In this document: in pieces, positions 1 to 64,000 of the stretch | How the letters are laid out: each line of letters begins with the position of its first letter | Numbering within the stretch: position 1 is the stretch's first letter | Origin: a virus | Lineage: Duplodnaviria > Caudoviricetes | DNA: 64,000 nucleotides | IMG/VR virus record: IMGVR_UViG_3300037755_000349 | Location: 1-64,000 of that record | Reading direction: 5' to 3' (one strand) | The notes under the pieces: model-generated | Seen by the model: only the letters and a program-made list of their open reading frames with translations | The model's database searches: none | What the model was told of the DNA's origin: nothing | Program-made: the position numbers and the translations under genes

Positions 1-37
1 GGCCAATTGCAGCTCTAAACCGATTGCGGGGTGAACC

Positions 38-310
38 ATGGCATCCAGATCCCTTCGTGACATGCGCGGCATGATCCCGCACCAGATTGCGCAAGCGCGT
101 CCGCCCGCGGCGATCGCTCCCACCCCCGCCCCTATGGCCCCGGTAAAGCGGGCGATGCCCGTGCGGCCCGCTCCGCAAGGCCAGAAAGTGCCCATGCAGG
201 CACCCTCAATGCGGCCAATGCAGGCCCCGATCGCCACCGACATGGGGGCCATCAACAGCCCCTACAGCCGGCCCATGTCCACCATGCGCCGCTACGGGAG
301 GATTCGGTAA
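38..310 (+). CDS. Hypothetical Pro/Met/Ala-rich low-complexity protein
   Basis: ATG ORF whose stop overlaps the next start (TAATG); no recognisable domain. Confidence 0.5.
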   Translation: MASRSLRDMRGMIPHQIAQARPPAAIAPTPAPMAPVKRAMPVRPAPQGQKVPMQAPSMRPMQAPIATDMGAINSPYSRPMSTMRRYGRIR

Positions 311-561
311 TGCCGAACCGCAAACTGCGCGAGTACGGCGCTCCGATCGGCGTGCCCAAGATGATCGAGGCGGGGCGGCCCAAGGTCGGCCCGGCCGATC
401 CGGCGACCCGGCGCAAGGCGTTGAAGGAGGCGCTCGCGGCCACTGAGCCAACGCCGTGGGTGCCCGAGCCGATCAAGGACGCGAAGAGGCGGGTGCAGAC
501 GCTCAAGGATCGAGGGGGCGTAGCGCTGCGCGAAAAGCAGCTCCGTGACCTGGGGGAGTGA
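310..561 (+). CDS. Hypothetical basic protein
   Basis: Stop/start-coupled to both neighbours. Confidence 0.55.
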   Translation: MPNRKLREYGAPIGVPKMIEAGRPKVGPADPATRRKALKEALAATEPTPWVPEPIKDAKRRVQTLKDRGGVALREKQLRDLGE

Positions 562-848
562 TGCTCGATCAGTATGGGCAGATGGAGGAACTGCCACAGC
601 CTGATCCGGACGCGATCCCCGACGCCAAGCTCGCCCTAGGGGAAGGAATCCGTGCCCGCCTGCGCGAGCTGTATGCATCGCAGCAGGCCGCCGCTCAGGC
701 TCTGGGCATGTCGCAGCCGAATCTCGCCCCCCTGTTCACCGGCAAGATGGACCGCTATTCGCTGGCCTGGCTGATCATGACGGCCTCGCGAGTGGGCCTG
801 AACGTGTTAATCGAGGTGCGGCTAGGCGACAAACGCTTATGCGCGTGA
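558..848 (+). CDS. XRE-family helix-turn-helix protein
   Basis: SQQAAAQALGMSQPNLAPLFTGKMDRYSLAWLI matches the XRE/HigA-type HTH pattern. Confidence 0.65.
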   Translation: MMLDQYGQMEELPQPDPDAIPDAKLALGEGIRARLRELYASQQAAAQALGMSQPNLAPLFTGKMDRYSLAWLIMTASRVGLNVLIEVRLGDKRLCA

Positions 849-971
849 TCCTGGGCCTCGCACTACAACAACCACGGCTAACAGCCGGAGAACCGAGTCG
901 CAACGATCGCCGTGGCCTTGTGGGTCACGATCCTCCTGGGGTCGGTGGCGTGCGCTCATCAGAGCAACGTC

Positions 972-2609
972 ATGGACCACCTATCCGAGCATCTTCAGGG
1001 TAAACGCCACCCCGTTCAGATCCTGACCGAGATCGCGGCCGAAAGGATGCGCCGCGACTTCATGCTGTTCCTGCGCCGCGGCTGGCACATCATCGAGCCG
1101 AAGCTCATGCAATGGAACTGGCACCTCGGCGCGATCGCCGAGCACCTGGTCTACCTTACGCAAGGGGAGATCCGGTTCTTGATGATCAACATCCCCCCGC
1201 GCATGACGAAGAGCCTGCTGTGCTCGGTGGCCTGGCCGGTGTGGCATTGGTTGCAGCGGCCCGAGACTCAGTTCATCGGCGCCAGCTATGACGAGTCCCT
1301 CGCGCTGCGTGATGCGGCACTCGCTCGGCGCCTGGTCGAGTCCTCCTGGTATCAACAGCACTACGGCGGGATGTATTACCTGCTGCCGGATGACAATGCG
1401 AAGAAGCTGTACCGCAACAGCAAGGGCGGCTATCGAGTCACCACGTCGGTCTCGGGCAAGAGCACCGGCGAGGGCGGCGACATCCAGCTCCTCGATGATC
1501 CGCACAACGCACAGAAAGTCGAGAGCGACACGGTTCGACAGACCGCCGTCTCCTGGCACGATAACGCTTGGCGATCACGCCTCAACGATCCCAACAACTC
1601 GCAAAAGGTTTACATCGGCCAGCGCACGCACGACGGCGATATCTTCGGCCACGTCCTCGCGCAGGAGGGCATTCGCTGGTGCCACCTGGTGCTGCCGATG
1701 GAGCACGATCCAAAGCGTGTTTGCATCACGTATGCAAACAAGGGCGAGGGACCGGATAAGGAGCAAGAGATCTTCCGCGATCCGCGCAAGAAGGAAAACG
1801 AACTACTGAATCCCGGCCGGTTCAACAAGAAGACGGCGCGCGCTGAACGCGAGGCGATGGCGGAGCGGTCCTACAATGCACAATATCAGCAGCAGCCCGA
1901 GGGCGCCGGCGGCCTGATCCTCAAGCGCAACTGGTGGCGGCCCTGGAAGTTTCCGGACTGGCACCCCAAGGCGAACAAGGACCGCGACCTGCCGGAATTC
2001 ATGGAGATCATCCAGGTCTACGACACCGCATTCGAAGAAGACGAGGAGGCGGACTTCACCGCGCGCACGACGTGGGGCGTGTTCGAGAACCGCGATCTAT
2101 TCAAGGACCCGCGCACCGGCAAGGTCAAGGAGGGCAAGGTGCGCGTGTGTGCGCTGCTGCTCGATCGGTACAAGGAGCGCGTGGAATTCCCCGACCTGAT
2201 TGATGAGATGGTGGAGTCGGATCAGAAGTTCGCGCCCGAGATCATTCTCATCGAGAAAAAGGCGAGCGGCCACTCCGCGATCCAGACCATGCGGCGCAAG
2301 GGCCTGCCGGTCAAAGGCGTGAAGCTCACCGATGGCGGGGACCTGGTGAACCGGGCGCACATGGCCAGCTACATGCTCAAAAAGGGCTGCATCTACTACC
2401 TGTCGCGGAACTGGTCGATCGACGTGATCGATGAGTGCGCGAAATTTCCCAACGGTGAGCACGACGACCAGGTGGCGAGCTGCGTCATTGCCTGGCAGTA
2501 CATGCGCCGCTATCACGATCTGACGACCGAGGACGAGGCGAAGCAGGACATCGCGCCCTTCACCTGGAAGCGCGCGACCGGAGAGGATCGCGCGCTTCGA
2601 TACGCATAA
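972..2609 (+). CDS. terL: Terminase large subunit
   Basis: INIPPRMTKS Walker-A-like motif, LLDDPH Walker B, YNAQYQQQP, C-terminal FPNGEHDDQV nuclease motif; upstream GTG at 912 is an alternative start. Confidence 0.92.
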   Translation: MDHLSEHLQGKRHPVQILTEIAAERMRRDFMLFLRRGWHIIEPKLMQWNWHLGAIAEHLVYLTQGEIRFLMINIPPRMTKSLLCSVAWPVWHWLQRPETQFIGASYDESLALRDAALARRLVESSWYQQHYGGMYYLLPDDNAKKLYRNSKGGYRVTTSVSGKSTGEGGDIQLLDDPHNAQKVESDTVRQTAVSWHDNAWRSRLNDPNNSQKVYIGQRTHDGDIFGHVLAQEGIRWCHLVLPMEHDPKRVCITYANKGEGPDKEQEIFRDPRKKENELLNPGRFNKKTARAEREAMAERSYNAQYQQQPEGAGGLILKRNWWRPWKFPDWHPKANKDRDLPEFMEIIQVYDTAFEEDEEADFTARTTWGVFENRDLFKDPRTGKVKEGKVRVCALLLDRYKERVEFPDLIDEMVESDQKFAPEIILIEKKASGHSAIQTMRRKGLPVKGVKLTDGGDLVNRAHMASYMLKKGCIYYLSRNWSIDVIDECAKFPNGEHDDQVASCVIAWQYMRRYHDLTTEDEAKQDIAPFTWKRATGEDRALRYA

Positions 2610-2748
2610 CGTCGTCTCGATGACGGTGGCAGAAATCGCAGTAGTGACCTGACCAGCGATGCCGCGATCCGACCAGCTTGCCAGTTTTCGGGCTCCTGCC
2701 GCGGAAAACGGAGCACGGGATCACCGACTTCACTGTCTTCGATTGCAT
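2560..2748 (-). CDS. Small Cys/His hypothetical protein
   Basis: MQSKTVKS...HYCDFCHRH; overlaps the terL 3' end convergently. Confidence 0.3.
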   Translation of the reverse strand: MQSKTVKSVIPCSVFRGRSPKTGKLVGSRHRWSGHYCDFCHRHRDDVMRIEARDPLRSRASR

Positions 2749-3233
2749 GGGATCTTGATCGAGCGAGGATCGTCCGGGCGCCCCGCGGTGGTGACGCCAA
2801 TTCGGAATTTGCAGGTCTCGCATTCGATGACGTAGACCCCGCAGCGCTTCGCCGGATACGGCAAATCGATCAAGCACCATGGCTCGCTCATGGCCTTGGG
2901 GTTACGCACATCGAGGTCGCGGCCATGCGGGTACAGCGGATCGGTCTCGCACTGCGGCTCGCGCATGCGGTCGATCCATTCAATCGTGTGCGTGGGTTTC
3001 TTGTTCATTGGGGGCCTTTGGGTAACTGAAATAGAAACCCGGTCCGTCCCTGGACCGGGGGAGTCACTGGTTGCTACCGCACGAATCCACTGCGCGGCCT
3101 GTTCGTAATCCTCCAAGTTTCGCTTGCTCATCCCATGAGCGCGGTATTCGTGGCGAAGCACGTCGAGGTCCGCGTTGATCGCCATAACGACACGCCATAG
3201 GCCGCGGAGCACAGACGGAGGTGGCTTGCTCAT
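2730..3233 (-). CDS. Hypothetical protein with Cys-rich C-terminal domain
   Basis: Starts 3 bp after the sigma stop; LPYPAKRCG..CETC..TAGRPDDPRS..C putative Zn-binding domain. Confidence 0.55.
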   Translation of the reverse strand: MSKPPPSVLRGLWRVVMAINADLDVLRHEYRAHGMSKRNLEDYEQAAQWIRAVATSDSPGPGTDRVSISVTQRPPMNKKPTHTIEWIDRMREPQCETDPLYPHGRDLDVRNPKAMSEPWCLIDLPYPAKRCGVYVIECETCKFRIGVTTAGRPDDPRSIKIPCNRRQ

Positions 3234-3236
3234 GGT

Positions 3237-3782
3237 TCATCTGTCCCACGTCATCACGCGTATGCGTGACTTGGCTTGCGTCACGTACTTCTCGACGGTG
3301 TGAATCGACAGGCCGAGTTTTTCGGCCACCTCTTCGTAGGACATGCCATCGCGCTTGTGCGCGAGCAGTACTGCGGCATGCGTGGGCGGGAGTTGCGCCA
3401 CTGCCCTATCGATCTGCTGCTGGAGATTTAATCGATCCGCTATATCGTCCGGCACTACCTGCGAAGGATGTTCGTCCCATCCCTTCAGGACGTTGCCATC
3501 AGCATCGATCAACTCACCTCGTTGATCGCGTTTGAACCACTGGCTCTCGTGCTCGACCTCGATACGAAAGTCGCACAGCACATGCGATGCAATGCCGTAC
3601 AGATAGGCGAGTGGCTTGTGCACGACTTTCTCGTCATCCAGTCGCAGCAATCGCAGGTACACCTCCTGCGCCAAGTCATTCACATCTTGCGGTTGACGCA
3701 AGCGGCGCATCAAGTAGCGATGCAATTCGCGGCGATATCGTCCGAACATCGAAGCGGCAAATTTTCTAACCAGAGTTTCCAT
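3237..3782 (-). CDS. ECF (sigma-70 group 4) sigma factor, FecI-like
   Basis: Region 2 (DVNDLAQEVYLRLL, AYLYGIASH) and region 4 (LPPTHAAVLLAHKRDGMSYEEVAEKLGLSIHTVEKYVTQA); GAGGT RBS upstream. Confidence 0.93.
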   Translation of the reverse strand: METLVRKFAASMFGRYRRELHRYLMRRLRQPQDVNDLAQEVYLRLLRLDDEKVVHKPLAYLYGIASHVLCDFRIEVEHESQWFKRDQRGELIDADGNVLKGWDEHPSQVVPDDIADRLNLQQQIDRAVAQLPPTHAAVLLAHKRDGMSYEEVAEKLGLSIHTVEKYVTQAKSRIRVMTWDR

Positions 3783-3993
3783 GGGGGTACACCTCAAAGA
3801 GACGTTGCCTGCGAGCGTTGTAGACGGCGATCACCCCGTCCGTGTCCCGATCTATTTGTCCTCCGTTCTCGACGGCGCGCTGCGCCTGGTTTTGCCATTC
3901 ACTGCCAAGCCGCACCAGGGGAACATCGATGATCGAACCGGTGTAGACGAAGCCCTGGTAACGGCGGCGGTTATTGACTCTTAATCGGTCCAT
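3766..3993 (-). CDS. Hypothetical protein
   Basis: GGAGG RBS; overlaps the sigma start by 17 bp. Confidence 0.5.
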   Translation of the reverse strand: MDRLRVNNRRRYQGFVYTGSIIDVPLVRLGSEWQNQAQRAVENGGQIDRDTDGVIAVYNARRQRLFEVYPHGNSG

Positions 3994-4003
3994 GAGATCC
4001 TCC

Positions 4004-4040
4004 AAAAAAAGGCCGCCGGGCTGGGGGAAGCCAGGCGGCC
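4004..4040 (-). terminator. Intrinsic terminator downstream of the DUF932 gene
   Basis: GC-rich stem (GGCCGCC/GGCGGCC) followed by T7 on the minus strand. Confidence 0.7.
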
Positions 4041-4087
4041 GAGGAGAGGGCCAGCGCGATTATTAGCGGGTACGCCGGCCCCGTGGA

Positions 4088-5179
4088 TCAGGCCGCTCGC
4101 TTCACCGGCTTGGTGAGCAGCGACTGCCAGTCCTTGCTCGCCAGCTCGACGAGCAGGCCACCATCGGTTTCCAGCTTGGTGGCCATGTCGTAGTTCTCCT
4201 CGTCCTGGCTCTGACGGGTGATGGCGTTCGCCAGGCCCCACCGGCTCAGATCGCCGCCCTCGATCAGATGGCGCAGTACGCCTTCCTTCGTGGACTCGTT
4301 GTAGCTGAAGCGCGTAGCGGCGAGTTCGACCACATCCTCGATCTTGCCCTCGATCTTCTGGCCGGCGGCTTCGCGCATCGGATTGGTGATCTTCTCGAAC
4401 ACGTCCTGCTTCATCACCCCGCGCACGGTGTCCTGCACCTTGGCCCACAGCGCGGTGTCATCGAGTTCCTTCGTGCGATCGCTGAACATCTCATAGGCTT
4501 CCTCGGTCTCGCCCGAGGCGCGCTTGCCCACATGCGTGCGGCGCTGCCCGTAGTCCTGCATGATCATTCCGTTCTTGCAGGAGAGGCGGAACACCAGCGG
4601 CGCCACTTGCAGCGCGCCCGAGCCAACCTCGCTATTCGAGATCACAATGCCGGCCTGCACGACATCCCCGACGTTGGCGATGCTGGTGGAGATCTTGGGG
4701 AACACGGCCTTGATGTAGAAACGCGTGTCGGTCAACTGCGTGGACTCGATGCGCAGACCATCGTACTCACGCAGCACCGGCATCACGGCGTTCGCGAGAT
4801 CGAAATTGTCGAGGGGGCGGTACTTGTCGGAGAGCACGGCGCGCACGCGATTATCGAGGGTGCGCAGCATGCGGCGCGTGGGCTCACGATGCAGCAATTC
4901 GGTGAGCGTGTAAGCCAGCATATCGGGATGATCGGCGCGAAGGCGATGGTAGAACGTGGCCGGCACTTTGAGCAGCTCGGCGAATTGGCCGTGAGCATGA
5001 TCGTTGATTGCCATTCTCACCGGGCCTTTCGAGCTATCGAGGCGCACGGCAAGTGTCGTCGGGACGAGGGCGTCCTGGAACACGCTCACCTTGCTTGTGT
5101 CGGCGATGAAGTCGCGCTTGGAGGCGCTTTGGCGTTCTATTTCGGCGGCCATTTGCACGAGGGTAAGACCTGATTTCAT
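4088..5179 (-). CDS. DUF932-family phage/plasmid protein
   Basis: RAVLSDKYRPLDN, GIVISNSEVGSGAL, FRLSCKNGMI motifs; AGGAG RBS before ATG 5179. Confidence 0.72.
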   Translation of the reverse strand: MKSGLTLVQMAAEIERQSASKRDFIADTSKVSVFQDALVPTTLAVRLDSSKGPVRMAINDHAHGQFAELLKVPATFYHRLRADHPDMLAYTLTELLHREPTRRMLRTLDNRVRAVLSDKYRPLDNFDLANAVMPVLREYDGLRIESTQLTDTRFYIKAVFPKISTSIANVGDVVQAGIVISNSEVGSGALQVAPLVFRLSCKNGMIMQDYGQRRTHVGKRASGETEEAYEMFSDRTKELDDTALWAKVQDTVRGVMKQDVFEKITNPMREAAGQKIEGKIEDVVELAATRFSYNESTKEGVLRHLIEGGDLSRWGLANAITRQSQDEENYDMATKLETDGGLLVELASKDWQSLLTKPVKRAA

Positions 5180-5258
5180 GATTCGACTCCTGAAGTGCCC
5201 CTGAATCCGCGCAGGGTTCGCGTTTCCCGGAAAACCCGGTAACGCAATATCAACACAA

Positions 5259-5298
5259 GTTGCACCGCTGTTGCAAGGGTGTTGCATTCGATGTTGCA
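5259..5298. promoter_or_regulatory. Four phased GTTGCA boxes in a divergent promoter region
   Basis: GTTGCA at 5259, 5270, 5281, 5293 (spacing 11/11/12) in the AT-richer gap between divergent operons. Confidence 0.6.
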
Positions 5299-5333
5299 CA
5301 TGAGCCATGATGCTAGGCAAAGGAGATATCCAA

Positions 5334-5639
5334 ATGAGCTATCAGGCCACCTACACCAAGTTGCGTTCCGGTGACTGGGGCATCCGCATCGCCGCTGCCG
5401 ATCTCTCTGAATTCCGCGCCGGCACCTACGTCCAGGTCGCGAAAAAGAGCGGCGAGCTGAAGCACGAGGCTATCGCAAAGATCATCTACGCCCGCAATGG
5501 GATCGCGCTGTGCGCTATCCGGCGCGAGAGCGACGGCAAGTGCCAACAATCCCGCATGATCCGTACCGGCTGCTCCTGCGGATCGATCGAGGGCTATCCA
5601 CGCAACTCTGACTGCGCGAGCTGTCAACACGACTATTGA
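5334..5639 (+). CDS. Hypothetical protein, first gene of the accessory operon
   Basis: AAGGAG RBS; MSYQATYTKLRSGDWGIRI; C-terminal CSC..CASC. Confidence 0.65.
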   Translation: MSYQATYTKLRSGDWGIRIAAADLSEFRAGTYVQVAKKSGELKHEAIAKIIYARNGIALCAIRRESDGKCQQSRMIRTGCSCGSIEGYPRNSDCASCQHDY

Positions 5640-5646
5640 GCACACG

Positions 5647-5880
5647 ATGAGTTACGAGAACCAGGAATGCCCTTGCGGTGGCAAGAAGCGGCGCGAGACG
5701 ATGCTCTGCGATGATTGCGTGCGCGAGTTCTCCGATCGCGAGGAGCTGAAGGACTACCTGAACGAGACGCTGAGCCTGGACTACCGCAGGAACGCGGCGC
5801 TCGTGCTGCTCTCCCTCGCACACAACCGCGTGCCCGGCCTGCACAAGCGACCCGGCGTGAGCACAGCGAGGCGCCGATGA
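5647..5880 (+). CDS. Small Zn-finger-like protein
   Basis: CPCG..LCDDC; ATGA-coupled to the next gene. Confidence 0.55.
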   Translation: MSYENQECPCGGKKRRETMLCDDCVREFSDREELKDYLNETLSLDYRRNAALVLLSLAHNRVPGLHKRPGVSTARRR

Positions 5881-6080
5881 GGGACATGCGTCGCTACAAG
5901 CGAGATGCCGAGCCGGAGACGCGCGTGGGCCTGTGCTGCGGATGCCGTGAAGACCGGGTGTCGCTGTTCAAGGTTCCAGGGATCTTTCGCTATCGCTGTG
6001 CCGCGTGCTTCCGCAAGGAGACCGGCTTCAATCACCACATGGCGCCGCCGCCACCTGCCTCGGTAATCATCGTCCCATGA
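5877..6080 (+). CDS. Small Cys-rich protein
   Basis: CCGC..CAAC; ATGA overlaps at both ends. Confidence 0.5.
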   Translation: MRDMRRYKRDAEPETRVGLCCGCREDRVSLFKVPGIFRYRCAACFRKETGFNHHMAPPPPASVIIVP

Positions 6081-6307
6081 GCCGCACCATCTCGTACCTG
6101 GAACGCATGGCCATTGCGATCGCGCTGGCCGTGCCGATCGAGGTCAAGACCGACACCGTCACGGTGCATGCCGTGTTCATTCACAAGATCCGCAGCGAGC
6201 TGGATCGCCGCGGCATCCCCTGGCGCACCTCGGCCAACAAGGTCAAGCGTGCGACCCGTAAGCGAGCCATCCAGCGGGCCAGAAACCAAGGAGATTCCAA
6301 TGGATGA
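6077..6307 (+). CDS. Hypothetical basic protein
   Basis: ATGA-coupled start. Confidence 0.5.
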   Translation: MSRTISYLERMAIAIALAVPIEVKTDTVTVHAVFIHKIRSELDRRGIPWRTSANKVKRATRKRAIQRARNQGDSNG

Positions 6308-6644
6308 TGCTGTATTCCAGACGCCCTCGCGCTTCCAGGCGCAAGCGCCGGCGGCAGCGCCAGCACCGGCGCCCCGGCCAGGGCTGCACCTGTTCGCCAC
6401 GAAGGACGGGTTCGATGGCGCCCTGGAGGAGGCGAACCTCCTTGATCTGATGCTGATCGACGCACGCGAGCATTTCGAGCGGACCTATTTGCACGCGCTG
6501 AACGTGCACTATGCCGGCCGCGTCTCACTGATTGCCAAGCACTGCGGCATGGAGCGCACGCACCTGTACCGCAAGCTGCGGCAGCTCGGCGTTAGAACCA
6601 AGCAGCCCGAGCCCGTCATCGAGGCAACCAGCCATGAGGAGTAA
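6300..6644 (+). CDS. Stand-alone Fis-type HTH resembling the NtrX/NtrC C-terminal DNA-binding domain
   Basis: DAREHFERTYL..AGRVSLIAKHCGMERTHLYRKLRQLGV; AAGGAG RBS. Confidence 0.75.
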   Translation: MDDAVFQTPSRFQAQAPAAAPAPAPRPGLHLFATKDGFDGALEEANLLDLMLIDAREHFERTYLHALNVHYAGRVSLIAKHCGMERTHLYRKLRQLGVRTKQPEPVIEATSHEE

Positions 6645-7035
6645 GAAATCAGTCGGACATCCAGGACCTGCACACGATCACATCGTGCGGATCCAGAACG
6701 AGCAGATCTGCGCGAAGCTCCTGGGCTGGCGCATGGTGGCCGAGGCGGTGCCGGGCAAGGGAAACGTGCACCCCGCGGTGTGGCACAAAAAGGAATTCCA
6801 TGGAATTGGCACGGGCGGCGGATTGCACACTCCCTCGTTCCTCGATTTCCGTGAGAGCGCCTACATCATCGAGCGTCTGGTGCACATGGGCTACAAGGTG
6901 AGCATGGGCGTGGAGAGCGATGGTCGCGCCAGCGTGCTGGTCGACAACGGTGTGCGCCACCTCCAGCAGATCAAGCAGGAGGAGCCGATCACCGAGCTGA
7001 TCCGGCGCGTGGCGATCCTGGTAATCGAGACGTGA
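6634..7035 (+). CDS. Hypothetical protein, possible phage ABA-sandwich domain; paralog of 7997-8320
   Basis: IQNEQICAKLLGW..PSFLDFRESAYIIERL. Confidence 0.5.
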   Translation: MRSKKSVGHPGPAHDHIVRIQNEQICAKLLGWRMVAEAVPGKGNVHPAVWHKKEFHGIGTGGGLHTPSFLDFRESAYIIERLVHMGYKVSMGVESDGRASVLVDNGVRHLQQIKQEEPITELIRRVAILVIET

Positions 7036-7253
7036 TGAGCGACGATCCGAACTTCGACGACGACGTGGAGATTCTCACCGAGCTGCGCCGCCGCGGCGTT
7101 GCGGTGCACGTCCTCGATCCTTCGCCAGAGCTGATCGCGGCGCTGGCGCCTTGTGAGCACGGCGAGGTGAAGGCCGATTGCGTGCAGTGCAGCCTGTGGG
7201 CCACCTGGGGCGGGATCAATGCGGAGATCGAGAGCGAGGAACGGAAACCATGA
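7035..7253 (+). CDS. Hypothetical protein
   Basis: Coupled ORF; CEHG..DCVQC. Confidence 0.5.
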   Translation: MSDDPNFDDDVEILTELRRRGVAVHVLDPSPELIAALAPCEHGEVKADCVQCSLWATWGGINAEIESEERKP

Positions 7254-7471
7254 GGACGCGCTGGACGCCCAAGCACGCCGTCGCCACTACGAAGCGCCAG
7301 GTTGATGCCGCGGTCGCGCGCCTGCGCGTCGTAGCGCTGGAGTGGGGCGACGTGGATCAAACCTACGTCGATAACGCCGAGGACTTCATCCGCGAGTTGG
7401 AGGAGTTCGCGGAGCGCGTCGAGGCCGAGGTCGCCGAGCGGCTCAAAGCCGGGGAGAAGATCGGGATATGA
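7250..7471 (+). CDS. Hypothetical helical protein
   Basis: ATGA overlaps at both ends. Confidence 0.55.
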   Translation: MRTRWTPKHAVATTKRQVDAAVARLRVVALEWGDVDQTYVDNAEDFIRELEEFAERVEAEVAERLKAGEKIGI

Positions 7472-7752
7472 GCAACCAAGCCACAGACCAATACAAGCTC
7501 CTCGATTACGCGTTGCCTATTTCACCGTGCGGGTTCTGCGGCGCCATCGCGCGGATGTGGCAACACTCGAACGGCGATGCCGTGCGCTTCTTCGTTTGCT
7601 GTTCCAGGATAGCCGCCAACACCGTTGATACGCCTGAAGGGAATGACTGTCCGCTGTCGATGCCGCCGGAGGATTTCTACAAGGCGAGGCGCGTCGAGGC
7701 GGCGAAGTACTGGGAAGCGTGGGCCACATTCGGCAATAAGCATCGGACATGA
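7468..7752 (+). CDS. Lar-like (restriction alleviation) Zn-ribbon protein
   Basis: SPCGFCGAIA..FFVCCS..EAAKYW resembles the Lar PCPFCG..V.C..C..EA..W pattern. Confidence 0.45.
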   Translation: MSNQATDQYKLLDYALPISPCGFCGAIARMWQHSNGDAVRFFVCCSRIAANTVDTPEGNDCPLSMPPEDFYKARRVEAAKYWEAWATFGNKHRT

Positions 7753-8009
7753 GCGATTGCACGTGCTGCTCGCTTGGCATTCTGCACCCCGAGGCTGGCA
7801 GCGGCTGCGGGAACATCAATGCCGTGTGGGAGGCGGCGGAGCGCAAGAGCAGACGCAAGCTCGTGGTGCAGGTGGAGTTCCGCCAGTCTAAATATGGACG
7901 GATCGGTGCCGGCCAGAATCGGTTAAGGCTGTCATGCGGACACGTGCAGCTCCGCCAGGCCAGCCATCACGTACCCATACGCACGAGGTGCCGGGAATGC
8001 AGGCAATAG
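7749..8009 (+). CDS. Small Cys-rich protein
   Basis: ATGA start; LSCGH..RCREC. Confidence 0.5.
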   Translation: MSDCTCCSLGILHPEAGSGCGNINAVWEAAERKSRRKLVVQVEFRQSKYGRIGAGQNRLRLSCGHVQLRQASHHVPIRTRCRECRQ

Positions 8010-8320
8010 AAAATCAACGGATCTGCGAGAAGCTGTTGGGCTGGAAGATCAGCCCGCACGGGCTTGTGCTGGCTGAAAACGATGGCAATGCTCGCTACCT
8101 CAAGATGCCCAATTTCACGACCTGGGCCGAGGCCGGGCTGATCCTGGAGGCGCTTCGCGCTCTTGGGTTGCGCGTAGAAGTCCACGCCAATGGCTTCGGG
8201 TCGCAAGGCCAATGGAAAGCCTCCGTCGCGCATCGGGAGAGCCTTGGGGCATTTGATGGATTCGGCACCGGCCCGCTTGCCATCAGATCCGCCGCCTTGT
8301 CGTATATCGGGAGCCTATGA
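7997..8320 (+). CDS. Hypothetical protein; paralog of 6634-7035
   Basis: IENQRICEKLLGW..PNFTTWAEAGLILEAL. Confidence 0.55.
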   Translation: MQAIENQRICEKLLGWKISPHGLVLAENDGNARYLKMPNFTTWAEAGLILEALRALGLRVEVHANGFGSQGQWKASVAHRESLGAFDGFGTGPLAIRSAALSYIGSL

Positions 8321-8562
8321 CGCGGGCCAGGCGCACCGGTCCGCTGCCGCGCAAGCGCCGGGCGAAGCGGGATAAGTTCGACCGTCCATTCCGCTATCCG
8401 CCGCATCTACAGGTAACCGCGATGCACAACTGGGGCGATCCGCTGCTGGTGGTCGAGTGCCTGGTGTGCCTGCGCTCGACCGGGCATAAGACGCAAGCCA
8501 GGCCGGCGCTCGCCAAGTTCCTGAAAGCCCACCGCCGATGTGGCGCAATAGCATTGCAATAG
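8317..8562 (+). CDS. Basic Zn-finger-like protein
   Basis: ATGA start; ECLVC..HRRC. Confidence 0.5.
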   Translation: MTRARRTGPLPRKRRAKRDKFDRPFRYPPHLQVTAMHNWGDPLLVVECLVCLRSTGHKTQARPALAKFLKAHRRCGAIALQ

Positions 8563-8738
8563 CCGAGCAACACCGAGCACAATACGGCGCCATGCAGTAC
8601 CAGCCGAAGCCGCGTTACCGTTGGAGCGAGAAGCGACGCCGGTGGATGCTCGTTGCCATCGGGCGAACCGGTTCCATTGGTGGCTGGCATTATGGACGCT
8701 CCTTGAGCGCTATAAAGAGCAAACAGAAGTGATCACCA

Positions 8739-8996
8739 ATGAAACGAAGCAGCTTCGCGAAGCGATCCGGCAAGGCGCCTACCCGTATCCGCAAGGCGAA
8801 GGCCACGGCGCGCAGTACAACCAGGCCGTCGCCCGCGTCTACGAACTCGAAAGGGCCGCCGAAGCCGCCGCCGGCGACGCCGTGCCCATACAAATTCCCG
8901 CCGCACAGTGACCACATCGAGCAGCCCTGCATCCGCGAGGCTGGTCACTACGGCCCGCATCATTGCGCCGGTAAGCGCAAGGGAGATCCGCAATGA
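8739..8996 (+). CDS. Lys/Arg-rich protein with C-terminal C..C..GH.G.H motif
   Basis: Stop is ATGA-coupled to 8993; an overlapping frame (8729-8911) is also plausible. Confidence 0.4.
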   Translation: MKRSSFAKRSGKAPTRIRKAKATARSTTRPSPASTNSKGPPKPPPATPCPYKFPPHSDHIEQPCIREAGHYGPHHCAGKRKGDPQ

Positions 8997-9595
8997 AGAA
9001 ACAATCCGGGCGCGATGCCGTGCTCAAGATGCGAGACGAGTTCTTGTTGCTGGTGGCCGCGTACAACGCAGTCGGCGAGTACAAGGATGCGCAGGGTGCG
9101 CAAGTTATGGCGATCGTGCTGAACGACTTCGAAGACAATCACGTGATCACAAACATGGAATGGCCGCCGCGTGTCACATCAGACCAGTACGGCCCGGCGA
9201 TCGCAGAGCTGACCAAAGAGGAACTGAGCCCTCTTGAGGGCGCACTCCTGATCGACGACGCTGTGCGCGTCACGCAGGCTATGATCGACGTGCTCGCCGA
9301 ACGCGGCCGACAGCAGGAGGTCGAGAAGTTCGACGCGCATCACGACGACCAGCACGTTGACGGCGAGCTGGCCGCGGCGGCAGGTATCTATGCCCTGCAC
9401 AACAGTGGCGGCCTGGGGGTGCGTGATTACATTCCCGAGGAGGGCGAACCCCTGCCATCCGAAGACGCAGTGCCAAGAGGCTGGCCCTTCGCGCCGGATT
9501 GCTGGAAGCCGAAGGACGCGCGCGCCGATTACGTGCGCGCTGCCGCGCTGCTCATCGCCGAGATCGAGCGCATCGACCGGAGCGAGGGGCGATGA
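8993..9595 (+). CDS. Two-domain protein with a C-terminal helical AERxRQ domain (possibly MazG-like)
   Basis: DVLAERGRQQEVEKFDAHHDDQHVDGELAAAA..WKP..VRAAALLIAEIERIDR, a recurrent phage motif. Confidence 0.55.
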   Translation: MKKQSGRDAVLKMRDEFLLLVAAYNAVGEYKDAQGAQVMAIVLNDFEDNHVITNMEWPPRVTSDQYGPAIAELTKEELSPLEGALLIDDAVRVTQAMIDVLAERGRQQEVEKFDAHHDDQHVDGELAAAAGIYALHNSGGLGVRDYIPEEGEPLPSEDAVPRGWPFAPDCWKPKDARADYVRAAALLIAEIERIDRSEGR

Positions 9596-9951
9596 CACAC
9601 GATGAAATCGTCGTCCACCTGGTTGCCGGCATGCTGGCCAGCAAGCCATTTAACCGCCAGGCCGAGGTCGACCAGGTCTCCGACATCGCCGCCATGCACG
9701 CGATCGCCAACAAGCACGCGGTGGCGATCCTGGAGCAACGGCGCCGCGAGAGTGAAGCGGAGGAACAAGCGGAGGCTGAGTATTACCAGAGCTGGCGCAA
9801 GGCCGTGCTCGACTGGGAGAAAGAGGCCGACGAGTTGCTACGCCTCGCCGGCCCACTCGCCATCGAGGTGCGCGAGGGTGGCGCGAGCTTGAGCAAGCGC
9901 GCCTCGGTCGCGGCTACATTCTTGAACCTGCTGCATCGGGTGAAGCCATGA
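9592..9951 (+). CDS. Hypothetical protein
   Basis: ATGA-coupled at both ends. Confidence 0.55.
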   Translation: MTHDEIVVHLVAGMLASKPFNRQAEVDQVSDIAAMHAIANKHAVAILEQRRRESEAEEQAEAEYYQSWRKAVLDWEKEADELLRLAGPLAIEVREGGASLSKRASVAATFLNLLHRVKP

Positions 9952-10199
9952 TCGGCATCTACGCGCCAGGCTTCGGATGGGTGCATTCGTATGAGGACAC
10001 GGCGTGTGGCCGCGGCAGCGTGCTGTTCACTCTGAAGCCGGCAGCGGCGAAATCATTCCCTGGCCCCAGCGAAGCGCTTGAATTCTGGCGCACGCAGAGC
10101 AAGACCGTGCCGATGCGACCGGACGGCAAGCCGAACCGCCCGCTCACCGCATATACGGTTGAGATCCTGCCACTCACTCAGGAGCCAACACTGCCATGA
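9948..10199 (+). CDS. Conserved-looking phage hypothetical protein
   Basis: PMRPDGKPNRPLTAYTVEI motif; coupled. Confidence 0.6.
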   Translation: MIGIYAPGFGWVHSYEDTACGRGSVLFTLKPAAAKSFPGPSEALEFWRTQSKTVPMRPDGKPNRPLTAYTVEILPLTQEPTLP

Positions 10200-10468
10200 G
10201 CGGCGACATGGGCGACGACTTCAAAGCCATGCGCGAGATGCAGCAGGAAAAGCGCGCGCGCAATCGAGAATCCAGCACGACGATCCTTCGCGATTGCGGC
10301 GTCGTGTTCAGCTCTTACAACAACGGCGTGCACCTGGTCGTCACGCACAACCAGGTGCAGGTGGATTTCTGGCCGAGCACCGGCAAGTGGATCGTGCGCG
10401 ATGCACGCAAGACCGAAGGCCGCGGGGTCTACAACCTGATCAAGCAGCTCGGGGTGCGAAAGTCATGA
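10196..10468 (+). CDS. Conserved-looking phage hypothetical protein
   Basis: NNGVHLVV..DFWPSTGKW..GRGVYNL motif; coupled. Confidence 0.65.
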   Translation: MSGDMGDDFKAMREMQQEKRARNRESSTTILRDCGVVFSSYNNGVHLVVTHNQVQVDFWPSTGKWIVRDARKTEGRGVYNLIKQLGVRKS

Positions 10469-10704
10469 TCAGCCGAGAACTGAAGGCGTTACTCATCCTC
10501 GCCTTCATGACGGAGACGATGGAGGCGGCAAAGCACATCCGCCATCGGCATCGCTGCGAGTGTGGTCACTCGTGGGAGCACACGGCAGCGGAGGCGAAGA
10601 ACACCCCTGGCGCGCACACTTGCATCTGCGGGCGCCGCGTCACGAAGCCTGAATATGATTTCCTACAACAACAAGGGGAGCAACATGGTGGCACCAGTAC
10701 CTGA
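10465..10704 (+). CDS. Small Cys/His protein
   Basis: HRCECGHSWEH..HTCICG. Confidence 0.45.
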   Translation: MISRELKALLILAFMTETMEAAKHIRHRHRCECGHSWEHTAAEAKNTPGAHTCICGRRVTKPEYDFLQQQGEQHGGTST

Positions 10705-11101
10705 CATTGAGTGGACCGACGACGAACTGCGCGCCGCAGCGGCCTGGTTGCATCAGCGCATGAACGAGGGTGCGGCAGGAGATCAGTTTGCTCGATGTGA
10801 GGCGAAGCACGCCGGCATTGCATTCGTCGAGCTGCGCCAGGCGATGCAGGACAAGCCGCGGCCACGCAAGGCGCAATGGTATTACCTGGGCATGATGGTG
10901 GTGTTCCTGCTCCTGGCCGAGCTGCATGCCGGCCCGCCGGCGGAAAATGGTTGGAGCACCTATGGCCCTTTAAGCAAGCTGCTCATCTTTTTGGCCGCGC
11001 TGAATCTGGCATCTGCGTGGAGCGCGCTACGCGAATATATGCGGTGGGCCGATCGCCAGTACAATCTGAAGCGCCGCATCGAGATCGAGGCCAAGACGTG
11101 A
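10685..11101 (+). CDS. Membrane protein with two predicted TM helices
   Basis: GGGGAG RBS; hydrophobic WYYLGMMVVFLLLA and LLIFLAALNLASAW. Confidence 0.55.
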   Translation: MVAPVPDIEWTDDELRAAAAWLHQRMNEGAAGDQFARCEAKHAGIAFVELRQAMQDKPRPRKAQWYYLGMMVVFLLLAELHAGPPAENGWSTYGPLSKLLIFLAALNLASAWSALREYMRWADRQYNLKRRIEIEAKT

Positions 11102-11265
11102 AGATCATGAGCATGCTGGCCCTGGCGATCGCGCTGTCAGGCTGCATCGTCGTTCGGTATAAGGACGGCTCGCGTCCAAGCAAACCCACGATCGAGGAGA
11201 GGGAAGTATGTTCTGCCGAGTCAATCTCTATGCGCGCGGCGCACCTGGTGAACGCCTGGCGCTAG
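11098..11265 (+). CDS. Small lipoprotein
   Basis: GTGA-coupled start; signal ending in lipobox LSG-C. Confidence 0.5.
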   Translation: MKIMSMLALAIALSGCIVVRYKDGSRPSKPTIEEREVCSAESISMRAAHLVNAWR

Positions 11266-11532
11266 TGCAGGCTGTAACGATGCCGATCTGGCACACGCGT
11301 CCCGACGTGATCGTATGGGGCGCGCGCTCGTTCATGTGGAACAAGACCACCGAACGCTACATCGAGGCGTTCTCGGCCGCGGCGATCTGCGACAGCTTGG
11401 GCCGTTCGCTCCTGGACCTGCCCGCGGCCATGCTCGGCGGTGGCACATTCTCGAACCAGGTGAGCGAGGGTGGCGATGGGCTTACGATCGAAAAGATCAA
11501 TGCGGTGATCGACGAATATTTGGGAGGCGACT

Positions 11533-11931
11533 TTGAAAAATCTAACAGTCAATCAGATCGACAAGCATTTAGAGTTTCTCCAGAACGAGGCGAAGCGCCT
11601 TACGTCGATGGGCCAGCGATGGGCCGACATTCGAGCAGAGCACTACACTCCGATCATCGAGATACTGCGCCAGATTCGGCAGGACAAGCAGATGCGTGGC
11701 CTGAACGATGCGCCGATCGTGGAGTATCCGCCGATCAAGAGCGCGGCCCACGCCGGTTCCGCTGGTGGGACTGGTTCTAGCGCGCGCCCCGACCAGGCCG
11801 CGCTCGATGCGGCGCCGGAGCTGGTGGGCAAGAAAGCGCTGGTGCTCTACTTCGAGACTCAGCAGGACGTGGAGGATTTCATCGACCTGTACCAGCAGGT
11901 GCATCCGAAAGTGCGGACGGTGCAGCTATGA
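11533..11931 (+). CDS. Hypothetical protein
   Basis: GGAGG RBS before TTG; ATGA-coupled stop. Confidence 0.55.
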   Translation: MKNLTVNQIDKHLEFLQNEAKRLTSMGQRWADIRAEHYTPIIEILRQIRQDKQMRGLNDAPIVEYPPIKSAAHAGSAGGTGSSARPDQAALDAAPELVGKKALVLYFETQQDVEDFIDLYQQVHPKVRTVQL

Positions 11932-12166
11932 ACGCGTGTACCTGTGGCCACGCTCCCGAGGAGCATGGCGGCGATCCAAAGCACCCCGGCTCGACCGCGT
12001 GCCAAATAGAAGGATGCGATTGCATCGCTTACGATGAGGAAGAGGGCGACGGATGGGAGGATGAGCAAGCCACACACGGCTACGGCGATGACGAGTTCCC
12101 GTTCGGCCCATAGGTTATGCACATCAACAACCAGGAGCGAACGTTAGGGCGACGGTGCAGCTATGA
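11916..12166 (+). repeat. 16-bp exact direct repeat GACGGTGCAGCTATGA
   Basis: Copies at 11916-11931 and 12151-12166 flank the 11928-12113 gene. Confidence 0.85.
11928..12113 (+). CDS. Small Zn-binding protein with acidic tail ending EFPFGP
   Basis: CTCGH..EH..CQIEGCDC followed by a D/E-rich tail. Confidence 0.6.
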   Translation: MNACTCGHAPEEHGGDPKHPGSTACQIEGCDCIAYDEEEGDGWEDEQATHGYGDDEFPFGP

Positions 12167-12186
12167 GCCGTCATCAGAGGTGAGCG

Positions 12187-12340
12187 ATGAATGGTAACGA
12201 GACAATTGTGGACGGGCTGTTCGCCATAGCGGCGTCACTTGATGGTGTGGCGAGGGCTATTAGCAAGCTCGGGCTTGCGGAAGCATCAACGCCGATGGGC
12301 GACTCTGCAAATTTCTGAGGTCGTCAAGCACGACACATGA
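12187..12340 (+). pseudogene. Probably frameshifted small gene
   Basis: ATG 12187 frame stops at 12318, while another frame runs on to a TGA that is ATGA-coupled to 12337. Confidence 0.3.
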
Positions 12341-12609
12341 ACACCGAAGACTTCAAAGCCAGCTACCTGGAGCGCCTTATCAAGCGACTGGTCGACGACG
12401 GCGGCCAGCCCACGCCCGAGGCCGAGAGCATCGCGACCGAGCTGTACAGCCACTGCCCGCGCTTCGACATGGCGGAGGAGTACCAGCAAGATCCCGAGGC
12501 CGCGGCCGACGTTGCGTATGAGGACTGGGAGGAGGCCGACGATTTGGACGAGGATGACGAGTGGGCCGGCGACGAGGATCAGGAGGAGAACGAGTTTCCG
12601 TTCGGATAA
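12337..12609 (+). CDS. Highly acidic small protein ending EFPFG
   Basis: C-terminal half dominated by D/E. Confidence 0.6.
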   Translation: MNTEDFKASYLERLIKRLVDDGGQPTPEAESIATELYSHCPRFDMAEEYQQDPEAAADVAYEDWEEADDLDEDDEWAGDEDQEENEFPFG

Positions 12610-12613
12610 CACG

Positions 12614-12772
12614 ATGCACATCGGTGAAATGGTGATATTTGGCGCGATTGCCCTGGGCCTGAGCATTGCAGCCAGTCAGGCGCGATCGCAATTCGTTGCC
12701 GGTGTACTTATCGCCTACGCTACTATTGCGGCCACGTTGCTATTCATTGCGGCGGCAAGCGGGAGGAACTGA
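12614..12772 (+). CDS. Small membrane protein
   Basis: Two hydrophobic stretches in 52 aa. Confidence 0.45.
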   Translation: MHIGEMVIFGAIALGLSIAASQARSQFVAGVLIAYATIAATLLFIAAASGRN

Positions 12773-12773
12773 G

Positions 12774-13070
12774 ATGGTTCAGCGCGAGGTCGTGTTCATC
12801 GATCGATATCGCTTGTGGAGGCTTAATGAATTGGCCGCGATCGCTTCGATCATCGACGCACGTGCTCGCTACCTCGGCGATCTCTTGGGGCCACGATCGC
12901 AGCCGTTCGATGAGTTTTTCATACACAGATCGTCGCGGGAATTAATCGGTATCGACTTCCTTGTGGAGAGCCAGACGTGCGTACTCGTGCCGGAAGGCGC
13001 GGTTTACCAGATCACCGACTTGGAAGATTTCATACAGCGTTCACGCTCGATTGCGACGAGAAGCGCATGA
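12774..13070 (+). CDS. Hypothetical protein
   Basis: GGAGG RBS; ATGA-coupled stop. Confidence 0.5.
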   Translation: MVQREVVFIDRYRLWRLNELAAIASIIDARARYLGDLLGPRSQPFDEFFIHRSSRELIGIDFLVESQTCVLVPEGAVYQITDLEDFIQRSRSIATRSA

Positions 13071-13339
13071 ACCGCCGTCAATTCCTTGCCGGCCTGGGCG
13101 CCGGCCTCGCCACGATCGCGATCACGACCAGGCTCGCCACCACGGAGCTGCTGCCGAAGAACATCACTGCGCGGTGGGATCTCGAACGCGATACAGCCAC
13201 CATCGAGATAAGCGGGACCGATCAGTATGGCAACCGGATCGAGGAGACTATTCGGGTATCGTCTGAGCAAGTGGAAAATGGCGGCGAGATCCGGATGAAG
13301 CGTTTCAAGATGATCGACACCGTGGTGGCTGGCGCATGA
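13067..13339 (+). CDS. Tat-like leader plus fragment resembling structural protein 22476-23159
   Basis: MNRRQFL leader; TATIEISGTDQYGNRIEE vs TATVTIVGTDVYGSLMTE. Confidence 0.65.
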   Translation: MNRRQFLAGLGAGLATIAITTRLATTELLPKNITARWDLERDTATIEISGTDQYGNRIEETIRVSSEQVENGGEIRMKRFKMIDTVVAGA

Positions 13340-13665
13340 ACCGTCGAGGATTCCTCGCTGCCGCCGTCTCGGCCGCGCTGGCGCCGAAGGCCCTGATCCA
13401 GCCAGGCGTGCAGGTCTTCGAGACCGTGGCCATGGCGCCGGCGATCGCTGGTGACTTCGAGATTAGTTCGCTGCGTTACGCGGCGACGGAGCGATACAGC
13501 AATGCATTGATTGCCCCGAGTGTTTTCCGCGATCAGCTCCTCGATGGGCTCAACGAAGTATTTAGAAAGGCGCATGCCGAGCACGAACCAGGTGAGTGGG
13601 AAAAGCTGTTCGCGATCGAGGCGGATCAGGAGCCGCCAACAGAGTGGGCGAAGTTATCAACATAG
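13336..13665 (+). CDS. Tat-like leader plus permuted major-capsid C- and N-terminal segments
   Basis: MNRRGFL leader; GDFEISSLRYAATERYS and FRDQLLDGLNEVF match the capsid termini. Confidence 0.7.
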   Translation: MNRRGFLAAAVSAALAPKALIQPGVQVFETVAMAPAIAGDFEISSLRYAATERYSNALIAPSVFRDQLLDGLNEVFRKAHAEHEPGEWEKLFAIEADQEPPTEWAKLST

Positions 13666-13673
13666 GGGTGCGT

Positions 13674-14096
13674 ATGAAGTTCGATCCTCAGTCCTTTCGT
13701 GAGCGAGTGGATGCGCTCTTCGATCACGCCGACAACGGCATGCCGAGCGCGTACTTCGAGATCCCCGACACGGCGAACGACTGGCAACCGATGCGCGTGC
13801 ACTATCACGTCATTGCGTTCGCGGCCGAGAGCGCGGACATCGCGGCAGCTCGCGTGTTCCAGGAAGTGCAGAAGCTGCGCGCCACCGTGCCCGGCCTGGC
13901 CTGGCTCTTCTGGCGCAACGATCCGCGCATGACTTCCGAGTTCGACACGAGCACCGAGGGGATGGCCGAGGCGCAGATCGAGGACATGGAGCCGTGCTGG
14001 TTCAGGGTGAGAGTGCGCATTGCCGTGCCGAGAGGCGACTGGACGCAGGTCGAGCACGACCAGACGGAAGCGACGCGCATCCTGCTGACGGACTGA
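13674..14096 (+). CDS. Hypothetical protein
   Basis: AGGGG RBS; TGATG-coupled to the next gene. Confidence 0.6.
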   Translation: MKFDPQSFRERVDALFDHADNGMPSAYFEIPDTANDWQPMRVHYHVIAFAAESADIAAARVFQEVQKLRATVPGLAWLFWRNDPRMTSEFDTSTEGMAEAQIEDMEPCWFRVRVRIAVPRGDWTQVEHDQTEATRILLTD

Positions 14097-14398
14097 TGTT
14101 CGCGTCGATCATCAGAGAGCGGCTCCTCGCCGGACTCAATGACGTTTTTGGCATGCAGTACAAGGCAACCGAGCGATATCAATTCGGATGGCATAGGGAC
14201 GCGTGGGCTGGTGCGCTGCCAGTACCGACCTGGGAGCATTGTCTGCTCTGCCATCGAGAGACCCCGCATCTCGGCCATTGTGTCTATACAGCTTGGCATC
14301 CAAGCGGCAATGGCATCGCCGATCGCATGGAGGCTTACGGGCTCGACATCACGAATCCCGAGCATGTGCGCGAGTTCTCGGACGCGATGAAAAACTGA
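14096..14398 (+). CDS. Chimera of capsid termini and the scaffold C-terminal motif
   Basis: GLNDVFGMQYKATERYQFGW and MEAYGLDITNPEHVREF. Confidence 0.7.
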   Translation: MFASIIRERLLAGLNDVFGMQYKATERYQFGWHRDAWAGALPVPTWEHCLLCHRETPHLGHCVYTAWHPSGNGIADRMEAYGLDITNPEHVREFSDAMKN

Positions 14399-14400
14399 GG

Positions 14401-14901
14401 ATGCATGTGATGGACTTGGCCGATGTGATGCACGTGTACACCGGTTCGAACGGCACGGCCACGCGTGACATGTATCAGAAGCTCCTCGGCTACGGCCCTC
14501 GCGGCGTGATCGCAATCAACCTGTTCCGCGCGCAGAAGTGCAGCGAGCGCGCCAAGGTGTACCGAGGAGGCGGCTATCGCAGCAGTGCCTACGAACGTAA
14601 GCAATGGTCGATGAACAACCTGGTGGACGTGCTTGTCGTGCACGCGGCCGACTGCGGCATCATGTGGGGGTGGGGCACCGACGAGAAACAGGACTTCCAC
14701 AAGGTCGTGCTGTACCTGGACCTACCCACCGGCCAGGTGAGTTTCCACGCCGCTGTCCGCGGACAAGGTCCGGACTACCCCGGACAATGGGACGGCCAGG
14801 CCGGCGCCTCCCCTGGCCGGATCTGTCGCTACGTGGCCGACGTATTCGCTACCATACCGATCGAGGACGGGCGGGGCCTGGAACTACCCTTAGCCGAATA
14901 G
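14401..14901 (+). CDS. Conserved-looking phage hypothetical protein
   Basis: AINLFRAQKCSERAKVYRG..VLYLDLPTGQVSFH. Confidence 0.65.
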   Translation: MHVMDLADVMHVYTGSNGTATRDMYQKLLGYGPRGVIAINLFRAQKCSERAKVYRGGGYRSSAYERKQWSMNNLVDVLVVHAADCGIMWGWGTDEKQDFHKVVLYLDLPTGQVSFHAAVRGQGPDYPGQWDGQAGASPGRICRYVADVFATIPIEDGRGLELPLAE

Positions 14902-15059
14902 GCCAAGCAGGCGCCGTCCCTGCGGCGTGCCAGTGCTGCTACTAGCGTCACTCGGGGCCAAGTGTCGCCCGTCCATCCTCAAGGCGCTAAGATCCGCCCG
15001 TCCCGGCCCCCTGCGTTCAGGCGCCCGGCATCCAGCCGCCGCGATCGCCAGAGGGGTCC

Positions 15060-17600
15060 ATGCCCAAGCCATACAGCTCCACGCTCGTCGAACTGTCGCC
15101 CGAGGAGCCGCGCCCCTCGATGCAGCCGGACGGCTCGCGCATCACGCGCAACGGTGACGGCACCATCACCATCGAAGGCCAGCAGCAGGCCGGTCCGCGT
15201 ATCCCTGTCGAGGGCGACTTCGACGAGAATTTGGCGCCGTACTTCACCGCCGGCGAACGGCAATTCGTCGCTGAGCAGCTCATCGAGTACTCGCGCGTGG
15301 ATATCGAGTCGCGCGCCGACTGGGAGCTGAAGGAGGAGCGCTGCCTGGAGATGCTCGGGATCAAGGACATCCCGCCAGAGCGAGATGAGTCGCCAGGCTT
15401 CCATAAGGTCACGCATCCCATGCTCGTTGAGGCGTGCGTGCAGTTCCAGGCGCGTGCGATTGCAGAGTTCTACCCGGCCACCGGCCCGGTGAAGTGCACC
15501 CCAATCGGCAAGCGCAGCCGCCGACGCATTGAGCAGGCCGATCGCGTCGAGACTTTCATGAACTACTACCTGACCGGGATCGACGCCGGTTACTTTCCGG
15601 ACACCGACCAGATGTTGCTGTACCTGCCGATGTCAGGCAGCGCATTCCGCAAGTGCTCGCCGGATTGGCGCACCGGCCTGCCGCAGCTCAGGTACGTGAA
15701 GGCCACGAATTTCATCGCGCCGTACTCGGGCTTGTCGCTGGACACAATGCCGCGCTATGCACACCGCTACACGATGAGCGGCCTGGATATTCAGCGCTCG
15801 ATCGACCGCGGCATGTTCTACGACGTGAACCTGCAACCCCCTGCGATGGGAGAGGCGCGGCACTCGCGCACGGAGGACACCGCGGATTTCCGCGAGATGG
15901 TGATGCACGAGGACGATCGGCTGTACAACATCCTCGAATATCACATCGAGATGCCGCTCTCCTCCCCCGAGCTGCCGGAGCACGAGGATGGCGCCACGCT
16001 GCCGTACATCATCCTGGTCGAGGAGACGAATCGCGAGATCCTCCTGATGCGGCGCAACTGGAAGCAGATGGATGAGCAGCGCCGTAAGCGCATTTGGTTC
16101 TCTCACTATCGGTTCTTGCCCGGCCTGGGCTTCTACGGCTTCGGCTTTCCGCACGTCATCGGCTCGCTCGGCCGCGCCGCCTCGGGCGCCGTGAACGCGC
16201 TGCTCGACTCCGCGCTGATGGCGAATCTGCAAGGCGGCTTCAAGACGAAGGAGGCGAAGAACAGCGCGAAGGAATACCGGCTTACCCCTGGCGTGTGGAC
16301 CGATGTAGACATGGCCTACGACGAGATCTCGAAGGCGTTCTACACCCCGCCTTTCCGTGAGCCGAGCCCGGCCCTGTTCCAGCTCCTCGATCGCCTGGTG
16401 GCCGCCGGCCAGCGCTTCGCCTCGACCACGGAGGTGATGGTCGGGGATGCCGACAACCGCGGCCCGGTGGGCACGACGGTGGCGCTGATCGAGGAAAGCT
16501 CGCGCGTCTATACCGCGATCCACAAGCGCATGCACAACAGCGCGGGCGAAGAGTTCCGCATGCTCTCCGAGTACATCGGGGAGTACATGCCCAACGAGTA
16601 CACCTACGACTTCGACGACCAGACGCGCACGCTGCTGCAAACCGACTTCGATGGCCGCGTCGACGTGGCGCCAGTGTCGGATCCGAACATCTTCAGCTCG
16701 ACACAGCGTATCGCGCTCGCGCAGGCCGTAATCGAGTTGCAGATGCAACGCCCCGAACTGTATCCACCACAGAAAGTGATCGCCGCGCACCGGCGCCTGC
16801 TGGAAGCGCTGCGCGTGCCAGATCTCGATGAGGTGGCGCCCGAGATGGACATGCCGAAGTTCATCGACGCGGTGAGCGAGAACGGTTTGATGCTGGTCGG
16901 CAAGGGCACGCGTGCATTCGAGTATCAGGATCACCAGTCGCACATGCTGATCCACCAGAACGGTTTGCAATGGGCGATGGCCGCGAACCAGGAACCCGAG
17001 CAGCAGCAGCAGATCGCCGCGGCGTTCATGGCCCACATCCGCGAGCACCAGGCGCTGCACTATCGCTCGATGATCCAGCAGCAGCTCGGCATGCCGTTGC
17101 CGCCGCTGGATGAGGCCGGCATGCCGCAGGAAGTCGATCCGGAGTTCGAGGCCCGGTTGAGCCAGGCCGTCGTGCAGGCGCTGCCGCCCCCGCCCCTGCC
17201 TCCGGGCCAGGAACAGCAGGCCGCGGAAGGCCAGGCCGTGCTCGACAAGACGCAGGCCGCGATCAAGGCGAAGGAGATGGATGCCACCGCCAAGGTCGAG
17301 CGCGACACGATGGCGTTCGTCGGGGAGGAGAAGCGCAAGGAGGTGGCGTTCCAGAACGACCAGCGCCGGCAAAATGTGAATCTTGCGTTCGATCTGTCGC
17401 GCCAGTCCAAAGGCGCGAACCTCCAGGATCGCATCAAGGATCGCCAGGCATCCGCAGACCTGATCCGCACCGGCGTGAAGGGTAAACTGGCGCAGCGGCA
17501 GACCGAAGCGCAGGGTAAGCTGAAGATGAACCTGGCCGCCGAGCAAGCCAAGGCGAAGGCCAAGACGGTGAAAAAGAAAGCCAATGGAGCGTCACGTTGA
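15060..17600 (+). CDS. Portal protein (P22-like) with long C-terminal extension
   Basis: 846 aa; HPMLVEACVQFQARAIAE, GFYGFGF, GTTVALIE..AIHKRMH, VSDPNIFS motifs; first gene of the head operon. Confidence 0.88.
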   Translation: MPKPYSSTLVELSPEEPRPSMQPDGSRITRNGDGTITIEGQQQAGPRIPVEGDFDENLAPYFTAGERQFVAEQLIEYSRVDIESRADWELKEERCLEMLGIKDIPPERDESPGFHKVTHPMLVEACVQFQARAIAEFYPATGPVKCTPIGKRSRRRIEQADRVETFMNYYLTGIDAGYFPDTDQMLLYLPMSGSAFRKCSPDWRTGLPQLRYVKATNFIAPYSGLSLDTMPRYAHRYTMSGLDIQRSIDRGMFYDVNLQPPAMGEARHSRTEDTADFREMVMHEDDRLYNILEYHIEMPLSSPELPEHEDGATLPYIILVEETNREILLMRRNWKQMDEQRRKRIWFSHYRFLPGLGFYGFGFPHVIGSLGRAASGAVNALLDSALMANLQGGFKTKEAKNSAKEYRLTPGVWTDVDMAYDEISKAFYTPPFREPSPALFQLLDRLVAAGQRFASTTEVMVGDADNRGPVGTTVALIEESSRVYTAIHKRMHNSAGEEFRMLSEYIGEYMPNEYTYDFDDQTRTLLQTDFDGRVDVAPVSDPNIFSSTQRIALAQAVIELQMQRPELYPPQKVIAAHRRLLEALRVPDLDEVAPEMDMPKFIDAVSENGLMLVGKGTRAFEYQDHQSHMLIHQNGLQWAMAANQEPEQQQQIAAAFMAHIREHQALHYRSMIQQQLGMPLPPLDEAGMPQEVDPEFEARLSQAVVQALPPPPLPPGQEQQAAEGQAVLDKTQAAIKAKEMDATAKVERDTMAFVGEEKRKEVAFQNDQRRQNVNLAFDLSRQSKGANLQDRIKDRQASADLIRTGVKGKLAQRQTEAQGKLKMNLAAEQAKAKAKTVKKKANGASR

Positions 17601-17833
17601 TGGCGAAGCCGTCGCCCGCTGAGACGCGCGCAGCGAAGGGATTCCTGCGCACACATGCAAAGGCGAGGTCGGGCGAGATCCCGCCGCGCAAGTTCGCTGC
17701 CGCGAGCAAGGAGCTTGGCGTCGGCTTCCGAGATCTGCTGCGCTTCATCGCGCGACTGTACTCGGGCGGGCAGGGTGAGGGCGCGTTCCGGATGGATCGC
17801 GTTCGCGAGTTACAGGGCAAACAGTCGAAATGA
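17600..17833 (+). CDS. Hypothetical basic protein
   Basis: TGATG-coupled to the portal stop. Confidence 0.55.
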   Translation: MAKPSPAETRAAKGFLRTHAKARSGEIPPRKFAAASKELGVGFRDLLRFIARLYSGGQGEGAFRMDRVRELQGKQSK

Positions 17834-17845
17834 AGCGAGGCAATC

Positions 17846-18121
17846 ATGTACAAGCGAAGCGAGGGATTCGATCCGGACCGGCCGCCGGCGGAGGCAAAGC
17901 AGCACCCCAAGCAGCGGGAGCCGCACGTAAACGCGGAGAACACGATCGGGGCGGGCAGCGAGCGCAGTCCGTATCCGCAGAACACGATCGGCAGCGGCGG
18001 GGAGAAGCCGGGCCACGGGGAGCGGACGATCGGCCACGGGGAGCGGACCCCGAGCCGGCCGGACAACGACCCGCTGCCGGGCGGCGATTGCTCCAAGCAC
18101 AGCGGCACGATCGCGGACTGA
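17846..18121 (+). CDS. Low-complexity protein with NTIG/GHGER repeats
   Basis: GAGG RBS; 17-bp repeat GGCCACGGGGAGCGGAC at 18011 and 18032. Confidence 0.5.
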   Translation: MYKRSEGFDPDRPPAEAKQHPKQREPHVNAENTIGAGSERSPYPQNTIGSGGEKPGHGERTIGHGERTPSRPDNDPLPGGDCSKHSGTIAD

Positions 18122-18330
18122 CGGACAACTCGGCGCCCTTCGCGAACCGCGTGCTGAAGTGGGCGGGTGAAGAGCGCCTCGTCCTCATCGAGCACCTGGC
18201 GAAGGGTCTGGCCGAGCGCGAGTACTTGCTGACCTGCGGGCGCATCAAGCAGCTCGATGAGACCATCGCTCACCTGGAGGAGCTGTACCGCAAATACATC
18301 CAAGACGACGAGGAAGATGACGATGAGTAG
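18118..18330 (+). CDS. Small helical head-module protein (start uncertain: CTG 18118 or ATG 17830)
   Basis: EYLLTCGRIKQLDETIAHL resembles the small gene often found before phage GroES; acidic tail. Confidence 0.45.
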   Translation: MTDNSAPFANRVLKWAGEERLVLIEHLAKGLAEREYLLTCGRIKQLDETIAHLEELYRKYIQDDEEDDDE

Positions 18331-18877
18331 ACGAAACAAGGGCCGCGTATTTTCTTTGCCGCCCGTGATCTCGCGACCTGGCCCCTCGATGGGAGACGCG
18401 CACCGCGATCTGCACGATGCCGATCGCCACGTCGATCGCCGGCATGACACGGATGAAAACATCGAGCGATTGATCCGCGAGGCCGACAAGCAGGCCGCGC
18501 TTGAGCCGGTCGATGTGACGAACCTGCCGATGCAGCCGATGTTCTGGCACGTACTGGTCGAGCCGATGCGCGCCTCTGCGAAGATCGGCAGCGGCGTGCT
18601 GTACCAGGCCGATGAGAGCAAGCGAGTCGAGGAGATCCAGACGACAATCGGGCGCCTGGTGGCGATCGGACCTTGCGCGTTTACCGGCAAAACGAATGCC
18701 GGAAACTTCCTCGGCGAAGGGATCGAGCGCGAGAAGTTGATCAACAGATGGGTGATGTACGCCAAGCACACCGGCCAAGAGATCAAGCTGCGCACCGGCC
18801 ACCGATTGCTGCTGCTCAACGACTCCGAGCTGCTCGCATTCGTGGAAAATCCCGAGGATTTCCGGCACTGGCTTTGA
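18323..18877 (+). CDS. groES: GroES/Cpn10-like co-chaperonin
   Basis: PMFWHVLVEP..GSGVLY..GRLVAIGP..WVMYAKHTG..LLLLNDSELLAFVENP. Confidence 0.8.
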   Translation: MSRRNKGRVFSLPPVISRPGPSMGDAHRDLHDADRHVDRRHDTDENIERLIREADKQAALEPVDVTNLPMQPMFWHVLVEPMRASAKIGSGVLYQADESKRVEEIQTTIGRLVAIGPCAFTGKTNAGNFLGEGIEREKLINRWVMYAKHTGQEIKLRTGHRLLLLNDSELLAFVENPEDFRHWL

Positions 18878-19057
18878 TCGAGTTGGGCGTAGGTACGGCC
18901 AAAGAAAGCCGTACTTACGTCGTTCTTATGGGGTTCTTATTGGATAAAAATCCCATAGTTACCCTCACTGATATCAGCCGCGGAGATTAGAAAAGCCTCC
19001 CCTCGTTGCGGAAGATCCTCGCCGCACGTCGTGCAACACACGACAACGAGGAGCAAC

Positions 19058-20200
19058 ATGGCTCGCACACAAACCACTGGCGGCAAGGCAAAGGGGGGCA
19101 AGCAATGGAAGCCGGCCCCGACCGACCAGGAGAAACCTTTCGCTGAGATCGATCTCGGAGCGTCGAAGGACGGCATTCAGCGCATGGCTGACGAGCCCGA
19201 CGAGGATGCCGACGATGATCTGCCTGGTTCCGAAGGCGATGACGGTGAGCAGCCACGTGAGCGGCGCTTCATAGATCGTAGCAAGTCCGTGAGCAAGCGC
19301 CTCGGGCGCATGGAACGCAGCTTCAACCAGCGATTTGCGGATCAGGAAGCTCGATGGCAGCGCCAAGTCGCCGATCTCAAGCGCGAGAACAGTTCGCTAC
19401 GCGTCAATCGCGGGGTAAGCGAAGCCGACCAGGCCGCGCATGACAGCAAGATCGCGGCCTGGCAATCCGAACTCGAAACCGCCTACGAGAAGGGCGACAC
19501 CAAGAAACAAGCCGAGCTGACCACGAAGATTGCTCAGGCACAGGGTGAGTTCGAGTCGAAGAAGCGCGCTGCCATGCTCGGCCAGCAGCAGCACCAGGAC
19601 CGTGACGATCGACGCGATGCCGTCGACCAGCGCGGTGATCCCGACAACCGCGGCAACGGACCGACGCGCGAGGCGCGCAAGTGGATGCGTGCGAATGATG
19701 ACTGGTGGAACGATCCGGAGTTCGAGATCGAGAAGCAGGCCGCCATCGTCATCGACAACCAACTCATCGACGAAGGCTCCGATCCCAACGATCCGGAGCA
19801 CTACGAAGAGCTGCGCGAGCGCCTGCTCGACAAGTTCCCGGACATGGAATCGGAGATTGCGATGCCTAGCGCACGCCGTGGCCGCCGCGATGCGCGCCGC
19901 GATGACGATGAAGACGATGACCTCGACGATGACCGTGGCGATCGCCGCGATCGTCGCGACACGCGTGGCGCCCGCAACGGCAGCACGCGCCGCCCGCCCA
20001 TCCCGGCCTTCGCCGATCGAGGCGCAGATCGAGGTAATCAACCGCGGCGCTCCAACGGTCGCACTGTCACCCTCTCGCGCGCGCAGCGCGAGAACATGAT
20101 CACTTTCGGACTCGATCCGCAGAATGACGATCATGTGAAGGAGTACGCGAAGTCCGCCGAAGAAACGACGCGCGCCTACGCGCGTGAGGGTCGTCACTGA
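19058..20200 (+). CDS. Capsid scaffolding protein
   Basis: Charged coiled-coil; WMRANDDWW..DP..EHYEEL; position between portal and capsid. Confidence 0.7.
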   Translation: MARTQTTGGKAKGGKQWKPAPTDQEKPFAEIDLGASKDGIQRMADEPDEDADDDLPGSEGDDGEQPRERRFIDRSKSVSKRLGRMERSFNQRFADQEARWQRQVADLKRENSSLRVNRGVSEADQAAHDSKIAAWQSELETAYEKGDTKKQAELTTKIAQAQGEFESKKRAAMLGQQQHQDRDDRRDAVDQRGDPDNRGNGPTREARKWMRANDDWWNDPEFEIEKQAAIVIDNQLIDEGSDPNDPEHYEELRERLLDKFPDMESEIAMPSARRGRRDARRDDDEDDDLDDDRGDRRDRRDTRGARNGSTRRPPIPAFADRGADRGNQPRRSNGRTVTLSRAQRENMITFGLDPQNDDHVKEYAKSAEETTRAYAREGRH

Positions 20201-20829
20201 TGAAAGCCGGATCAGTCATCTCGCGCGCAAAGCGCGCCGCGGACGTAGCTCCGACGATTGCTCGCCAGCAGCGCGAGCGCCGTGGTCAACGCTCGGATGG
20301 AGACATCCATGCCGTAGACAATTCAACGAATCTTTCGCGCGTTGCGCAGGCGGACGAAGCACGTGAGGTGCCGCGTCCGGCTGAGAAACGCAGATGGAAG
20401 CCCGCCAGTCACCTGCCCGCAATCAAGAACCCACCAGGCTATTCGCTGAAGTGGGTTCGGCGCGATGGCCGTGATCGTGGCGATTGCCGTGGCTTGGCCA
20501 AGTACTTACAGGAAGGCTGGGAGTTTGCGAGGAAGGAAGACTTCCCCAAGCGTTCTCTCCCGACTCAGCCCCTGACCAGTTACGGCGAGACGATCGGGAA
20601 TGGCGACATGGTCCTCATGAAATTGGCTGAGGACATGCTCGCGCAGCGCAACGAGCACTACCAGGGAAAGCGCGACACGGCGACCTACGCCGTCGAGAAG
20701 GGCAACTTGGGCGAGACCAGCAATCTGATGCCGGCTCAACGTCCTCGCCGTTCCTCTCGCACGGAGTTTGTCCGCTTCCGCAAGCGCCGCCCGGATGCAA
20801 TTGAAGTTGCGTCGGACGAAGACGATTAA
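20200..20829 (+). CDS. Head-module hypothetical protein
   Basis: WKPASHLP..PPGYSLKWVR..YLQEGWEF. Confidence 0.7.
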   Translation: MKAGSVISRAKRAADVAPTIARQQRERRGQRSDGDIHAVDNSTNLSRVAQADEAREVPRPAEKRRWKPASHLPAIKNPPGYSLKWVRRDGRDRGDCRGLAKYLQEGWEFARKEDFPKRSLPTQPLTSYGETIGNGDMVLMKLAEDMLAQRNEHYQGKRDTATYAVEKGNLGETSNLMPAQRPRRSSRTEFVRFRKRRPDAIEVASDEDD

Positions 20830-20852
20830 CCCCTAAACCGGAGAATTTGCAC

Positions 20853-21422
20853 ATGGCAAATCGAGACAATCCTTCCGGTCTCAAGGTTGCGCGCCACGCC
20901 CGCGGTGGACTCACGCGCCCGAATCGTTACTTCATCGCGTCGGCGCTCGCCTCGAATATCTTTCGCGGCGACCCCGTCATTCCTGTGAACACGAACAAGC
21001 GCATCAACGTCGCGGCGGCGGGTAACCGTCTCATCGGCGTGTTTCAAGGCGTGGCTTTCGAAAACGCGCAGGGTGAAGTGAAGTTCGAGAAGTACTGGCC
21101 GACAGGTCAGACCTTGAAGACCAATTCCGTGGCCGAGGCCCTCGTATGGGACGACCCGGAGACTCTGTTCGAGATCCAGCATTCCGGCAGCATGCTGCAA
21201 GCGGATGTTGGTGCGTTCTTTGACGTGACGATGGCGACCGCGGGTAATACCGCGACCGGCATTTCCGGCGCGGAGCTGGACACCACCACGCTCAGCACGA
21301 GCGATGGCCAACTTCGTTTCGAGCAGATCGCCGATCGGCCCGACAACGAGGTGGGCGCCAACGGCAAGGCTCTCGTTGTGATCAACGAGCATTACTTGCG
21401 CGGCGCCTTGACAGCCATCTGA
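20853..21422 (+). CDS. Capsid-associated (cement/decoration-like) protein
   Basis: MANRDNPSGL..IFRGDPV..DDPETLFEIQ; directly upstream of the capsid gene. Confidence 0.6.
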   Translation: MANRDNPSGLKVARHARGGLTRPNRYFIASALASNIFRGDPVIPVNTNKRINVAAAGNRLIGVFQGVAFENAQGEVKFEKYWPTGQTLKTNSVAEALVWDDPETLFEIQHSGSMLQADVGAFFDVTMATAGNTATGISGAELDTTTLSTSDGQLRFEQIADRPDNEVGANGKALVVINEHYLRGALTAI

Positions 21423-21454
21423 CCACCTGAATCTGAACCTGGAGTATCACCACC

Positions 21455-22360
21455 ATGATGACGCGTAGTGATTTCCGGAAGCAGCTTCAGGAGGGCCTGA
21501 ATGCTGTTTTCGGTGTTGAGTACAAGCGCCACCCAGAGGAGTGGCGTGCGATCTTCGACGTGGAGAATTCGTCGAAGGCGTTCGAAGAAGACGTGATGGA
21601 AGTGGGCCTGGGTGCCGCTCCCGTCAAGGCCGAGGGTGCCGCGATCGAGTACGACGAAGGGTACGAGACCTACGTCGCGCGCTACCGGCACGACACGATC
21701 GCGCTGGCCTTTGCGATCACCGAGGAAGCTGAAGAGGACAACCTCTACGGCAGCGTCGGCAACCGCATGAGCCGTGCGCTGGCTCGTTCCCTGCAACACA
21801 CCAAGGAAGTGAAGGGCGCGAACATTCTGAACTTCGGATTCGACACCAATTTCCCCGGTGGCGACGGAGTTCCGTTGTTCTCGGCCTCGCATCCGCTTGG
21901 TGGCGGGGGCGTGCTGTCCAACACGTTGGCGACGCCTGCCGATCTGGCCGAAAGCTCGATGGAAGAGCTGATGAACCAGATCAGCGAGTGGACGGACGAT
22001 CGCGGCCTGCCGATGAAGGCCATGATCACGAAGCTCATCATCCCGGTGGAGTTGCAATTCATTGCCGCTCGCCTGTTGATGAGCCCGTACCAGCCGGACA
22101 CGGGCGACAACAACATCAACGCGATCCAGAAACTCGGTGCGATCAGGGACGGCTATGCCGTCAATCACTACCTGACCGATCCCGACGCCTGGTTCTTCAA
22201 GACCGACACTCAGGACGGCTTGAAGCACTTCGTGCGGCGCGCTGTGAAGCGCGGCCTGGAGGGCGACTTCGAGACGGGCAACATGCGCTACAAGGCCAGC
22301 GAGCGGTATTCGCAGGGCTGGTCGAACTGGCGCGGTGCTGCCGGATCTGCGGGGGCCTGA
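21455..22360 (+). CDS. Major capsid protein
   Basis: GGAG RBS; QLQEGLNAVFG, KAEGAAIEYD, DGVPLFSASHP, YLTDPDAWF, RYKASERYS motifs. Confidence 0.88.
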   Translation: MMTRSDFRKQLQEGLNAVFGVEYKRHPEEWRAIFDVENSSKAFEEDVMEVGLGAAPVKAEGAAIEYDEGYETYVARYRHDTIALAFAITEEAEEDNLYGSVGNRMSRALARSLQHTKEVKGANILNFGFDTNFPGGDGVPLFSASHPLGGGGVLSNTLATPADLAESSMEELMNQISEWTDDRGLPMKAMITKLIIPVELQFIAARLLMSPYQPDTGDNNINAIQKLGAIRDGYAVNHYLTDPDAWFFKTDTQDGLKHFVRRAVKRGLEGDFETGNMRYKASERYSQGWSNWRGAAGSAGA

Positions 22361-22397
22361 TCGCGTAGTCCTCACACCATCAAAGCGATGAGCTGAT

Positions 22398-22426
22398 AGG
22401 GCGGCAGGTGACGGGCCTGCCGCCCT
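22398..22426 (+). terminator. Strong hairpin after the capsid gene (terminator or stabiliser)
   Basis: Perfect 11-bp stem AGGGCGGCAGG/CCTGCCGCCCT with a 7-nt loop; weak U-tract. Confidence 0.55.
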
Positions 22427-22475
22427 TGAAGCATCGGATGCCCGCAAGGGCTGCTATCAACGGAGAGCTTCCACC

Positions 22476-23159
22476 ATGTCGCGTCAACTTCTGTCTCGGG
22501 CTACTGATCTTTTCCTCGGCGCCGTCGCCTACGCTCGCGCGTTCTCGGGCAAGTACGGTGCTCCTTTCTCACCCCTCGTCGTCCACAACTTCGGCGCTCC
22601 GATCATCGGGGATGCCGATGGCATCAGTGTGTCGGCGACGATCACCGCACCGGCCTCGGCCGTCATCGGTGGCGCGCTCGCCTCCGGTGGTGTCGCGACG
22701 TTCGACGTGCCGCGCAATGTCGTGGGCGCCTGGACGAACACGGCCACGGTCACGATCGTGGGCACCGATGTGTACGGCTCGCTGATGACCGAGGTCTCGG
22801 CCAGCGGGACCTCGCACACCGGAACCAAGGCGTTCAAGACGGTCACGTCTGTCACGCCGAGCGTCACGGTCACGGGCGCAACATTCGGTACGGGTGACGT
22901 ACTCGGACTGCCCTACCGCGTGGACAAGAACAAACTCATTGCAGCCCGCGCAGGGAACGCGATCGACGCTGGTGTATTCGTGCCGGCGGTGACGACCGAT
23001 CCGGCAACCGGGACCACTGGCGATGTGCGCGGCACGTTCAATCCGGCGGTGACGTTGGACGGCGTCGAGACAATCTCGGTGGTTTTCGAGATCGCGGATC
23101 GCTCTTCCAAAGTCGGGACCTACGGCGTCAAGCAATTCGGTAGCGCCGATAGCGTCTAA
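22476..23159 (+). CDS. Virion structural protein (decoration-like); paralog of 23260-23922
   Basis: Thr/Val/Gly-rich beta protein; DADGIS..PRNV..GTDVYG. Confidence 0.6.
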   Translation: MSRQLLSRATDLFLGAVAYARAFSGKYGAPFSPLVVHNFGAPIIGDADGISVSATITAPASAVIGGALASGGVATFDVPRNVVGAWTNTATVTIVGTDVYGSLMTEVSASGTSHTGTKAFKTVTSVTPSVTVTGATFGTGDVLGLPYRVDKNKLIAARAGNAIDAGVFVPAVTTDPATGTTGDVRGTFNPAVTLDGVETISVVFEIADRSSKVGTYGVKQFGSADSV

Positions 23160-23165
23160 CCAGTT

Positions 23166-23240
23166 TGCGGGGTGGCGCAGCGGCAGCGCGCCGGGCTCAT
23201 AACCCGGAGGTCGCAGGTTCAAATCCTGTCCCCGCAACCA
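23166..23240 (+). tRNA. tRNA-Met(CAT), initiator-like anticodon arm, encoded CCA
   Basis: Full cloverleaf: GCGGGG/CCCCGC acceptor, CCGGG-CTCATAA-CCCGG anticodon arm, GGTTCAAATCC T-arm, ACCA end. Confidence 0.93.
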
Positions 23241-23259
23241 TCAGGAGGAGGAGAGAGTC

Positions 23260-23922
23260 ATGCGAGTACTCGAACGAATCGCGACGGTGATCACTGCCGA
23301 TCCGGACGGCATCGCCGCGTCGCAAACGCCCGCGGGAGCCGGGGACCTGGTGCTCGATGGCGCGACCGTGAAGGCCGACGACGGCACGGCCACCTACGAC
23401 ATCGGCGCCGCGGTGCTCAATCCGCCGCGTCGAGTGACCATCACCTCCGCTGCCGACATCTCCAACCGCACGCTCACGATCTACGGACGCGATCGCGTGG
23501 GCACCGAGATCTCCGAGACCCTCACCGGGCCGAACGCAACGACTGTCACCAGCGTACTGGTCTACAAGACGGTGAGCCGCATCTCGATCTCAGGGGCCGC
23601 GGCCGGCGCGCTCACGGTGGGCTTCGGCGCCGAGTTCATCACGCCGTGGATCGTGCTTGCGAACATGCGGGGTGATTATCACTGGCTCTCGCGGGTGTTC
23701 TTCGCTGCCGGTGGCACGGTGAACTACGACATCGAGGTGACGAGCGACAAGTACCTGCTGCAACGCTCGGGGGATTACTCCGATGACACCCACGCAGTGC
23801 TTGCCGCGCAGACGGCAAACACCGAGAGCAGCAACGATGCCAACTACGCAGCGGTGCGGCTCAAGGTGAATGCGACCGATGTGCCCGTGACGATGCGCGT
23901 CATTCCCTCTCGAACGGCATAA
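23260..23922 (+). CDS. Virion structural protein; paralog of 22476-23159
   Basis: AGGAGG RBS; ADPDGIA..PRRV..GRDRVGTEISE. Confidence 0.65.
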   Translation: MRVLERIATVITADPDGIAASQTPAGAGDLVLDGATVKADDGTATYDIGAAVLNPPRRVTITSAADISNRTLTIYGRDRVGTEISETLTGPNATTVTSVLVYKTVSRISISGAAAGALTVGFGAEFITPWIVLANMRGDYHWLSRVFFAAGGTVNYDIEVTSDKYLLQRSGDYSDDTHAVLAAQTANTESSNDANYAAVRLKVNATDVPVTMRVIPSRTA

Positions 23923-23932
23923 GGTGGGTTCC

Positions 23933-25465
23933 ATGTTCATCAAGCAAAGATTTGCGGCCCTGCTCCTCGGCATTGGCGCTGCGCTCGGTGCAGCGGTCTT
24001 TGCTCAAGATCCACCGCTACGCAACTTCAGTACGCCGGCGACGGGTAACGTCACGGGAGTGGCCAGCTCGGTGGACAGCGAGATCGCGCTGTTCAACGGC
24101 ACCGGCGGCAAGACCATCAAGCGCGCTACCGGCACGGGCCTGGCGCTCGCGACCTCCGGGGTGTACTCGGTGCTCGCGCCGACCGATGACAACCTTACGG
24201 TGGGCAACGGCACGACCTGGCAACTCAAGGCGCTCGGGGATTGCGACGACAGCGGCGGCAATCACCTGAACTACGACACGGCCACCAATGTGTTCACTTG
24301 CGGCACATCGAGCAGCGGGGGCGGGGGCACGCCTGGGGGCGCGGACACCAATATCCAGTACAACGATGGTGGAGCGTTCGGTGGTGAAGATGATCTGTCG
24401 TGGAATGAGACGACGAACGCGCTGATCCTGGGCACCACCACCACGGCCGGGACGATTCAGGGTGTTGACCGCACAACTTCAGGCGCCGGGGTCGCGCTTA
24501 CTGTTAGGGCGGGAGCTGCCAATACCTCCGGTGCGGGTGGAACCTTGACGCTTCAAGGCGGTACTAGCGTGGGCACTGGGGGCGGCCAAGTTACTGTTAT
24601 CGGCGGCACCCCCGGTACAGCTTCTGGTGGGGGTAATGTTTTTCTGGATGGCGGCCCCGGCGGTTCCACGAGCGGGGATGGTGGCGATGCCACAGTACGT
24701 GGCGGTAGCCCTGCGACAAGCGGGGCCGGGGGACGTGCCCTGTTGACGGGCCGGGCCGGTGTTGGGACCAACCAAAACGGTGGGGCTGTTGTAATAACCG
24801 CAGGAAATTCCACCGGGTCCGGTACGGCTGGTGCAGCCACGATGACGGCCGGCGTGGGTGGCACTACCGGTTCGGGCGCAACGGCTTCCATTGTTGGTGG
24901 AGCTGGCGGCACTACATCCGGCGGGGGCGGTTCCGCGTCTATTTTTGGTGGCACTGGCACCGATGGCAATGGCGGTTTTGTAAGTGCAGTAGCTGGCAAT
25001 GGCCAGGGAACAAATCGTCGCGGCGGTAATGCATTCATGTCTGCTGGAGCGGGTATTGGCACCAATGACGGCGGAGATGTTTCATTGAATGGCGGTACGG
25101 CAGGTGCCTCGGGTAATGGTGGCCTCGCGACAGTGCAGGCCGGGGGCGCGACGACTGGGACTCCAGGTAGCGTCACGGTTCAGGGCGGCATCGCTGGCAC
25201 TTCCGGGCCGGGTGGCAGCATTAATGTCACAGCCCGCAATGGGGTAGGGACGAACCAGAATGGTGGGAACATTGTTCTTACCCTGGGTGCCGAAACTGGC
25301 GCCGGTACGCCGGGTACGCTTCAGGTCGTCAACGGCACGCTCACCGGCGCACAGACCGCGACCTTTACGGCAACGAACAAACCCGGTTCTGGCACGACAG
25401 CACCGAGCTTGTGGCTTCGTGTGGTGGTTGGAGCCACCACGTATTACATCCCCATGTGGCAATAG
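23933..25465 (+). CDS. Gly/Thr-rich fibre- or adhesin-like protein with Sec-type signal peptide
   Basis: MFIKQRFAALLLGIGAALGAAVFA-Q; many GG.V.I.(A/G)G repeats. Confidence 0.65.
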   Translation: MFIKQRFAALLLGIGAALGAAVFAQDPPLRNFSTPATGNVTGVASSVDSEIALFNGTGGKTIKRATGTGLALATSGVYSVLAPTDDNLTVGNGTTWQLKALGDCDDSGGNHLNYDTATNVFTCGTSSSGGGGTPGGADTNIQYNDGGAFGGEDDLSWNETTNALILGTTTTAGTIQGVDRTTSGAGVALTVRAGAANTSGAGGTLTLQGGTSVGTGGGQVTVIGGTPGTASGGGNVFLDGGPGGSTSGDGGDATVRGGSPATSGAGGRALLTGRAGVGTNQNGGAVVITAGNSTGSGTAGAATMTAGVGGTTGSGATASIVGGAGGTTSGGGGSASIFGGTGTDGNGGFVSAVAGNGQGTNRRGGNAFMSAGAGIGTNDGGDVSLNGGTAGASGNGGLATVQAGGATTGTPGSVTVQGGIAGTSGPGGSINVTARNGVGTNQNGGNIVLTLGAETGAGTPGTLQVVNGTLTGAQTATFTATNKPGSGTTAPSLWLRVVVGATTYYIPMWQ

Positions 25466-25475
25466 AGGAATTTTC

Positions 25476-25799
25476 ATGCGAACAGTAACGGTCTCTTGGA
25501 TTGCACCTACGCAGCGCACCGACAACAGCGCGCTCTCCACTGCGCAGATCAGTCGCTTTGCGATTTATGCTTCGTTGAATGCCGGGGCATATGATTTCAT
25601 CGGCCAGGTCACGGAAGGCTCGGCCACGTCCTTTACGACAGAGCCCCTGCCCGAGGGCGTCTACAACTTCAAGGTGACAGCAGTGGATACCAACGATCAG
25701 GAAAGCGTTCTTTCCGGCGGCAGCAATGCAGTAACGGTGCCGGCCGATCTGCCTGCGCCGCCGAAAGCTCCTAGCAACGTCGGCGCGGTATTGAACTAG
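25476..25799 (+). CDS. Fibronectin type III domain protein
   Basis: VTVSWIAP..Y..L..GVYNFKVTAVD..ES..S. Confidence 0.75.
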   Translation: MRTVTVSWIAPTQRTDNSALSTAQISRFAIYASLNAGAYDFIGQVTEGSATSFTTEPLPEGVYNFKVTAVDTNDQESVLSGGSNAVTVPADLPAPPKAPSNVGAVLN

Positions 25800-25808
25800 G
25801 GGCGCGTC

Positions 25809-26513
25809 GTGAGCATCGCCGGCACGTACTCGTTCGATCCTGACCTCGCCGAATACTTCGACGAGGCTTACGAGCGTGCCGGCGTTGATCCGGTGGCGAT
25901 CGGCCAGGACTTCATCACCAGCGCGTTGCGCTCGATCAAGTTCCTGTTCTCGGAGTGGCAGACGCTCGGCATCCGCCAGTTTCAGATCACACAGACGACG
26001 CAGGCCACCACCGCCGGCATGGCCAGCTTCACCCTGCCCACCGGGGCGAGTGACATCGTGAACATGGTGCTGCGCCGCTCAGGACGCGACACGCCGATGA
26101 ACCGGATCTCGCGCATGGAGTTCATCGAGATCGCGAACAAGACGGAGAACGGTCGGCCGGATCGCTTCTTCGTTGATCGCCAGTACAACCAGGTTGTAGT
26201 CAACCTGTGGCGCCGCGGCGAGAACACCACCGACATCATCCTGTACGACTACTACCGGCGCATCTCCGATCCGGGCCGCATGGCCAATACTCTGCAACTG
26301 CCGGTGCACATGCTCGATGCGTTCGCCTCGGGTCTTGCGATGCGCCTGGCGCAGAAGTTCAAGCCAGAGCGCTACGCGACCCTCGCCATTGAATACGGCG
26401 GCACGGCCTACCCGAGTAAGATCGGCGGGCGGCTTGAGCACGCACGCTGTGAAGACCGGGAAAGAAGCGACACGGTAATCACGGTCTCCTACGATCGTCG
26501 CTTTGGACGCTAA
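25809..26513 (+). CDS. Head-tail adaptor / tail tubular A-like protein
   Basis: GTYSFDPDLAEYFDEAYERAG..GRPDRFFVDRQ..LP..DAFASGLAMRLA. Confidence 0.6.
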   Translation: MSIAGTYSFDPDLAEYFDEAYERAGVDPVAIGQDFITSALRSIKFLFSEWQTLGIRQFQITQTTQATTAGMASFTLPTGASDIVNMVLRRSGRDTPMNRISRMEFIEIANKTENGRPDRFFVDRQYNQVVVNLWRRGENTTDIILYDYYRRISDPGRMANTLQLPVHMLDAFASGLAMRLAQKFKPERYATLAIEYGGTAYPSKIGGRLEHARCEDRERSDTVITVSYDRRFGR

Positions 26514-26515
26514 TC

Positions 26516-27004
26516 ATGCAGAACGCAAAAACCCCCTTCGCGCTGGACGACAACGGGAAGATCTTCGACTACGCAACCAGCAAGCAGCTCGATCCGGATG
26601 GTATCTACGCCACCGCGGCCGGCGTGTGCTACGACATGGCTGTGCTGAAGCAGCAGATCCAGCGTGGTCTCGATATCGATGAGGCTATCGTGGGTCGTGT
26701 GCCCGCAACCGGCGAGGCGCACTGGGTGTTCGAAGGCGATCCGATCAACGAGGTGAGCGCACGCAATGCCGGCGATGCCGAAGCGAGGTCACTTCGGGAA
26801 GAGAACGAGGCGCTGAAGCGCGAAAACCATGAGTTGCGTGATCAGCTTTCCAGAAGCGACGTTGCGCCGAAGCCGGAGGATGAAGAGAACACCCTCGACG
26901 CGGTCCGAAGAATGGCGAGCGCCGGTGATCCTCTGATCGACATCGAGGCCAAGGAACGAGCGCTGGCCGCTGCTGATACGGGAGGCGACGGCGACAAGTC
27001 GTGA
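26516..27004 (+). CDS. Hypothetical protein with coiled coil
   Basis: ORF in the structural operon. Confidence 0.55.
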   Translation: MQNAKTPFALDDNGKIFDYATSKQLDPDGIYATAAGVCYDMAVLKQQIQRGLDIDEAIVGRVPATGEAHWVFEGDPINEVSARNAGDAEARSLREENEALKRENHELRDQLSRSDVAPKPEDEENTLDAVRRMASAGDPLIDIEAKERALAAADTGGDGDKS

Positions 27005-27007
27005 GCC

Positions 27008-28252
27008 ATGTCCTCCGGACACTATGCGCAAGGAAAAAAGGCTTGGGGTATCTGTGGACGCTGCGGCCAGCGAGCATTGCTCAACGACCTGGTGTTCGAT
27101 GGGTATTACCCAAGCCTGCGCGTTCATGAGCGGTGCTATGACTCTCGCCATCCACAGGACCGCCTCGCCCCGGTAAATGATCGTGTGGCCCTTTGGCGCC
27201 CATCGCCAGAGGACTATCCGATCGAGCCGCCAGTGCTCGAACTGGAACTCGGCTCGGTGATCCTCACCTGGTCGCGTGCTGTTTCGTACCATGTGCGCAT
27301 TGAGACTTACACCGTTTATCGCGCAGTGGGCGACGCGGAGGCGGTGCAGATCGCGCAGTACACCAACCAATACACCTACGATGCGGAGCTGGTGAGCGAC
27401 ACGCTCACGCACACCGATGAGCAGACGCAGCCAGGCAGCACCTATCACTACTACGTGGTGGCCGCCGCCTCCGATCAGCGGTTCAGCGCGAACTCGAACA
27501 TTGTCACGGTATCGATCACGGCGCCGGGGCCGCCGGTGCTGAGCGGCGAGTTGATCAGCGGTGACGCGTCGCTGTCGTGGACGGCGAGCGCACAAGGATC
27601 TTACGATCTTGATTTCTACACATTGCAGCGCGCAGTGACCGCTGAATCAGTGCCGGCAGTGGAGGGGGACTTCGCGAATCTGGCGACGGTTCAGGCGAGC
27701 GATCCACTGCAATATAGCGACGAAGATGTAGTTGGAGGCAATCGTTATTCGTACCGCGTGAAAGTCACGGATGTTGACGGCAATGACTCCGAGCCGACGT
27801 GGTCGAATGTGGTGGCGCTTGATGTCGAGGCATCTCTGACAAATTTGGTGGCGCAGGATGGATGCGCCGCCTCAGCGCGTGGGTACGTTAGCGGCGATCC
27901 TGGTCCATCTGAGGGGATTTCGCCGTACTACCCGTACTGCACGCAAGCCAGGGGAACGTGGACCGGCGATCTATCGGCGCTCAGCGGCGGCGCTTTTCTG
28001 TATGTGATTCAGTGGATGACTTTCGCCGGTGGCCGCTTCAGCATCTTGATGACAGATGGCGGATTAGCACCACCGCAAAACTTTTTTTCGAGCGTCACTT
28101 TCACGGATCGCACGGGTACGCCACGCACGTTCCTATCCTCAGCGGCGACTTCGGACGAGTACTTCAGTAACGGCCAGCGTCATTGGGAGTGGAGTCACGC
28201 GACGCAGCTCTTCGATGACAATGGTGAATACAACATCACTTTCAACCCATGA
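27008..28252 (+). CDS. Conserved Cys-motif head-completion domain fused to two Fn3-like domains
   Basis: YAQGKKAWGICGRCG..C.D.RHPQ N-terminus; TYHYYVVAA and YSYRVKVTD Fn3 strands. Confidence 0.6.
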   Translation: MSSGHYAQGKKAWGICGRCGQRALLNDLVFDGYYPSLRVHERCYDSRHPQDRLAPVNDRVALWRPSPEDYPIEPPVLELELGSVILTWSRAVSYHVRIETYTVYRAVGDAEAVQIAQYTNQYTYDAELVSDTLTHTDEQTQPGSTYHYYVVAAASDQRFSANSNIVTVSITAPGPPVLSGELISGDASLSWTASAQGSYDLDFYTLQRAVTAESVPAVEGDFANLATVQASDPLQYSDEDVVGGNRYSYRVKVTDVDGNDSEPTWSNVVALDVEASLTNLVAQDGCAASARGYVSGDPGPSEGISPYYPYCTQARGTWTGDLSALSGGAFLYVIQWMTFAGGRFSILMTDGGLAPPQNFFSSVTFTDRTGTPRTFLSSAATSDEYFSNGQRHWEWSHATQLFDDNGEYNITFNP

Positions 28253-28695
28253 TGATCTATCGCATCACGCATCGTCACGCACCGGAGAAAGTGCTTTTTC
28301 AGCGTGAAGCAGAGTCGCTGAAGGAATGCGTTGAAATGGCGATTCGCTTGATGACAGATCTTTCTTTTGCCGATCTGAAAGCCGCGAACCTGCGCGGAGC
28401 GAAGCTCGGCGGTGGCTTGTTTTTTCAGGCGGATATGCGCGCGGCGGACTGTTCTGGCGCTGATATGAGCGGTGGTAACTTCGGCGGAGCTTACATGGCC
28501 GGCATGAATGGAACGCTGTGTGACGCGCGGGGAGCCATCATGCAATTCGCCAACTGTCGCGGTGCGGATTTTCGCGGGATAGATCTGAGCGAAGCGGACT
28601 GTCGCTGCGCGATTTTCCGTGGTGCTGATCTTCGTGACGCCAAGCTAGAGAGATATCTTTCAGTAGGTGCTGATTTTTCAGGAGCGGTGCTATGA
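28249..28695 (+). CDS. Pentapeptide-repeat protein
   Basis: ADLKA ANLRG ADMRA ADCSG ADMSG ADFRG ADLRD repeats. Confidence 0.85.
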   Translation: MMIYRITHRHAPEKVLFQREAESLKECVEMAIRLMTDLSFADLKAANLRGAKLGGGLFFQADMRAADCSGADMSGGNFGGAYMAGMNGTLCDARGAIMQFANCRGADFRGIDLSEADCRCAIFRGADLRDAKLERYLSVGADFSGAVL

Positions 28696-29348
28696 GCGGC
28701 AGCTACACCTACGATCGGCTCGTCGAGCTGATGCAGACCTACCCGGAAACTTCATCGGCCGAATACATAGCCGACATTCCAGATCTGATCGGCAACGGTG
28801 AGGTGCGGCTGATCCGCGACCTGAATGTGGAGTTCTTCGACTTCACTGATTCGGCGCTGCTCGTAGTGAACGGTGACAATACGGTCACGAAGCCAGAAGA
28901 CATCATCGTGCATCGCACGTTCCAGATTCAGAACGCGACCGGGCAATGGGATCCGCTGGAATATCGATCAAACGACTACGTGCGACTGCATGGCGCCGAT
29001 GAAATCGCGACCGGGCAACCGCGCTACATCGCCGATCATGACGAGTTCGAGTGGATCGTGAGTCCGTATGCAAATGATGACTACACGATCCGCTGCCGCT
29101 TTGTGCGCCGGCCGGATGGATTATCCGCGTCCAATCAGACGACTTGGATCAGCACCTACGCCGGCGATGCATTGCTCGCGGCCAGTTTGATGGAAGCCGA
29201 GCACTGGTTGAAGGCGGACGATCGTTACGAGGACATGAAGAAGAAGTACTACGAAGAGTTGCTGCCGACGATTCGGCTGGAGCTGCGGCGCGCGATCCGT
29301 AGCGGCGATTACAGCCCATTCAAACCGGCAGCGCAGGCAACCGAGTAA
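28692..29348 (+). CDS. Head-tail connector/adaptor protein
   Basis: YDRLVELMQTYPE..IPDLIGNGEVRLIRDL..TTWISTYAGDALLAASLMEA. Confidence 0.6.
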   Translation: MSGSYTYDRLVELMQTYPETSSAEYIADIPDLIGNGEVRLIRDLNVEFFDFTDSALLVVNGDNTVTKPEDIIVHRTFQIQNATGQWDPLEYRSNDYVRLHGADEIATGQPRYIADHDEFEWIVSPYANDDYTIRCRFVRRPDGLSASNQTTWISTYAGDALLAASLMEAEHWLKADDRYEDMKKKYYEELLPTIRLELRRAIRSGDYSPFKPAAQATE

Positions 29349-29405
29349 ACTAGATCCGAAGCGACAGCCCGCTGTGCGCGCTGCTTAAACCAGTGAGGCA
29401 CTGTT

Positions 29406-30221
29406 ATGGCGGACACGTTTTCTCCCTACCTACGGGTCCGGTTGCCCGAGGTCGGACAATATTCGAACTCGTGGGGCACAGTCCTCAATTCTGATGCCAT
29501 CACATTGCTCGATCACGGGATCACCGGTGCCGTGCAGATCGCGCTTGGGGTGTCCACCACGCACTCCCTCGCTGCTTTGTCGGACGGATCAGCCGCAGAT
29601 TCGCGCTACTTCTGTCTCGTCTTCACCGGCACGCCTGGGAGCACCGTCACTGTTACGGTGCCCGGCACCGTACTGAAGAAACAGTACTTGATCGACAACG
29701 ATAGCGGCCAAGATATGTTGATCAAGTACACGGCGAGCACTGGCGTGACCGTGCCTGATGGCGTGAAACAATTGATCTGGTGCGACGGATCTGAGGTCTA
29801 CAAGATCACGGCCGATGCAGTGAACGCCACGCAGCTTGGCGGCGTCGCTGCTGCGAACTACGCCAGGCTCGACCAGGCGCAGAACTTCCTCGCCGGCCAG
29901 GGCATAGACTTCGAGGCGCTGACGGATGGCGCCACCATCCCGGTAGATGCCTCGCAGTCGAACTATTTTCGAGTGGTACTCGGTGGCGATCGCACGCTTG
30001 CGAATCCCTCGAACCCGCGTGACGGACAGACGATCGAAGTGCATGTGCGCCAGGACGGCACCGGCGGACGCACGCTCGCGTATGGATCTCAATGGCGCTG
30101 GCCAGATGATATCGCGCCGACGCTCTCGACCGGTCCGAACCGCCTCGATGTAATCGTCGCAACCTATCGCTCGGATCTGACGCGGTGGATGGCCTCGATC
30201 GTGCAGAACTTCAACCCGTGA
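29406..30221 (+). CDS. Proximal tail fibre/baseplate-like protein
   Basis: GQYSNSWGTVLN N-terminus; GGDRTLANPSN..QDGTGGRTL..W.W fibre domain. Confidence 0.6.
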   Translation: MADTFSPYLRVRLPEVGQYSNSWGTVLNSDAITLLDHGITGAVQIALGVSTTHSLAALSDGSAADSRYFCLVFTGTPGSTVTVTVPGTVLKKQYLIDNDSGQDMLIKYTASTGVTVPDGVKQLIWCDGSEVYKITADAVNATQLGGVAAANYARLDQAQNFLAGQGIDFEALTDGATIPVDASQSNYFRVVLGGDRTLANPSNPRDGQTIEVHVRQDGTGGRTLAYGSQWRWPDDIAPTLSTGPNRLDVIVATYRSDLTRWMASIVQNFNP

Positions 30222-30226
30222 GGTGA

Positions 30227-31057
30227 ATGATGTTCAGCCGGCACCGAGGGCACACGTTTGTTGCGCCTCCCACTGACAACGAGGTGACGATCTACATCTC
30301 TGAGAACACTTTTGACTTCAATCTGCTGGCACGCATCGGCGCGGCGTTCACGCAGATCACCACAGTCACCATCCGCATCGACACCGGCGTCATCGTCCAG
30401 GCGCTCTCGCCAGGCACCCCCGCGCTCGACACCGCGAATGTCATGTTCGCCGGCTCTGTGCTGCGGATCATCAATAACGGCTACATCATCGGCGCGGGCG
30501 GCGCTGGTGGTGGTGGTTCGGCGTGCTTCGAGGAAACCGCCGGGGCGGACACCAACGAATTCCACGGTGCGCAGGATGGTCGTGATGGGGGCAACGCGCT
30601 ACGCGGCCCTGGCGCCGGCATCACCTGCCAAGTGACGAATGGCGCCGGCCGGATCTGGTCGGGTGGCGGTGGCGGTGGCGGTGGCGGCTCCAGCGCGACG
30701 AACGGCGGTGGCGCGGGCGGTGGCGGTGGCGGTGGCGCGGGCGGCGGCGCCAGCAGCGACGCAGGGGCGGTCGGGACGATCGTCGCCGGGCAGGGCGCGG
30801 GAGGCTCTACAGGCGTCGATGGCGTAGGCGGGGCTGGAGGGGCGGGCACGTCCTCTGGATCTGCCAGCGGCCAGGCCGGCGGTGCCGGTGGCGATTACGG
30901 CGAGGCCGGTACGGACGGTACTGCGGCTGTGGGCGGCGTGTTGAACGTCCCCCGCGGGCTCGGAGGCACTGCGGGCCTGGCGGTCGATCAGAACGGCGGG
31001 ACAGTCACATTCCTCAACGGTGGCGGCGCTCCGAATGTCTTGGGAGCCATAGCGTGA
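30227..31057 (+). CDS. Gly-rich tail tip/fibre protein
   Basis: INNGYIIGAGGAGG..GGGGGGG repeats. Confidence 0.6.
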   Translation: MMFSRHRGHTFVAPPTDNEVTIYISENTFDFNLLARIGAAFTQITTVTIRIDTGVIVQALSPGTPALDTANVMFAGSVLRIINNGYIIGAGGAGGGGSACFEETAGADTNEFHGAQDGRDGGNALRGPGAGITCQVTNGAGRIWSGGGGGGGGGSSATNGGGAGGGGGGGAGGGASSDAGAVGTIVAGQGAGGSTGVDGVGGAGGAGTSSGSASGQAGGAGGDYGEAGTDGTAAVGGVLNVPRGLGGTAGLAVDQNGGTVTFLNGGGAPNVLGAIA

Positions 31058-31076
31058 AAAAAGGAGGGCTCTATTC

Positions 31077-32942
31077 ATGAGCGGACCACGCGCGGCCGAG
31101 GAGCGAGATCTGTTCTTCGAGCCCGGCTTCTTCACGAACTCCACGCGGCGCATGGCCAAGAACCGGTGGGTGGATGGCGATCGCATCCGCTTTCACATGG
31201 GCATGCCCGAGAAGATACTCGGATGGGAGTACATCCCGCTGCAACAGGGCTCGGTCCAGAACGCCACGTACATCGGGCTCGCACGCGCGCTGCACGACTG
31301 GTCCTCGCTCGATGACCAGAAATGGATCGCGATCGGCACGCACAAGAAGCTGTACCTGGCGAACTCGGGCCGACTCTATGACATCACACCGCTGCGCAAG
31401 ACCTCCAACGTCTCCGGCGCCATCACCACCACCAACGCCTCGGCGGTGGTGACGCTCACCGATGTGGATCATCGAGCGGAGGTCGGGGACTATGTGACGA
31501 TCATCGGCGCCAGCGCGGTGGGCGGCATCACGCTGTCGGGTAGCTACGAGATCCTGACCGTAGGCGCCAATGGCAACACATTCACCGTGACGCACAGTGC
31601 GCCGGCCAGCTCGGGCGCAAGCGGCGGCGGCACTTTCTCGATCGAGTACGACATCTCAGCGGGCCTAGCCTCGAATGGCGAACTGCTTGGCTACGGCACC
31701 GGTGATTATGGCGAGGGCACCTACGGCACGCCGCGTACTGCCGGCCTTGGCATCCAGGCCCGCCTGCGCTCTTGGTCGCTCGATAACTGGGGCGAGGACC
31801 TGATCGCCAGCTACAACGACGGGGAGATCTTTCACTGGGATCGCACTAGCGGACCGAACTCGCGCGCCAGGTTGATCCAGAACGCGCCCAAGGAAGTGCA
31901 GCGCATCCTCGTCAATCCCGAGAACCGCCACCTCATCGCCTTCGGCGCGCAGTTCCAGAACGGGGAGGCCGACCCGATGCGCGTGCGCTGGTGCTCGCAA
32001 GAGGATTTCGACATCTGGGTGCCGGACCCTGACGACACCACGAACACGGCCGGCAGCAAGCGCCTGGACTTCGGCTCGCGTCTGATCACCGCGATCAAGT
32101 CGCGCAAGCAGAACTACATCTGGTCGGACACGCAGATGTACGCGATGCAGTTCGTCGGACCGAATGAGGTCTTCGGCTTCGATCCGCTCGGGAGCTGCAA
32201 GATCGCTGGCCCGAACGCGGCGGTGGATGTCGACGGCCTGGTGTTCTTTATCGCGCACGACAATTTCTATCGCTACGACGGTGTGCTCACCACGCTGCCG
32301 TGCGAGGTGTGGAATACGGTCTTCAAGAACACCGCCACGCGCATCGATCGAACGCAGATGGAAAAAGTCTATTGCAGTGCGTATCAATCGCGCACGGAGG
32401 TGCGGTGGGACTATCCATCCGAGGCCGGCGCCGGGGAGTGCGATCGCTATGTGATCTACAACTACGGGGAGAACGTGTGGTACTTCGGCAGCGCCACACG
32501 CACCGCGTATCACGACATCTCCGAGGCTACCTCCAGCACGATGAAGCAACCCTATGGCGTGCACGGTGGCTACCTGTACCGGCACGAGCAGGGATTCGAC
32601 CAGGTGGAGGTTGCCGGTACTACCGCGCAGACCTGGTTCCTGCTCTCGGGCGACCTGTCCATCGGTGGATCCGACAAGATCATGCTGCTGAACAACCTGG
32701 TGCCCGACTTCGAGCGCCTCAACGGCAACATCTCGGTCTCGGTCTTCGCCAAGCAGAAGCCGCGCCAGGCCGCCTATACGCAGAAAGGACCGTACACGTT
32801 CGCGGACACCGCGGAGGATTACGACATTCGAGCGCGCGGACCGCAGCTCGCTTTGCGCTTGGGAGGGGCGGCGCTCGCGCAGGACATGCGCCTGGGGATA
32901 TTCCAAGCGCTTGTCACTCTGTACGGGTCCAGAGGCAAGTAG
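31077..32942 (+). CDS. Tail nozzle / tubular B-like (P22 gp10-type) protein
   Basis: 621-aa beta-rich protein; WVDGDRIRF..PEKILGW, WSLDNWGEDL, VRWCSQED. Confidence 0.7.
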   Translation: MSGPRAAEERDLFFEPGFFTNSTRRMAKNRWVDGDRIRFHMGMPEKILGWEYIPLQQGSVQNATYIGLARALHDWSSLDDQKWIAIGTHKKLYLANSGRLYDITPLRKTSNVSGAITTTNASAVVTLTDVDHRAEVGDYVTIIGASAVGGITLSGSYEILTVGANGNTFTVTHSAPASSGASGGGTFSIEYDISAGLASNGELLGYGTGDYGEGTYGTPRTAGLGIQARLRSWSLDNWGEDLIASYNDGEIFHWDRTSGPNSRARLIQNAPKEVQRILVNPENRHLIAFGAQFQNGEADPMRVRWCSQEDFDIWVPDPDDTTNTAGSKRLDFGSRLITAIKSRKQNYIWSDTQMYAMQFVGPNEVFGFDPLGSCKIAGPNAAVDVDGLVFFIAHDNFYRYDGVLTTLPCEVWNTVFKNTATRIDRTQMEKVYCSAYQSRTEVRWDYPSEAGAGECDRYVIYNYGENVWYFGSATRTAYHDISEATSSTMKQPYGVHGGYLYRHEQGFDQVEVAGTTAQTWFLLSGDLSIGGSDKIMLLNNLVPDFERLNGNISVSVFAKQKPRQAAYTQKGPYTFADTAEDYDIRARGPQLALRLGGAALAQDMRLGIFQALVTLYGSRGK

Positions 32943-34250
32943 GTGGCAATCCAGAAGCTCAAGCCATCAGATTTCCAGTTCGGGGACGAGTACGACCCGA
33001 GGCTGCTGCGCCGCTTGAACGACGAGCTGCGCTCCGTCTCGCGCGCCATCAACCAGGTGATCGACACGCTCGGGGAGGCGGAGAGCGGGGGCGGGGCCTT
33101 CCAACATGTTCTTGCGACGACGGCCGGGCTCGGTGATGCGCACGTCGTGACCGAGTTGCAGGTGGGCATGGTGCTTACTGCGATCGCCGACGACAATGCG
33201 GCCTTTCGCTTCCTGGGCCTCGATGATCTTGCTGATGTAACGGTGGACAGCGCGCAAGAGGGTGACGTGCTCATCCGCTCAGGTGCGCAATGGGTCGCAC
33301 AGACACTGCCCGGTCTGTCGGGCCTGGCCGATCCGGGCGCCGATTACATCGTCTACTGGAACGAGGACGCCGACGATCTGGACTATTTGCAGCTCGGCAC
33401 CGGCCTGGTCATTGCCGGCGGTTTATTGGTCCTGGATACCAGCGCCATCGATCATGGCTCGCTCTTTGGCCTGGGCGATGACGACCATCCGCAGTACCCA
33501 CTCTCCGCCTCCCCCGAGACCATTTCGGGAGACTGGACATTCACCGGCGAGCTATTGTTCGAACGCGCCACCATCTCCTTGCTATTCAGCGAGAGCGACG
33601 TGGGCGCCGATGATCGGTACTGGCTGCTCACCATCGACGACGGGGAGCTGAATCTCACTGCCTCGGATAGCGTGGGCACGTTGGGCGAATCGATCCTGCG
33701 CGTGGACCGCAATGGTCTATTCACCGATTCGATCGCGTTGGGAGATTACATCACGCTCAACAAGAACGGCGCGAGCGGCTTCAACCAGGTGGAGTACGGC
33801 GCCTACGAACTGGCCGCGCTGCATTCGTTCTATGGCGACGTGCAGATCCTCGATGATGGGACGCTCGCGATCGGCGAGGCCGGGGAGATATCGCTGCGCT
33901 TCGATGAGACCGATTCCTTCATCACCACCGCGGGCGATGTGTATTGGGAAAACACTCCAGCGGGAGACCTGGGGGCAACCCTGAATCTGGCGTTCGAGTA
34001 CCTGGCGCTACGCGCCGGCGTGACCGAGTTCATACTCGATGCCGTAGAATCCAATGAAAACGAGCGCGCGTGGGGCCAACGCGCGGAATTCGGCCTGCTG
34101 CAACTTGCTGCGCTCAATGATGACGGGTCTATCGGTGAGGCGTGGGCCTCTGTGACCTCCGACGCGGGGTCAGTCGATGAGATCGCCTTGAACGGTGCAT
34201 CGTTGACTTTCAATGGTGAGCGCGTCTTGACCGAATCAGATCTGCCATAG
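32943..34250 (+). CDS. Tail fibre-like acidic protein
   Basis: LDDLADVTV..EGDVL..W, DHGSLFGLGDDDHPQY fibre motifs. Confidence 0.55.
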   Translation: MAIQKLKPSDFQFGDEYDPRLLRRLNDELRSVSRAINQVIDTLGEAESGGGAFQHVLATTAGLGDAHVVTELQVGMVLTAIADDNAAFRFLGLDDLADVTVDSAQEGDVLIRSGAQWVAQTLPGLSGLADPGADYIVYWNEDADDLDYLQLGTGLVIAGGLLVLDTSAIDHGSLFGLGDDDHPQYPLSASPETISGDWTFTGELLFERATISLLFSESDVGADDRYWLLTIDDGELNLTASDSVGTLGESILRVDRNGLFTDSIALGDYITLNKNGASGFNQVEYGAYELAALHSFYGDVQILDDGTLAIGEAGEISLRFDETDSFITTAGDVYWENTPAGDLGATLNLAFEYLALRAGVTEFILDAVESNENERAWGQRAEFGLLQLAALNDDGSIGEAWASVTSDAGSVDEIALNGASLTFNGERVLTESDLP

Positions 34251-34258
34251 GTGAGTCA

Positions 34259-34456
34259 ATGCTGAAGAAAGAAGAACTGATCTCGATCAAAAGAATGCTC
34301 CTGAATGTCCTGCCCTCGCAGGGTCAACCGATGCGCGTCTTGGCGCCAGAACTGCAAGCCTGGCAGCAGGCGGTGAGCGCCGTGGATCGGGAGCTGAAGG
34401 CGGCGGATAAGGAGCTGGAGCGGCTCAACCGAGAAGATGGAGTGGCTGAATCGTGA
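34259..34456 (+). CDS. Small coiled-coil protein (possible fibre chaperone)
   Basis: Follows the fibre gene; helical. Confidence 0.45.
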   Translation: MLKKEELISIKRMLLNVLPSQGQPMRVLAPELQAWQQAVSAVDRELKAADKELERLNREDGVAES

Positions 34457-34932
34457 GCGCTCAGACTATTATCCGCCCCGCAACCGCGTTGGACGCCGTG
34501 AATGTCCTGAAGATCATCCGCAAGAGCGACGACCCGCTGGCGGGAGGGGCTTCGGGAGAAAACGAGTTGCAAGCCGTCAGGCGTGTATTGGATGTCATCG
34601 AGACTTCCGTCGCTCTTGTCAGTGAGCAGCATGGCCGCGTGGTCGGAACCATCGCTTTGCGGCCTGTGCAGGAATTAGGTGCGTGGATGCTGGACGAGGA
34701 GTGGTTCGCTGTTCTTCCCTCGTTTCGGTCACGGCGTGAGCCGTATGAGTTGCTCGCGGCATGCGAGAAGATTGCGGATCGTCAGGGTACGGCGATTCGC
34801 ATAGGCAAGCGGGTGGAGACCGCGGCCGAACTCAGATCCGTCTTTACGCGCCTGAAGTCCTATTCGTTTCACGATGGTGCATACGTGAGGCGACCAGGTG
34901 CAAAGCCATTATTCCAGTCGGCCGCTTACTAA
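34453..34932 (+). CDS. GNAT-fold acetyltransferase-like protein
   Basis: IIRPATALD..LVSEQHGRVVGTI..WFAVLPSFR. Confidence 0.65.
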   Translation: MSAQTIIRPATALDAVNVLKIIRKSDDPLAGGASGENELQAVRRVLDVIETSVALVSEQHGRVVGTIALRPVQELGAWMLDEEWFAVLPSFRSRREPYELLAACEKIADRQGTAIRIGKRVETAAELRSVFTRLKSYSFHDGAYVRRPGAKPLFQSAAY

Positions 34933-34950
34933 AAGCGGCAGGGGATCGCA

Positions 34951-35535
34951 GTGACCCCCTATTCCTTCATCCAGGACGATTTCCTAGAGCAGTTCGAAGC
35001 GCTGCGCCGCTATGCCGATCGAGCAGTGTTCGCTGATGTGAGCAACCCGGCGGACAACGTGGTGTATCCGCACATCTGCGCGGAGATCCCGCAGAACATC
35101 CAGCACGAAATCGAGTTCCAGATCGCGGCCACGATGGGCGCCCCGCCGACGATCACGTACCTGTTCATGCGAATGTCGCCCGAGGGCGCGCCGGTGCCGC
35201 ACGAGGCGCACACCGACCTGCTGATGGGACAATGGTCGATGATGCTGTACCTCAATCGCGAGTTTCACTGCAAAGGCGGCACCTCGCTGCTGCGCCACCG
35301 CGCCACCGGCCTGTCGGTCCATCCGCGCAATGATGCGGAGCTGGCGGTGTGGAACCGCGATCACAACAACCGCAGCGCGTGGGAGACGGACCTGTTGGTC
35401 AAGATGGTGGCCAATCGGGCTTTCATCTTCCCGGCCTACCTCATGCACCGCGCCGAACCAATCGGCGGCTTCGGCAAAGCGCAGCAGGATTCGCGCATGG
35501 TCCTGACAGCTTTCTTTAACCTCCCGAAGTCATGA
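34951..35535 (+). CDS. 2OG-Fe(II) oxygenase-like protein
   Basis: AHTD (HxD)..MMLYLN..GGTS..NRAFIFPAYLMH..R.VLTAF. Confidence 0.75.
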   Translation: MTPYSFIQDDFLEQFEALRRYADRAVFADVSNPADNVVYPHICAEIPQNIQHEIEFQIAATMGAPPTITYLFMRMSPEGAPVPHEAHTDLLMGQWSMMLYLNREFHCKGGTSLLRHRATGLSVHPRNDAELAVWNRDHNNRSAWETDLLVKMVANRAFIFPAYLMHRAEPIGGFGKAQQDSRMVLTAFFNLPKS

Positions 35536-35547
35536 AATAGTGAAAAC

Positions 35548-36012
35548 ATGAAATCACCAGCTCCGACCATCCGCATCGCAGCCGAAGCCGACATCCCGCG
35601 CATCATCGAGATGGGCCGGAAATTTTGGGCACTCACCGACTACCGATCGGTGGAGTACGACGCCGGTTCGATCGAGCACTGGTCGAAATTGATGATCGAC
35701 CAGGGATTGCTCCTGGTTGCGGAGGTCGACGGCGAAGTCGTCGGCTCTGTCGGCGCATTGAGCGCTCCGCTGTTGGGCAACGTGAAGTATCGAGTAGCGT
35801 CGGAGCTGTTTTGGTGGTTGGAGCCAGAGCATCGCACCGTGGGCCTGGGCGCCGCGCTGCTGATCGGCATCGAGGGCGCAGCGAAGGCCCAAGGCGTGAA
35901 GTTCTTCAACATGATCGCGCTGAACGCGGTGGAGCCGGAACGCGCAGCACAGGTATACCTGGAGCGCGGATACAAACTCACAGAGTGGTCTTTCACGAAA
36001 GAGCTGTACTGA
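35548..36012 (+). CDS. GNAT-family acetyltransferase
   Basis: IRIAAEADIP..LVAEVDGEVVG..FWWLEPEHR..GLGAALL..YLERGY. Confidence 0.8.
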   Translation: MKSPAPTIRIAAEADIPRIIEMGRKFWALTDYRSVEYDAGSIEHWSKLMIDQGLLLVAEVDGEVVGSVGALSAPLLGNVKYRVASELFWWLEPEHRTVGLGAALLIGIEGAAKAQGVKFFNMIALNAVEPERAAQVYLERGYKLTEWSFTKELY

Positions 36013-36076
36013 ACGAAGTTTCGAGCGCGCGCTGGCGGCCCGCGGCTCGGGTTATCTATGCAGGAGGAGAGAGAAC

Positions 36077-37114
36077 ATGGCCGCCGTAACTGCTGGTGTT
36101 GTCGCCGCTGGTGCCACCGCCTACTCAGCGAATCGACAAGCCGCCGCCGCAAGATCCGGTTCGCGATCTACCCAGTCCGAGCCGCAATGGTTGCAGGACG
36201 CACAACGCTTTGCCGTTGACCGCTCGCAGCAGATCGCCGATCGCACGTACCAACCATACACGCGCCAGCGGATTGCCGGGCAGACGCAGAACGAGATCGA
36301 CTCCGGCAACCTGGCCGCGGTCAATTCCGACGCCAACGTAAGCGCCAGGCGCAACCTTGGCGCTGCGGAGGAACAAGTCAACGAAATCGCCGCCTCGGAC
36401 TGGAACGAGCAGACGATGAACCAGTACATGAACCCTTACATCAAGGGCGTGCTGGACCCTGCGGCGAAAGAAGCAAAGCGCGCTTATTCGGACGAACTGG
36501 CGGCGCTGCGTGGCAAAGCCGTCTCGATGGGCGCGTTCGGTTCTGAACGATCGACGCAGCTTGAGGGCAACCTCAACCGCAACTATCAACAGAATGTCGG
36601 CGACATCTACAGCAAGGGCCACGCCTACGCATTCGATGCGGCGATGAAGGGCTGGCAGGCGGATAACTCGCGCAGGCTCGCGGCCTCCGATGCATATCGC
36701 TCGGTCGGCGGCGATATCTCGCGCCTGAACACCGCGCAGATCACCGACCTCATGCGCACCGGCCAGTCGCAGCGGCTGCTCGAACAGGCACAACTTGATT
36801 TCGACTATGAAAACTTTACCGAGGAACGCGACTGGGACATCACCAATCTGCAACCGTTGCTCCAGTCGATCGGTGCGGCGAGAGGCGGCAATGTCACCAC
36901 CACGACCTCCGGACCGAAAGCCGACAAGGTCGGCACCATCCTCGGTGCCGCCGGCACGTTGATCGGCTACTTCGGCGGCGGCACGCAAACCGCGGCGCCA
37001 TCCTCGATGTGGAGCGATCGACAGATCGCCTCCGACGCGCGCGCGCAGAACCTCGGCAATCTGGAAACCTCGATCGGCAATATGCGCATGCCGACCGTGG
37101 ACTACGCGGAGTAA
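36077..37114 (+). CDS. DNA pilot/ejection protein
   Basis: AGGAG RBS; Ala/Gln-rich; NQYMNPY..GAFGS.R; GTILGAAGTLIG. Confidence 0.65.
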   Translation: MAAVTAGVVAAGATAYSANRQAAAARSGSRSTQSEPQWLQDAQRFAVDRSQQIADRTYQPYTRQRIAGQTQNEIDSGNLAAVNSDANVSARRNLGAAEEQVNEIAASDWNEQTMNQYMNPYIKGVLDPAAKEAKRAYSDELAALRGKAVSMGAFGSERSTQLEGNLNRNYQQNVGDIYSKGHAYAFDAAMKGWQADNSRRLAASDAYRSVGGDISRLNTAQITDLMRTGQSQRLLEQAQLDFDYENFTEERDWDITNLQPLLQSIGAARGGNVTTTTSGPKADKVGTILGAAGTLIGYFGGGTQTAAPSSMWSDRQIASDARAQNLGNLETSIGNMRMPTVDYAE

Positions 37115-37121
37115 TCGAAAC

Positions 37122-38540
37122 ATGCTGCAACAACCACAGAATTCCTCGATGCAGGAGTACATGGCGCAGTACGGTGAGCGCTTGAACGCGCTACTTGGTT
37201 ACGCGCCGCAACCATCGAATCTCGGTGCTGCGCAGTCCGGCGAGAGTCCAATGGTGGACGAGATGGGCGCCGCGCCAGCGTCGCCAGGCATGAATCTCGG
37301 CGCCGAACAGGCACAGCCGATGATGCAGCAACAGCCCGCGGCAGCTCCGGCCGCGCCGAGTGCTGCGCCGGCGCCGACTACTCCGCCCATGCAGAAGAAC
37401 GAGAAGGGCCAGGTGGTGATCGAGTCGCGCCCCAAGGACTTCGACTTCGGTGTGAAGGATGACGATCTCAAGGATGTGAAGAGCGTCGGGGACCTGGTGC
37501 AGAAACTGCCCGAGGAGAAGGCGAACGCATACATGGATTGGTGGGAAGAGCGCTACGGGCAGGTCAATGGCAAGTACGACGCGATGCTGGCGGAGCTTGG
37601 CCAGCGTCCCGATCCTAAGTCTCGCGATCTATCGCGCAAGGACAAATTCACGCTGCTGATGGAGTTCGGCCTCAATTTGATGAAGCACTCTCAGCAGGGC
37701 GGCGATCGAACTGGCGCAATGGGAGCCGCTCTGCACGATACCGTGCGAGGTGATCAAGCACGCCGGGAGAAGGACTTCGAGCGGCATCGGAGTCTGAGTG
37801 GCGAAATCGAAGGGCGGCGGCAGCAAGACCTCAAGGCGATCGGCACGCGCGGAGATGCGATGGTCGCGTCGCAAAACCTTGGCGCTGCCGCTGCCAAAGA
37901 AGGCCGCGAAGCGACCGAGTTCGCCGAGCGCGACGAGGAAGTCAAGAACATCGTCTATGGCGATGAGGGTGTCGTCGGTGTTACTCGCAAGGGTGAGGGG
38001 CGTACCGTCACCGATGAGACCGGCCGCGCCGTCAGATCCACACTCGGCATTGCTCGCGGATCTCGCGGTAGTGGCCGCGGTGCTGGCGGCTATGCGCCGC
38101 ATAACATTGAGAAGCTCGCGACTTTTTACTCCAAGACCTACGACATCCCGATCGAGGTTGCCACCAACATCGCGCGCTCGGAAAAGAACGCGACCGATCC
38201 GTTCAAGATGTATTCGACCATCTTGAACGGACAGCTTCGGCAATACATGCCGGCCGACGAGGCGGCGAGGGTAGCGAAGGAGTTGGTCGAGGGTGCGTTC
38301 GGTGAGGGCGCGCTCGACAGCAAGCCAGGTGCGCCGATCGAGCGACCAGGTGGCGGCGGCAACCTCGGCGCCGCGGAGCCCGCCGCCGCGCCTGCACCTG
38401 GTTCGAGTCTCGGCAGCTCCGCTCCGCCGGCAAATCTGCTCAAGTCGGGCAAGGTGACCACGATCCGAAACAAGCGCACTGGCGCAGAGGAGAAGTGGAC
38501 GCTCGATGAGACCGGACAGCCCAAGCGAGTACTACGCTGA
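37122..38540 (+). CDS. Internal virion/ejection protein
   Basis: Pro/Ala/Gln-rich ends with a helical core; position between pilot and giant protein. Confidence 0.55.
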   Translation: MLQQPQNSSMQEYMAQYGERLNALLGYAPQPSNLGAAQSGESPMVDEMGAAPASPGMNLGAEQAQPMMQQQPAAAPAAPSAAPAPTTPPMQKNEKGQVVIESRPKDFDFGVKDDDLKDVKSVGDLVQKLPEEKANAYMDWWEERYGQVNGKYDAMLAELGQRPDPKSRDLSRKDKFTLLMEFGLNLMKHSQQGGDRTGAMGAALHDTVRGDQARREKDFERHRSLSGEIEGRRQQDLKAIGTRGDAMVASQNLGAAAAKEGREATEFAERDEEVKNIVYGDEGVVGVTRKGEGRTVTDETGRAVRSTLGIARGSRGSGRGAGGYAPHNIEKLATFYSKTYDIPIEVATNIARSEKNATDPFKMYSTILNGQLRQYMPADEAARVAKELVEGAFGEGALDSKPGAPIERPGGGGNLGAAEPAAAPAPGSSLGSSAPPANLLKSGKVTTIRNKRTGAEEKWTLDETGQPKRVLR

Positions 38541-38541
38541 C

Positions 38542-41500
38542 ATGGCAACGAACGAATGGGAGGTCATCGGCGAAGAGCCGGATGTACTGCAACCTGCAAC
38601 ACAACCGACTGTAGCGCCGCAGAATGTGTTGCAGGGTGCAGTACAAAATGATTGGGAGGTTCTAGGCGAGGAGGACCTCACGCCCGATGCACTGCTGCCT
38701 GGCGAGGCGTTGAATCTCGCGACAGCGCCCGATGAGCAGTTCGGTCTCGATGAGACACAGCGGAGCATGGCGAGTGCACTCACGCGCGCCGGCGCCGATC
38801 AAATCATCGACGATGTGGCGAGCCGGGAAATCTTGGCTGCACCGCCGCCGGCGCCTGGCCGTATCGAGCCCACCGCGCTCACGGCAACGCGCAGATTTCT
38901 CCCTGGCGGCAAGCAGATAGCCGAGCCCGTCGATCCGGACGTCGACCTGCGCGCGATGAAGCGCCTGCCGGGAAATATTGGCCGCAGCTCGAAGGCTCAG
39001 GTGAAGGAAGCGATCGCCGGCACACAGCGCCTGTTCGCCGACTTGCAGGCCAACATGGACATCGCGAAAGCGGAATCGTATCGCTCGTACCAGAGCGACG
39101 ATCCGCAAGTGCTGGCACAGCAGCAGGCCGCGGCCGGTGAAGCCGAGGAGCGCGCCGGCCACGCGGAACTTGCGCAGGGTCGAGCTGCTCGCACGACGCG
39201 ACGCGCGCAGGCCGAGGGGCAGGCCGCAATCCCCGCCGACGCCGGCGAGATCGAGCGAGCGATCCAAAGTGGCGTATCGAGCGCGGCGGTGACACTGCCG
39301 ATCGTGACGCTTGGCTCCGTGGTGCCTGGTGGCCAGGGTGCTGCGCTGGTAACGCTCGGTGGCATGACGGGCAGCGCACGCTACGGCGAGCTGCGCGCCG
39401 CGGGGCTCGATGAGGGTACGGCGGCGTTGAGCGCAGCAGCGCTCGGTGGCCTCGAAGGGCTCACCGAGAAAATCCCGTTGGGCACGCTGGCTAAGAAGTC
39501 GCCCTTTATCGAGAAGGCCACCGAGTTCCTGGTGCAGGACCTGCTCGGCGAGAACGTGTCCACCGTGGCGCAGATCGCGGACGACTACCGCCTGGGCCTG
39601 CGCGATGACGTGACGATGGCCGACGTGCAGCAAGCCATCAAGGAGACGAGCGCGGCGACGATCGCCGGCTCCGCCGCGCAGCTCACCGTGTCAGGCATCT
39701 TCGAACAGGCCCTCAACCGGGCGAACCAGAAGGCAATCGACCGCGAGGCCAAGGCGGGCATGCAGCGCCAGGAGCCGTTCATCTCCGAACCCGACCTGGC
39801 GGGCATCGGCGAGCTGGAGTACGAGGCGGCGCCGGCTGCTGCCGCGGGCGATCTGGAGGTAGTGGCCGAGGAACCCCTGGCGGCTGCCCCTGGCAGCGCT
39901 CAAGACGAGCTGGCCGCGCTGGAGGCCCTACGCAAGGGCGGAGCCACGCCCGAGCAGGAAGCGATCCTGGAGGGCCTGGGCCACCTGGTGCGAACCGAGA
40001 CCGGGACGCCAGTACTACTGCCATCGGGACGGCGTAGACTTACGGAGCTGAATCAACAGCTTGCGGATAGTCGCAGTGAAACAAAAAACCAGGCTCTCCC
40101 TCAGCCCGTTGCAGCAGGTGCTAAAGAAGCACCTGGATCGGCTCAACCCGGATTGGGCGAAGCGGCCGGGACCACACCGTCGCTCACAGAAGCAACTCAG
40201 GGAGCAGCGCGCGGCGTCCGTGTTGGTCGATCGCCGGCGCCTGGTGGTGAACGACAAGGTGAAAGTGTTGCTGCTGGAGAAGCCAACCTCGAAGACACGA
40301 TCCCAATCCCGCAGCAATACGAGCGGGTGATCCTGGAGTCGATCATCAAGGACGACGCGACGCCGGGGCAGATTGGTATCGCGATATCCCGAGGGTTTGC
40401 AAAGCGCCGCTCCGATGGCACCGCGACGCTGTTGCCGGCGGGCCGGCGGCGGCTGGTCGAACTGGAGTCAGGCCAGCCGCCGGCCGACGTTGAGGCGACG
40501 TTTGAGGGCGAGGAGCTGCGCCGAGCTGGCGATCTTCGCCGCACGCCGCGAGTGGAGGTTAAGCCGGCACAGGCGCGCAGCGGCAGCGTTCAGACGCCGC
40601 GTGGCGGCTTCACTGTGCACGTCGATGGCAAGCCGGTCGTCGAGCTTCCCGATGCGCAAGCCGCGCGCGAGGCCGCGGCCGGATTTGCGGCTGACGGGAC
40701 TTTTAAGACCACCGTCGCCGGGCAACCCGTGTCGGTCGACGTGACGCCTACGGACGCGCAGAAGGCGTCCGGCACCTATACCAAGGGTCACATTCGCTAC
40801 GAGGGTCTCCAGATCTCGATCGAAAATCCCAAAGGCTCTATTCGCTCTGGCGTGTCGGAAAGTGGGAGAAAGTGGAGCCGTGCGCTTGGAGCTGATTACG
40901 GGTACGTGCGCGGTTCCGAATCTGCTGACGGCGATCATGTCGATGTCTTCCTCGGTGATGCGACCAGCGACGTTGCGTACATCGTCGATCAGGTGAAAGC
41001 GGATGGCACTTTCGACGAGCACAAGGTGATGCTCGGCTACCCATCGCTTGAGGCTGCGACCGCAGCGTATCGAGCACAGTACCCAAAGGGATGGAAGGGA
41101 CTCGGTGCGATAACCCACATACCGATCGCGGACTTCAAAACGTGGGTGAAGTCTCCACAAGCGAAGCAACCCTACGCATGGAAACCTAAAGCGCAAGCTG
41201 TCGCCGCGGTTCCCTCGGCCGAACCAGCGCCTGAGCGCGCGAAGCTGCACAAGAAGATCTATCGCGGCACCGAGGCCGGCACGAAAGGAGCCGAAACGCG
41301 CGCTGCACCGCGAGGTGAATTGGGGCCGGGCATCTACTTCACGCCGGATGCAAAGCTCGCCGCGAGTTACGGCGGTGGCCCCACGGCGAGTATCGCGAAG
41401 GGCACTCGCGTGGTGCACACCGCGGAGCTGGCGCGCGATCTGAAGGCCGAGGAGATTGGCACACTCGAAGGCGGATCTCGCGACGGGGAGACTGCGCGCC

Positions 41501-44500
41501 TGGTCTCGAATGGCAAGGAGTTGTGGCGCGGCGAGTGGAACGCACGCAAGTCGCAAGAGGCGAACTATCAGGCGATGGTGAAGGCGATCAAAGGCGCCGG
41601 CCTGAAGATGATCGTGGGCGCCGATGACTCGATCGCAATCAACCAGGTCGCTGTAACAGATCCGAACATTCTGAAATTCGATCAGGCGAAGCTGCACAAG
41701 AAACGTCTTCCATTGGAAGAGCGAGCGGATGACGCCTCAGATCAGCAGCGAGCCACGTTGCGCGATATCGATACGGCGTCGGTTACTCCGCAATTTCAAT
41801 TGCGCGCCGCCACGGAGGATGTCTACGACACCGCGGATGCCCACTTCACCTCTTCGGAGGTTTTGAAGGGCGTTCATGATGTGCCGCTGAAAACTCTTGG
41901 CCTCACTGGCTACGACGATGCGAAATCTGTCGCGCGTATCGCGCGCCTGGCCGAGCAGATCAAGGAGAGCGGCGAGGTCTCGCCGATCATGGTGGGCATC
42001 GACCGCAATGGCGAAGCCTACGTGATGGAGGGCCAACATCGAGCGCGCGCGCTGCAACTACTTGGTAGTGACAGCATCCCGGCGAAAATCGTCTTGGACA
42101 CGACCGACGACGATGGCGTGCGGCTACATAAGAAACAAACCGAGACTGCCGCATTCAAGAAGTGGTTCGGCGATAGTAAGGTGGTCGATGCGGACGGCAA
42201 TCCTCAAGTCGTCTATCACGGCACCGGAAACCTGGAGGGGCTGAACGAATTCCGGCCCGAGCTAACTGGCCTCGGCAACGATCAAATCGGCAGCGGCTTT
42301 TACTTCACGACAAGCCAGGAGGAGGCAAGCGCTTACACAACAGCGCGCATGCCGAACGCAGGAACCAAGCTCGGCGGTGATCAATCACCAGGCATTGTTC
42401 CTGCCTACCTGAGCATCAAGAATCCGATCATCGTAAAAGGCCCCAATCTTCGCGATGTTGATGTGGATCTGTCGGCGAAGCAGGTAGAGGCAATTATCCG
42501 CCACGCGCCGCGGTTATTCGATGTTGAAAACACGCCGCTTCTTGATTGGCATGAGAATGCGAGCACACGCGTTACTCCGGCAATGGTCAGGGATGTAGCA
42601 AAGAAATACACCGGCCCGGCGCTTATCCAGATCGAACACGATTTTTTTGGTCGTGAAGGCGAGGCCACGAAGTTCCGCGAAGCGCTGCGCAAGGTGCTCG
42701 GGTATGACGGCGCGGTGATCGACTTCGGAACGAAGAAGCATTGGGTCGCCTGGTTTCCTGAGCAGATCAAAAGCGCGATCGGCAACCGCGGCACGTTCAA
42801 TCCGAAAGATCCGGATATTCGCTTTCATAATAAGCAGTCCAAAACCGACGCGTTCAGGCGCTGGTTCGGTGAAAGCAAAATCGTGGACGACGAAGGCAAC
42901 CCGCTCGTCGTGTACCACGGCACGGGCAGCGACTTCACCGAGTTCCAGCCTACCGATTACGGCTGGTATGGGTGGGGTTCTTACTTCACCAGCAACGAAA
43001 AATTCGCGAATGAGTTCGCCGAGGGAGCGGACGGCAATCCGAACGTGATGCCGGTGTATCTGGCGATCGAGCGGCCTTTCTACTTCACACCGAAGGACAA
43101 CGACACGCCAACCAACGTGCAGTTGCTCATGGCTGTCGGACACTCACGCCGCAAAGCCGAGAGCATCATCAATCGCGAAGGCGACGTGAACGTCCGGGTA
43201 TTCGACAAGCTGCAAGAGGAGGGGCACGACGGCATTGTCGTGCTCGAACCTGGGCGCACCGAGTACATCATCTTCGAGCCATCGCAGATTAAGAGCGCGA
43301 TCGGTAACACCGGCGCATTCGATCCTGCTAATCCGAACATTCTATTTCACAAGGCTTTCCACGGCTCGCCGTATCGCTTCCAGAAGTTCGTGCTCGATGA
43401 CAAGACCATCGGGACCGGCGAAGGCGCACACGCCTACGGATGGGGCCTGTACTTTGCCGAAAACGAAGCCGTTGCAAAGGACTATCAGCGCCGCCTGTCC
43501 GATTCCTCCGCGCATGTGCGCCTGAGCGTGAATGGCAAGGAATTGGAGGACGGACCCGAGCGCCATGGCGCCAGTCTCGTGGCCTTCAACGATCTGCGCG
43601 AGGTGCGCGCACTCGCGAAGCGCTGGCTCGCCGAGTATGAGAACGACCCCGGCATGAAGGAGACGGCGGAGCACGCCGGCCTAGCCGCGGCGGAGTATTG
43701 GCCACGGTTGAACAGCTTCGTGCAAAGCCACACGAAGAGGGACATCAAGGTGGCGCGCGGCTTGCTGTACAGCGTGGAGATCAACGATGCCGCGGTGAAA
43801 AACATGCTGGACTGGGATGTGACGTGGGAATCGCAACTCGACACGGTGAAGGAGACGCTGCGCAAGGCAGGCGTGTTCAAACGCTACAAGGCGAACCTGA
43901 GCAACTACGGCACGCCCATGCAAACGCGCAATCGCAAGATGCGCGGGGAGAGCATCTACGCGTTCCTGAGCATGGAGAAGGGCGGCGACCAAGCGGCCTC
44001 GAAGTATCTCTCCTCGCTCGGCATCCACGGCCTGCGATACAAGGACGAAGGATCGAGAGGCAAACGCGGCGGCACACGCAACATCGTGGTGTTCGACGAC
44101 TCGATCATCACTGTGACGCACATCGATGGCTCGCCGGTCACGGCGCAGGAGCGCACCGATGCGATCGGTCCGCTGTTCAGCCGCGTCAACACCAACGCGA
44201 ATGAGAGCAGGTATCGCGCGATCACGGGCACACCCCGCGAGCAGCGCTCCGCGCAAGTGCGCACGGAAGTGAACCGCGTGCTGCGCAACTTCCCCGGCGC
44301 ATCGGCCAACGTGGTGCAGACTTTCAACGAGCTGCCCAACGACGTGCGCGCGCGTGTGATCGCCGCCGGCGGCCTCGATGAGAAAGGCAACCCCGCGGTC
44401 GATGCGTTCTACGACCCGCCAACCGGCCAGGTGTATTTCATCGCGAACGAGATCGAGTCGATCGACAGCATCGAGTCGTTGTTCCTGCACGAGTATGTCG

Positions 44501-47500
44501 CGCACAAGGGCCTGGTCGGCATGCTCGATACGGCAAAGCGTGACGAAATTCTCAACGGCATTGCACGCGACCTGCCCGACCTGGTGCGGCAGAAGGCGGC
44601 CGATTACGGCTATCGCTTTCACGTTCCTGCTGAACGACGAGTCGCGGCCGAGGAGGTCGTCGCTGAGATGGCGGAGACTTTCTTGCGAGGTCGGGATCTG
44701 CCGGCGAAGCAGAAGGGTATTCTCGATCGCATAATTCAGGCGATCGCTGATGTCTTGCGGCGCATAGGTCTGCGCAAATACGACGAGCAATTCATCGCCT
44801 CGTTACTCACGGATCTGCACCGCTATGCGCGCGAAGGCCATGCTCGGAAGGAAACCGCTGAGCCGTATCGCGCACGCGCAAGTACGGCCCCTGCGTTCCC
44901 TGATTGGGATGATTCGAACGCCTCCGAGGTCGTCCCCAACTTCCAGGACTATGTGGATCGCGCGCGCCTGCATCTCTCCGGGAAGAGTGAAGAGGAGATC
45001 TATTCCTATGCGCTGAAGCAGTTCGACGAACGGCAACAGCTCTGGCAGTGGGAGGGATTCTTCGAGGGCGGGCACGTCCTTGTGCGCGGGACACAGGCCG
45101 GTGGCTACGATCTCTACGTCAACGATGCGCTCATCGTCCCGGATGACGGCGGAAACTACCCGAACCTACAGCTCGCACAAGCGGCAGCTCGGGTACTCGT
45201 GGCGGAGGAGGGTGGAGTCTCCGACGCCGAGGCTGAGCGCATCCTCAACGCAGTGCCATTAAGCGCGGACCTGCGCGTCAAGTTCCATCGTAAACCGTTC
45301 TTCTCGCAGCTCGCCGTGCGGCTGTCGGAGCTGCGCCTACAGAAGGCGCCGGCGTCCCAGTGGCGCGGCGTCATCGCGAACCTCACCGGCAAGGGCGTGA
45401 GCCCCGAAGAGATCGAGTGGCTCGGGATCAACGAGTGGCTCGCCGAGCAGGATGGCAAGGTCACGAAGGAGCAGGTACTGCAATACGTGCGCGCCAACCA
45501 AGTGCAGATCCAAGAGGTCGTGAAGAGCGCCTTTACCAAGGAAACCATTGACGAGGCAGTCACTGCTATTGACCGCGCTCTCGGCACTTTTACGGACTGG
45601 ATCACGCCTGGTGATCTTGATTATTACGATCGCGTCGAGCCGTCCGTCGATAAGGATAAGTTCACGACCTATGCTCGTACCGCAAAGGGCGAGCGCATCG
45701 ACATGACCGTGAAAGTCACAGACGTGGATTCCCAAGATTGGAACGATGGCGGATGGGTTAACGCGACCGTCACTCTCGCAGATGGTCGCAGCGCGGAGGC
45801 CGGCGCATGGTTCAGTTATCGCCGCGGCACCCTTGAGATTGATCCTTATGGGCTTGGCGAGTGGCGCGGTGATGAATTCTCAGAGGATGAGGTTGATGCT
45901 ATCAAAGAGGCAATCGGCGAGATCGCCTTGTCCGAAAACACAGAGCTAATGGACACTGTCCAACACGCCTCGGACGAATTCGATAGCGATCTTATAAGAG
46001 CAAGAAACGAACTTTTGAGTGGCGACGTGGAGGCGGCTATTTCTGCACTTAAAGACGCGGCCCGCACAGAGCGCGTATACGGCGATGATGTAACCGTTAG
46101 CCCGATTGTAGATCTACTCACCGAGGATGAGGGATCTATCAAGTATGAAGACTGGAAGCTACCGGGCGGCGAGAATTATCGCGAACTGTTGCTGACGCTG
46201 CCGCCAAAGAAAGATCTGCCGGAGGAATTCAAGGCGGTGGAGATAGGCGAAGGCCGATGGGCCGTGTTCGGTCCTGGCCCGCAAGGCGCGAATCGATACG
46301 GTTCCGGCACCACGCGCGAGGAAGCGATCGAATCCTTCGTCGGTCACGGCCACACCGGGGCGTTCATCTCAAAGCACTGGGCCGAGCCGAACATCCTCGC
46401 TCACGTGCGCTTCGATGAGCGCACCGACGCTGATGGCAAGCGCGTGCTGTTCATTGAGGAGATACAGAGCGATTGGCATCAAGCCGGCCGCAAGCACGGA
46501 TACAAAGGCGACTATGTTCCGCCGTCCACGGCTGATATCGAGCGGTACAACGAACTGCGCGCAAAGAGGGACATCACCAACACGGAAGATGCAGAGCTGA
46601 CCAAGCTGGAGAAGCTGATACGCCAGCACGATGACATGATCGCTAGACTGGTGCCGGATGCTCCCTTTAAAACATCATGGCCCGAGTTGGCGTTCAAGCG
46701 CATTTTGAAATGGGCTGTCGATGAAAACTTCGATCGCGTGACGTGGACCACCGGCGCGCAGCAGGCAGATCGATATGATCTGAGTAAAAAAGTAAAAGCG
46801 ATCGAGTACACGGCCTCGGGTCGGTTGATTGCCATGGGCATAAGTGGCAGTCCGGTAATGAATGAGGCGGTCCCAGAAGAAAAAATCGCTGACTATGTTG
46901 GCGAAGAGCTTGCCAAGAAGTTACTCGAACAACCCTTAGTTAAGGCAGGACCAGTGCACAGTCGTGTGTTGCGCGATGTGGATTTGAAGATGGGCGGCGA
47001 GGGCATGGTTGAGTTCTACGACCAGATGCTGCCGCGCATCGCCGTCAAACTCACGAAGAAGTGGGGTGGCCGAGCATCGAAGACAAAGCTGCGCGGTGTC
47101 ACTCGCGAAGAGCGGATCAACGATCGCTACCAGATCCGCGAGACCTCCGCGGGCTGGACGCTGCTCGACGCGGCCGGCAATCCGCTTGCTGATCGACGCG
47201 CCTTCCGCAACGGGGCGGCGGCCGAGAAGTGGCTGGAGGAGAACGGCTACCTCGATGAGGAGGTTCACTCGCTGGATATCACCGACGACATACGCGAGGT
47301 CGCGCTCGGCGGCCTGCCGATGTTCCATCGAAAGTCCATGGTCGGCGTGTTCCGCCGGCGCCAGGCGGTGCAGAACGGCACCTTTGACCTGGTCGAAGGG
47401 TCGCGCACCTCGCGCTGGTGGAACCTCCTGGTCTTCAAGGCGCAGGACCGTTTCTACGATCTGTTCCGGCTCAACGAGCAGGCGAAGATCTTCCGCCAGA

Positions 47501-50274
47501 TCGCGCAGCTCCCCGACTCGATGGACGCGTACCTGAAGGAGACGCTCTACCATGGTCGCGTAGAGGATCGCGTCAAAGAGTACGAGAAGCAGTTCGTCGA
47601 GCCACTGGTGAAGATGATCAAGGACTCCGGCTATACCTGGCAGCAGGTGGAGGATTACCTGTACGCGCGGCACGCGCCCGAGGCGAACGCGAGGCTCCTC
47701 ACGATCAACAACGGGAATCCGAACTTCCATTCCGGTATGACGGACGCCGAGGCCACGCAGGTGATGACGGCGCTCGGCGCTGCGGGCAACATCGCGAACC
47801 TGCAAGCGATCGGCGCTCATGTCGATGCAATGACGCAGTGGGAGCGCTCCACGCTGGTGCTGGAGGGCCTCGAAGACCAGGCCACCATCACCGAGTGGGA
47901 GAACACCTATGATCACTACGTCCCGCTCAAAGGGTGGGCGCACAACCCTGAACTTGCTGAAATGCCTCGTCGAGGCCGAGGCTTTGATACTGGTGGTCGG
48001 ACAACAAAAGACCGCACTGGCCGCACGTCTCGTGCGGGAAACATCCTCGCCAACATCGTCGCGCAAGCGCAGATGGCCGTCATCCGCGCGGAGAAGGCCA
48101 AAGTAGGCCGGGCGCTGCTGGAGTTCGTGAAAGCGAACCCGGCGCCGCGGCTATACGAGGTCAACCAGGTCGAGTACCACCGCTACATCGACTCGGGCAC
48201 GGGCCTGGTGCGCCAGGGCGTGAACCCGCAGTACAAGCTCGCCGACAACGTGGTGCGCGTGCGCATGGCCGGCAAGGATGAGCACATCGTGTTCAACCCC
48301 AACGAGCCGCAGATGCAGCGCCTGGCGACCGCGATGAAGAACCTCTCGGCCACCGAGATGGGCCTGATCCTGTCGTTCCTGCACGGGATCAACCGCTACC
48401 TCTCGACGATCAACACCTCGCTGAATCCCGAGTTCGTGATCTCCAACGCGCTGCGTGACTTGCAGACCGCTGGCATCAACTTGCAAAGCACCGACCTGAA
48501 GGGCCAGGCGCTCGCGATCATGAGCCAGTGGCGCCATGCCTGGAAGGCGATCCGTCAGGCCGAAGCCGGCAACACGACGCACGCGTGGGCGCCGTGGTGG
48601 GATCGCTTCAAGAAGGCCGGCGCGAAAACCGGGTGGATTCAGCACTACGGCACGCCGGTGGACATCGAGAAAAAACTTCAAAAGGAAATCAACCGGCACG
48701 GTGTGGTGGGCAACGCGGCCAAGGGGATCGAGGTGACGCTCGGCTGGATCGAGCGGCAGAACCTGGCGGTCGAGAACGCCATGCGTCTGGCCGCCTTCCG
48801 GGCTGCTGTCGAGGCTGGCATGTCGGACGAGCGCGCCGCGCAGATCGCGAAGAATCTCACCGTGAACTTCAACAAGCGCGGTGACCTGGGTATTGCACTG
48901 AACTCGTTCATCCTGTTCTACAACGCCGGCGTGCAGGGCACGGCAACGATCCTGCGTGCAGCAAAGAGCCCGCGGGCGCGCAAGTTCATGTATGGCCTGG
49001 TCGCGGCTGGCATCGTCATCGACATCATCAATCGCATGGTGGCGGGCGAGGACGATGATGACGAGAACCGCTACGACAAGATCCGCAGCTACGAGAAGGA
49101 GCGCAACATCATCGTGATGCTGCCGAAGGAGCAGCGCTTCACGCTGCCATCGGGCGATGAGATCGATCACCTGAAGATCCCGATGCCCTACGGGTACAAC
49201 TTTCTGTACTACACCGGAACGAAGATCGGCGGCGTGCTCGACTATCACACCATCGGCAACAAGCGCCGCTTCGAGCCGGCCGAAGATGCCGCGCAGGTGG
49301 TGGCCTCGTTCTTGGGCGCATTCAACCCGATCGGTGGGTTCGCCAATCCACTGGAGTCGATCACGGCGGTGGAGCAGTACATCCAACTGAAAGAAGAGCG
49401 AGCGTGGGACGGCCGCCCGCTCATGCCACCACAGCCGCAGTACGACATTCCGGTGCCGGACTCGCAACGCTTCTGGCGGTCCACCGGCAAGGGTGCGCGC
49501 GAGGTCACGGCTTGGCTCAACGAGCACACCGGTGGCACCGACGTAACGCCGGGCAAGATCGACATCTCGCCGGCGACGGTGGATTACTGGATTGACTTCG
49601 CCCTCGGTGGCAGCGGCCGGTTCATCTCCAACACGATCAATGCGACGCACGATATCGCGCTTGATCGCAAGGACCTGGACCTGGGCGAGGTGCCCTTCGT
49701 GCGCCGCGTGCTCGGGCAGACCGGGGAGCGCGATCGCCAGGAGCGGTTCTACACGCGCATGAACGAAGTGCAGTACGTGATCAAGGAGCGCGAGGTCGCG
49801 CGCGAGATGCGCCGCTTCGCGAAGACGCCCGAGGAGATGCAGCCCTACGAGGAGCGCAACGCATTCATCGATAAGCGCTACCCGATCGCGGCCAAGGTGG
49901 AGATGGAAGGCCGGCGCGCGGAGGCCAAGCTCAAGCAGCTCCGAGCTGGACGCAAGGCGCTCCAGAAACAGGAGGGCCGCATGGAGGAGAGCAAGCGGCT
50001 GGAGCGCATCGAGTCGATCGAGGCGGAGATGCGCGCCACGATGGACCAGTTCAATCGCTCCTGGAACGAGGCCGAGGACGCACAGCGCGGCGCCACCGAG
50101 ACGAAGGATCTGATCGGCCAGCTCGGACCGATCATCGACGGCAAGAACCGCCGCGACGCCGTGCGTGCGTTGCGTGAGGCGGGCAAGCCGGCGACAGCCG
50201 AGCTGCTCGCGGCACTGCCGACCACGCTTCGCACGCAGCTCCGCGAGCTGCTGGAGCAGGAAGCCGCCTCATGA
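38542..50274 (+). CDS. Giant polyvalent internal virion protein (~3,910 aa): InPase-like, ParB-like, four ART-like, metallopeptidase and LPD38-like domains
   Basis: ISIENPKGS..DGDHVDV..FDEHKVMLG; EGQHRARAL; YHGT..GFYF modules; HEYVAH; EEIQSDW; C-terminal KIPMPYGY..DISP. Confidence 0.85.
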   Translation: MATNEWEVIGEEPDVLQPATQPTVAPQNVLQGAVQNDWEVLGEEDLTPDALLPGEALNLATAPDEQFGLDETQRSMASALTRAGADQIIDDVASREILAAPPPAPGRIEPTALTATRRFLPGGKQIAEPVDPDVDLRAMKRLPGNIGRSSKAQVKEAIAGTQRLFADLQANMDIAKAESYRSYQSDDPQVLAQQQAAAGEAEERAGHAELAQGRAARTTRRAQAEGQAAIPADAGEIERAIQSGVSSAAVTLPIVTLGSVVPGGQGAALVTLGGMTGSARYGELRAAGLDEGTAALSAAALGGLEGLTEKIPLGTLAKKSPFIEKATEFLVQDLLGENVSTVAQIADDYRLGLRDDVTMADVQQAIKETSAATIAGSAAQLTVSGIFEQALNRANQKAIDREAKAGMQRQEPFISEPDLAGIGELEYEAAPAAAAGDLEVVAEEPLAAAPGSAQDELAALEALRKGGATPEQEAILEGLGHLVRTETGTPVLLPSGRRRLTELNQQLADSRSETKNQALPQPVAAGAKEAPGSAQPGLGEAAGTTPSLTEATQGAARGVRVGRSPAPGGERQGESVAAGEANLEDTIPIPQQYERVILESIIKDDATPGQIGIAISRGFAKRRSDGTATLLPAGRRRLVELESGQPPADVEATFEGEELRRAGDLRRTPRVEVKPAQARSGSVQTPRGGFTVHVDGKPVVELPDAQAAREAAAGFAADGTFKTTVAGQPVSVDVTPTDAQKASGTYTKGHIRYEGLQISIENPKGSIRSGVSESGRKWSRALGADYGYVRGSESADGDHVDVFLGDATSDVAYIVDQVKADGTFDEHKVMLGYPSLEAATAAYRAQYPKGWKGLGAITHIPIADFKTWVKSPQAKQPYAWKPKAQAVAAVPSAEPAPERAKLHKKIYRGTEAGTKGAETRAAPRGELGPGIYFTPDAKLAASYGGGPTASIAKGTRVVHTAELARDLKAEEIGTLEGGSRDGETARLVSNGKELWRGEWNARKSQEANYQAMVKAIKGAGLKMIVGADDSIAINQVAVTDPNILKFDQAKLHKKRLPLEERADDASDQQRATLRDIDTASVTPQFQLRAATEDVYDTADAHFTSSEVLKGVHDVPLKTLGLTGYDDAKSVARIARLAEQIKESGEVSPIMVGIDRNGEAYVMEGQHRARALQLLGSDSIPAKIVLDTTDDDGVRLHKKQTETAAFKKWFGDSKVVDADGNPQVVYHGTGNLEGLNEFRPELTGLGNDQIGSGFYFTTSQEEASAYTTARMPNAGTKLGGDQSPGIVPAYLSIKNPIIVKGPNLRDVDVDLSAKQVEAIIRHAPRLFDVENTPLLDWHENASTRVTPAMVRDVAKKYTGPALIQIEHDFFGREGEATKFREALRKVLGYDGAVIDFGTKKHWVAWFPEQIKSAIGNRGTFNPKDPDIRFHNKQSKTDAFRRWFGESKIVDDEGNPLVVYHGTGSDFTEFQPTDYGWYGWGSYFTSNEKFANEFAEGADGNPNVMPVYLAIERPFYFTPKDNDTPTNVQLLMAVGHSRRKAESIINREGDVNVRVFDKLQEEGHDGIVVLEPGRTEYIIFEPSQIKSAIGNTGAFDPANPNILFHKAFHGSPYRFQKFVLDDKTIGTGEGAHAYGWGLYFAENEAVAKDYQRRLSDSSAHVRLSVNGKELEDGPERHGASLVAFNDLREVRALAKRWLAEYENDPGMKETAEHAGLAAAEYWPRLNSFVQSHTKRDIKVARGLLYSVEINDAAVKNMLDWDVTWESQLDTVKETLRKAGVFKRYKANLSNYGTPMQTRNRKMRGESIYAFLSMEKGGDQAASKYLSSLGIHGLRYKDEGSRGKRGGTRNIVVFDDSIITVTHIDGSPVTAQERTDAIGPLFSRVNTNANESRYRAITGTPREQRSAQVRTEVNRVLRNFPGASANVVQTFNELPNDVRARVIAAGGLDEKGNPAVDAFYDPPTGQVYFIANEIESIDSIESLFLHEYVAHKGLVGMLDTAKRDEILNGIARDLPDLVRQKAADYGYRFHVPAERRVAAEEVVAEMAETFLRGRDLPAKQKGILDRIIQAIADVLRRIGLRKYDEQFIASLLTDLHRYAREGHARKETAEPYRARASTAPAFPDWDDSNASEVVPNFQDYVDRARLHLSGKSEEEIYSYALKQFDERQQLWQWEGFFEGGHVLVRGTQAGGYDLYVNDALIVPDDGGNYPNLQLAQAAARVLVAEEGGVSDAEAERILNAVPLSADLRVKFHRKPFFSQLAVRLSELRLQKAPASQWRGVIANLTGKGVSPEEIEWLGINEWLAEQDGKVTKEQVLQYVRANQVQIQEVVKSAFTKETIDEAVTAIDRALGTFTDWITPGDLDYYDRVEPSVDKDKFTTYARTAKGERIDMTVKVTDVDSQDWNDGGWVNATVTLADGRSAEAGAWFSYRRGTLEIDPYGLGEWRGDEFSEDEVDAIKEAIGEIALSENTELMDTVQHASDEFDSDLIRARNELLSGDVEAAISALKDAARTERVYGDDVTVSPIVDLLTEDEGSIKYEDWKLPGGENYRELLLTLPPKKDLPEEFKAVEIGEGRWAVFGPGPQGANRYGSGTTREEAIESFVGHGHTGAFISKHWAEPNILAHVRFDERTDADGKRVLFIEEIQSDWHQAGRKHGYKGDYVPPSTADIERYNELRAKRDITNTEDAELTKLEKLIRQHDDMIARLVPDAPFKTSWPELAFKRILKWAVDENFDRVTWTTGAQQADRYDLSKKVKAIEYTASGRLIAMGISGSPVMNEAVPEEKIADYVGEELAKKLLEQPLVKAGPVHSRVLRDVDLKMGGEGMVEFYDQMLPRIAVKLTKKWGGRASKTKLRGVTREERINDRYQIRETSAGWTLLDAAGNPLADRRAFRNGAAAEKWLEENGYLDEEVHSLDITDDIREVALGGLPMFHRKSMVGVFRRRQAVQNGTFDLVEGSRTSRWWNLLVFKAQDRFYDLFRLNEQAKIFRQIAQLPDSMDAYLKETLYHGRVEDRVKEYEKQFVEPLVKMIKDSGYTWQQVEDYLYARHAPEANARLLTINNGNPNFHSGMTDAEATQVMTALGAAGNIANLQAIGAHVDAMTQWERSTLVLEGLEDQATITEWENTYDHYVPLKGWAHNPELAEMPRRGRGFDTGGRTTKDRTGRTSRAGNILANIVAQAQMAVIRAEKAKVGRALLEFVKANPAPRLYEVNQVEYHRYIDSGTGLVRQGVNPQYKLADNVVRVRMAGKDEHIVFNPNEPQMQRLATAMKNLSATEMGLILSFLHGINRYLSTINTSLNPEFVISNALRDLQTAGINLQSTDLKGQALAIMSQWRHAWKAIRQAEAGNTTHAWAPWWDRFKKAGAKTGWIQHYGTPVDIEKKLQKEINRHGVVGNAAKGIEVTLGWIERQNLAVENAMRLAAFRAAVEAGMSDERAAQIAKNLTVNFNKRGDLGIALNSFILFYNAGVQGTATILRAAKSPRARKFMYGLVAAGIVIDIINRMVAGEDDDDENRYDKIRSYEKERNIIVMLPKEQRFTLPSGDEIDHLKIPMPYGYNFLYYTGTKIGGVLDYHTIGNKRRFEPAEDAAQVVASFLGAFNPIGGFANPLESITAVEQYIQLKEERAWDGRPLMPPQPQYDIPVPDSQRFWRSTGKGAREVTAWLNEHTGGTDVTPGKIDISPATVDYWIDFALGGSGRFISNTINATHDIALDRKDLDLGEVPFVRRVLGQTGERDRQERFYTRMNEVQYVIKEREVAREMRRFAKTPEEMQPYEERNAFIDKRYPIAAKVEMEGRRAEAKLKQLRAGRKALQKQEGRMEESKRLERIESIEAEMRATMDQFNRSWNEAEDAQRGATETKDLIGQLGPIIDGKNRRDAVRALREAGKPATAELLAALPTTLRTQLRELLEQEAAS
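41239..41702 (+). repeat. 17-bp exact direct repeat GCGAAGCTGCACAAGAA flanking one module of the giant gene
   Basis: Copies at 41239-41255 and 41686-41702, both encoding AKLHKK. Confidence 0.85.
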
Positions 50275-50645
50275 GCGCGAAAGACGATGATCTGCGGGAC
50301 ATCTATTCGCGCCTGAACACGACCGAACAGGAAGTCGCCTCGCTCGGTTCGAAGCTGGACCAGGTGATCACGACGCTCGATCGAGTGGTCGAGCGAGTCA
50401 CCGCGCCGGCGCCGCCGCCGCCTAAAACCGATTGGGTGGGCATCGCCGCGCTGGTAGTCTCGATCGTCTCGGCAGGGGCCTTTTACTTGCAATCACGATT
50501 CGGGCCGGTGGAGGCTCAGATCGAAATCACGCGCTCTCAGATGGAGCGTGCCTACGAGAGGGAGCTAGAACGAGAACGACTTTTAGGCCGACTTGAGTCG
50601 GAGGTGGCAAATGACACTCGGAGAACTCCAGGAGCTTCACTTTAG
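50271..50645 (+). CDS. Coiled-coil single-TM protein of the lysis region (holin-like?)
   Basis: ATGA-coupled; WVGIAALVVSIVSAGAFYL TM segment. Confidence 0.5.
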   Translation: MSAKDDDLRDIYSRLNTTEQEVASLGSKLDQVITTLDRVVERVTAPAPPPPKTDWVGIAALVVSIVSAGAFYLQSRFGPVEAQIEITRSQMERAYERELERERLLGRLESEVANDTRRTPGASL

Positions 50646-51033
50646 GCTGTTCACCACGAAGCTGGTGCCGCACGCATACCAGTTGGGATATACGCTTCGT
50701 TGGGGCGAGGCGCTGCGATCGGACGAGCAGGCCGAGATCAACGCCATGGGCTCGGACGGACGGGACATGTTGGCCAATATGATCCAGATCAGGTTTCCCG
50801 ACCTAGCCGAGAAGATCCGCAACAACGGCAAGGCCAACGGCATCCGCAACAGTGTCCACGGCGACAAGCTCGCCCTCGACCTGAATCTATTTCGCAATGG
50901 ACTGTGGCTCTCAGCGACCGAAGATCACCGGCCGCTCGGGGAGTATTGGGAGTCGTTGCATCCGCTGTGCCGGTGGGGAGGTAGATTTAACGACGGCGGC
51001 CACTATTCAATCGAATATCAGGGGCGAAAATGA
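50611..51033 (+). CDS. Endolysin, M15-family Zn peptidase
   Basis: GGAGG RBS; GEALRS..NSVHGDKLALDLNLF..WGGRFNDGGHYS. Confidence 0.85.
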   Translation: MTLGELQELHFRLFTTKLVPHAYQLGYTLRWGEALRSDEQAEINAMGSDGRDMLANMIQIRFPDLAEKIRNNGKANGIRNSVHGDKLALDLNLFRNGLWLSATEDHRPLGEYWESLHPLCRWGGRFNDGGHYSIEYQGRK

Positions 51034-51452
51034 AGTGCACAGCCGATAGATTGGGCTTGTTGGTGGCGGCGATCCTGTTGCCGTTTGGGGTGTATGCACA
51101 GGCATTCACGCGCGCGCCGGAGGATCTGATGTGGAGCTTCGGCACGGCGCTCGGTGCATTCCTCGGCCTGGCGTTGCACGTAACGTTCTCGTGGGGCGAG
51201 TGGCGCAAGATCACGGCCAACAAGCCGCACTTGTGGCAGTACATCTATGAGGACATGCCGGGTTTCCTGACCGCGGTGATCATGGCGCTGATCGCGTATT
51301 TCGGTCTGCCGGTGCTCGGCAGCATCCCTGCGGTGCAGAACTTCCTGGGTTTCACCATCGGAATGAACTTCCTGTCGGCGACGGCGGCCAGCTATATCGC
51401 CAGTTCGCTCGGGTATAAGATCCGGGCCTATTTCATCAAAAAGACGGAGTAA
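51030..51452 (+). CDS. Holin-like membrane protein
   Basis: Signal-like N-terminus plus ~3 TM helices; basic C-terminus. Confidence 0.55.
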   Translation: MKCTADRLGLLVAAILLPFGVYAQAFTRAPEDLMWSFGTALGAFLGLALHVTFSWGEWRKITANKPHLWQYIYEDMPGFLTAVIMALIAYFGLPVLGSIPAVQNFLGFTIGMNFLSATAASYIASSLGYKIRAYFIKKTE

Positions 51453-51460
51453 CCCGCCCC

Positions 51461-51880
51461 ATGCTGAATCCCTTCCTGGCCGCCCTGGGCGTTGCCTGCC
51501 TCGGCTTGGGCGTGACGGTGTATGTGCAGCGAGGAACCGTTGCGCGGGCCGAGGCGAGGGTGGTGCGCGTCCAGGTGCAGTTCGACCAGGTGGTCCAGGC
51601 CAACAAGAACCTAGCGGCCAGCATGGACAGTATGAAAAAAGTGAATGATGACCTCATCGAGATGGTGCGCGTGGACGCCGAGAATTTGCAGCGCGCAGCC
51701 ATCGAGGTCCGGCGCAGGGAGGCGGAAAGCCGAGTCCAATCCGAACGCGTGCGCAGCGCCCGCCAGGAGATCAAGAATGCGACCGTCTCATGCGCCGACC
51801 TGGCGCGCTTGGACATTGTTGCTGTGTGCCCCGCCCTTGCTATCAGCCTGCGAGACCAGGCCCGTAATCAGAGATTCTAG
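51461..51880 (+). CDS. Rz: Inner-membrane spanin (Rz-like)
   Basis: N-terminal TM followed by coiled coil; follows the endolysin and holin. Confidence 0.75.
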   Translation: MLNPFLAALGVACLGLGVTVYVQRGTVARAEARVVRVQVQFDQVVQANKNLAASMDSMKKVNDDLIEMVRVDAENLQRAAIEVRRREAESRVQSERVRSARQEIKNATVSCADLARLDIVAVCPALAISLRDQARNQRF

Positions 51881-52097
51881 GCCGGTCGAGATCAGGATCC
51901 CGGTTCGGACTCACCTCGATCCGGAGCTGACGCAGGATTGCCCGCCGGCGGTAGACTTGCCGCAGGAAGGGTCGCTTCGCGTCGAACAGGTGCTCGACTA
52001 TCTCCTGGCCCTTGAGTCGGCGCTCTGGCGCTGTCGCCTTCAGCTCCAAGGGATTCGGGAGATTGATTTACCTGCGCCTCCCATACCTCCTCGATGA
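51777..52097 (+). CDS. Rz1: Outer-membrane spanin lipoprotein (Rz1-like)
   Basis: Overlaps the Rz 3' end in another frame; lipobox LSA-C; Pro-rich with paired Cys. Confidence 0.72.
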   Translation: MRPSHAPTWRAWTLLLCAPPLLSACETRPVIRDSRPVEIRIPVRTHLDPELTQDCPPAVDLPQEGSLRVEQVLDYLLALESALWRCRLQLQGIREIDLPAPPIPPR

Positions 52098-52320
52098 CCA
52101 TCAGGATCGCCCGTCGCACGTAGTGCGGGGTCTCCTGGCGATCGCGCCAGCGCTTCCATACCGCCAGCAGGTCGTGCAGCTCGTCGAGCGTGTTGTCGAT
52201 GCGAGCGCCGAGCGTCACGGGGTAGCCCTCGCTACGTTCCTCGCCGCACCTGGCGCAGACATCATTGACGTTAGAATTGTGCTCGTGGCAGTTCGAGCAG
52301 ATCCATGGTGTATTGCTCAT
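51892..52320 (-). CDS. RanBP2-like Zn-finger protein
   Basis: WICSNCHEHN..VCARCG; GGAGAG RBS; 3' part overlaps the spanin genes. Confidence 0.5.
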   Translation of the reverse strand: MSNTPWICSNCHEHNSNVNDVCARCGEERSEGYPVTLGARIDNTLDELHDLLAVWKRWRDRQETPHYVRRAILMVIEEVWEAQVNQSPESLGAEGDSARAPTQGPGDSRAPVRREATLPAASLPPAGNPASAPDRGESEPGS

Positions 52321-52321
52321 C

Positions 52322-53023
52322 TCAATCTCTCCTTGCCGGGAAGCGTCGGCCCATGATGTCGTACAGCCGCGGATGCTTCATGGCATCCACCACGATCGGA
52401 TCCTGGTCGGCCTGGCGAAAATACCAATTCTTGTAATCGTCTGGCACCAGGTCGTAGTGCAGGCCCTTGTGCTTGCCGAACCCGATGAACGGCGCCCGGC
52501 GCGCGGTCTCGGTGTGCGTGGCCAGCACGTCCCATAGGGCTGGGTCCTTCATGTTCAGGCCCATGACGGTGCAGATCGCTTCGAGCAATTCAGCCGCTAG
52601 TGAGCAGTCGGCCAGTGCGGAGTGCGCGCCCTTGAGCAGCCTGCGAGCGTTGCCACGATCCAGGTAATAGGTCAACGCGCCGAGCGAGTACGAGTCCAGA
52701 TCCCACCATAGATCCCTGGCGAGCGCGTGGGTGCAGATGAGCTTGACGACGGGCTTGCCGATTACCTCCCAGTCGTAGAACACGTTGTGCCCGATCATGT
52801 GCGTGAACTTCGGCGGCAGCGAGAAGCCCGCCGACGGCGGGCATCCCTCCAGGTCCTCGTCCATGATGTGATGCGTGGCGAGCGCGCCGTATTCGATGGG
52901 CTTCGATGGTTGCAGTCGTATGTTCGTTTCGGCGCCATCGAGCAGGTCGATGTACCCGACCTCGATGGGCTCGGGATCTTTCATGCCGGTGGTCTCAGTG
53001 TCCAATACGCAAGGTGTTGCCAT
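52322..53023 (-). CDS. DEDDh 3'-5' exonuclease (ExoX/epsilon-like)
   Basis: VLDTETTG, GHNVFYD, HSALADC, C-terminal FGKHKG..VPDDYKNW. Confidence 0.88.
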   Translation of the reverse strand: MATPCVLDTETTGMKDPEPIEVGYIDLLDGAETNIRLQPSKPIEYGALATHHIMDEDLEGCPPSAGFSLPPKFTHMIGHNVFYDWEVIGKPVVKLICTHALARDLWWDLDSYSLGALTYYLDRGNARRLLKGAHSALADCSLAAELLEAICTVMGLNMKDPALWDVLATHTETARRAPFIGFGKHKGLHYDLVPDDYKNWYFRQADQDPIVVDAMKHPRLYDIMGRRFPARRD

Positions 53024-53044
53024 AGGATTCTCGTTAAATGAAGG

Positions 53045-53071
53045 AGCCGCGGACTGATCCGCGGCTTTTTT
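53045..53071 (+). terminator. Intrinsic terminator in the + orientation
   Basis: 9-bp perfect stem AGCCGCGGA/TCCGCGGCT, 4-nt loop, then a T tract. Confidence 0.75.
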
Positions 53072-53092
53072 GGGAAACTAGATTCACCCCGT

Positions 53093-53671
53093 TTATTCCT
53101 CCTCTTCCTCCTCTTCCTCCTCTTCCTCGATGTCTTGTTGCGTGCCGCCCTTGTCGGCGGGATCTCCATCGGCCGCGTCGGCCGCGGCAGTGCCGAACAT
53201 GTCGTCTTGCGTCGCCTCGACCTCGAACTCGCGATCAAGTTGCTGGCATGCCGCCAGGCGTGGCAGGTCTTTCTCCAGGTCCGGATGGATCTGAATCTTG
53301 AAAGTAATTACATGCTCGTGCTTGCCGCCGGTGAACGTCGCCACGACATCCTTGATACGCGATTGCTGAAAGGTGAGCTTCGCGGTCTTCTTGGTGACTT
53401 GGTCGTACAGCGTGAATGTGATGCCCTCGGGCTTGCGATTCAGCCAGTGCACGTTATCGAATGGCACTAGGTAGTAGCCTTGCTTGTTGAACATCAGATC
53501 GGAGTACTTGCCATATCCTTCCTCGGTGGGGAAGAGCATATCGATATCTCGCTTGGTGCCGCGGCAGGTGATCGATACGTCGCAGGCCGGCGTGGTCTCG
53601 TCGCCGACGCGCTCGGCGCGCAGGTTCACGTTGTCAATGTGGCCAACACGCCTGGAGAGTTTGAAGCGCAT
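53093..53671 (-). CDS. Hypothetical protein with poly-Glu C-terminus
   Basis: GAGGG RBS; ends in E10. Confidence 0.65.
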   Translation of the reverse strand: MRFKLSRRVGHIDNVNLRAERVGDETTPACDVSITCRGTKRDIDMLFPTEEGYGKYSDLMFNKQGYYLVPFDNVHWLNRKPEGITFTLYDQVTKKTAKLTFQQSRIKDVVATFTGGKHEHVITFKIQIHPDLEKDLPRLAACQQLDREFEVEATQDDMFGTAAADAADGDPADKGGTQQDIEEEEEEEEEEE

Positions 53672-53740
53672 AAGAATCCCTCGTTCGTTGTTGATGGGAG
53701 AGCTGGAGAGTCACTGCACCGGCCGCATCGTCGCGGCTTA

Positions 53741-54022
53741 TTATTTGATCCGGTAGATCCGGACTCCCTCGATCGTCGATCCGTTTTGTTCTTCTGTCAC
53801 CAGGCGCACGCTGAATCGGCGCTTGAGTGTTTTGCCCTTTCTCGATGCTTGTGATCGCAGCGTGGAAACTTTTTTCGGATCTGGCACGAAGAACGTATCG
53901 TAGACCAGCTCACCTCGTTCCTTCTTTGGTGGCTTGAGCGTACCGAATGGATAGCGAGTACGCGCGTGTGCGATGGGCGCTCTCTCGACCCGAAACGCGG
54001 GGGAGGATGTTTGTTTAGTCAT
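53741..54022 (-). CDS. Small basic putative DNA-binding protein
   Basis: YPFGTL..DTFFVP..RFSVRLV..GVRIYRIK. Confidence 0.55.
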   Translation of the reverse strand: MTKQTSSPAFRVERAPIAHARTRYPFGTLKPPKKERGELVYDTFFVPDPKKVSTLRSQASRKGKTLKRRFSVRLVTEEQNGSTIEGVRIYRIK

Positions 54023-54024
54023 GG

Positions 54025-54070
54025 GTAACATTCCGCAACAAAGCTAATACCGGGTGCAACATTCGCACAA
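54025..54070 (-). promoter_or_regulatory. Phased TGTTGC/TGTTAC boxes and TATTGTGCGAATGTTGC element
   Basis: G(C/T)AACA at 54025, 54035, 54056; the 17-mer differs by 1 nt from 58617-58633. Confidence 0.55.
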
Positions 54071-54072
54071 TA

Positions 54073-54285
54073 TCACTCGTCCGGTCTGGGTGGTAGGAGC
54101 CGGTACTCGGCCATGCGGCGCAGCGCCGTGCCGTCGAAGTGGGCGCGCGACTCCGTTTCGATCCGATTCCCCTGTTGACGTAGGCGATTGATCACCGCCC
54201 GCAGGTTCCCCACATCGGGCAGCAGCATGTAAGTAATTGGGCCGCGCCGGAGCATCTCCAGCACGGTTTCATCCTGTGTGATCAC
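54073..54285 (-). CDS. Small winged-HTH-like protein
   Basis: GTG start with GGAGAGG RBS; LRAVINRLRQQGNRIE..AEYRL. Confidence 0.45.
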   Translation of the reverse strand: MITQDETVLEMLRRGPITYMLLPDVGNLRAVINRLRQQGNRIETESRAHFDGTALRRMAEYRLLPPRPDE

Positions 54286-54358
54286 GCCCGACCGATCCTC
54301 TCCTCGATGGTGAGGTGCGAGCTGACGATCACCGCGAGTCCCTGCAAGAATTCCGTTC

Positions 54359-54487
54359 TCATAAATTAGCCATCCTTTTCCTCTTACACTTGAAGCAGCG
54401 CTTGTGACGCATGCAGAAGTGCTCCGAGTGTGGCTGTTGCAGGCACGGTGATCGCCCACATAAACGGGATATCATCATCGAAATCAT
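54359..54487 (-). CDS. Tiny Cys/His-rich protein overlapping the ssb 3' end
   Basis: CGRSPC..CMRHKRCFKC; stop ATGA-coupled to a 26-aa ORF (54282-54362). Confidence 0.3.
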   Translation of the reverse strand: MISMMISRLCGRSPCLQQPHSEHFCMRHKRCFKCKRKRMANL

Positions 54488-54893
54488 CGCTGGGCGGCTT
54501 GCGCTTCTCTTGCTGCTGACGACGCTCCTGCGGCTCGTCATCACGATCTCGCCCACCACCTCTCGGGCTGCCGAGGAGCTGCACAGTGTCGGCGTAGACC
54601 TTTGTGGTATAGCGATCCTTGCCATCGCGGTCCTGCCACTTCTCAGTGCGGAACTTGCCCTGCACGTACACGGTCGTGCCTCTGAGCAGATATTCGGCGA
54701 TCGCCTCGGCGAGCTTGCCGAACAGCACCACGGGGACCCACTCGGTTTTCTCCTGCTTCTCCCCGTCCTTCATCCACACCTCGGTGCAGGCGATCGAGAA
54801 GTTGCACACGGCGCTGCCGTTTTGCGAGTAGCGCGTCTCCGCATCGCGCCCGAGATTCCCAATGAAATGGCATGAATTGATGCCGCGAGACAT
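54384..54893 (-). CDS. ssb: Single-stranded DNA-binding protein with C-terminal extension
   Basis: INSCHFIGNLGRDAETRY..EKTEW..VYVQGKFRT..DDFDDDIPF. Confidence 0.93.
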   Translation of the reverse strand: MSRGINSCHFIGNLGRDAETRYSQNGSAVCNFSIACTEVWMKDGEKQEKTEWVPVVLFGKLAEAIAEYLLRGTTVYVQGKFRTEKWQDRDGKDRYTTKVYADTVQLLGSPRGGGRDRDDEPQERRQQQEKRKPPSDDFDDDIPFMWAITVPATATLGALLHASQALLQV

Positions 54894-54896
54894 AAG

Positions 54897-55526
54897 TCAC
54901 TCCTTCTTGAATAGCGCCGCATGTTGGGCGGCGCGCTTCTGCTCTTCCCACTTCTCCAGCTCGGCGATGCGATGTTCGCATCGCAAGATGAAGCCCTCGG
55001 CACCACCGAGCCAATACATCAGGTGCTCGACCACCTCGTAGTCATCGACGGTTAGCTCGGGGCGCCGGATCAGCGTGCGCCCGCCGATGCCAATGTAGTC
55101 CTTGCCGTAGTGATCCGGCGGCGCGAGCAGGTGTTCGAGCGCGGTGTAGCTATGGTTGATGCCATAGATGCGGCGATTCTGGTTGGCCCACGACATCACG
55201 AAGGCCGGAGCTGGATGCTCCTTCGCCTTCTCGATCAACCGCCTGGCGCCAAGGATCACCGCCTGTCCGCAGTTCGTCCCAAGCCAGCACATCACGGTGG
55301 CGCAGATCGTGGCCTGGCGTTGCGTGAGCGGCGTCGGGTGGCTGGAGAGGATATCCACGAGCTTGGAGTTCGGCGTGCTATAGGTGCCCCGCTCCTGCAT
55401 GAGCTTCGCCCACTCCTCGGCGTAGACGGTCTCGCCGATGAAGCTCGCGCGTGGGTAGGGAGGCAAAGGTTTGTGCTCCAACCATCCGAGGCTGTACAGA
55501 TAATCCTCGTACTCGCCCTCCATCAT
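54897..55526 (-). CDS. Hypothetical protein
   Basis: CATVMCWLGTNCG motif; coupled to the upstream gene. Confidence 0.6.
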   Translation of the reverse strand: MMEGEYEDYLYSLGWLEHKPLPPYPRASFIGETVYAEEWAKLMQERGTYSTPNSKLVDILSSHPTPLTQRQATICATVMCWLGTNCGQAVILGARRLIEKAKEHPAPAFVMSWANQNRRIYGINHSYTALEHLLAPPDHYGKDYIGIGGRTLIRRPELTVDDYEVVEHLMYWLGGAEGFILRCEHRIAELEKWEEQKRAAQHAALFKKE

Positions 55527-56323
55527 GACCGTCGCAACCCAAGCGACTCGGCCCTGGTTATCTTGATCCCGTCGATCACCGTCTCCTTCGCTATCTCTCG
55601 CGCTTTCTCGTTGAGCGTGGCCTGGGAGATCGTGATGGCATCCATCGGAAAGCGGCCCGCGATCGCGGCCTTCAACACCGATGCCTTGTCCATCACCACG
55701 CCGGTCCAGCGGCCACGCTCGAAGGCCGAACCACCACCGCCGCCACCACCGCCACCTACCTGCATGCTGGTGGTCTTGGGCTTGGGCGCCGTGGCGGCGA
55801 TCTCCAGGAGCTGATTCGCGGCCTCGACGTTGCCCGAGTCCTGCAAGCGCTGCGCGCGTTCGAGCGCGTCCGCTTCGCGCGCCTTGCGCTCTTCTTCCGC
55901 CTTTACGCGCGCGGCTTCGTCCTTGGCCTTCTTGTAGACGTGGGCCGCATCTGTGACCTTTTTACGCACCGTGTTGATGCGAGTGATGTACGGGTTCAGC
56001 GTGCCATTCACCAACTTCACGAAAGTGTTCGCCGGCGTGACGATCTTGGTACGGCGCGTGTCGATGCGCTTCTCCACCGTGTTGCAGTCGAGCGCGAAAA
56101 TTGCCGCGCGATCGAACGCCGCATCGTCGGTGATCTTGCTCACCTCTTTGCCGTCTGCCGTCACGAAGAACTTCGCGGCCTGTTCCTCAATCAGCTTGAC
56201 TGGACCGGCCAGATAGACCAGCTTCTCGATGACATCGAGCTGTGTCGGATAGGCAAGTACCGGCCAGGTCTCGGCCGCCTTCTCCGCCGCGGCGGGGTCG
56301 GGCTGTTTCTCTTCTTCGCTCAT
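55523..56323 (-). CDS. Coiled-coil protein of the recombination module
   Basis: Long helical region; W..VV.DK..VL..ITIS..LN..AR..IDGIKI C-terminus. Confidence 0.6.
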   Translation of the reverse strand: MSEEEKQPDPAAAEKAAETWPVLAYPTQLDVIEKLVYLAGPVKLIEEQAAKFFVTADGKEVSKITDDAAFDRAAIFALDCNTVEKRIDTRRTKIVTPANTFVKLVNGTLNPYITRINTVRKKVTDAAHVYKKAKDEAARVKAEEERKAREADALERAQRLQDSGNVEAANQLLEIAATAPKPKTTSMQVGGGGGGGGGSAFERGRWTGVVMDKASVLKAAIAGRFPMDAITISQATLNEKAREIAKETVIDGIKITRAESLGLRRS

Positions 56324-56332
56324 GCTGCACCT

Positions 56333-56998
56333 TTAAAAATTGACGGTAGGAAATCCGGGCGAGGTGGTCTTCTTCGGACCAGGCCGCTCACCCCTGCGAA
56401 AAATCTCCATGAACTCATGGCACCGTTCGAGCATGTACTGCTCACGCCGGCGATCGCGCGGAACGTCGATGCGGACCAGTCGGCTCGCCGGATCCGGCAT
56501 CTCGGGATTGAAGCTCAGGAAATGCGTCACATCCAAGTCGTGCACGAACATCTGGCAGTCGATCTGCGGGATGTGCTCGTCAGGCACCTGGCCATACATC
56601 ATTACCCTGCTGTGGCGAGAGAGGACGACTGGACACTTCACCTCGCCGTTCGCACGGAAGTCGAAGCCCTCGATTGCGATGAAGTCACTCGATGCGCCGA
56701 TGTACGGGATCTTGAGCGATTCCGCAAATGGCGGCCTGACGACCTCCACATCGTGATCGAGGCAGAAATTCTCGATCGCCGGCGTCTCCCAGTGATGGCC
56801 CCAACGGATCGCCGCCGGCGGCGGTCCGCCGTTCCATTGGTCGGGCGGCGGCTCGTCCGATTCGACCTCGGTTTGCAGCTCGTTCATCAGCGAGGTCCAG
56901 CCGCGCCAGGTGCCGCGGACGACTCGGTACATGCGCGAGCTGGTGATGTGGCCGCGCCGAGCGAGCCACCACTCGCGGGTATGCTGGTGCGGGTTCAT
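56333..56998 (-). CDS. YqaJ/lambda-exonuclease-family nuclease
   Basis: EWWLARRGHITSS..WGHHWE..GASSD..EVKCP..QIDCQM. Confidence 0.85.
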   Translation of the reverse strand: MNPHQHTREWWLARRGHITSSRMYRVVRGTWRGWTSLMNELQTEVESDEPPPDQWNGGPPPAAIRWGHHWETPAIENFCLDHDVEVVRPPFAESLKIPYIGASSDFIAIEGFDFRANGEVKCPVVLSRHSRVMMYGQVPDEHIPQIDCQMFVHDLDVTHFLSFNPEMPDPASRLVRIDVPRDRRREQYMLERCHEFMEIFRRGERPGPKKTTSPGFPTVNF

Positions 56999-57279
56999 TC
57001 TTGCGCCGCCGCCGCCGCTGCCATCTCGGTGGCCATCTGCGAGCCGGCGATCGCACACAATCCTTTTTCGATGCGATCCAACATCTCCAGCTCTACCCAC
57101 TTCGCCTCCGAGCCCATGAACGAGCTGGCGGCCCCGACGACGGTGCATAGCAGCTTCAGCGCCGAGGGTTGAATGAGCACGGCGCCGCCGCTGCTTTCCC
57201 CGTGCTGCGCGAGCGCCTCAATTAGGTTGAGAAATCGTTTTACTCGCAGATGCACTGCGATTCTTTCGTTCGGTGTCAT
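56995..57279 (-). CDS. Hypothetical protein
   Basis: Stop overlaps the YqaJ start. Confidence 0.5.
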   Translation of the reverse strand: MTPNERIAVHLRVKRFLNLIEALAQHGESSGGAVLIQPSALKLLCTVVGAASSFMGSEAKWVELEMLDRIEKGLCAIAGSQMATEMAAAAAAQE

Positions 57280-57295
57280 GTGGCGCCTCGCGCGA

Positions 57296-57481
57296 CTAGA
57301 AAAGCCCTGGATGCGCCTTCTCGCGCAACATGGCCACGATCGCTTCCATCATGGCCAGTTCGCGGTCGGCTTCTTCTTGCGACATCTTACGATCCTGCAC
57401 TTGGCGGGGATACACGCGCCTGCGCATGCGTACTTCCCGCTTGGCGCAGTCGAGCAGTTCCTGCGGTGAGAACGCGCTCAC
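57296..57481 (-). CDS. Small phage hypothetical protein
   Basis: LDCAKREVRMRRRVYPRQV..MS..AD.E.A.M.AI. Confidence 0.65.
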   Translation of the reverse strand: MSAFSPQELLDCAKREVRMRRRVYPRQVQDRKMSQEEADRELAMMEAIVAMLREKAHPGLF

Positions 57482-58596
57482 CAGCGGCCACCCTGTGCCG
57501 GCGGCGGCTCATCATCCGCACCAGGCTCGCGGGCAGGCGGTTCATCTTTTGCCGGCTTGTTGCCCTTCTGCTTCTCCGCGGCGACCTTGCCGGCCGCCTC
57601 GATGCGATTCTTTACTTCGTTGAAGAGCTTCGCCGGCAGATCCTCGATCTTGTCGATGAAGTAGACCGCGCAGACCTTATCGATTTTCAGGCGCACCGCC
57701 GTGGCCATTGCCGTGAGTTCCTCGGCCTGCTCCTTGGTGATCTTCTTCTGCGCCGGCTCGGGCTTTACATCGAGCGGCTTCTCGCGCTCGCGGCCCGGCT
57801 CGGCGCCCTCCAGTGTGTTGTCGAGCTGCACGGCCTGGGCGAGCCGCTCATGTGCGCGCCCGTCAGTTTTCGGCCAGTACTTTTGCGCGCGCTTGATCGC
57901 GACCTTGCGGCGCATCTCATCCTCCCACTTCCCCCACACGCCTTTCAGCGGTTCGGCTGGATCGTAGTTCTTCGAGGAGAGCTTGGCCTTCTCCACATCG
58001 TCGGCCGGAACCCATTCCACCAGCGGACGCTCCGGATCGTTGACCAGGCGCGTGATCACGTAAGTGCCGAAGTATGGATTCTCTTCGGTATTGCGCTTCA
58101 CGGTATGCGCGATCGTGTGCTCGATCTCCGTGCGGTTGGTGCGCTTGATCAACTTGAAGGAGTCCGCCGCGTAGACGTTCTCCACTTCCACGGAGAGGAT
58201 GAGTCCGGTGTCGGTGGCGAGCTTGATGAAGCCGCGATACATCGGCCACAGTTGCGCCTCGTAGCGCTGCCGATCCTTGATCCACGTCGGAATGATCGCG
58301 GCGTATTGCAGCGCCGGGTTCAGCGACAGTCCGATCATCGCGCAATTCTCGTAAGCGTCGCGCACGCTATCGGGCCAGCATTCGAGTAGGCGGTTATCGT
58401 TGATGATGCGCTGAATCGCGAAGCTCGCCTCCTTGCTGGCCTGGAGCACGACCAGGCCGTGCTTCTCATCGGTGGCCGAGATGCGGTTGAACTTCGGGAA
58501 GCTCTTGCGCAGGAGCGTCGATACATCATCGCGCGTCATCACTGGAGGGCGGCGGCTTTGTTGTTGCTGTTCTCGATCGTCTCGTCGATATGCCAT
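57478..58596 (-). CDS. recT: RecT-family single-strand annealing protein
   Basis: AMIGLSLNP..YAAIIP..AQLWPMYRGFIKLA..VYAADSF..EMRRKVAIKRAQKYWP. Confidence 0.85.
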   Translation of the reverse strand: MAYRRDDREQQQQSRRPPVMTRDDVSTLLRKSFPKFNRISATDEKHGLVVLQASKEASFAIQRIINDNRLLECWPDSVRDAYENCAMIGLSLNPALQYAAIIPTWIKDRQRYEAQLWPMYRGFIKLATDTGLILSVEVENVYAADSFKLIKRTNRTEIEHTIAHTVKRNTEENPYFGTYVITRLVNDPERPLVEWVPADDVEKAKLSSKNYDPAEPLKGVWGKWEDEMRRKVAIKRAQKYWPKTDGRAHERLAQAVQLDNTLEGAEPGREREKPLDVKPEPAQKKITKEQAEELTAMATAVRLKIDKVCAVYFIDKIEDLPAKLFNEVKNRIEAAGKVAAEKQKGNKPAKDEPPAREPGADDEPPPAQGGRW

Positions 58597-58616
58597 CATC
58601 ATGCCCCTCAGCGAAG

Positions 58617-58654
58617 TATTGTGTGAATGTTGCCGGGTGTTGCACTCTATTGCA
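58617..58654 (+). promoter_or_regulatory. Divergent promoter with three phased (G/A)TTGC boxes
   Basis: GTTGCC 58629, GTTGCA 58639, ATTGCA 58649; TATTGTGTGAATGTTGC at 58617. Confidence 0.6.
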
Positions 58655-58655
58655 A

Positions 58656-59036
58656 ATGATAAAGAACCAAGACACAAGCACCTGTTGGTGTCCACGATGT
58701 AACGGAGCAAAAGCGCTGAACCTGCGCCAGGCGGATGGGAAATACGCTGAGGCCACCTGCGCCGTCTGTCAGGGAGAGGGGCAGATCCCTACCTGGATGG
58801 TGCTCCAGCGATTTACCGGTAAGGCATATCGCAGGCGGCGCCTGGCGGCAGGGCAGACTGAGCAGCAGCGCGCAATGGCCTGGAGCTGTCCTGTGGATAT
58901 GGTCCGCGACCTGGAGGCCGGATTGATCCGTCCGCCCTTCTTCGCTCCACTAGATCCTGTGGTCGAGACCATCATGGAACACAACCTGGAGCGTTGTACG
59001 GTTCAGTTCCGGGTTCCCAAGCCCGTACGGCGCTAG
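58656..59036 (+). CDS. Zn-finger (CxxCxG) protein with possible HTH
   Basis: CPRCNG..CAVCQGEG; RRRRLAAGQTEQQRA. Confidence 0.5.
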   Translation: MIKNQDTSTCWCPRCNGAKALNLRQADGKYAEATCAVCQGEGQIPTWMVLQRFTGKAYRRRRLAAGQTEQQRAMAWSCPVDMVRDLEAGLIRPPFFAPLDPVVETIMEHNLERCTVQFRVPKPVRR

Positions 59037-59197
59037 GCAGGGATAACCTGTGGATATCCTGGGAAAGTTGCGTGTAGGGATTTCGGGGGGCTATAAACGC
59101 AACGCCCCGCACGAAGGCGGGGCGCTGGTGGTTCGGGTCCTGGCAGACTCGGATACCGGGGGCAGAGCGATATTTAGGAACCTCTGCGACGTGAAGC

Positions 59198-59224
59198 GTA
59201 ACACAACGCAACACGCTGCAACAC
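59198..59224 (-). repeat. Three phased G(C/T)AACAC boxes
   Basis: Copies at 59198, 59208, 59218 (10-bp period). Confidence 0.65.
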
Positions 59225-59606
59225 CTACGCATCGGCCTCCCTCTCGGTTCCCGACCGACCCCTACCCGCTTATCACCAGTGGGCCTGCGCATGCCCGTGG
59301 GATCGACAAATCTGCGCCGTCACAAGCCGGGTGCAAGTTCCGGCCGCCGTGGCTACCGCCTGCTTGCAGGGCCGGACACGGTGATGGGGTTAAATCGGGG
59401 CATGACGCAAAAAAACGCCCGACATGAGCTGTAAGTGGCAACTGTATTGAGTTGCAGCGGCCTCCCCCTGATCCGCTCCAGCGGGTTAGGGGGACTGCGC
59501 CTGGGTTTTGGAAGGGGACAGGGAAGAGAGATCAGGAATAGGATTATTCTTAGCTAGTTGCAATAGATACGCGCGCGCGACTTCAACAACAAAACAGGAG
59601 ATGACC

Positions 59607-59918
59607 ATGGATCCCTTGAACCACAAAGAACATAAAGCCCGGCTGCTCGCCGCTCTTGATCGACTGCGCGAGCAGGTGATCCGTGATGAGGTGTATTCGG
59701 TGGTGGCAATTTGCGTGTGTACCGCGAAAGGTCGGCCCAATGAGAACATACACGCCGAAGCGCGTGTGCATATCAAGCACTCGCATGGAGCGCCGGCGGC
59801 GAATGCGATGGCCGGTGTGATCACGGAGTTCGCGCGCGACGGCATGGTGCCGATCACGAAGATCAAATGCTCTCATCATGACGACGATGAGAAGTCAGAT
59901 CGGCCTACGTTGAACTAA
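59607..59918 (+). CDS. Hypothetical protein
   Basis: AGGAG RBS. Confidence 0.6.
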   Translation: MDPLNHKEHKARLLAALDRLREQVIRDEVYSVVAICVCTAKGRPNENIHAEARVHIKHSHGAPAANAMAGVITEFARDGMVPITKIKCSHHDDDEKSDRPTLN

Positions 59919-59920
59919 GC

Positions 59921-60154
59921 ATGCGCTGCCGATGCGGAGGAGAGGTGGTGCATGCGAGCTTCCAGTCGCTGCGCGGGAGCGTCTCGACGGAGACGTGTTT
60001 ATGGTGCTTCGGGCATGAGGTGGAAGTGCGATCGGCCCGCAAGCATTTGCTGGTATGGAGGCATCGGCGCATGGGGCGCGAAGAAGCGATCGCCCACTTG
60101 ACGGCGGTCGGGCTGACAGCACACATCGATCGGCTCAGACCATTGCAACAATAA
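59921..60154 (+). CDS. Small Zn-ribbon protein
   Basis: CRCGG..CLWCFG. Confidence 0.5.
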   Translation: MRCRCGGEVVHASFQSLRGSVSTETCLWCFGHEVEVRSARKHLLVWRHRRMGREEAIAHLTAVGLTAHIDRLRPLQQ

Positions 60155-60168
60155 ATCCGGAGGCGAAA

Positions 60169-60651
60169 GTGGCAACAACGAAGAAAAAAGCAGCGAAAGC
60201 TGCAACGGTTGATTTGTTCGATGGGCTCGATGAGGGGGAGACGAAGGAGGTGATCGCACGCTTCCGACGCCTGGCGTTGAATCTTCGGAATATCGCAAGC
60301 GAGTTCACCGAGATCATCGAGATCCTCGAATCGCCGAAGCCGTCACTAGTGAGAACGCGCAAGGACGCCAACGATGAACCAGCGTTCAAATATCTCGTGC
60401 GCGTTCGCATCCCGGCGGACTTTTTCCTGACGAAGCGCATCATGGCGTACGCGGCCGACCAGGGGTTCACCCCGGCTGACACGAAGCGGCTCTTCGCCGA
60501 GATGAGCGAGTATTACAACCGCGTGGGCACGAAGTGGCAGGATTGGACCGCCGTCGCCTACAAGTGGTATCGCACCGAGGCCGCGCGCCGCAAGGACAAA
60601 GCGCCGCAAGGCCCGACGCGCACGAGCAAATCACTGCAAGAGTTCAAGTAG
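60169..60651 (+). CDS. Replication initiator/helicase-loader-like protein
   Basis: GGAGG RBS with GTG start; F..M..YY..GTKWQDWTA..KW.R C-terminal motif; directly before dnaB. Confidence 0.55.
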   Translation: MATTKKKAAKAATVDLFDGLDEGETKEVIARFRRLALNLRNIASEFTEIIEILESPKPSLVRTRKDANDEPAFKYLVRVRIPADFFLTKRIMAYAADQGFTPADTKRLFAEMSEYYNRVGTKWQDWTAVAYKWYRTEAARRKDKAPQGPTRTSKSLQEFK

Positions 60652-62081
60652 TGGCCGCCGCGATCGCCGCCGAGGAAGCGGTCCTCGGTGGTTTGATGCT
60701 GGATACTGCCCGGCACGCGGAGATCGACCTGGCGCCGGAGGACTTCACGACGCCTAAATACCAGTCGATTTATCGTGCCATCCGTGAGTGTATTCAGCAG
60801 CGTATCCAGGCCGATGTGGTGACAGTTTCGGAGATCTTGGATCGGATGGAGCCGGACGGTGGCAGTTGGTTGTCGTACTGCGCAAAAATTGTGACGGACA
60901 CGCCCTCGTCGGCGAACACGCGCGTCTACGCAGCGATCGTGAAGCGCTACTCAGACGCAACGCGGGCGAAGGGCATCGCGCATGCCATGATCGAGGACAT
61001 CGACCAGGACCCCGAGGCGCTGGATCGAGCGATCAAGGCGATGTTGCGCATGACTTCCTCGCAGCGCAGCCACGAGTGCATGGTCGGCGACACCCTCGGC
61101 GCGCTGGTGGATTACCTGGACTTCCGCGCGCAGAACAAGAACACAATCCCCGGCATGCTCACCGGCTTGCAGCGGCTCGACCGCTCGATCGGCGGCTTGC
61201 AGAAGGGGCATCTCATTGTGGTGGCCGCCAGGCCAGGTATGGGCAAGACCGCGCTCATGGGCGGCCTGCACATGGCGAACCGCAAAGTGCATACCGGGTG
61301 CATCTCGGCGGAGATGCCGCGCGACGAGTTGGTGCTGCGTATGGTGTCCTCGATGTCTGGGGTGGCGTTCACCGACCTGCGCATGGGCAACCTGCAAGAC
61401 CACGAGTGGTCACGGATCAATACGGCATTCGCGATGCTCAAGGCGATGCCGCTGCACATCAACGATCGCTCGGCGCCGACGATCGAGCAGATCTTGCGCC
61501 AGGCGCGGCAGTGGAAATACGAGCACGATATCCAGATGCTCTCGATGGATTACATCCAGCGCATCCCGACGCCAGGCGGAATTCAAAAACGCAACGAAGG
61601 GGTCGAGCACATCGTGCGCTCGCTCAAGGAATGCGCGCGCGATCTGGAGATCCCAGTCGTGGCGCTCTCAGCAGTATCGCGAGAGGCGGAGACGCGCGGC
61701 GACAAGCGTCCACTGATGAGCGACCTGCGCGACTCAGGCGCCATCGAGGCCGAGGCCGATGTGATCGTGACCGTTTACCGCGAAGAGGTGTACAGCGATG
61801 CAGACAACATCAAAGGCGTTGCCGAGCTTGCCGTCATCAAGAATCGGCACGGACCCCTCGGTCGAGTTACCGTCCACTACAACGGCCCCACCCTTACCTT
61901 TAGCGATTTTCGGGTGGATGGCGGAGATGATGGACCTGGCGGTGTTCCAGGGGGAGATGGAACTGCTCAACGCAGCATGGAGCTTGGACTCGGGCAGGAC
62001 GATCGAACTGCGACTCGTCGAACAACCGGGGCGCGAACACGTAAATCCGTTCAAAAAATATACGAAGAAGAGGGGCGGTAG
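60651..62081 (+). CDS. dnaB: Replicative DNA helicase DnaB
   Basis: AEEAVLGGLML, AARPGMGKT, SAEM, DYIQ, RPLMSDLRDSGAIEAEAD, KNRHGP. Confidence 0.95.
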   Translation: MAAAIAAEEAVLGGLMLDTARHAEIDLAPEDFTTPKYQSIYRAIRECIQQRIQADVVTVSEILDRMEPDGGSWLSYCAKIVTDTPSSANTRVYAAIVKRYSDATRAKGIAHAMIEDIDQDPEALDRAIKAMLRMTSSQRSHECMVGDTLGALVDYLDFRAQNKNTIPGMLTGLQRLDRSIGGLQKGHLIVVAARPGMGKTALMGGLHMANRKVHTGCISAEMPRDELVLRMVSSMSGVAFTDLRMGNLQDHEWSRINTAFAMLKAMPLHINDRSAPTIEQILRQARQWKYEHDIQMLSMDYIQRIPTPGGIQKRNEGVEHIVRSLKECARDLEIPVVALSAVSREAETRGDKRPLMSDLRDSGAIEAEADVIVTVYREEVYSDADNIKGVAELAVIKNRHGPLGRVTVHYNGPTLTFSDFRVDGGDDGPGGVPGGDGTAQRSMELGLGQDDRTATRRTTGARTRKSVQKIYEEEGR

Positions 62082-62634
62082 TAATGGGCAAATCTTCGAA
62101 TGCGCGATCGTGGTCGTGGAGACAGGCAGCGTCGCCTACAACGGCGGGCTGTGGCTCGCTGGATGGGGCGACACTTCGGATCGTGGGATGTGGGTGCGAT
62201 TTTGGCTCGATGAGGAGTCCGATCGTCATCCTTTTGCAGGATACGCAAAGCGGTCAACTGATCATCCGCTCGGCACGATGTTCATGGTGGTTATGGTTGC
62301 GCTCGATGACTCCGGCAATCCCCTCAATCCGCAAGTGGAGCATCTGGCTGGGGCGGTGGAGGCGCCGCGCAAGGGGCGCACCAATTCTCAGTGGGCTCAC
62401 CTCATCATCACCGGCCCGCGCTTCTGCCAGTGGTTGCGAGAGAAAGAGCGGGAGTTCACGCCGCGCATCAACAAACTGCATGGTGGCTGGACCCCTGAAC
62501 TCGCGCGCCGATACGTCGTGCGATACGTCCTGCAATCCGAAAGCCTCACCGTGATCGACCACGATCCTGACAAGCTGAAGATCTGGCACGAAAAAGTGCG
62601 TATCCCTTTCAGTCAATGGGCAGGAGAGATGTGA
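61918..62634 (+). CDS. Conserved-looking phage hypothetical protein overlapping the dnaB 3' end
   Basis: FQGEMEL..NPFK..LAGWGDT..HPFAG..VALDDSG.P. Confidence 0.6.
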   Translation: MAEMMDLAVFQGEMELLNAAWSLDSGRTIELRLVEQPGREHVNPFKKYTKKRGGSNGQIFECAIVVVETGSVAYNGGLWLAGWGDTSDRGMWVRFWLDEESDRHPFAGYAKRSTDHPLGTMFMVVMVALDDSGNPLNPQVEHLAGAVEAPRKGRTNSQWAHLIITGPRFCQWLREKEREFTPRINKLHGGWTPELARRYVVRYVLQSESLTVIDHDPDKLKIWHEKVRIPFSQWAGEM

Positions 62635-62942
62635 TGGACACAAAGCAAAAATTCAAAGCGATCCACGCTCTCGCGCGCGCGTCGATCATGCTCGATTACC
62701 AGGACAAGTTCTATGTGAGCCACGACGTGCACATGTACGGCGACGCCGGGCTGCACACCGAAGTGGGCATCGTCGGGCGCGGACCGATGCCGCACGATGC
62801 GATCGAAGCGCACTGGGAGCTGCTCACCAAGGCCACGCACGATAATCCGCTGCGCAAGATGGTAGGCGGCACCGAACGGGGGTATGTTTGGAACGGCTTT
62901 ATGTGGGAAGAGGTGTCTTTGCCGAGGAAATCGGCCAGTTAA
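62634..62942 (+). CDS. Hypothetical protein
   Basis: TGATG-coupled; AGGAG upstream. Confidence 0.55.
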   Translation: MDTKQKFKAIHALARASIMLDYQDKFYVSHDVHMYGDAGLHTEVGIVGRGPMPHDAIEAHWELLTKATHDNPLRKMVGGTERGYVWNGFMWEEVSLPRKSAS

Positions 62943-62955
62943 AACGAGGAAGCAA

Positions 62956-63078
62956 ATGATGATCGACAACGATGGCATCGAGGATCTGGGGAGCGTGACA
63001 GAGGAAACCAAGCAGACGGCACCCTGGCCGCCTTATTACTGGGATTGGTTGTACGGCTATGGAACCGAACCATGGTGA
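62956..63078 (+). CDS. 40-aa lasso-peptide-precursor-like peptide
   Basis: GAGGA RBS; leader IEDLGSVTEETK followed by aromatic/Pro-rich QTAPWPPYYWDWLYGYGTEPW. Confidence 0.6.
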   Translation: MMIDNDGIEDLGSVTEETKQTAPWPPYYWDWLYGYGTEPW

Positions 63079-63253
63079 TGCTGTGAAGCAGATCCAGATC
63101 ACGAAGGCATGAACTTGGACGGGCGACGATGCGGCTTCGGAGGTTGCGCCCGGCCGGCGGCGATCCGGCATCCATATGACCTCAGTGCGCGTTAGTCATG
63201 AGTGGCGCTCCGCTAATTAACCATGACAGTCCGCAGCGTGCCCTCCTTCACGC

Positions 63254-63598
63254 GTGGCGGACACCTACCCTTTGGAGAACAGCGTGGATTTGAAAAGCAC
63301 CCTGGAGTACTTGGCCGTCAACGCACCGGAAATCGGCCGCCTGCGCGAGCGCGGCGACAAGCTCGCCGGCAGAGTGTATCGCGCGTACCGGCACTGCTAC
63401 GACCATCGCACCGATGTGAAGGCGCAGAACGAATTGATCACGGTCGTGGAGGACTACATCCGCCGCGACTTGAACATCGCCGCGGCGAAGGATCTCGCCG
63501 ACCGTTACGGCCACAAGCACGTTGACGATCCGATCATCATTCCCGATCCGATAAAGGTGCAGCATGCCGTCCGTGACGCTCTTCGAAGGAGACATTGA
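63254..63598 (+). CDS. Hypothetical protein
   Basis: Helical ORF coupled to the next gene. Confidence 0.5.
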   Translation: MADTYPLENSVDLKSTLEYLAVNAPEIGRLRERGDKLAGRVYRAYRHCYDHRTDVKAQNELITVVEDYIRRDLNIAAAKDLADRYGHKHVDDPIIIPDPIKVQHAVRDALRRRH

Positions 63599-63906
63599 CG
63601 ATGTTTCGTAACCGGCGCCTGTTGGACCTGGCGCATCGGATCACGGAATGTACGATCAACATCCCCGGCTGCCACGGCCATGCACCGAACGGCTGCGAGC
63701 CGGCGCATTCAAATTGGCATGAACACGGGAAAGGGAAATCACTGAAGGCGCACGATTGTTTCTTCGCCGCGGCCTGTCATTCATGCCACGTTGAGTTAGA
63801 TCAGGGATCGCGGTACGCGCGAGAAGAAAAAAAAGAATTCTGGCAGCGCGGCCATGCCCGCACGCTGCTGATCTTGTGGGAACGTGGATGGATCAAAGTA
63901 ACCTGA
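63595..63906 (+). CDS. DUF1364/YbcO-like His-Me-finger nuclease
   Basis: ECTINIPGC..CEPAHSN..GKGKSLKAHD..AAACHSCH.ELD. Confidence 0.75.
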   Translation: MTMFRNRRLLDLAHRITECTINIPGCHGHAPNGCEPAHSNWHEHGKGKSLKAHDCFFAAACHSCHVELDQGSRYAREEKKEFWQRGHARTLLILWERGWIKVT

Positions 63907-64000
63907 TAGATCAACGCTTCGCGTCTTTGGTGGTCGTGAATCTCGCATTCATCCGACGCACGGGGCGCGCAAACGTCCGTTATTGGACGTGCAGATGTGA

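Follow-up and report, generated by a model that had tools for sequence, protein, structure and literature searches.

Four consecutive small genes, designated A to D, occupy the slot between terminase and portal in a complete 72-kb uncultured phage genome with terminal repeats, directly 5′ of the portal and head genes and on the same strand. Our analysis of a 64,000-nucleotide stretch of DNA (hereafter, the window) shows, or comes close to showing, that they constitute an operon of real and rapidly evolving small genes specific to this lineage, and that A, B and D arose long ago through the joining of short pieces from paralogous copies of head genes. The same strength attaches to the identity of the pieces, which are the first helices of the N-arm of the major capsid protein (MCP), its C-terminal P-domain hairpin, the C-terminal helix-loop-helix of the scaffold and a beta domain encoded after the capsid gene. 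The best reading of the cassette, which we hold tentatively and at rather less than even confidence, is mimicry of interaction motifs aimed at the phage's own procapsid machinery.

All four genes lie on the + strand, with intact frames and starts as the preliminary description had reported. A (positions 13067–13339, 90 amino acids) starts in an ATGA overlap with the preceding ORF, B (13336–13665, 109 amino acids) follows through an ATGA-type overlap with A, C (13674–14096, 140 amino acids) has its own AGGGG-type ribosome-binding site, and D (14096–14398, 100 amino acids) overlaps C in TGATG. The gene 3′ of D starts at 14401, with its GAGG overlapping the D stop, and no promoter-like or terminator-like sites were found inside the cassette. 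Orthologues occur in two related metagenomic phages, L109 and L112, whose lineages come from JGI metagenomes 3300066521, 3300078620 and 3300063061, 5′ of portals that are 82% and 79% identical, respectively, to that of this phage; L109 carries A, B, C and D, and L112 carries C and D. Small membrane proteins adjoin the cassette both in L109 and in the window.

The head genes that match the cassette are encoded on the + strand. The MCP gene (21455–22360) specifies a 301-amino-acid HK97-fold protein, from whose family the N-arm-like and C-terminus-like pieces derive; it matches Pfam Phage_capsid_4 (E = 1.1e-11), and a weak AF2 model (pLDDT 59) retrieves HK97-fold capsids with Foldseek, whereas a PDB sequence search returned nothing relevant. 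An encapsulin with bound targeting peptide is among the fold matches of this model. The charged, 389-amino-acid product of 19031–20200 is taken to be the scaffold from its position and composition; it has no family match in Pfam or PHROG, and its C-terminal motif, conserved in 17 distinct relatives, represents the source family of the D tail. Next after the MCP gene comes o22476 (22476–23159, 227 amino acids), for which Pfam, PHROG, a PDB sequence search and the ESM Atlas gave no named family or solved structure. A second paralogue, o23260 (23260–23922, 220 amino acids), carries the same domain of about 76 residues, with the core TI.GTD..G....E, and this domain is also present in A.

Smith–Waterman scores compared with 200 shuffles bear out the earlier observation that three of the four genes match the phage's own head proteins, with significant z values of 5.5–10.4. 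A matches o22476 (z 9.5) and, at z 3.9, o23260; B matches the MCP (z 10.4); D matches both the MCP (z 7.6) and the scaffold (z 5.5); B and D match each other (z 7.5); and C has zero matches to head proteins under these shuffle controls. In an all-against-all comparison of the 1360 stop-to-stop ORFs of the genome, the pairs A–o22476 and B–MCP rank highest once the terminal repeat is set aside. The product of o22476 had been called capsid-associated; the match of A to it stands, and the label itself derives only from the place of the gene after the MCP gene.

Each of the three proteins is a mosaic. In A, a leader (residues 1–28) precedes a beta-type domain of about 60 residues paralogous to o22476 and o23260, and an HMM of the 76-residue domain finds o23260 at E = 1.8e-16, A at E = 2.5e-5 across 53 of the 76 positions, and L109-A weakly (E = 0.07). 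B opens with a twin-arginine-like leader, followed by a segment resembling the C-terminal hairpin of the MCP (residues 21–55, corresponding to MCP 252–286), an N-arm-like piece (61–95, MCP 4–37) and an acidic tail. D comprises an N-arm-like helix (1–20), an MCP C-terminus-like strand (21–40), a CxxC...H...C knuckle (49–62) and a scaffold-C-terminus-like helix-loop-helix (67–97), with the aligned segments 1–23, 21–34 and 75–95 matching MCP 2–24, MCP 278–291 and scaffold 353–373. A weak AF2 model of D (pLDDT 49) shows a helix at the N-terminus and a helix-loop-helix in the tail, at low confidence. All copied pieces of A, B and D lie in a single frame, and all three N-arm-like copies retain the R..L..GLN.VF face. 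The junction between the N-arm-like and C-terminus-like pieces of D reads TACAAG, which is found at both MCP sites and is taken as a recombination footprint.

Profile HMMs of the head-protein termini, built from relatives only with this genome excluded, recover the same relationships at E-values of 1e-5 to 3e-9 for B, D and their orthologues, and next-best matches define a noise level of E = 0.5–6. The scaffold C-terminus HMM, from 15 relatives, finds D at E = 6.5e-6 and L109-D at 3.3e-9, with noise from E = 6; the MCP N-arm HMM finds B (1.2e-5), D (9.5e-5) and L109-B (7.5e-7); and the MCP C-terminus HMM finds B (8.2e-6), D (5.8e-5), L109-D (1.2e-6) and L112-D (9.9e-6). An 11-residue stretch of L109-B that is identical to MCP 137–147 at 10 of 11 positions catches the eye but was rejected, being not significant by profile (E = 0.26).

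Derivation of extra genes from an MCP gene has precedents in full-length MCP paralogues such as the T4 vertex protein gp24 and the capsid homologues of capsid-forming PICIs. Those proteins retain a complete HK97 fold and form shells, whereas B and D align only to MCP 4–37 and 252–295 and have no Pfam match. At 109 and 100 amino acids against the 301 of the MCP, they have kept no more than about 70 MCP-like residues, with the order permuted or parts deleted, and cannot form the fold.

The copies are old. Across codon positions 1, 2 and 3, the fragments and the head genes have nucleotide identities of 0.65, 0.62 and 0.45, and the mosaic of D is common to three phages with saturated synonymous sites, in agreement with the earlier statements that the copies have diverged at the DNA level and do not look like fresh duplications. 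L109-A is 51% identical to A, the L109 orthologue of B (P0003) is 44% identical, and D is 58% identical to L109-D by BLAST (55% by alignment) and 46% identical to L112-D (47% by alignment). Rough dN/dS estimates, with synonymous sites saturated, are 0.28 for B and 0.25–0.27 for D, compared with 0.18–0.21 for the portal, and dN is about three times that of the portal. The values for A (0.75) and C (0.4–0.9) were set aside: with GC3 at an extreme of about 0.9, pS is compressed and the ratios carry no information. Together, the orthologues in two related phages and the non-neutral dN/dS of B and D support the claim that these are genuine genes. Conservation is concentrated in discrete motifs: the scaffold-like tail of D is identical to that of L109-D at 22 of 31 positions, and the N-arm-like piece of B is identical to its L109 counterpart at 16 of 35, as against 6 of 37 in the middle of B, a pattern suggesting that selection acts on the motifs. 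The MCP C-terminus-like piece is absent from L109-B, the N-arm-like piece is missing from at least one D orthologue and the scaffold-like tail from L112-D, so not every piece is essential, a point against the procapsid reading.

These data bear on the suggestion that the cassette is debris, that is, non-functional remnants of recombination in which decaying head fragments happen to lie in frames left open by chance in GC-rich DNA. Long spurious ORFs are indeed frequent in this genome (61% GC), D (0.66) and residues 36–109 of B (0.63) have a low GC3, compared with 0.86 in C, and the D family is very rare, with only three clusters among 5.8 billion proteins. However, remnants would hardly be kept as orthologues, at dN/dS of 0.25–0.28, in three phages whose synonymous sites are saturated, nor would they be expected to keep their pieces in a single frame with coupled starts or to show conservation in discrete motifs. 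Furthermore, GC3 is 0.82–0.91 in the L109 orthologues (0.82–0.87 in those of A, B and D). We regard the debris reading as largely refuted already and give it hardly any credence. The low GC3 values of D and of the second part of B do also count against the procapsid reading.

Known from three lineages only, all of them uncultured, the cassette left few traces elsewhere. C is its most widely conserved member and usually lies near the portal gene in relatives; among 1.84 billion representative proteins it has eight further matches, six of 136–229 amino acids at E = 2.4e-32 to 2e-6 and two that are odd, long and multi-stretch. It has no match in Pfam, PHROG or NCBIfam, and the ESM Atlas gives no informative family. 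A single-sequence search for D found only D in a collection that also holds an orthologue, so the 'singleton' outcome of such a search is unreliable. In IMG/VR, 80 related-MCP loci and five complete relatives contain no orthologues and no secondary copies of the MCP termini, and neither scans using alignments of D and C nor a degenerate DNA pattern specific to D retrieved anything; a portal scan and the D pattern were equally negative in JGI metagenome contigs. The phage GenBank collection gave no DNA match, with B and D matching only the MCP genes of relatives, weakly. Among sequencing runs there was one DNA match, probably the source sample, a sediment, and no RNA runs were listed. One other relative has a separate ORF that is a fragment of the MCP spine helix, and in a distant relative the terminase-to-portal slot holds a gene of the Acb2/Tad1-hairpin family.

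The twin-arginine-like leaders noted previously on two of the genes are present: A, B and both L109 orthologues start M-N-R-R-x-F-L, in keeping with the twin-arginine motif (S/T)-R-R-x-F-L. A (18.4) and L109-A (19.5) pass the cut-off of NCBIfam TIGR01409 (16.7), L109-B, at 14.5, falls short, and the model does not report B of this genome at E ≤ 1. With Pfam PF10518 (cut-off 22.7), A and L109-A (both 18.8) and L109-B (16.0) all score below. Inspection by eye finds a possible cleavage site, A-T-I-A, in A and candidates with Pro at +1 or −3 in B, whose leader has a short hydrophobic core and no good signal-peptidase site. The leaders are the best-conserved parts of the two proteins (22 of 28 residues identical to L109 in A, 19 of 23 in B). 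Like bacterial Tat signal peptides, they have MNRRxFLA followed by a hydrophobic stretch rich in Ala and Gly; unlike the usual ones, they are phage-encoded, are joined to head-derived sequence and exceed the mature parts in conservation by a wide margin. Given this conservation, some of the system's activity is probably located at the inner membrane or beyond it. As far as the sequences indicate, the leaders point to export of A and B, in conflict with mimicry of head proteins; export would remove both from the cytoplasm, where heads assemble, and thus counts against the procapsid reading.

The leaders are central to an alternative in which the head fragments served as mere raw material and the present function has nothing to do with head proteins. 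A and B would then be Tat-exported periplasmic or envelope proteins, for example in superinfection exclusion or envelope remodelling, and D a small zinc-knuckle protein. We consider this picture, details included, a serious contender although on the unlikely side. It would account for the leaders being the most conserved parts, for retention of the B leader in protein while third codon positions became saturated (9 of 23 identical), for the passing TIGR01409 scores of A and L109-A and for the adjoining small membrane proteins. It also agrees with the lack of co-variation, at a fine scale, between the pieces and the head proteins of this phage and with the differing sets of MCP-like pieces among orthologues, and the spine-helix ORF suggests that fragment capture is a general by-product in this group. 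Yet outside the leaders selection keeps the head-derived motifs, the retained residues are those invariant in head-protein families, and D has no leader. The leader of B, with its short core and poor signal-peptidase site and its failure to reach the HMM cut-offs, also speaks against this picture.

The preliminary description had raised co-variation of the mimic segments with the cognate head proteins, and this was not seen in a check that rests on the MCP of this genome, the L109 and L112 contigs ending before their scaffold and MCP genes: the phage's own MCP ranks third of 80 relatives, and identities fall mostly at family-invariant positions. In addition, the L109-D tail is closer to the scaffold of this phage than is this phage's own D tail. 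Such missing co-variation counts against the procapsid reading. The pieces fit the family consensus about as well as they fit the phage's own proteins, which would suit a broad target range, as expected if the mini-proteins poison or redirect the heads of co-infecting relatives or of head-hijacking satellites. A variant of this idea has A and B, once exported, act in the periplasm, where they would trap capsid-interior partners of superinfecting relatives, for example ejection proteins. Satellite capsid-redirecting proteins that copy scaffold tails are known (PMC5644958), and the threefold dN relative to the portal fits conflict genes. Against this proposal, no satellite or competitor is known for the lineage, and a consensus-like mimic would be expected to affect the phage's own assembly too; we judge it, with its periplasmic variant, distinctly improbable.

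A role as decoys or inhibitors of capsid-sensing host defence, which the preliminary description had put forward, fares less well than the sequence observations that inspired it: nothing tested links the cassette to such immunity. The Gol peptide of T4 gp23, acting with Lit, and the sensing of MCP by CapRel illustrate how a short MCP region can be a recognized functional unit. In those systems the regions lie within the full MCP and are sensed by host proteins, with no separately encoded phage mini-protein, unlike B and D. The MCP-derived motifs are real and conserved, their genes evolve rapidly, and the Acb2/Tad1-hairpin gene near the portal in the distant relative implies that counter-defence genes can sit there. 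On the other side, no sensor is known, A to D have no Pfam, PHROG or NCBIfam match beyond the leader, and a fragment resembling a trigger should activate a sensor, as is the case for Gol and Lit, not silence it. The leaders indicate a destination for A and B other than the cytoplasm and argue against these two proteins being decoys there, and the site next to the head genes suggests late instead of early expression. We find a defence decoy very unlikely. More broadly, the head-motif mimics might be a toolkit against others, in which exported A and B, mimicking the capsid interior, trap ejection proteins from superinfecting relatives or cytoplasmic D blinds capsid-sensing defence or disarms satellites; this we also think improbable, and if true, it would represent a new class of conflict protein made from self-derived short motifs.

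The procapsid reading that we prefer has a precedent for the D tail. In phage 80alpha, the scaffold C-terminal helix binds the N-arm helix of the capsid protein, and CpmB, the small capsid-size-redirecting scaffold of the Staphylococcus satellite SaPI1, has a tail homologous to that of the phage scaffold and binds the same capsid site (PMC5644958). Similarly, the C-terminal tail of D is homologous to the C-terminus of the cognate scaffold, and by analogy scaffold tails may bind the N-arm in this phage group as well. The preliminary description knew of no described system with this architecture; for the copying of a scaffold tail in a small protein this does not hold, given CpmB (PMC5644958). 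D differs from CpmB in being encoded by a phage and not by a satellite, in having MCP-derived pieces and a Cys/His knuckle, and in bearing no sequence relationship to it. The likeness lies in each protein having a tail homologous to that of the respective scaffold; a dimerization domain, size redirection and binding are CpmB-type features that go beyond it.

If the retained pieces are interaction motifs whose mimicry is directed at the procapsid machinery of the phage itself, the MCP site to which the scaffold tail binds would be taken by D. From there, D would either enter procapsids as cargo or, as CpmB does, compete with and tune the scaffold. Scaffold-type tails would find a pseudo-partner in the N-arm-like helix offered by B and, in this genome, by the N-terminus of D. 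Short terminal peptides dock passengers inside HK97-fold shells or onto scaffolds in other systems, as with encapsulin cargo peptides and the targeting sequence of T4 internal proteins. By analogy, the D tail could dock a passenger onto shell or scaffold, although the T4 signal sits at the N-terminus and undergoes cleavage by the prohead protease, and sequence similarity is lacking.

Should D dock on the MCP through its copied scaffold tail, a trick known until now from satellites such as SaPI1 would also exist inside phage genomes, in the service of self-regulation or cargo loading, and B as an N-arm mimic would be the reciprocal trick, of which we know no description. Why capsid-derived sequence should be combined with strongly conserved twin-arginine leaders is not obvious. 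The cassette illustrates clearly a route by which phage accessory genes can originate, in which short interaction motifs of structural genes are captured, permuted and long kept under selection.

Four small open reading frames adjoin the portal region on its 5′ side: A (13067–13339), B (13336–13665), C (13674–14096) and D (14096–14398). They are translationally coupled, with ATGA overlaps joining A to the upstream ORF and B to A, a TGATG overlap between C and D, and no promoter-like or terminator-like site within this cassette. The gene after D starts at 14401, preceded by GAGG, and encodes 166 aa (14401–14901, plus strand; GC3 0.80); it has no family match, and its counterpart is absent from L109 and L112, two metagenomic contigs of related phages.

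The source genome, from a sediment metagenome, is complete at 72,067 bp with direct terminal repeats (IMG/VR), and the window is its first 64 kb. A small-gene run of about 12 kb lies 3′ of the large terminase gene (912–2609), followed by the head module; the terminase is separated from the small-gene region by minus-strand genes for an ECF-type sigma factor (3237–3797) and a DUF932 protein (4088–5320). Portal is encoded at 15060–17600, a putative scaffold, charged and 389 aa long, at 19031–20200, and the major capsid protein (MCP), a Pfam Phage_capsid_4 match with the HK97 fold, at 21455–22360; the paralogous pair o22476 and o23260 lies 3′ of the MCP gene. Inside the head module, a GroES/Cpn10-like gene (18257–18877, plus strand), which recalls T4 gp31, has a Pfam match at E = 0.007; Cpn10 matches are clear in L109 and a further relative, L115. 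A single 3922-codon ORF (38506–50274, plus strand) probably encodes a giant virion or ejection protein. The nearest cultured phages by MCP (51–57% identity) are Pag-Yong1, DSL-LC04, CRP-901/902 and HTVC023P.

Local alignment against shuffled controls relates A to o22476 (z 9.5), B to MCP (z 10.4), and D to both MCP (z 7.6) and scaffold (z 5.5); C has no match to head proteins by the same procedure. The segment layout agrees with the preliminary description. B carries a piece like MCP 252–286 followed by one like MCP 4–37. D joins an MCP 2–24-like piece to an MCP 278–291-like piece, then has a Cys/His knuckle and a tail like scaffold 353–373; the junction of its two MCP-like pieces, TACAAG (Tyr-Lys), is found at both MCP sites. 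The start of D also aligns, less well, to the MCP C-terminal region, because the N-arm (7–24) and C-terminal (259–280) segments of MCP share a weak pattern (R, GL, F and YK, in that order). When all 1360 stop-to-stop ORFs of the genome are compared with one another, the pairs A–o22476 and B–MCP rank top, the terminal repeat aside. Head-protein profiles drawn solely from other phages matched B and D, as well as the orthologous proteins, with E values of 1e-5 to 3e-9 and noise beginning at 0.5–6, and the o22476/o23260 domain profile matched A at 2.5e-5. Neither B nor D is a capsid-fold protein.

A homologue search with B gave one match, P0003, on L109, an 8.5-kb JGI contig whose portal is 82% identical to that of the window. 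Upstream of this portal, orthologues of all four ORFs occur: C (41% identity) comes first and, after two small genes, B (44%), A (51%) and D (58%) follow in that order. On L112 (portal 79%), C is followed by a 75-aa D orthologue adjoining portal. The D family forms three clusters among 5.8 billion proteins. GC3 of the L109 orthologues (0.82–0.91) is in the ordinary-gene range; in the window genome, D, at 0.66, and the latter part of B, at 0.63, have lower values. Rough Nei–Gojobori dN/dS, with synonymous sites near saturation, is not neutral for B (0.28) or D (0.25–0.27), compared with 0.18–0.21 for portal; values for A and C were discarded as uninterpretable because a GC3 of about 0.9 compresses pS. 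A–D are genuine genes, and the idea that the cassette is non-functional debris is very improbable, since the orthologues and the dN/dS values largely refute it.

Conservation between orthologues is uneven: 22/31 residues are identical in D's scaffold-like tail, which agrees with the scaffold family consensus, 15/26 in its knuckle, 16/35 in B's N-arm-like piece and 6/37 in the middle of B. Every N-arm-like copy keeps the R..L..GLN.VF face. The mosaic is not fixed. In L109-B, the piece like the MCP C-terminus is replaced by a stretch of 11 residues identical at 10/11 positions to MCP 137–147, with a profile score that is not significant. The N-arm-like start is missing from L109-D and L112-D, and the scaffold-like tail from L112-D. 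D's N-arm-like piece is nearer to B's (z 7.5) than to MCP's, and was probably copied within the cassette.

Nucleotide identity between fragments and head genes is 0.65 at first, 0.62 at second and 0.45 at third codon positions, confirming the divergence noted earlier at the DNA level; the fragments were therefore captured long ago or taken from a relative that had diverged. Fine-scale co-variation with the phage's own capsid is not evident: as a match, its MCP ranks only third among 80 relatives, and identical residues fall mainly at family-invariant positions. Within 86 related sources totalling 1.18 Mb, the cassette motifs recur as secondary copies in the L109 and L112 lineage only, with one unrelated exception. 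This independent case is a 64-codon ORF like MCP 71–127 (strand and spine helix; E = 2.7e-8) in a complete relative (IMGVR_UViG_3300005826_000069, 35144–35335, minus strand), some 20 kb away from the MCP gene of that genome. In the window, two small, very acidic ORFs (11928–12113 and 12337–12609, plus strand) are the genome's only ones ending in EFPFG(P) after an Asp/Glu run, resembling the acidic, Pro-Phe-ending C-terminal tail of bacterial SSB; both could be additional mimics of short motifs within this accessory region.

Searching sensitively with C gave six more small relatives (136–229 aa) and two odd long matches. More distant relatives retain C alone, near portal or within the head module; examples of the C family are on L115 (10001–10690) and on the contig of protein P0011. 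In P0010 (229 aa), the C-family part is fused behind a CxxC-type domain. In one distant relative, the C-family gene is flanked by portal and a gene with a RyR domain, and a gene of the Acb2/Tad1-hairpin family lies just 3′ of portal.

A and B, the two ORFs with twin-arginine-like leaders, both open with MNRRxFLA. A scores above the NCBIfam Tat cut-off and carries a Tat-type leader; B falls short of the cut-off. With 22/28 (A) and 19/23 (B) identical residues, the leaders are the best-conserved parts of these ORFs, and B's is kept as protein despite saturation at the third codon position (9/23). Such leaders indicate export, which would take A and B away from the heads being assembled, and they support a possible alternative, that head fragments were mere raw material for envelope-directed proteins.

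The best reading, a tentative one, is motif mimicry by B and D aimed at the phage's own procapsid, a step from similarity to binding that we infer. It draws on the following points. B's two pieces correspond to the P-domain hairpin and N-arm, neighbours in the HK97 fold. A low-confidence model gives the D tail a helix-loop-helix form. In phage 80alpha, the C-terminal helix of the scaffold contacts the N-arm helix of the capsid protein, and SaPI1 CpmB carries a copy of this scaffold tail and occupies the same binding site (PMC5644958). In design D would resemble CpmB, though it is encoded by the phage itself and has no sequence relationship to it. Under procapsid mimicry, D would dock at the scaffold tail's docking site, as cargo or competitor, and B would present scaffold-type tails with a pseudo-N-arm. 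That the proteins interfere with other phages or with satellites is unlikely, and the immune decoys first proposed are less likely still; neither has direct support. A narrow literature search found no description of mini-proteins that a phage encodes and that combine N-arm, C-terminal and scaffold-tail pieces. The cassette is a real, conserved and unexplained feature, confined to three uncultured lineages.

Follow-up and report, generated by a model that had tools for sequence, protein, structure and literature searches.

Satellite capsid-redirecting proteins, CpmB of SaPI1 (with the 80alpha scaffold) and Sid of P4, copy the C-terminus of the helper scaffold and bind the capsid protein. The gene cassette described here, which includes the 90-aa protein P0001 of an uncultured phage, resembles them in that a short conserved part of a head-assembly protein has been put to new use in accessory proteins. 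CpmB and Sid are encoded by satellites, are cytoplasmic, have no Tat leader and serve a known function, size redirection, whereas here the phage itself carries the copies. Host sensors also recognise short conserved pieces of head proteins, examples being the Gol peptide of T4 gp23 with the Lit protease, and CapRel. Such recognition is the premise of a decoy reading of P0001; Gol differs in that it lies within the capsid gene itself and triggers defence. We know of no phage-encoded exported decoy, and a literature search for Tat-leader/capsid-fragment proteins or capsid-mimic decoys found no description of them.

The nearest described concept is Tab, a tail assembly blocker that a prophage of Pseudomonas aeruginosa encodes and that blocks the assembly of invading phages (Patel et al. 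2024, PMC10884400). Both Tab and P0001 are small, optional accessory proteins of phages, related to conflict, with a virion-assembly step or protein as the target, proposed in the case of P0001. They have no sequence or architectural relation, and Tab is, as far as is known, described neither as a copy of a virion protein nor as the bearer of an export signal. Tab targets tail assembly, whereas the sources of the P0001 cassette are head-module proteins and its function is a proposed one.

The window analysed here is a stretch of 64,000 nucleotides, positions 1-64,000 of a 72,067-bp IMG/VR record with direct terminal repeats, and the genome is estimated to be complete. The phage is uncultured and its source is probably a sediment metagenome, the one public run in which the stretch occurs. 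The large terminase gene (882-2606, Pfam Terminase_6C) is followed by a plus-strand island of small genes of ~12 kb and then by the head module, in the order portal, Cpn10-like, scaffold-like, cement-like (phrog_37556) and HK97-type capsid. The putative portal gene (15060-17600, 846 aa) was named from its size, its position and the 866-985-aa genes found at the same place in relatives; it had no match in Pfam or PHROGs. A GroES/Cpn10-like gene (18257-18877) lies between portal and scaffold, and its counterparts in the relatives match Pfam Cpn10. The major capsid protein (21455-22360, plus strand) is of HK97 type (Pfam Phage_capsid_4, E 1.1e-11; phrog_371) and is 51-57% identical to the capsids of Pelagibacter HTVC023P-type, Roseobacter CRP-901/902 and Planktothrix phages. 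On its 3' side are the genes for P0002 (22476-23159), tRNA-Met (23166-23240) and P0003 (23260-23922). In a megablast of window positions 12000-24000 against GenBank phages, a match was found over the tRNA alone. The island between terminase and portal also contains small proteins with hydrophobic, membrane-span-like stretches (10562-11101 and 12512-12772), and a DUF932 protein is encoded on the minus strand inside it, downstream of the terminase (4091-5338).

The P0001 gene (13067-13339, plus strand) was detected as an open frame whose stop-free translation gives a pre-protein of 90 aa, in which a Tat-type leader precedes a cargo equivalent to half a jelly-roll. Its GC content by codon position (0.57/0.46/0.76) is a coding pattern. 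The start and the stop codon each overlap the adjoining ORF by a 4-nt ATGA, so that the upstream ORF (12774-13070, plus strand, without a Pfam family) is translationally coupled to P0001. This operon of overlapping small genes sits between the large terminase and portal genes. A promoter and terminator scan of the region from 9 to 15.2 kb gave no signal above shuffles. Small homologues of P0001 are rare, about five among 1.8 billion representative proteins, and include P0123 (53% identical), P0124, P0129 and P0128. Homologues of similar size also begin with M/V-N-R-R, and a longer ORF from the GTG at 12977 was rejected because this start is found in all homologues. Between P0001 and P0123, dN is 0.44 and dS 0.81, giving a dN/dS of ~0.54 with dS near saturation. 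P0001 is very probably a real gene, accessory and optional in this phage with its complete genome of 72 kb.

The leader comprises residues 1-24 (13067-13138, plus strand) and consists of MNRR, a stretch of moderate hydrophobicity, a T-I-A (residues 16-18) and a conserved TTRLA. It scored 18.4 bits on the NCBIfam model TIGR01409 (TAT_signal_seq), above the cut-off of 16.7, and the corresponding scores of P0123 and P0124 (21.0 and 19.5 bits) are also above it. On Pfam TAT_signal (PF10518) it reached 18.8 bits, below the gathering score of 22.7; this was nevertheless the sole Pfam family that matched P0001 at E up to 0.1. Residues 2-8, N-R-R-Q-F-L-A, agree with the twin-arginine consensus (S/T)-R-R-x-F-L-K, and the following h-region is mildly hydrophobic (mean Kyte-Doolittle hydropathy of 1.69 for residues 6-21). 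An (A/T)-x-A at residues 16-18 is kept in 6/6 leaders, and would give an unusually short signal if the site were used. In the conserved T-R-L-A the residue at -3 is Arg, and cleavage there may not occur, since this residue is basic. The AF2 model has a helix at residues 3-23. The first 31 residues of P0001 are 57% identical to the Tat signal of a bacterial sulfatase in L113, and a leader scan of JGI metagenomes found bacterial sulfatases that start with the same eleven residues, MNRRQFLAGLG. Tat targeting of P0001, as predicted from these features, is probable.

The leader shares with Tat signal peptides and small Tat substrates the RR-x-F-L directly after the start, the moderate h-region and the (A/T)-x-A. 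It is unlike the usual Tat signals in being short (18-24 residues) and better conserved than its cargo, and its export is a prediction; the cargo is unlike that of known Tat substrates, being a 60-residue fragment of a virion-protein fold and not an enzyme or cofactor protein. Identity between P0001 and its homologues P0123 and P0124 is 68-79% over the leader and 37-44% over the cargo. Such a difference is unusual for a mere export signal and counts against the Tat reading. The leader also recurs on P0130, where 20/30 residues are identical to those of the P0001 leader and the cargo is a C-terminal piece of the capsid protein. Because it is better conserved than the cargo and recurs in this way, the leader is a portable module, and besides targeting it may serve a purpose that depends on its sequence. 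In two further proteins of the cassette the leader precedes a Cys-rich, metal-site-like cargo, which is of a kind that suits the export of a pre-folded protein.

P0002 (22476-23159, plus strand), encoded after the capsid gene, is the 227-aa representative of the parent family in this genome. It has ~1968 metagenomic homologues, and the family consists of proteins of ~220 aa encoded after the capsid gene in uncultured phages of ~65-77 kb. The AF2 model of P0002 is confident (pLDDT 92) and has a jelly-roll core at residues 43-144. The best VIA-align match was the STIV A223 turret protein (Z 7.5), and TNF/C1q, PRD1 P5/P31 and carbohydrate-binding modules came next; Z values of this size show the fold class only, a generic jelly-roll. 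Foldseek with the model found nothing in the PDB at E <= 0.001 and uncharacterised viral proteins alone in BFVD, and the ESM Atlas returned unnamed viral clusters alone. Searched with tblastn, P0002 matched one uncultured phage. Neither P0002 nor P0003 belongs to a family in Pfam, PHROGs or NCBIfam. By its position after the capsid gene and its conservation in relatives, P0002 is a putative structural protein.

P0003 (23260-23922, plus strand) is a paralog that was delimited with HMMs. Its N-terminal half is similar to the P0002 jelly-roll (BLASTP E 3e-6; 35.7 bits with the P0002 HMM on P0003 residues 6-127), and the HMM of its C-terminal half matches the ORFs of ~100-110 aa that follow P0002 in the relatives G001-G003. 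P0003 thus looks like a fusion of a P0002-type jelly-roll with a separate gene of ~110 aa, as judged from sequence comparison.

The core of the P0001 cargo (residues 29-86, 13151-13324, plus strand) has three to four beta-strands homologous to a segment of the P0002 jelly-roll, according to BLASTP, hhalign and HMM searches. The segment of P0002 that is echoed, residues 78-126 (22707-22853, plus strand), is in the alignments the most conserved part of its family. BLASTP between the two segments gave 34% identity and an E of 2e-7. In an HHpred-type comparison (hhalign) with an alignment of 40 P0002-family sequences, P0001 matched over 52 columns with a probability of 92.5% and an E of 5e-7. The P0002-family HMM gives P0001 23.7 bits; in a separate hmmsearch restricted to residues 25-90 the score was 22.6 bits, while the best of 2000 shuffles reached 9.6. 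The invariant or nearly invariant columns of the family are R80, N81, W86, G96, T97, D98, Y100, G101, E106, K118, F120 and K121. P0001 retains almost all of them, as P-K-N..W, G-T-D-Q-Y-G, E and K-R-F-K, where the family has PRN..W, GTDxYG and K.FK. By our own count, 10/18 residues are identical in the first block and 4/9 in the second. Towards P0003 the similarity is weaker (BLASTP E 0.018; 15.9 bits on the P0003 HMM).

The cargo corresponds to four consecutive strands, about half of the P0002 sandwich. P0001 has neither the complete jelly-roll (family residues 43-144) nor the family length of ~220 aa; it lacks the N- and C-terminal parts of the family and has a leader added. It is therefore a fragment-derived relative of the P0002 family and not a member. 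AF2 models P0001 poorly (pLDDT 59) and places strands at residues 32-38, 43-51 and 57-65. The ESM Atlas held no usable match for P0001, and the cargo has no family in PHROGs, Pfam or NCBIfam. The cargo is about equally similar to all members of the P0002 family; since the P0002 of its own genome ranks 56th of 121, it is an old fragment that tracks the family consensus. A recent intragenomic duplication was rejected, as other family members are closer to the cargo than the P0002 of the same phage, and a silent gene-conversion cassette was rejected because homologous recombination requires more than 35% identity. Common ancestry of P0001 and P0002 is highly likely from these comparisons.

The original prediction, a Tat-type leader joined to a homologue of part of the protein whose gene follows that of the capsid, is borne out by the TIGR01409 score and by the BLASTP and hhalign results. 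The sequence blocks that it quoted are present, with 10/18 residues shared with the 22476-23159 product, and so is the related stretch in the product of 23260-23922, the more distant of the two. It had further called the parent a structural protein and the cargo a piece of it. The label agrees with the position after the capsid gene, but P0002 falls into no family of Pfam or PHROGs, and Foldseek gave it no named match; the cargo is homologous to the family, but as an old, consensus-like fragment rather than a recent copy of the phage's own gene.

P0001 is not the only gene of the island with an echo of the head module. The sibling that follows it (13336-13665, plus strand) has a second MNRR leader and then a C-terminal and an N-terminal piece of the capsid protein, in this order (positions 254-289 and then 4-40 of the capsid HMM, E 8.8e-9 for the full sequence; also found with BLASTP). 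Another sibling (14096-14398, plus strand) is leaderless. It carries N- and C-terminal pieces of the capsid (the N-terminal one at capsid HMM positions 4-28, E 7.5e-4) and a weak C-terminal motif of the scaffold (scaffold HMM positions 347-366, E 0.03), together with a CxxC...H..C motif. The region was scanned with HMMs of twelve head-module and neighbouring late products, from the portal to the early tail region; for five of these the HMM was made from a single sequence or a thin family (1-11). Among the 100 plus-strand ORFs between 5 and 15 kb, three were matched: 13067 (P0002/P0003), 13336 (capsid) and 14096 (capsid, and scaffold weakly). The only two MNRR leaders of the window are on 2 of these 3 ORFs, among the 100 (Fisher, ~6e-4). 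As had been proposed, P0001 adds a third protein to those echoed in the cassette, beside the capsid echoes and the weakly supported scaffold echo. With it the leader-tagged pattern, otherwise one of capsid pieces, takes in a second head-module protein.

Other phages of this lineage also have the cassette close to their head genes, and similar genes were found on metagenomic contigs. In L114 an overlapping row before the portal gene contains P0132 (leader plus capsid pieces, the homologue of the 13336-13665 sibling), P0124 (of P0001 type) and a gene for a capsid C-terminal piece with a CxxC motif and a scaffold-like C-terminal motif; L091 repeats the last two of this row in the same overlapping arrangement. 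The homologues of the 14096 sibling in L091 and L114 have the same order of pieces. L114 likewise encodes small proteins with hydrophobic, membrane-span-like stretches (258-647 and 1479-1613). The 65-kb relative G004 has a leader-plus-capsid-pieces gene, so that homologues of the sibling genes are known from L091, L114 and G004. The metagenomic contig L092, of 2.6 kb, has three MNRR-leader genes (314-652, 649-1068 and 1955-2335) with an HTH gene between them. Their cargos are the P0002 hairpin in one, a Cys-rich sequence in another and capsid C-terminal pieces in the third. In L115, a phage that also has a P0002-family gene, the P0128 gene lies between portal and Cpn10 and fuses a capsid piece directly to the P0002 hairpin. 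This fusion, similar to a Rosetta stone, suggests from its sequence that the capsid and P0002 pieces may act together. Also between portal and Cpn10 of L115, a Tat-type leader (TRRRFL ... ALVDA) was found on a 133-aa protein (5460-5861).

The distribution of these genes is patchy. Of the six complete genomes in the lineage, two have leader-plus-head-piece genes and one has the P0001 type, which is absent from all five complete relatives (G001-G005). The cassette is not needed for assembly, since it is absent from 4/6 complete genomes with the same head genes. A search for P0001-family loci found nothing in IMG/VR, and in JGI metagenomes it found bacterial sulfatases alone, through the leader; a separate protein homologue search with P0001 returned only P0001 itself. 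The small genes made of head-protein pieces are a recurring and apparently undescribed set.

Taken as a whole, our best explanation, to which we give somewhat less than an even chance, is that P0001, targeted by Tat, mimics a conserved surface of head proteins and so binds a partner and sequesters it at the membrane. The leader would take the cargo to the TatBC receptor of the host, and the cargo would come to lie at the outer face of the inner membrane, either tethered or released there. A half sandwich is probably not stable alone, for which reason the cargo would most likely work by pairing with a partner, one that recognises the conserved face of P0002. As a mimic, P0001 would bind and sequester, or remove from the cytoplasm, something that recognises head-protein surfaces. 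The target could be a host sensor that responds to structural proteins of phages, or else an assembly protein, whether from a rival or from the same phage. Head proteins never enter the periplasm, and binding of the partner would therefore have to precede or accompany export. Tat normally needs a folded cargo. It is also reported to carry bound partners, in what is called 'hitchhiker' export (PMC10924467).

The mimic and sequestration role is preferred because all cassette pieces come from head-module proteins, and from their most conserved pieces, and because the genes are optional; taken by itself this role is possible, though doubtful. Several findings stand against the favoured reading. 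Head proteins never reach the periplasm, which leaves a periplasmic mimic without an obvious target. The AF2 model of P0001 is poor, in contrast to the preference of Tat for folded cargo. The Pfam Tat model remains below its gathering score, and the hairpin of the cargo also occurs in Ig-like repeats. A broader version, rather unlikely in our view, is that phages of several lineages encode 'virion-epitope' mini-proteins, made of a Tat leader and the most conserved short pieces of head-module proteins (capsid, scaffold and, here, the jelly-roll protein), that would act as decoys: they would capture a molecule that recognises head proteins, a host immune sensor or the assembly factor of a rival, and hold it at the Tat receptor or remove it from the cytoplasm by hitchhiker export. 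If this class were true, it would be a new counter-defence or inter-phage weapon with the export machine of the host as the disposal route. If the leader-tagged pieces are functional mimics, they would mark head-protein surfaces that something else in the infected cell recognises, and they would be a new phage use of the Tat pathway.

A different account retains the shared fold and dispenses with mimicry. The piece of P0002 may have been raw material for a new small envelope protein with a job unrelated to the partners of P0002, which could be, for example, a periplasmic or membrane-tethered protein for superinfection exclusion or for masking a receptor or glycan. The leader does point to the envelope, the island also encodes small hydrophobic proteins, and among the jelly-rolls related to P0002 are carbohydrate-binding modules and knobs that bind receptors. 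The retained GTDxYG turn and K.F strand could be determinants of the fold and not an interface, and the P0001 gene is optional. However, half a jelly-roll is unlikely to retain a binding site, and the capsid- and scaffold-piece neighbours in several phages, as well as the P0128 fusion, are left unexplained. We consider this account improbable.

About as improbable is that P0001 is not exported. The leader would then dock or anchor the protein at the cytoplasmic face of the membrane, or be a chaperone-binding tag, and the cassette proteins would there modulate the assembly of the phage's own head (nucleation, timing or quality control). This would agree with a leader that is better conserved than the cargo and common to different cargos. 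It would also agree with the place of the cassette, which always adjoins genes of head morphogenesis (it precedes the portal gene in the window and L114 and lies between the portal and Cpn10 genes in L115), with the capsid N-arm and weak scaffold C-terminal motif of the leaderless sibling at 14096, and with the origin of all source proteins in the head module, P0002 by position only. But the cassette is missing from 4/6 complete relatives that have the same head genes, and the leader resembles genuine Tat signals, including the (A/T)-x-A site.

The original prediction had named a generic GTD.YG hairpin, found in many unrelated proteins, as the finding that would undo it. Such a hairpin does exist, and taken alone GTDxYG(N) is partly a generic beta-sandwich motif, as far as can be told from sequence. 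HMMER searches with P0001 (phmmer) of the 1.8 billion representative proteins also reach long repeat proteins (DUF7507, Big_3/Bact_surface_Ig-like and HYR), whose repeats have an x-T-D-x-x-G-N hairpin in common with it. A DUF7507-repeat profile scores P0001 at 13.3 bits, and P0123 and P0124 reach 1.5-3 bits only on the P0002 HMM. These results could be read as a likeness without common ancestry, due to a hairpin of many beta-sandwich domains. The match to the P0002 family is, however, ~10 bits better (23.7 vs 13.3 bits) and longer than the match to the Ig-like repeats, it exceeds the shuffles (<=9.6 bits) and it includes PKN..W and K.FK. The P0002 HMM does not recognise the Ig-like repeats (<=1.7 bits), none of the Pfam Ig-like models (DUF7507 PF24346, Big_3 PF07523, HYR PF02494) matches P0001 at E up to 0.1, and the neighbours of P0001 echo other head proteins of the same phage. 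A purely generic hairpin is thus very unlikely, and the objection holds for the motif and not for the longer match.

Non-functional recombination debris or an unexpressed ORF, to which the rarity of the family and the absence of the gene from most relatives might point, is very improbable, given the invariant residues retained at ~35% identity to the source, the homologues at 34-53% identity, from separate metagenomes, in which length, start and place in the operon are conserved, and the coding GC3 with overlapping stop and start codons. The locus shows new phage genes arising from short pieces of old genes and a portable leader module.

Other genes of the window also deserve mention. Directly after P0003, 23924-25465 encodes a glycine-rich protein of 513 aa whose N-terminus is similar to a Sec-type signal (a hydrophobic stretch leading to V-F-A, followed by Q-D), an odd feature if the gene is, as presumed, one for a tail or fibre protein. 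Further downstream, 38458-50271 is one open frame of ~3938 codons that encodes a giant protein.

What the first reader, a model, noticed from the sequence alone, without database searches (positions are those of the whole stretch)
13336..13665. Circularly permuted capsid mini-protein: capsid C-terminus placed before capsid N-terminus
Seen: GDFEISSLRYAATERYS vs capsid C-terminal GDFETGNMRYKASERYS (11/17 identical), followed by FRDQLLDGLNEVFRKAHAEHEPGEWEKLFAIE vs capsid N-terminal FRKQLQEGLNAVFGVEYKRH-PEEWRAIFDVE (15/32 identical). The order is reversed relative to the capsid and preceded by MNRRGFL. Inference: it may rebuild a surface formed where the capsid termini meet in the folded protein.
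Basis: partly seen in the sequence, partly recalled or inferred. Interest (0 to 1): 0.85.

Follow-up and report, generated by a model that had tools for sequence, protein, structure and literature searches.

The report
Tat-leader proteins built from capsid fragments
A small phage gene encodes an export-type (twin-arginine) leader followed by diverged copies of two pieces of the phage's own capsid protein, and it belongs to an undescribed family of such self-mimicking mini-proteins whose function is still unknown.

Summary
ORF 13336-13665 (P0002, 109 aa) carries a copy of the capsid's C-terminal beta-hairpin (capsid 254-287), then a copy of its N-arm (capsid 5-40). A capsid-family HMM gives E 1e-7 for the whole ORF against all ORFs of the genome; noise starts at E 2.

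An exhaustive profile search found about 25 further small proteins with the same plan:
- a twin-arginine leader, MNRRGFL...APKxLI;
- a variable piece;
- the capsid N-terminal 40-50 residues.

The variable piece differs between members: E-loop, P-domain strand, spine helix, A-domain motifs or the C-terminal hairpin. One 276-aa member reads like the read-through of a tandem capsid junction, so the C-before-N order probably arose by duplication.

Only the leader and the N-arm module are conserved across the family, at protein level and not DNA level. The hairpin piece is half decayed in P0009 and replaced in P0005, the two nearest relatives.

No N-arm-bearing member was detected in ten near-complete related genomes. 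Pfam, PHROGs and PADLOC do not hold the family, and tblastn with two members found none in sequenced phage records.

Two neighbouring genes, P0004 and P0003, also carry pieces of head proteins.

My best reading is a Tat-targeted mimic of the capsid N-arm, probably an accessory or conflict gene. That mechanism is inferred, not shown.

The parts
13336..13665 (+). P0002, the mini-protein gene (109 aa)
   Evidence: ORF list and translation. The ATG overlaps the upstream stop. GC3 is 0.70. Orthologs are P0005 (44% identical) and P0009 (48% identical).
13336..13404 (+). Twin-arginine (Tat-type) leader, MNRRGFLAAAVSAALAPKALIQP (aa 1-23)
   Evidence: R3 and R4 are conserved in at least 90% of 27 family members, and F6 is invariant. 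19/21 residues are identical to P0005, with only 9/22 third codon positions identical. 11/27 members hit TIGR01409; P0002 itself does not.
13399..13500 (+). Copy of the capsid C-terminal P-domain beta-hairpin (aa 22-55, matching capsid 253-286)
   Evidence: tblastn E 5e-4, 15/34 identical. HMM stretch 254-287. Capsid model strands 256-271 and 276-289.
13507..13620 (+). Copy of the capsid N-arm (aa 58-95, matching capsid 1-37); the constant module of the family
   Evidence: tblastn E 8e-4. HMM stretch 5-40. Family-wide conservation of F7, L11, L15, V18, F19, Y23, W30, L33 and F34.
21455..22360 (+). Major capsid protein (301 aa), the source of the copied segments
   Evidence: Pfam PF25209 E 1e-11 and phrog_371. 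AF2 pLDDT 82 with an HK97 fold.
13067..13339 (+). P0004: Tat-type leader plus a fragment of the protein encoded after the capsid gene
   Evidence: TIGR01409 18.4 bits, above the 16.7 cut-off. aa 29-86 match window 22707-22853, E 1.3e-4. It also matches the homologous proteins of L007 and L012.
14096..14398 (+). P0003: capsid N-arm piece, capsid C-terminal strand, Cys/His-rich stretch, and a motif like the C-terminus of the putative scaffold
   Evidence: aa 1-23 match capsid 2-24, and aa 8-40 match capsid 265-295. aa 76-95 match window 20090-20149. Its L001 homolog matches the ends of the scaffold-like proteins of L029, L030, L038 and L069 at E 1.5e-4.
19031..20200 (+). Putative scaffolding protein (389 aa, highly charged) with a conserved C-terminal motif (M..FGLDP.N..H.KEY)
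   Evidence: Translation. The same C-terminal motif occurs in the L087 and L083 homologs. The role is inferred from position and composition only.
22476..23159 (+). P0007: head-module protein after the capsid gene, the source of the P0004 fragment
15060..17600 (+). Portal-sized protein (846 aa), called the portal from size and position only. The cassette lies directly upstream, with no terminator-like site between about 12.74 kb and 18.9 kb.
   Evidence: ORF. Pfam and PHROGs gave no hit for it. 85% identical to the L001 homolog. Terminator scan.

Best explanation
Shown:
- P0002 is a real small accessory gene of a 72-kb phage with direct terminal repeats.
- It belongs to an undescribed family with three modules. 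The first is a twin-arginine (Tat-type) leader. The second is a short variable piece copied from the phage's own HK97-fold capsid; in P0002 this is the C-terminal P-domain hairpin. The third is a constant copy of the capsid's first 40-50 residues (the N-arm).

Inferred origin:
- The family arose by read-through of a tandem capsid duplication, which explains why the C-terminus comes before the N-terminus.
- It was later trimmed and rearranged into mosaics.

Inferred mechanism:
- The leader takes the protein to the Tat translocase and the inner membrane, or through it.
- The N-arm copy keeps the hydrophobic face of the capsid N-arm. It therefore docks on whatever normally binds that arm: the scaffold C-terminus, neighbouring capsid subunits or internal proteins.
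- The protein would thus act as a mislocalised mimic or competitor of a head-assembly interface.
- Its sporadic distribution and fast evolution suggest an accessory conflict role, such as exclusion of related phages or a decoy for a host sensor, and not a core assembly step.
For: Homology to the capsid:
- tblastn and capsid HMM hits.
- P0002 matches 65 related capsids.

Family:
- An exhaustive hmmsearch of 1.84 billion representatives gave 29 hits at E <= 1e-3. Three are repeat-protein false positives. The rest, P0002 and P0005 included, are proteins of 86-276 aa on the same plan.
- 21 of 29 tested proteins hit the capsid HMM at E < 1e-3, each with a different second piece.
- Family members lie on phage contigs in the block of small genes upstream of the portal-sized gene.

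Leader:
- RR and F are near-invariant.
- It is conserved at protein level, not DNA level.
- TIGR01409 hits 11/27 members, and P0004 is above the cut-off.

N-arm module:
- The hydrophobic positions are kept.
- The capsid-invariant Q12, G20, R25 and R31 are lost in nearly all minis, a shared derived signature.

Tandem-junction origin:
- P0023 = capsid 268-299 + linker + capsid 1-97.

Accessory nature:
- Ten near-complete related genomes show no second N-arm match.
- There is no Pfam, PHROGs or PADLOC family.
- tblastn with P0002 and P0013 found no such gene in sequenced phage records.

Neighbours P0004 and P0003 repeat the theme with other head proteins.
Against: - No experiment or complex model links the protein to any partner. 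Export is not shown.
- P0002 itself scores below the Tat HMM thresholds, and a clear AxA cleavage site is missing.
- The capsid also starts (M)MNRxxF, so part of the leader's likeness could be inherited and not functional.
- The variable piece decays in close relatives, so mimicry may rest on the N-arm alone.
- A periplasmic target for a capsid-interior element is not obvious.
- The portal-like motif seen in three members is not significant by HMM (E 0.2-0.4).
- The own capsid is not clearly the best match of the copied pieces.
Confidence: 0.45

Rival explanations
1. One reading: a circularly permuted mini-domain. The C-terminal hairpin and the N-terminal segment fold together and rebuild the capsid surface where the two termini meet, for example to cap capsomer edges or bind the scaffold.
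For: The hairpin (256-289) belongs to the P-domain of the HK97 fold. By textbook knowledge, so does the chain that follows the N-arm. The long member P0023 keeps hairpin, N-arm, E-loop, strand and the start of the spine helix; this is nearly a whole P-domain without the A-domain. The C-to-N order recurs in L083, P0033 and P0023.
Against: P0002 lacks strand 76-88 and the spine helix. The hairpin piece is replaced in P0005 and half decayed in P0009. Most members carry another capsid piece. The Atlas model has pLDDT 0.47.
Confidence: 0.15
2. A cytoplasmic head-assembly helper of this phage lineage. The N-arm copy is bound by the scaffold, so the protein is recruited to or tethers procapsids, for example at the membrane through the leader, or is loaded as cargo. 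P0003 would be its partner, through its scaffold-like C-terminus.
For: The gene lies directly upstream of and co-oriented with the portal-sized gene, with no terminator-like site between. Neighbour P0003 carries a motif like the C-terminus of the putative scaffold. A GroES-like gene lies in the same unit.
Against: No N-arm-bearing member was detected in ten near-complete related genomes with the same head genes, so it cannot be a core step. It evolves much faster than the portal (44% against 85% identity). An invariant RRxF leader is not needed for a cytoplasmic role.
Confidence: 0.2
3. Decaying remnants of capsid gene duplications with no function of their own.
For: The variable piece decays or is swapped between close relatives. 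Distribution is sporadic.
Against: The reading frames are intact in many independent samples. Leader and N-arm positions are conserved across about 27 clusters that share only about 30% identity, while third codon positions are saturated. The genes are translationally coupled in both the window and L001.
Confidence: 0.07

Closest known systems
HK97-fold major capsid proteins (Pfam PF25209 Phage_capsid_4 / Mu gpT-like PF10124)
   Same: Two stretches of P0002 are homologous to capsid residues 254-287 and 5-40, with the same conserved hydrophobic positions.
   Different: P0002 has 109 aa and lacks the A-domain, spine helix and E-loop. The order is permuted, an export-type leader has been added, and the capsid-invariant Q12 and G20 are lost.
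Twin-arginine (Tat) signal peptides (TIGR01409 / PF10518)
   Same: An N-terminal RRxFL motif followed by an Ala-rich, mildly hydrophobic stretch and a basic residue. RR and F are near-invariant in the family.
   Different: The passenger is a string of capsid fragments, not a cofactor enzyme. P0002 scores below the model cut-offs, there is no clear AxA site, and export is untested.
Circular permutation by tandem duplication (permutation-by-duplication model)
   Same: The C-terminal segment is followed by the N-terminal segment in one frame. P0023 looks like an intact junction of two capsid copies.
   Different: Most members keep only fragments. Some orders (P0027, P0024, L083) cannot come from two copies by deletion alone.
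Capsid-targeting tags and capsid-derived assembly modifiers (from my own knowledge): the P22 scaffold C-terminal coat-binding helix-turn-helix, the T4 internal-protein capsid targeting sequence, encapsulin cargo-loading peptides, P4 Sid, SaPI CpmB, PICI Ccm
   Same: Short peptides or small proteins that act by docking on an HK97-fold shell or its scaffold.
   Different: Apart from Ccm, which is a capsid homolog, these are not copies of capsid segments, and none carries a Tat leader. They belong to satellites or to core morphogenesis.
Periplasmic or membrane superinfection-exclusion proteins (from my own knowledge): TP-J34 Ltp, T4 Imm and Sp, HK97 gp15
   Same: Small, sporadic, fast-evolving phage accessory proteins with export signals that act on incoming phage components.
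   Different: There is no sequence relation. None of them is built from fragments of the phage's own capsid. The link is a functional analogy only.

Membership tests
HK97-fold major capsid protein | Full fold: N-arm, E-loop, P-domain with spine helix, and A-domain | tested here: not met
   The capsid HMM covers only positions 254-287 and 5-40 of P0002. Pfam gives no hit. The Atlas model has pLDDT 0.47.
HK97-fold major capsid protein | Sequence homology of the shared segments to the capsid family | tested here: met
   Full-sequence E 1.1e-7 against 1504 ORFs, with noise at E 2.3. Matches to 65 related capsids.
Tat signal peptide | Twin-arginine motif (S/T)RRxFL(K) near the N-terminus | tested here: met
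   MNRRGFL. R3 and R4 are conserved in at least 90% of 27 members, and F6 is invariant.
Tat signal peptide | Score above the curated cut-off of TIGR01409 or PF10518 | tested here: not met
   P0002 has no hit at E <= 1. P0005 scores 14.5 bits, below the 16.7 cut-off. The neighbour P0004 scores 18.4 bits, above the cut-off. 11/27 family members hit at E <= 0.1.
Tat signal peptide | Signal peptidase site (AxA) after the hydrophobic region | tested here: inconclusive
   By eye on the sequences: P0002 has ...AALAPKA/LIQP, with no clean AxA. L083 has ALA/E. The motif is not uniform in the family.
Tat signal peptide | Tat-dependent export of the protein | not testable with these tools
   This needs fractionation in tat+ and tat- hosts.
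Circular permutant made by tandem duplication | The C-terminal segment directly precedes the N-terminal segment, as at a junction of two gene copies | tested here: met
   P0002: capsid 254-287, then 8 residues, then capsid 5-40. P0023: capsid 268-299, then 4 residues, then capsid 1-97.
Circular permutant made by tandem duplication | The permuted protein keeps all elements of the parent fold | tested here: not met
   Only two short elements remain in P0002. Other members keep other single elements.
Known phage protein families (PHROGs v4) and defence families (PADLOC) | A significant profile match | tested here: not met
   No PHROG hit for P0002. One weak hit (E 0.009) among 27 members. No PADLOC hit.

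The most novel reading that the evidence does not exclude
These genes may form a capture-and-display cassette. Phages of this group would place segments of their own virion proteins behind a Tat leader: capsid, the protein after the capsid, the scaffold end and possibly the portal. The exported or membrane-held strings of self-peptides would act as decoys. They could neutralise host sensors that recognise conserved head-protein motifs, or bind the ejected internal proteins of superinfecting relatives. The variable piece would be swapped as the conflict moves on.
Probability: 0.2. Interest if true: 0.9.

Novelty: categorically new. Interest (0 to 1): 0.74.

Why it matters
If the reading holds, phages make small export-tagged proteins out of shuffled pieces of their own capsid. 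That would be a form of self-mimicry not described for any virus, and it would point to a head-protein interface, the N-arm, that is worth targeting or protecting.

It also offers a natural set of minimal capsid-derived peptides, each a single secondary-structure element. These could serve as probes of HK97-fold assembly, as cargo or docking tags, or as leads to host or phage factors that read capsid motifs.

Even without a known function, the family shows how a tandem capsid duplication can be whittled down into a new small gene.

Tried and rejected
- tblastn of P0002 and P0013 against 50,697 phage records found no mini-gene. P0013 hit only capsids.
- The IMG/VR scan with leader patterns found nothing. 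The portal scan of IMG/VR gave one fragment.
- Self-searches of 80 related capsid loci for extra capsid fragments found none. The BLAST hits were antisense-of-self noise, and the reversed-sequence control gave more hits than the real query. The HMM search agreed.
- The first capsid AF2 run with 25 sequences was too poor to use (pLDDT 49).
- The PDB has no sequence relative of the capsid.
- Three profile hits (P0010, P0030, P0034) are repeat proteins and were discarded as false positives.
- The portal-like motif in P0005, P0018 and P0029 is not significant by portal HMM, so I keep it only as a hint.
- The test of whether the copied pieces match the phage's own capsid best was inconclusive.
- I rejected the idea that the leader is a conserved DNA element, because synonymous sites differ.
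- I rejected a recent duplication or assembly chimera, because third positions are saturated and the family occurs in many samples.
- The neighbour gene 13674-14096 is not specifically linked to the family.

Full report
**What is in the window**

The window is bases 1-64000 of a 72,067-bp virus record with direct terminal repeats. It holds:
- a large terminase (912-2609);
- a small divergent block with an ECF-type sigma factor;
- a run of small + strand ORFs (about 6-15 kb);
- an 846-aa portal-sized protein (15060-17600). I call it the portal from size and position; Pfam and PHROGs gave no hit for it;
- a GroES-like gene;
- a charged 389-aa protein that looks like a scaffold (19031-20200);
- a 301-aa major capsid protein at 21455-22360 (Pfam Phage_capsid_4 E 1e-11).

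By capsid similarity (51-56%), the nearest cultured phages are Pag-Yong1/MinM2, DSL-LC04, Roseobacter CRP-901/902 and pelagiphage HTVC023P.

**Checking the observation**

Both similarities are real.
- In a tblastn of the capsid against the whole window, the four best non-self hits are P0002 aa 22-55 to capsid 253-286 (E 5e-4), P0002 aa 58-95 to capsid 1-37 (E 8e-4), and two hits in ORF 14096-14398. Noise begins at E 0.36.
- A capsid-family HMM against every ORF of the genome and of L001 gives E 1.1e-7 for P0002, with the next unrelated ORF at E 2.3.
- P0002 also matches the capsids of 65 related loci in the same regions.
- At DNA level the copies are old. Third codon positions are 0.2-0.55 identical, while positions 1 and 2 are 0.6-0.7 identical.
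- The start codon overlaps the upstream stop (ATGA), and GC3 is gene-like.

**The family**

The word-indexed protein search found one relative, P0005 (44% identical). It lies on an 8.5-kb contig whose portal is 85% identical to the window's. P0005 keeps the leader (19/21 residues) and the N-arm copy. In place of the hairpin copy it has DGVPLFSAIHP, which is capsid 137-147 with 10 of 11 residues identical.

An exhaustive hmmsearch of 1.84 billion representatives with the P0002+P0005 alignment gave 29 hits at E <= 1e-3. Three are repeat-protein artefacts. The rest, P0002 and P0005 included, are proteins of 86-276 aa on one plan:
- a leader, MNRRGFL...AP(K)xLI;
- a variable middle;
- then (L)LTxAxFRxxLxxGLNxVFxxxYxxxxxWxxLF.

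That last module is the capsid's first 35-50 residues.

Mapping with the capsid HMM shows that the middle is a different capsid piece in different members:

| Members | Capsid residues | Element |
|---|---|---|
| P0014 | 47-71 | E-loop |
| P0013, P0017, P0028 | 69-101 (up to 120) | P-domain strand |
| P0016, P0019, P0020, L090b | 98-131 | spine helix |
| P0005, P0027, P0012, P0024 | 131-148 | A-domain motif |
| P0012, P0021, P0035, P0026, L083b | 162-198 | A-domain helix and strand |
| P0031, P0024 | 240-252 | strand |
| P0002, P0033, L083, P0023 | 254-299 | C-terminal hairpin |

Of the 29 proteins tested, 21 score E < 1e-3 against a background of about 1500 ORFs.

The capsid model built with 87 sequences (pLDDT 82) is a canonical HK97 fold, with Foldseek E about 1e-10 to HK97, T5 and GTA capsids. 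It assigns these pieces to single secondary-structure elements.

**Origin**

P0023 (276 aa) is leader + capsid 268-299 + a 4-residue linker + capsid 1-97 or more. This is what a read-through of two tandem capsid genes would give, and it explains the C-before-N order.

The N-arm modules of the minis share derived states that capsids never show. G20 is replaced in 21 of 22 minis. Q12, R25 and R31 are lost. The hydrophobic positions F7, L11, L15, V18, F19, Y23, W30, L33 and F34 are kept. This points to a single origin of the N-arm module.

The middle pieces cannot all come from two copies by deletion:
- P0027 runs 136-147, 39-68, 158-178, 1-30.
- P0024 runs 237-250, 136-147, 1-45.
- L083 joins NMRY to VHREVAMGF at a shared RY.

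Later rearrangement or fresh capture must therefore have occurred. In P0013 and P0023 the middle piece is more capsid-like than the N-arm module, which fits later capture. In P0009 it is half decayed.

**The leader**

R3, R4 and F6 are conserved in at least 90% of members or invariant. This is the Tat consensus.

Between P0002 and P0005 the leader is 19/21 identical in protein but only 9/22 identical at third codon positions. It is therefore a selected peptide, not a DNA site.

TIGR01409 hits 11 of 27 members. It hits the neighbour P0004 above its cut-off, but not P0002 itself. Export is untested.

**Neighbours with the same theme**
- P0004 (13067-13339) is a Tat-type leader plus a fragment of the protein encoded after the capsid gene (E 1.3e-4).
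- P0003 (14096-14398) joins a capsid N-arm piece, the last capsid strand, a Cys/His-rich stretch and a motif like the C-terminus of the putative scaffold.
- L083, L090 and G001 each hold a further leader-plus-capsid-fragment ORF without the N-arm.

**Distribution**

Family members lie on phage contigs in the block of small genes upstream of the portal-sized gene. The family is sporadic:
- In ten near-complete genomes with capsids 61-72% identical, the family profile hits only the capsid itself. One of them (G001) also has a leader-only match, which is the leader-plus-fragment ORF listed above.
- Cultured relatives show none at tblastn sensitivity.
- No Pfam, PHROGs or PADLOC family exists.

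**Reading**

Shown: a conserved, undescribed family of modular small proteins made of a Tat-type leader and copies of the phage's own capsid segments, with the N-arm copy as the constant part.

Inferred: the leader directs the protein to the Tat machinery or the membrane. The N-arm copy docks on the natural partner of the capsid N-arm. The sporadic, fast-evolving, accessory nature suggests a conflict role and not a core assembly step.

It does not fit what is conserved, and the adjacency of residues 6-37 and 273-289 could not be measured here.

Decay without function is unlikely given protein-level conservation across about 27 clusters.

No partner, location or phenotype is known. The tests that would settle the mechanism are listed under next steps.

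Noticed in passing
window 14096-14398 (+): P0003 is a 100-aa mosaic: a capsid N-arm piece (aa 1-23), the last capsid strand (aa 20-40), a CxxC...H...C stretch, and a C-terminal motif like that of the putative scaffold (DRMEAYGLDITNPEHVREF against ENMITFGLDPQNDDHVKEY). Its L001 homolog keeps the strand and scaffold-like pieces but lacks the N-arm piece.
   Followed up: partly
window 13067-13339 (+): P0004 has a Tat-type leader (TIGR01409 above cut-off) fused to a fragment of the 227-aa protein encoded after the capsid gene (22476-23159). Part of its hydrophobic stretch aligns with that protein too.
   Followed up: partly
window 11928-12113 and 12337-12609 (+): Two small, very acidic proteins both end in EFPFG(P). 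This may be a shared C-terminal docking motif. I recall that it resembles the acidic tip of the SSB tail.
   Followed up: no
L083 8700-9119; L090 13914-14198; L098 57-482 (minus): Further ORFs in related phages have a twin-arginine leader plus capsid A-domain or spine-helix pieces but no N-arm copy. The leader-plus-fragment theme is therefore wider than the N-arm-bearing family.
   Followed up: partly
window 21455-21475 against 13336-13356: The capsid family starts (M)MNRxxF and the leader starts MNRRGF. This is either coincidence or a hint that the 5' end of the mini-gene also came from the capsid gene.
   Followed up: no
window 18257-18877 (+): A 206-aa protein whose C-terminal half weakly matches GroES/Cpn10 (Pfam E 0.007; phrog_3188). 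It lies between the portal-sized gene and the putative scaffold, and it is also present in L001 and L083.
   Followed up: no
window 3237-3797 (-): A phage-encoded ECF-type sigma factor (Sigma70_r2 and r4) in a small divergent block after the terminase. No sigma-70-like promoter was found on the + strand in 5.3-19.2 kb.
   Followed up: no
P0005 (L001 1837-2184), P0018, P0029: Three family members share P(I/M)PF..PS(P/V)(A/S)L, which resembles the portal motif PPFREPSPALF (window portal about aa 430-440). The portal HMM E-values are only 0.2-0.4. One tblastn hit to the L012 portal region has E 6e-4.
   Followed up: partly

Follow-up and report, generated by a model that had tools for sequence, protein, structure and literature searches.

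A conserved phage mini-protein with coat-like peptides, a predicted zinc knuckle and a scaffold-like tail

Introduction

Why would a tailed phage keep, immediately upstream of its head genes, a small protein which resembles parts of its own coat protein at one end and the tail of its own putative scaffold at the other? When tailed-phage and herpesvirus-like capsids are built, the key step of recognition is the docking of scaffold onto coat. The gene in question, m14096, lies in a stretch of 64,000 nucleotides (the window), which represents bases 1-64000 of a phage record described in IMG/VR as complete, with a length of 72,067 bp and direct terminal repeats. In the initial annotation, m14096 was read as coat-like peptides joined to a copy of the scaffold C-terminal motif, and the joint between the two coat-like pieces was attributed to a microhomology deletion. 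The mosaic composition has been borne out in our study, whereas the proposed origin has not.

Results

By its coat protein the phage can be classed as HTVC023P/CRP-901-like, as this protein is 50-56% identical to the coats of cultured Synechococcus/Planktothrix, Roseobacter (CRP-901/902) and Pelagibacter (HTVC023P) phages. The DNA of the region was unmatched among GenBank phages and no close relative was found in the IMG/VR scans. The positions of the large terminase and of the portal place m14096 within the morphogenesis arm (Table 1), where it stands at the end of a 12 kb hypervariable block of small genes filling the terminase-portal interval; terminase and portal are direct neighbours in the distant relative L003. 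The portal of the window has no match in Pfam or PHROG.

Table 1. Positions of the genes and sequence features of the window which are considered in this study.
Feature	Position	Strand	Basis or remark
Large terminase (TerL)	912-2606		Terminase_6C
m12977: Tat-type leader and a piece of head-region protein 22476-23159 (aa 78-126)	13067..13339	+	
m13336: RR leader, coat aa 249-288-like part, then coat N-arm aa 1-37-like part	13336..13665	+	
m13674, 140 aa, cassette gene without assigned role	13674..14096	+	Homologues 39-41% identical in L032, L033
m14096, mosaic small protein, 100 aa (P0001)	14096..14398	+	7 homologues, dN/dS
m14096 aa 1-23, coat N-arm helix-like segment	14096..14164	+	BLASTP E 5e-5; N-arm HMM E 1.2e-4
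m14096 aa 20-40, coat C-terminal strand motif copy (M/V)RYKAxERYxxGW	14153..14215	+	BLASTP, HMM, hhalign
m14096 aa 44-64, CCHC zinc-knuckle-like core PxW..CxxCxRETPH...CxY	14225..14287	+	Invariant residues; AF2 hairpin
m14096 aa 76-97, scaffold C-terminus-like helix-turn-helix M..(F/Y)GLDxxNxxHV+E(F/Y)	14321..14386	+	HMM, hhalign, AF2
m14413, 162 aa	14413-14901		Just upstream of portal
Portal	15060-17600		>7,800 metagenomic homologues
GroES-like gene	18257-18877		Between portal and putative scaffold
Putative scaffolding protein, charged, 389 aa	19031..20200	+	Position between portal and coat
Major capsid (coat) protein, HK97 fold	21455..22360	+	PF25209 E 1e-11; AF2 and Foldseek
Polyvalent protein, 3,922 aa	38506-50274		InPase, ParB_N-like (below cutoff), ART-PolyVal and LPD38 domains

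Several other features of the head region and of its relatives were recorded. The C-terminal half of the GroES-like gene product resembles GroES/Cpn10 (NCBIfam E 1.7e-5, below cutoff), and the Cpn10 matches are weak, faint or unmarked in its orthologues of L032, L034, L040 and L041. The genes 22476-23159 and 23260-23922, located 3' of the coat gene, encode paralogous proteins with 31% identity over 133 aa and are separated by a tRNA-Met (CAT) gene (23166-23240). Upstream of the portal, contig L038 carries a 1,111-aa gene (1560-4895) with intein and LAGLIDADG domains, which may be an intein-interrupted terminase, and in L041 a TROVE/Ro60 and vWA protein (1-1418) is encoded upstream of the terminase.

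The reality of m14096 as a gene was assessed from its setting and its homologues. Its ATG overlaps the stop codon of the upstream gene (TGATG), the relatives likewise begin with MFA-, and the gene is co-oriented and tightly packed with its neighbours; no promoter-like site was found in 12000-15300 and no terminator-like site in the cassette 13067-15059. When 1.84 billion cluster representatives were searched exhaustively with phmmer, nine matches were obtained, namely the query, seven true homologues from related uncultured phages and one spurious protein, P0126 (2,675 aa), which matches through a DGDGTADR-type repeat. The 269-aa gene call of the homologue P0124 is probably too long, given an m13336-like ORF which shares part of its DNA in a different frame. 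Contigs with homologues were found through portal similarity (L032 and L033, where the homologues lie upstream of portals 79-81% identical to the window portal), and further homologues are present on the short contigs L035, L036 and L042; the homologue-bearing contigs are 1-8 kb long and do not include the scaffold C-terminus. In case of L037, the single match covers only the CxxCxRETPH knuckle.

Alignment of the eight family sequences has highlighted 15 invariant positions (R27, Y28, G31, W32, P44, W46, C49, C52, R54-H58, C62 and Y64). Moreover, pN (0.30-0.48) was lower than pS (0.48-0.76) in 15/15 pairs, with dN/dS of about 0.14-0.45 in most of them. The homologues, the invariant residues, the low pN, the TGATG overlap and the common MFA- start together indicate that m14096 is a real, selected and conserved accessory gene. 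The block is hypervariable with gene order shuffled among relatives, and the family is rare (nine matches in 1.84 billion, one of them spurious), as might be expected of recombination debris or of a chance likeness in an unselected ORF; however, a frame kept intact in eight divergent sequences, the 15 invariant residues, pN well below pS and profile E-values of 1e-4 to 1e-8 have largely refuted that explanation, which is now hardly tenable.

Searches of Pfam, PHROGs, NCBIfam and PADLOC gave no match to m14096, and no solved homologue was found by PDB sequence search or by Foldseek of its AF2 model. The ESM Atlas search was likewise without a match (best score 0.79, TM below 0.4). Among GenBank phages, the protein query matched coat C-termini only (E at least 0.3). 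All that was recovered from the bacterial genome collection were true coat genes belonging to distant phages in betaproteobacterial MAG bins. In L002 and L038-L041, with portals 50-57% identical to that of the window, no mini-genes were found within 10 kb of the portal. The m14096 gene is absent from these and other more distant relatives which have the same head genes (L002, L038-L041, L043 and L044), and hence it is dispensable for assembly.

The coat-like part of m14096 was compared with the coat protein of the same phage, whose AF2 model gave Foldseek matches to T5, HK97 and encapsulin shells. In this model the N-arm forms a helix (4-19) and RYKASERYSQG a long strand (277-288), which from HK97 topology is presumably the last P-domain strand; the source motifs are coat aa 2-24 (21458-21526) and aa 277-295 (22283-22339). 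Both coat matches described in the initial annotation were reproduced, as RERLLAGLNDVFGMQYK agrees with coat RKQLQEGLNAVFGVEYK at 10/17 positions and YKATERYQFGW with coat YKASERYSQGW at 8/11. By pairwise BLASTP, aa 1-23 of m14096 are identical to coat 2-24 at 12/23 positions (E 5e-5) and aa 8-40 align with coat 265-295 (E 3e-5). Further, HMMs were built from 38 coat homologues (the N-arm model covering coat aa 1-40) and searched against 1,411 six-frame window peptides. The N-arm model recovered only the coat, m13336 (E 2.5e-6) and m14096 (E 1.2e-4), the next peptide being at E 0.79, and the C-terminus model recovered the same two small ORFs (E 3.9e-6 for m13336 and 3.5e-4 for m14096), followed by E 2.3.

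At the family level, hhalign placed the N-terminal motif on columns 274-296 of the coat alignment with 94.5% probability (E 7.9e-8), and the family-invariant R27, Y28, G31 and W32 correspond to coat R284, Y285 and G288, which are invariant in the 38 coat homologues, and to W289, which is at least 90% conserved among them. The N-arm HMM matched none of the four homologues with DNA sequence (0/4), and the N-arm-like piece was found only in the window phage; it is predicted as a low-confidence AF2 helix at aa 3-14 and is identical at 9/15 positions to the N-arm copy in m13336, nearly as close as to the coat itself. A complete HK97 capsid fold is absent from m14096, which has no Pfam match and is coat-like in aa 1-40 only. 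With about 40 of the 301 coat residues and no A-domain, E-loop or spine helix, it cannot form a shell.

Structural prediction with AF2 on the family alignment gave no confident structure for aa 1-40 and a pLDDT of about 70 for the C-terminal 60 residues, the N-terminal pieces being unpacked against the C-terminal helices. The coat C-terminal strand motif and a CxxC...H...C zinc knuckle constitute the family core, with the knuckle as its most conserved part. The four candidate metal ligands C49, C52, H58 and C62 are invariant in 8/8 sequences and an AF2 beta-hairpin (45-49/54-58, pLDDT about 70) carries the CxxC; from ligands and hairpin, the core is assigned as a CCHC zinc knuckle with predicted metal binding. 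An origin of this core as an HNH-endonuclease remnant with a co-converted capsid flank was also considered and rejected. In L040, a cysteine-rich, weakly HNH-like zinc-finger ORF (18887-19339) is located directly 3' of the coat gene, but its Pfam HNH match had an E-value of 0.27 and hhalign against the family gave it a probability of 5%.

The C-terminal part was compared with the charged protein encoded between portal and coat. This protein has no Pfam or PHROG match, and we infer its scaffold role from position, composition and conservation only. Its tail, M..F(G/K)(L/M)DP.(N/D)..(H/D)V..(Y/W), is kept in six orthologues which are otherwise 37-61% identical, including M356, F359, D362, P363, D366 and V369. 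The reported likeness of MEAYGLDITNPEHVREF in m14096 to MITFGLDPQNDDHVKEY of the putative scaffold (20096-20146, its C-terminal motif) amounts to 8/17 identical residues. Taken singly the match is weak (pairwise E 0.001, window-wide tblastn E 0.45, scaffold C-terminus HMM E 0.089), and it becomes convincing through the homologues. hhalign of the family against the scaffold alignment placed the C-terminal region on residues 349-375 with 89% probability (E 2e-6), and the scaffold C-terminus HMM matched the homologues in L035 (E 6e-8), L032 (1.3e-5) and L036 (4.5e-4). AF2 predicts helices at 74-80 and 88-99 in this part of m14096.

Conservation of the scaffold-like motif within the family, by which this likeness was to be judged, was found in part: the tail is present in 5/8 members and missing from P0123, P0125 and P0129, which are shorter. 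As three of the eight members do without it, the core function of the family must be independent of the tail. The scaffold C-terminus HMM found the motif on no other protein of the window, and hence it is not a general cargo tag. In L042, the m12977 homologue (153-509) ends in ...HGLDPESMNH..., loosely like the GLDP.N..H of the scaffold tail.

The origin of the mosaic was then considered at the level of DNA. The hexamer TACAAG does encode YK at both coat sites (21521-21526 and 22289-22294) and in m14096 (14159-14164), as had been pointed out. From this, a duplicated capsid gene was supposed to have lost its core between two TACAAG copies, yielding a fusion which acts as a dominant-negative procapsid decoy. 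It is true that the two coat-like pieces join at this YK and that both coat similarities are significant. However, TAC accounts for 72% of Tyr and AAG for 79% of Lys codons, and 6/7 YK dipeptides in 13 large genes are encoded as TACAAG, so that codon bias leads one to expect a common hexamer. In DNA, the N-arm piece agrees with its coat counterpart at 38/69 positions (55%) and the C-terminal piece at 27/39 (69%), with third positions near random (9/23 and 7/13 identical), and due to this low identity no recent event is readable from the junction.

The homologues also oppose the deletion. A search of related phages for the same junction showed that, where the N-terminus is covered, their sequence upstream of YK resembles the coat C-terminus and an N-arm piece is missing; coat 263-290 aligns to the L033 homologue (54% identical) and coat 271-293 to that of L036. 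Hence the family predates such a junction, and with the N-arm piece specific to the window phage the TACAAG joint was not its founding event. Moreover, aa 7-32 of m14096 align to both coat termini, which resemble each other around (E/R)YK and make the junction inherently ambiguous. Deletion of the capsid core with a decoy as its product is thus very improbable. On the evidence of the homologues, the founding form of the family would have been the knuckle with a segment of the coat C-terminus attached to it.

Neighbouring mini-genes of the cassette were found to contain head-protein pieces as well. The m12977 piece of the head-region protein was detected by tblastn (E 1.5e-4), its leader scores 18.4 bits with TIGR01409 (above the 16.7 cutoff), and homologues occur in L032 and L042. 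The m13336 leader is conserved (MNRRGFLAAA...APK); TIGR01409 gave no match in the window copy and 14.5 bits, under the 16.7 cutoff, in L032. Homologues of m13336 adjoin m14096 homologues in L032, L035 and L036, and in those of L032 and L035 the N-arm copy is instead preceded by a piece resembling coat 136-148 (DGVPLFSA.HP). m14096 itself carries no Tat leader, as it starts with MFASII, has no RR motif and gives no TIGR01409 match. The gene m13674 is conserved beside m14096 homologues and found no family in Pfam, PHROG or NCBIfam searches, while m14413, which has no Pfam, PHROG or PADLOC match, has family members at 42-60% identity in 25 IMG/VR contigs that are otherwise unrelated. Cassette gene order is shuffled between relatives and the genes persist.

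This arrangement raises the possibility that m14096, as a mimic of the scaffold tail, binds m13336, as a mimic of the coat, in a miniature coat-scaffold contact; such a complex could be exported jointly through Tat 'hitch-hiking', or it could keep free scaffold and coat buffered. Where the two genes adjoin (the window, L032, L035 and L036), 4/4 m14096 homologues are tailed, the L033 homologue is tailless with no m13336-like gene in 4.8 kb upstream, and the m12977 family scores above the TIGR01409 cutoff for Tat signals. On the other hand, only five loci are informative and these are phylogenetically related, and the m13336 leader stays under the Tat model cutoff. Such a partnership is considered decidedly unlikely.

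Discussion

The reading that we favour, as a tentative one, is that m14096 engages the coat-scaffold docking interface in procapsid assembly. That it acts on head assembly is judged probable from its sequence features. The choice of the docking interface is favoured because the cassette copies the N-arm helix, the P-domain strand and the scaffold tail. In 80alpha, the scaffold binds through its C-terminal helix-and-hook to the N-arm helix and A/P cleft of the coat, a site for which CpmB of SaPI1 competes with the same motif (PMC5644958); similarly, the site for cargo peptides in family 1 encapsulins is made up of the N-helix and the P-domain (PMC11664910).

In the proposed mechanism, the disordered N-terminal peptide of m14096 would copy the last long P-domain strand of the coat, in the window phage also with an N-arm-like part, and would be followed by the zinc knuckle. 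The N-arm helix and P-domain on the inner surface of an HK97-fold shell would provide the docking site, as they do for scaffold C-termini and encapsulin cargo peptides. The scaffold-like tail may occupy the scaffold site on the coat, while the coat-like peptide may present a coat-like surface. As an outcome, scaffold-driven assembly could be modulated or competed with, or m14096 could be carried into the procapsid; dominant-negative or decoy action, as first suggested for this protein, is thus one of several live options. Short segments of head genes were probably copied into an accessory family anciently, followed by lineage-specific remodelling of the N-terminus.

A related explanation is that the tail, the coat-like strand or both serve as a ticket into the head, loading m14096 into the procapsid for delivery with the DNA. 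Packaging and injection are ascribed to polyvalent proteins, one of which (3,922 aa, with ART-PolyVal, InPase and LPD38 domains) is encoded by this phage. Moreover, m14096 is located immediately upstream of the head genes, and the logic of docking peptides is known from encapsulins (PMC11664910) and T4. However, the motif is on no other protein of the window, three family members have no tail, and a protein of 11 kDa could exit along with the scaffold. Loading into the head is regarded as a rather unlikely function.

Capsid-sensing defence systems exist, and m14096 may also be imagined to soak up or pre-empt host sensors which read coat and scaffold epitopes. The copied residues are the most conserved of the coat C-terminus, and the cassette is confined to a subclade, in a hypervariable accessory block. 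On the other hand, m14096 matches no known defence or anti-defence family, and its late-operon position would be too late for an early-acting decoy. Such an immune role appears improbable.

A wider speculation, held to be of low probability, treats the whole cassette (13067-14398) as 'self-mimic' mini-proteins which rebuild the coat-scaffold interface outside the capsid. Here m13336, with coat P-domain strands and N-arm helix behind a twin-arginine leader, would act as the pocket, and m14096, with the scaffold tail on a zinc knuckle and a coat strand, as the ligand; their binding partners would be each other, the real coat and scaffold, or both. If true, the phage would have a titratable switch of procapsid assembly, a complex exported by Tat, or a weapon to use on co-infecting relatives with almost the same coat motifs.

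Returning to the favoured action at the docking interface, the significance lies in a phage which itself keeps, under selection, a small protein with copies of both sides of that interface. To our knowledge, natural copies of a scaffold docking tail have so far been known only in satellite-encoded redirectors of capsid size. If m14096 binds coat or scaffold, docking motifs would be defined for an abundant, unstudied environmental phage group (>7,000 portal and coat metagenomic homologues), and a natural peptide tag for loading cargo into such capsids would become available.

Comparison with known systems has shown both likenesses and differences. With the coat protein (PF25209, Phage_capsid_4), m14096 has the RY..GW strand motif in common, plus the N-arm-like helix in this phage. 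P22-type scaffolding proteins have a C-terminal helix-turn-helix coat-binding domain. Like them, m14096 has a short C-terminal helix-turn-helix, as predicted by AF2, with a motif common to the phage's own scaffold; unlike them, it lacks the elongated body of a scaffold and is unrelated in sequence to P22 gp8. The internal proteins of T4 enter the head via a capsid targeting sequence. In these and in encapsulin cargo (PMC11664910), a short terminal peptide addresses the protein to the inside of an HK97-fold shell, whereas the presumed address of m14096 is a copy of the scaffold tail and is present on one small protein only. CpmB of SaPI1 (PMC5644958) is like m14096 in being a small protein with the coat-docking C-terminal motif of the resident scaffold, but it is satellite-encoded, forms a helical dimer and redirects capsid size, while m14096 is the phage's own gene and has a zinc-knuckle body with coat-derived peptides. 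Scaffold-tail mimicry is a known theme, and the m14096 family, with eight unannotated sequences, is a new variation on it.
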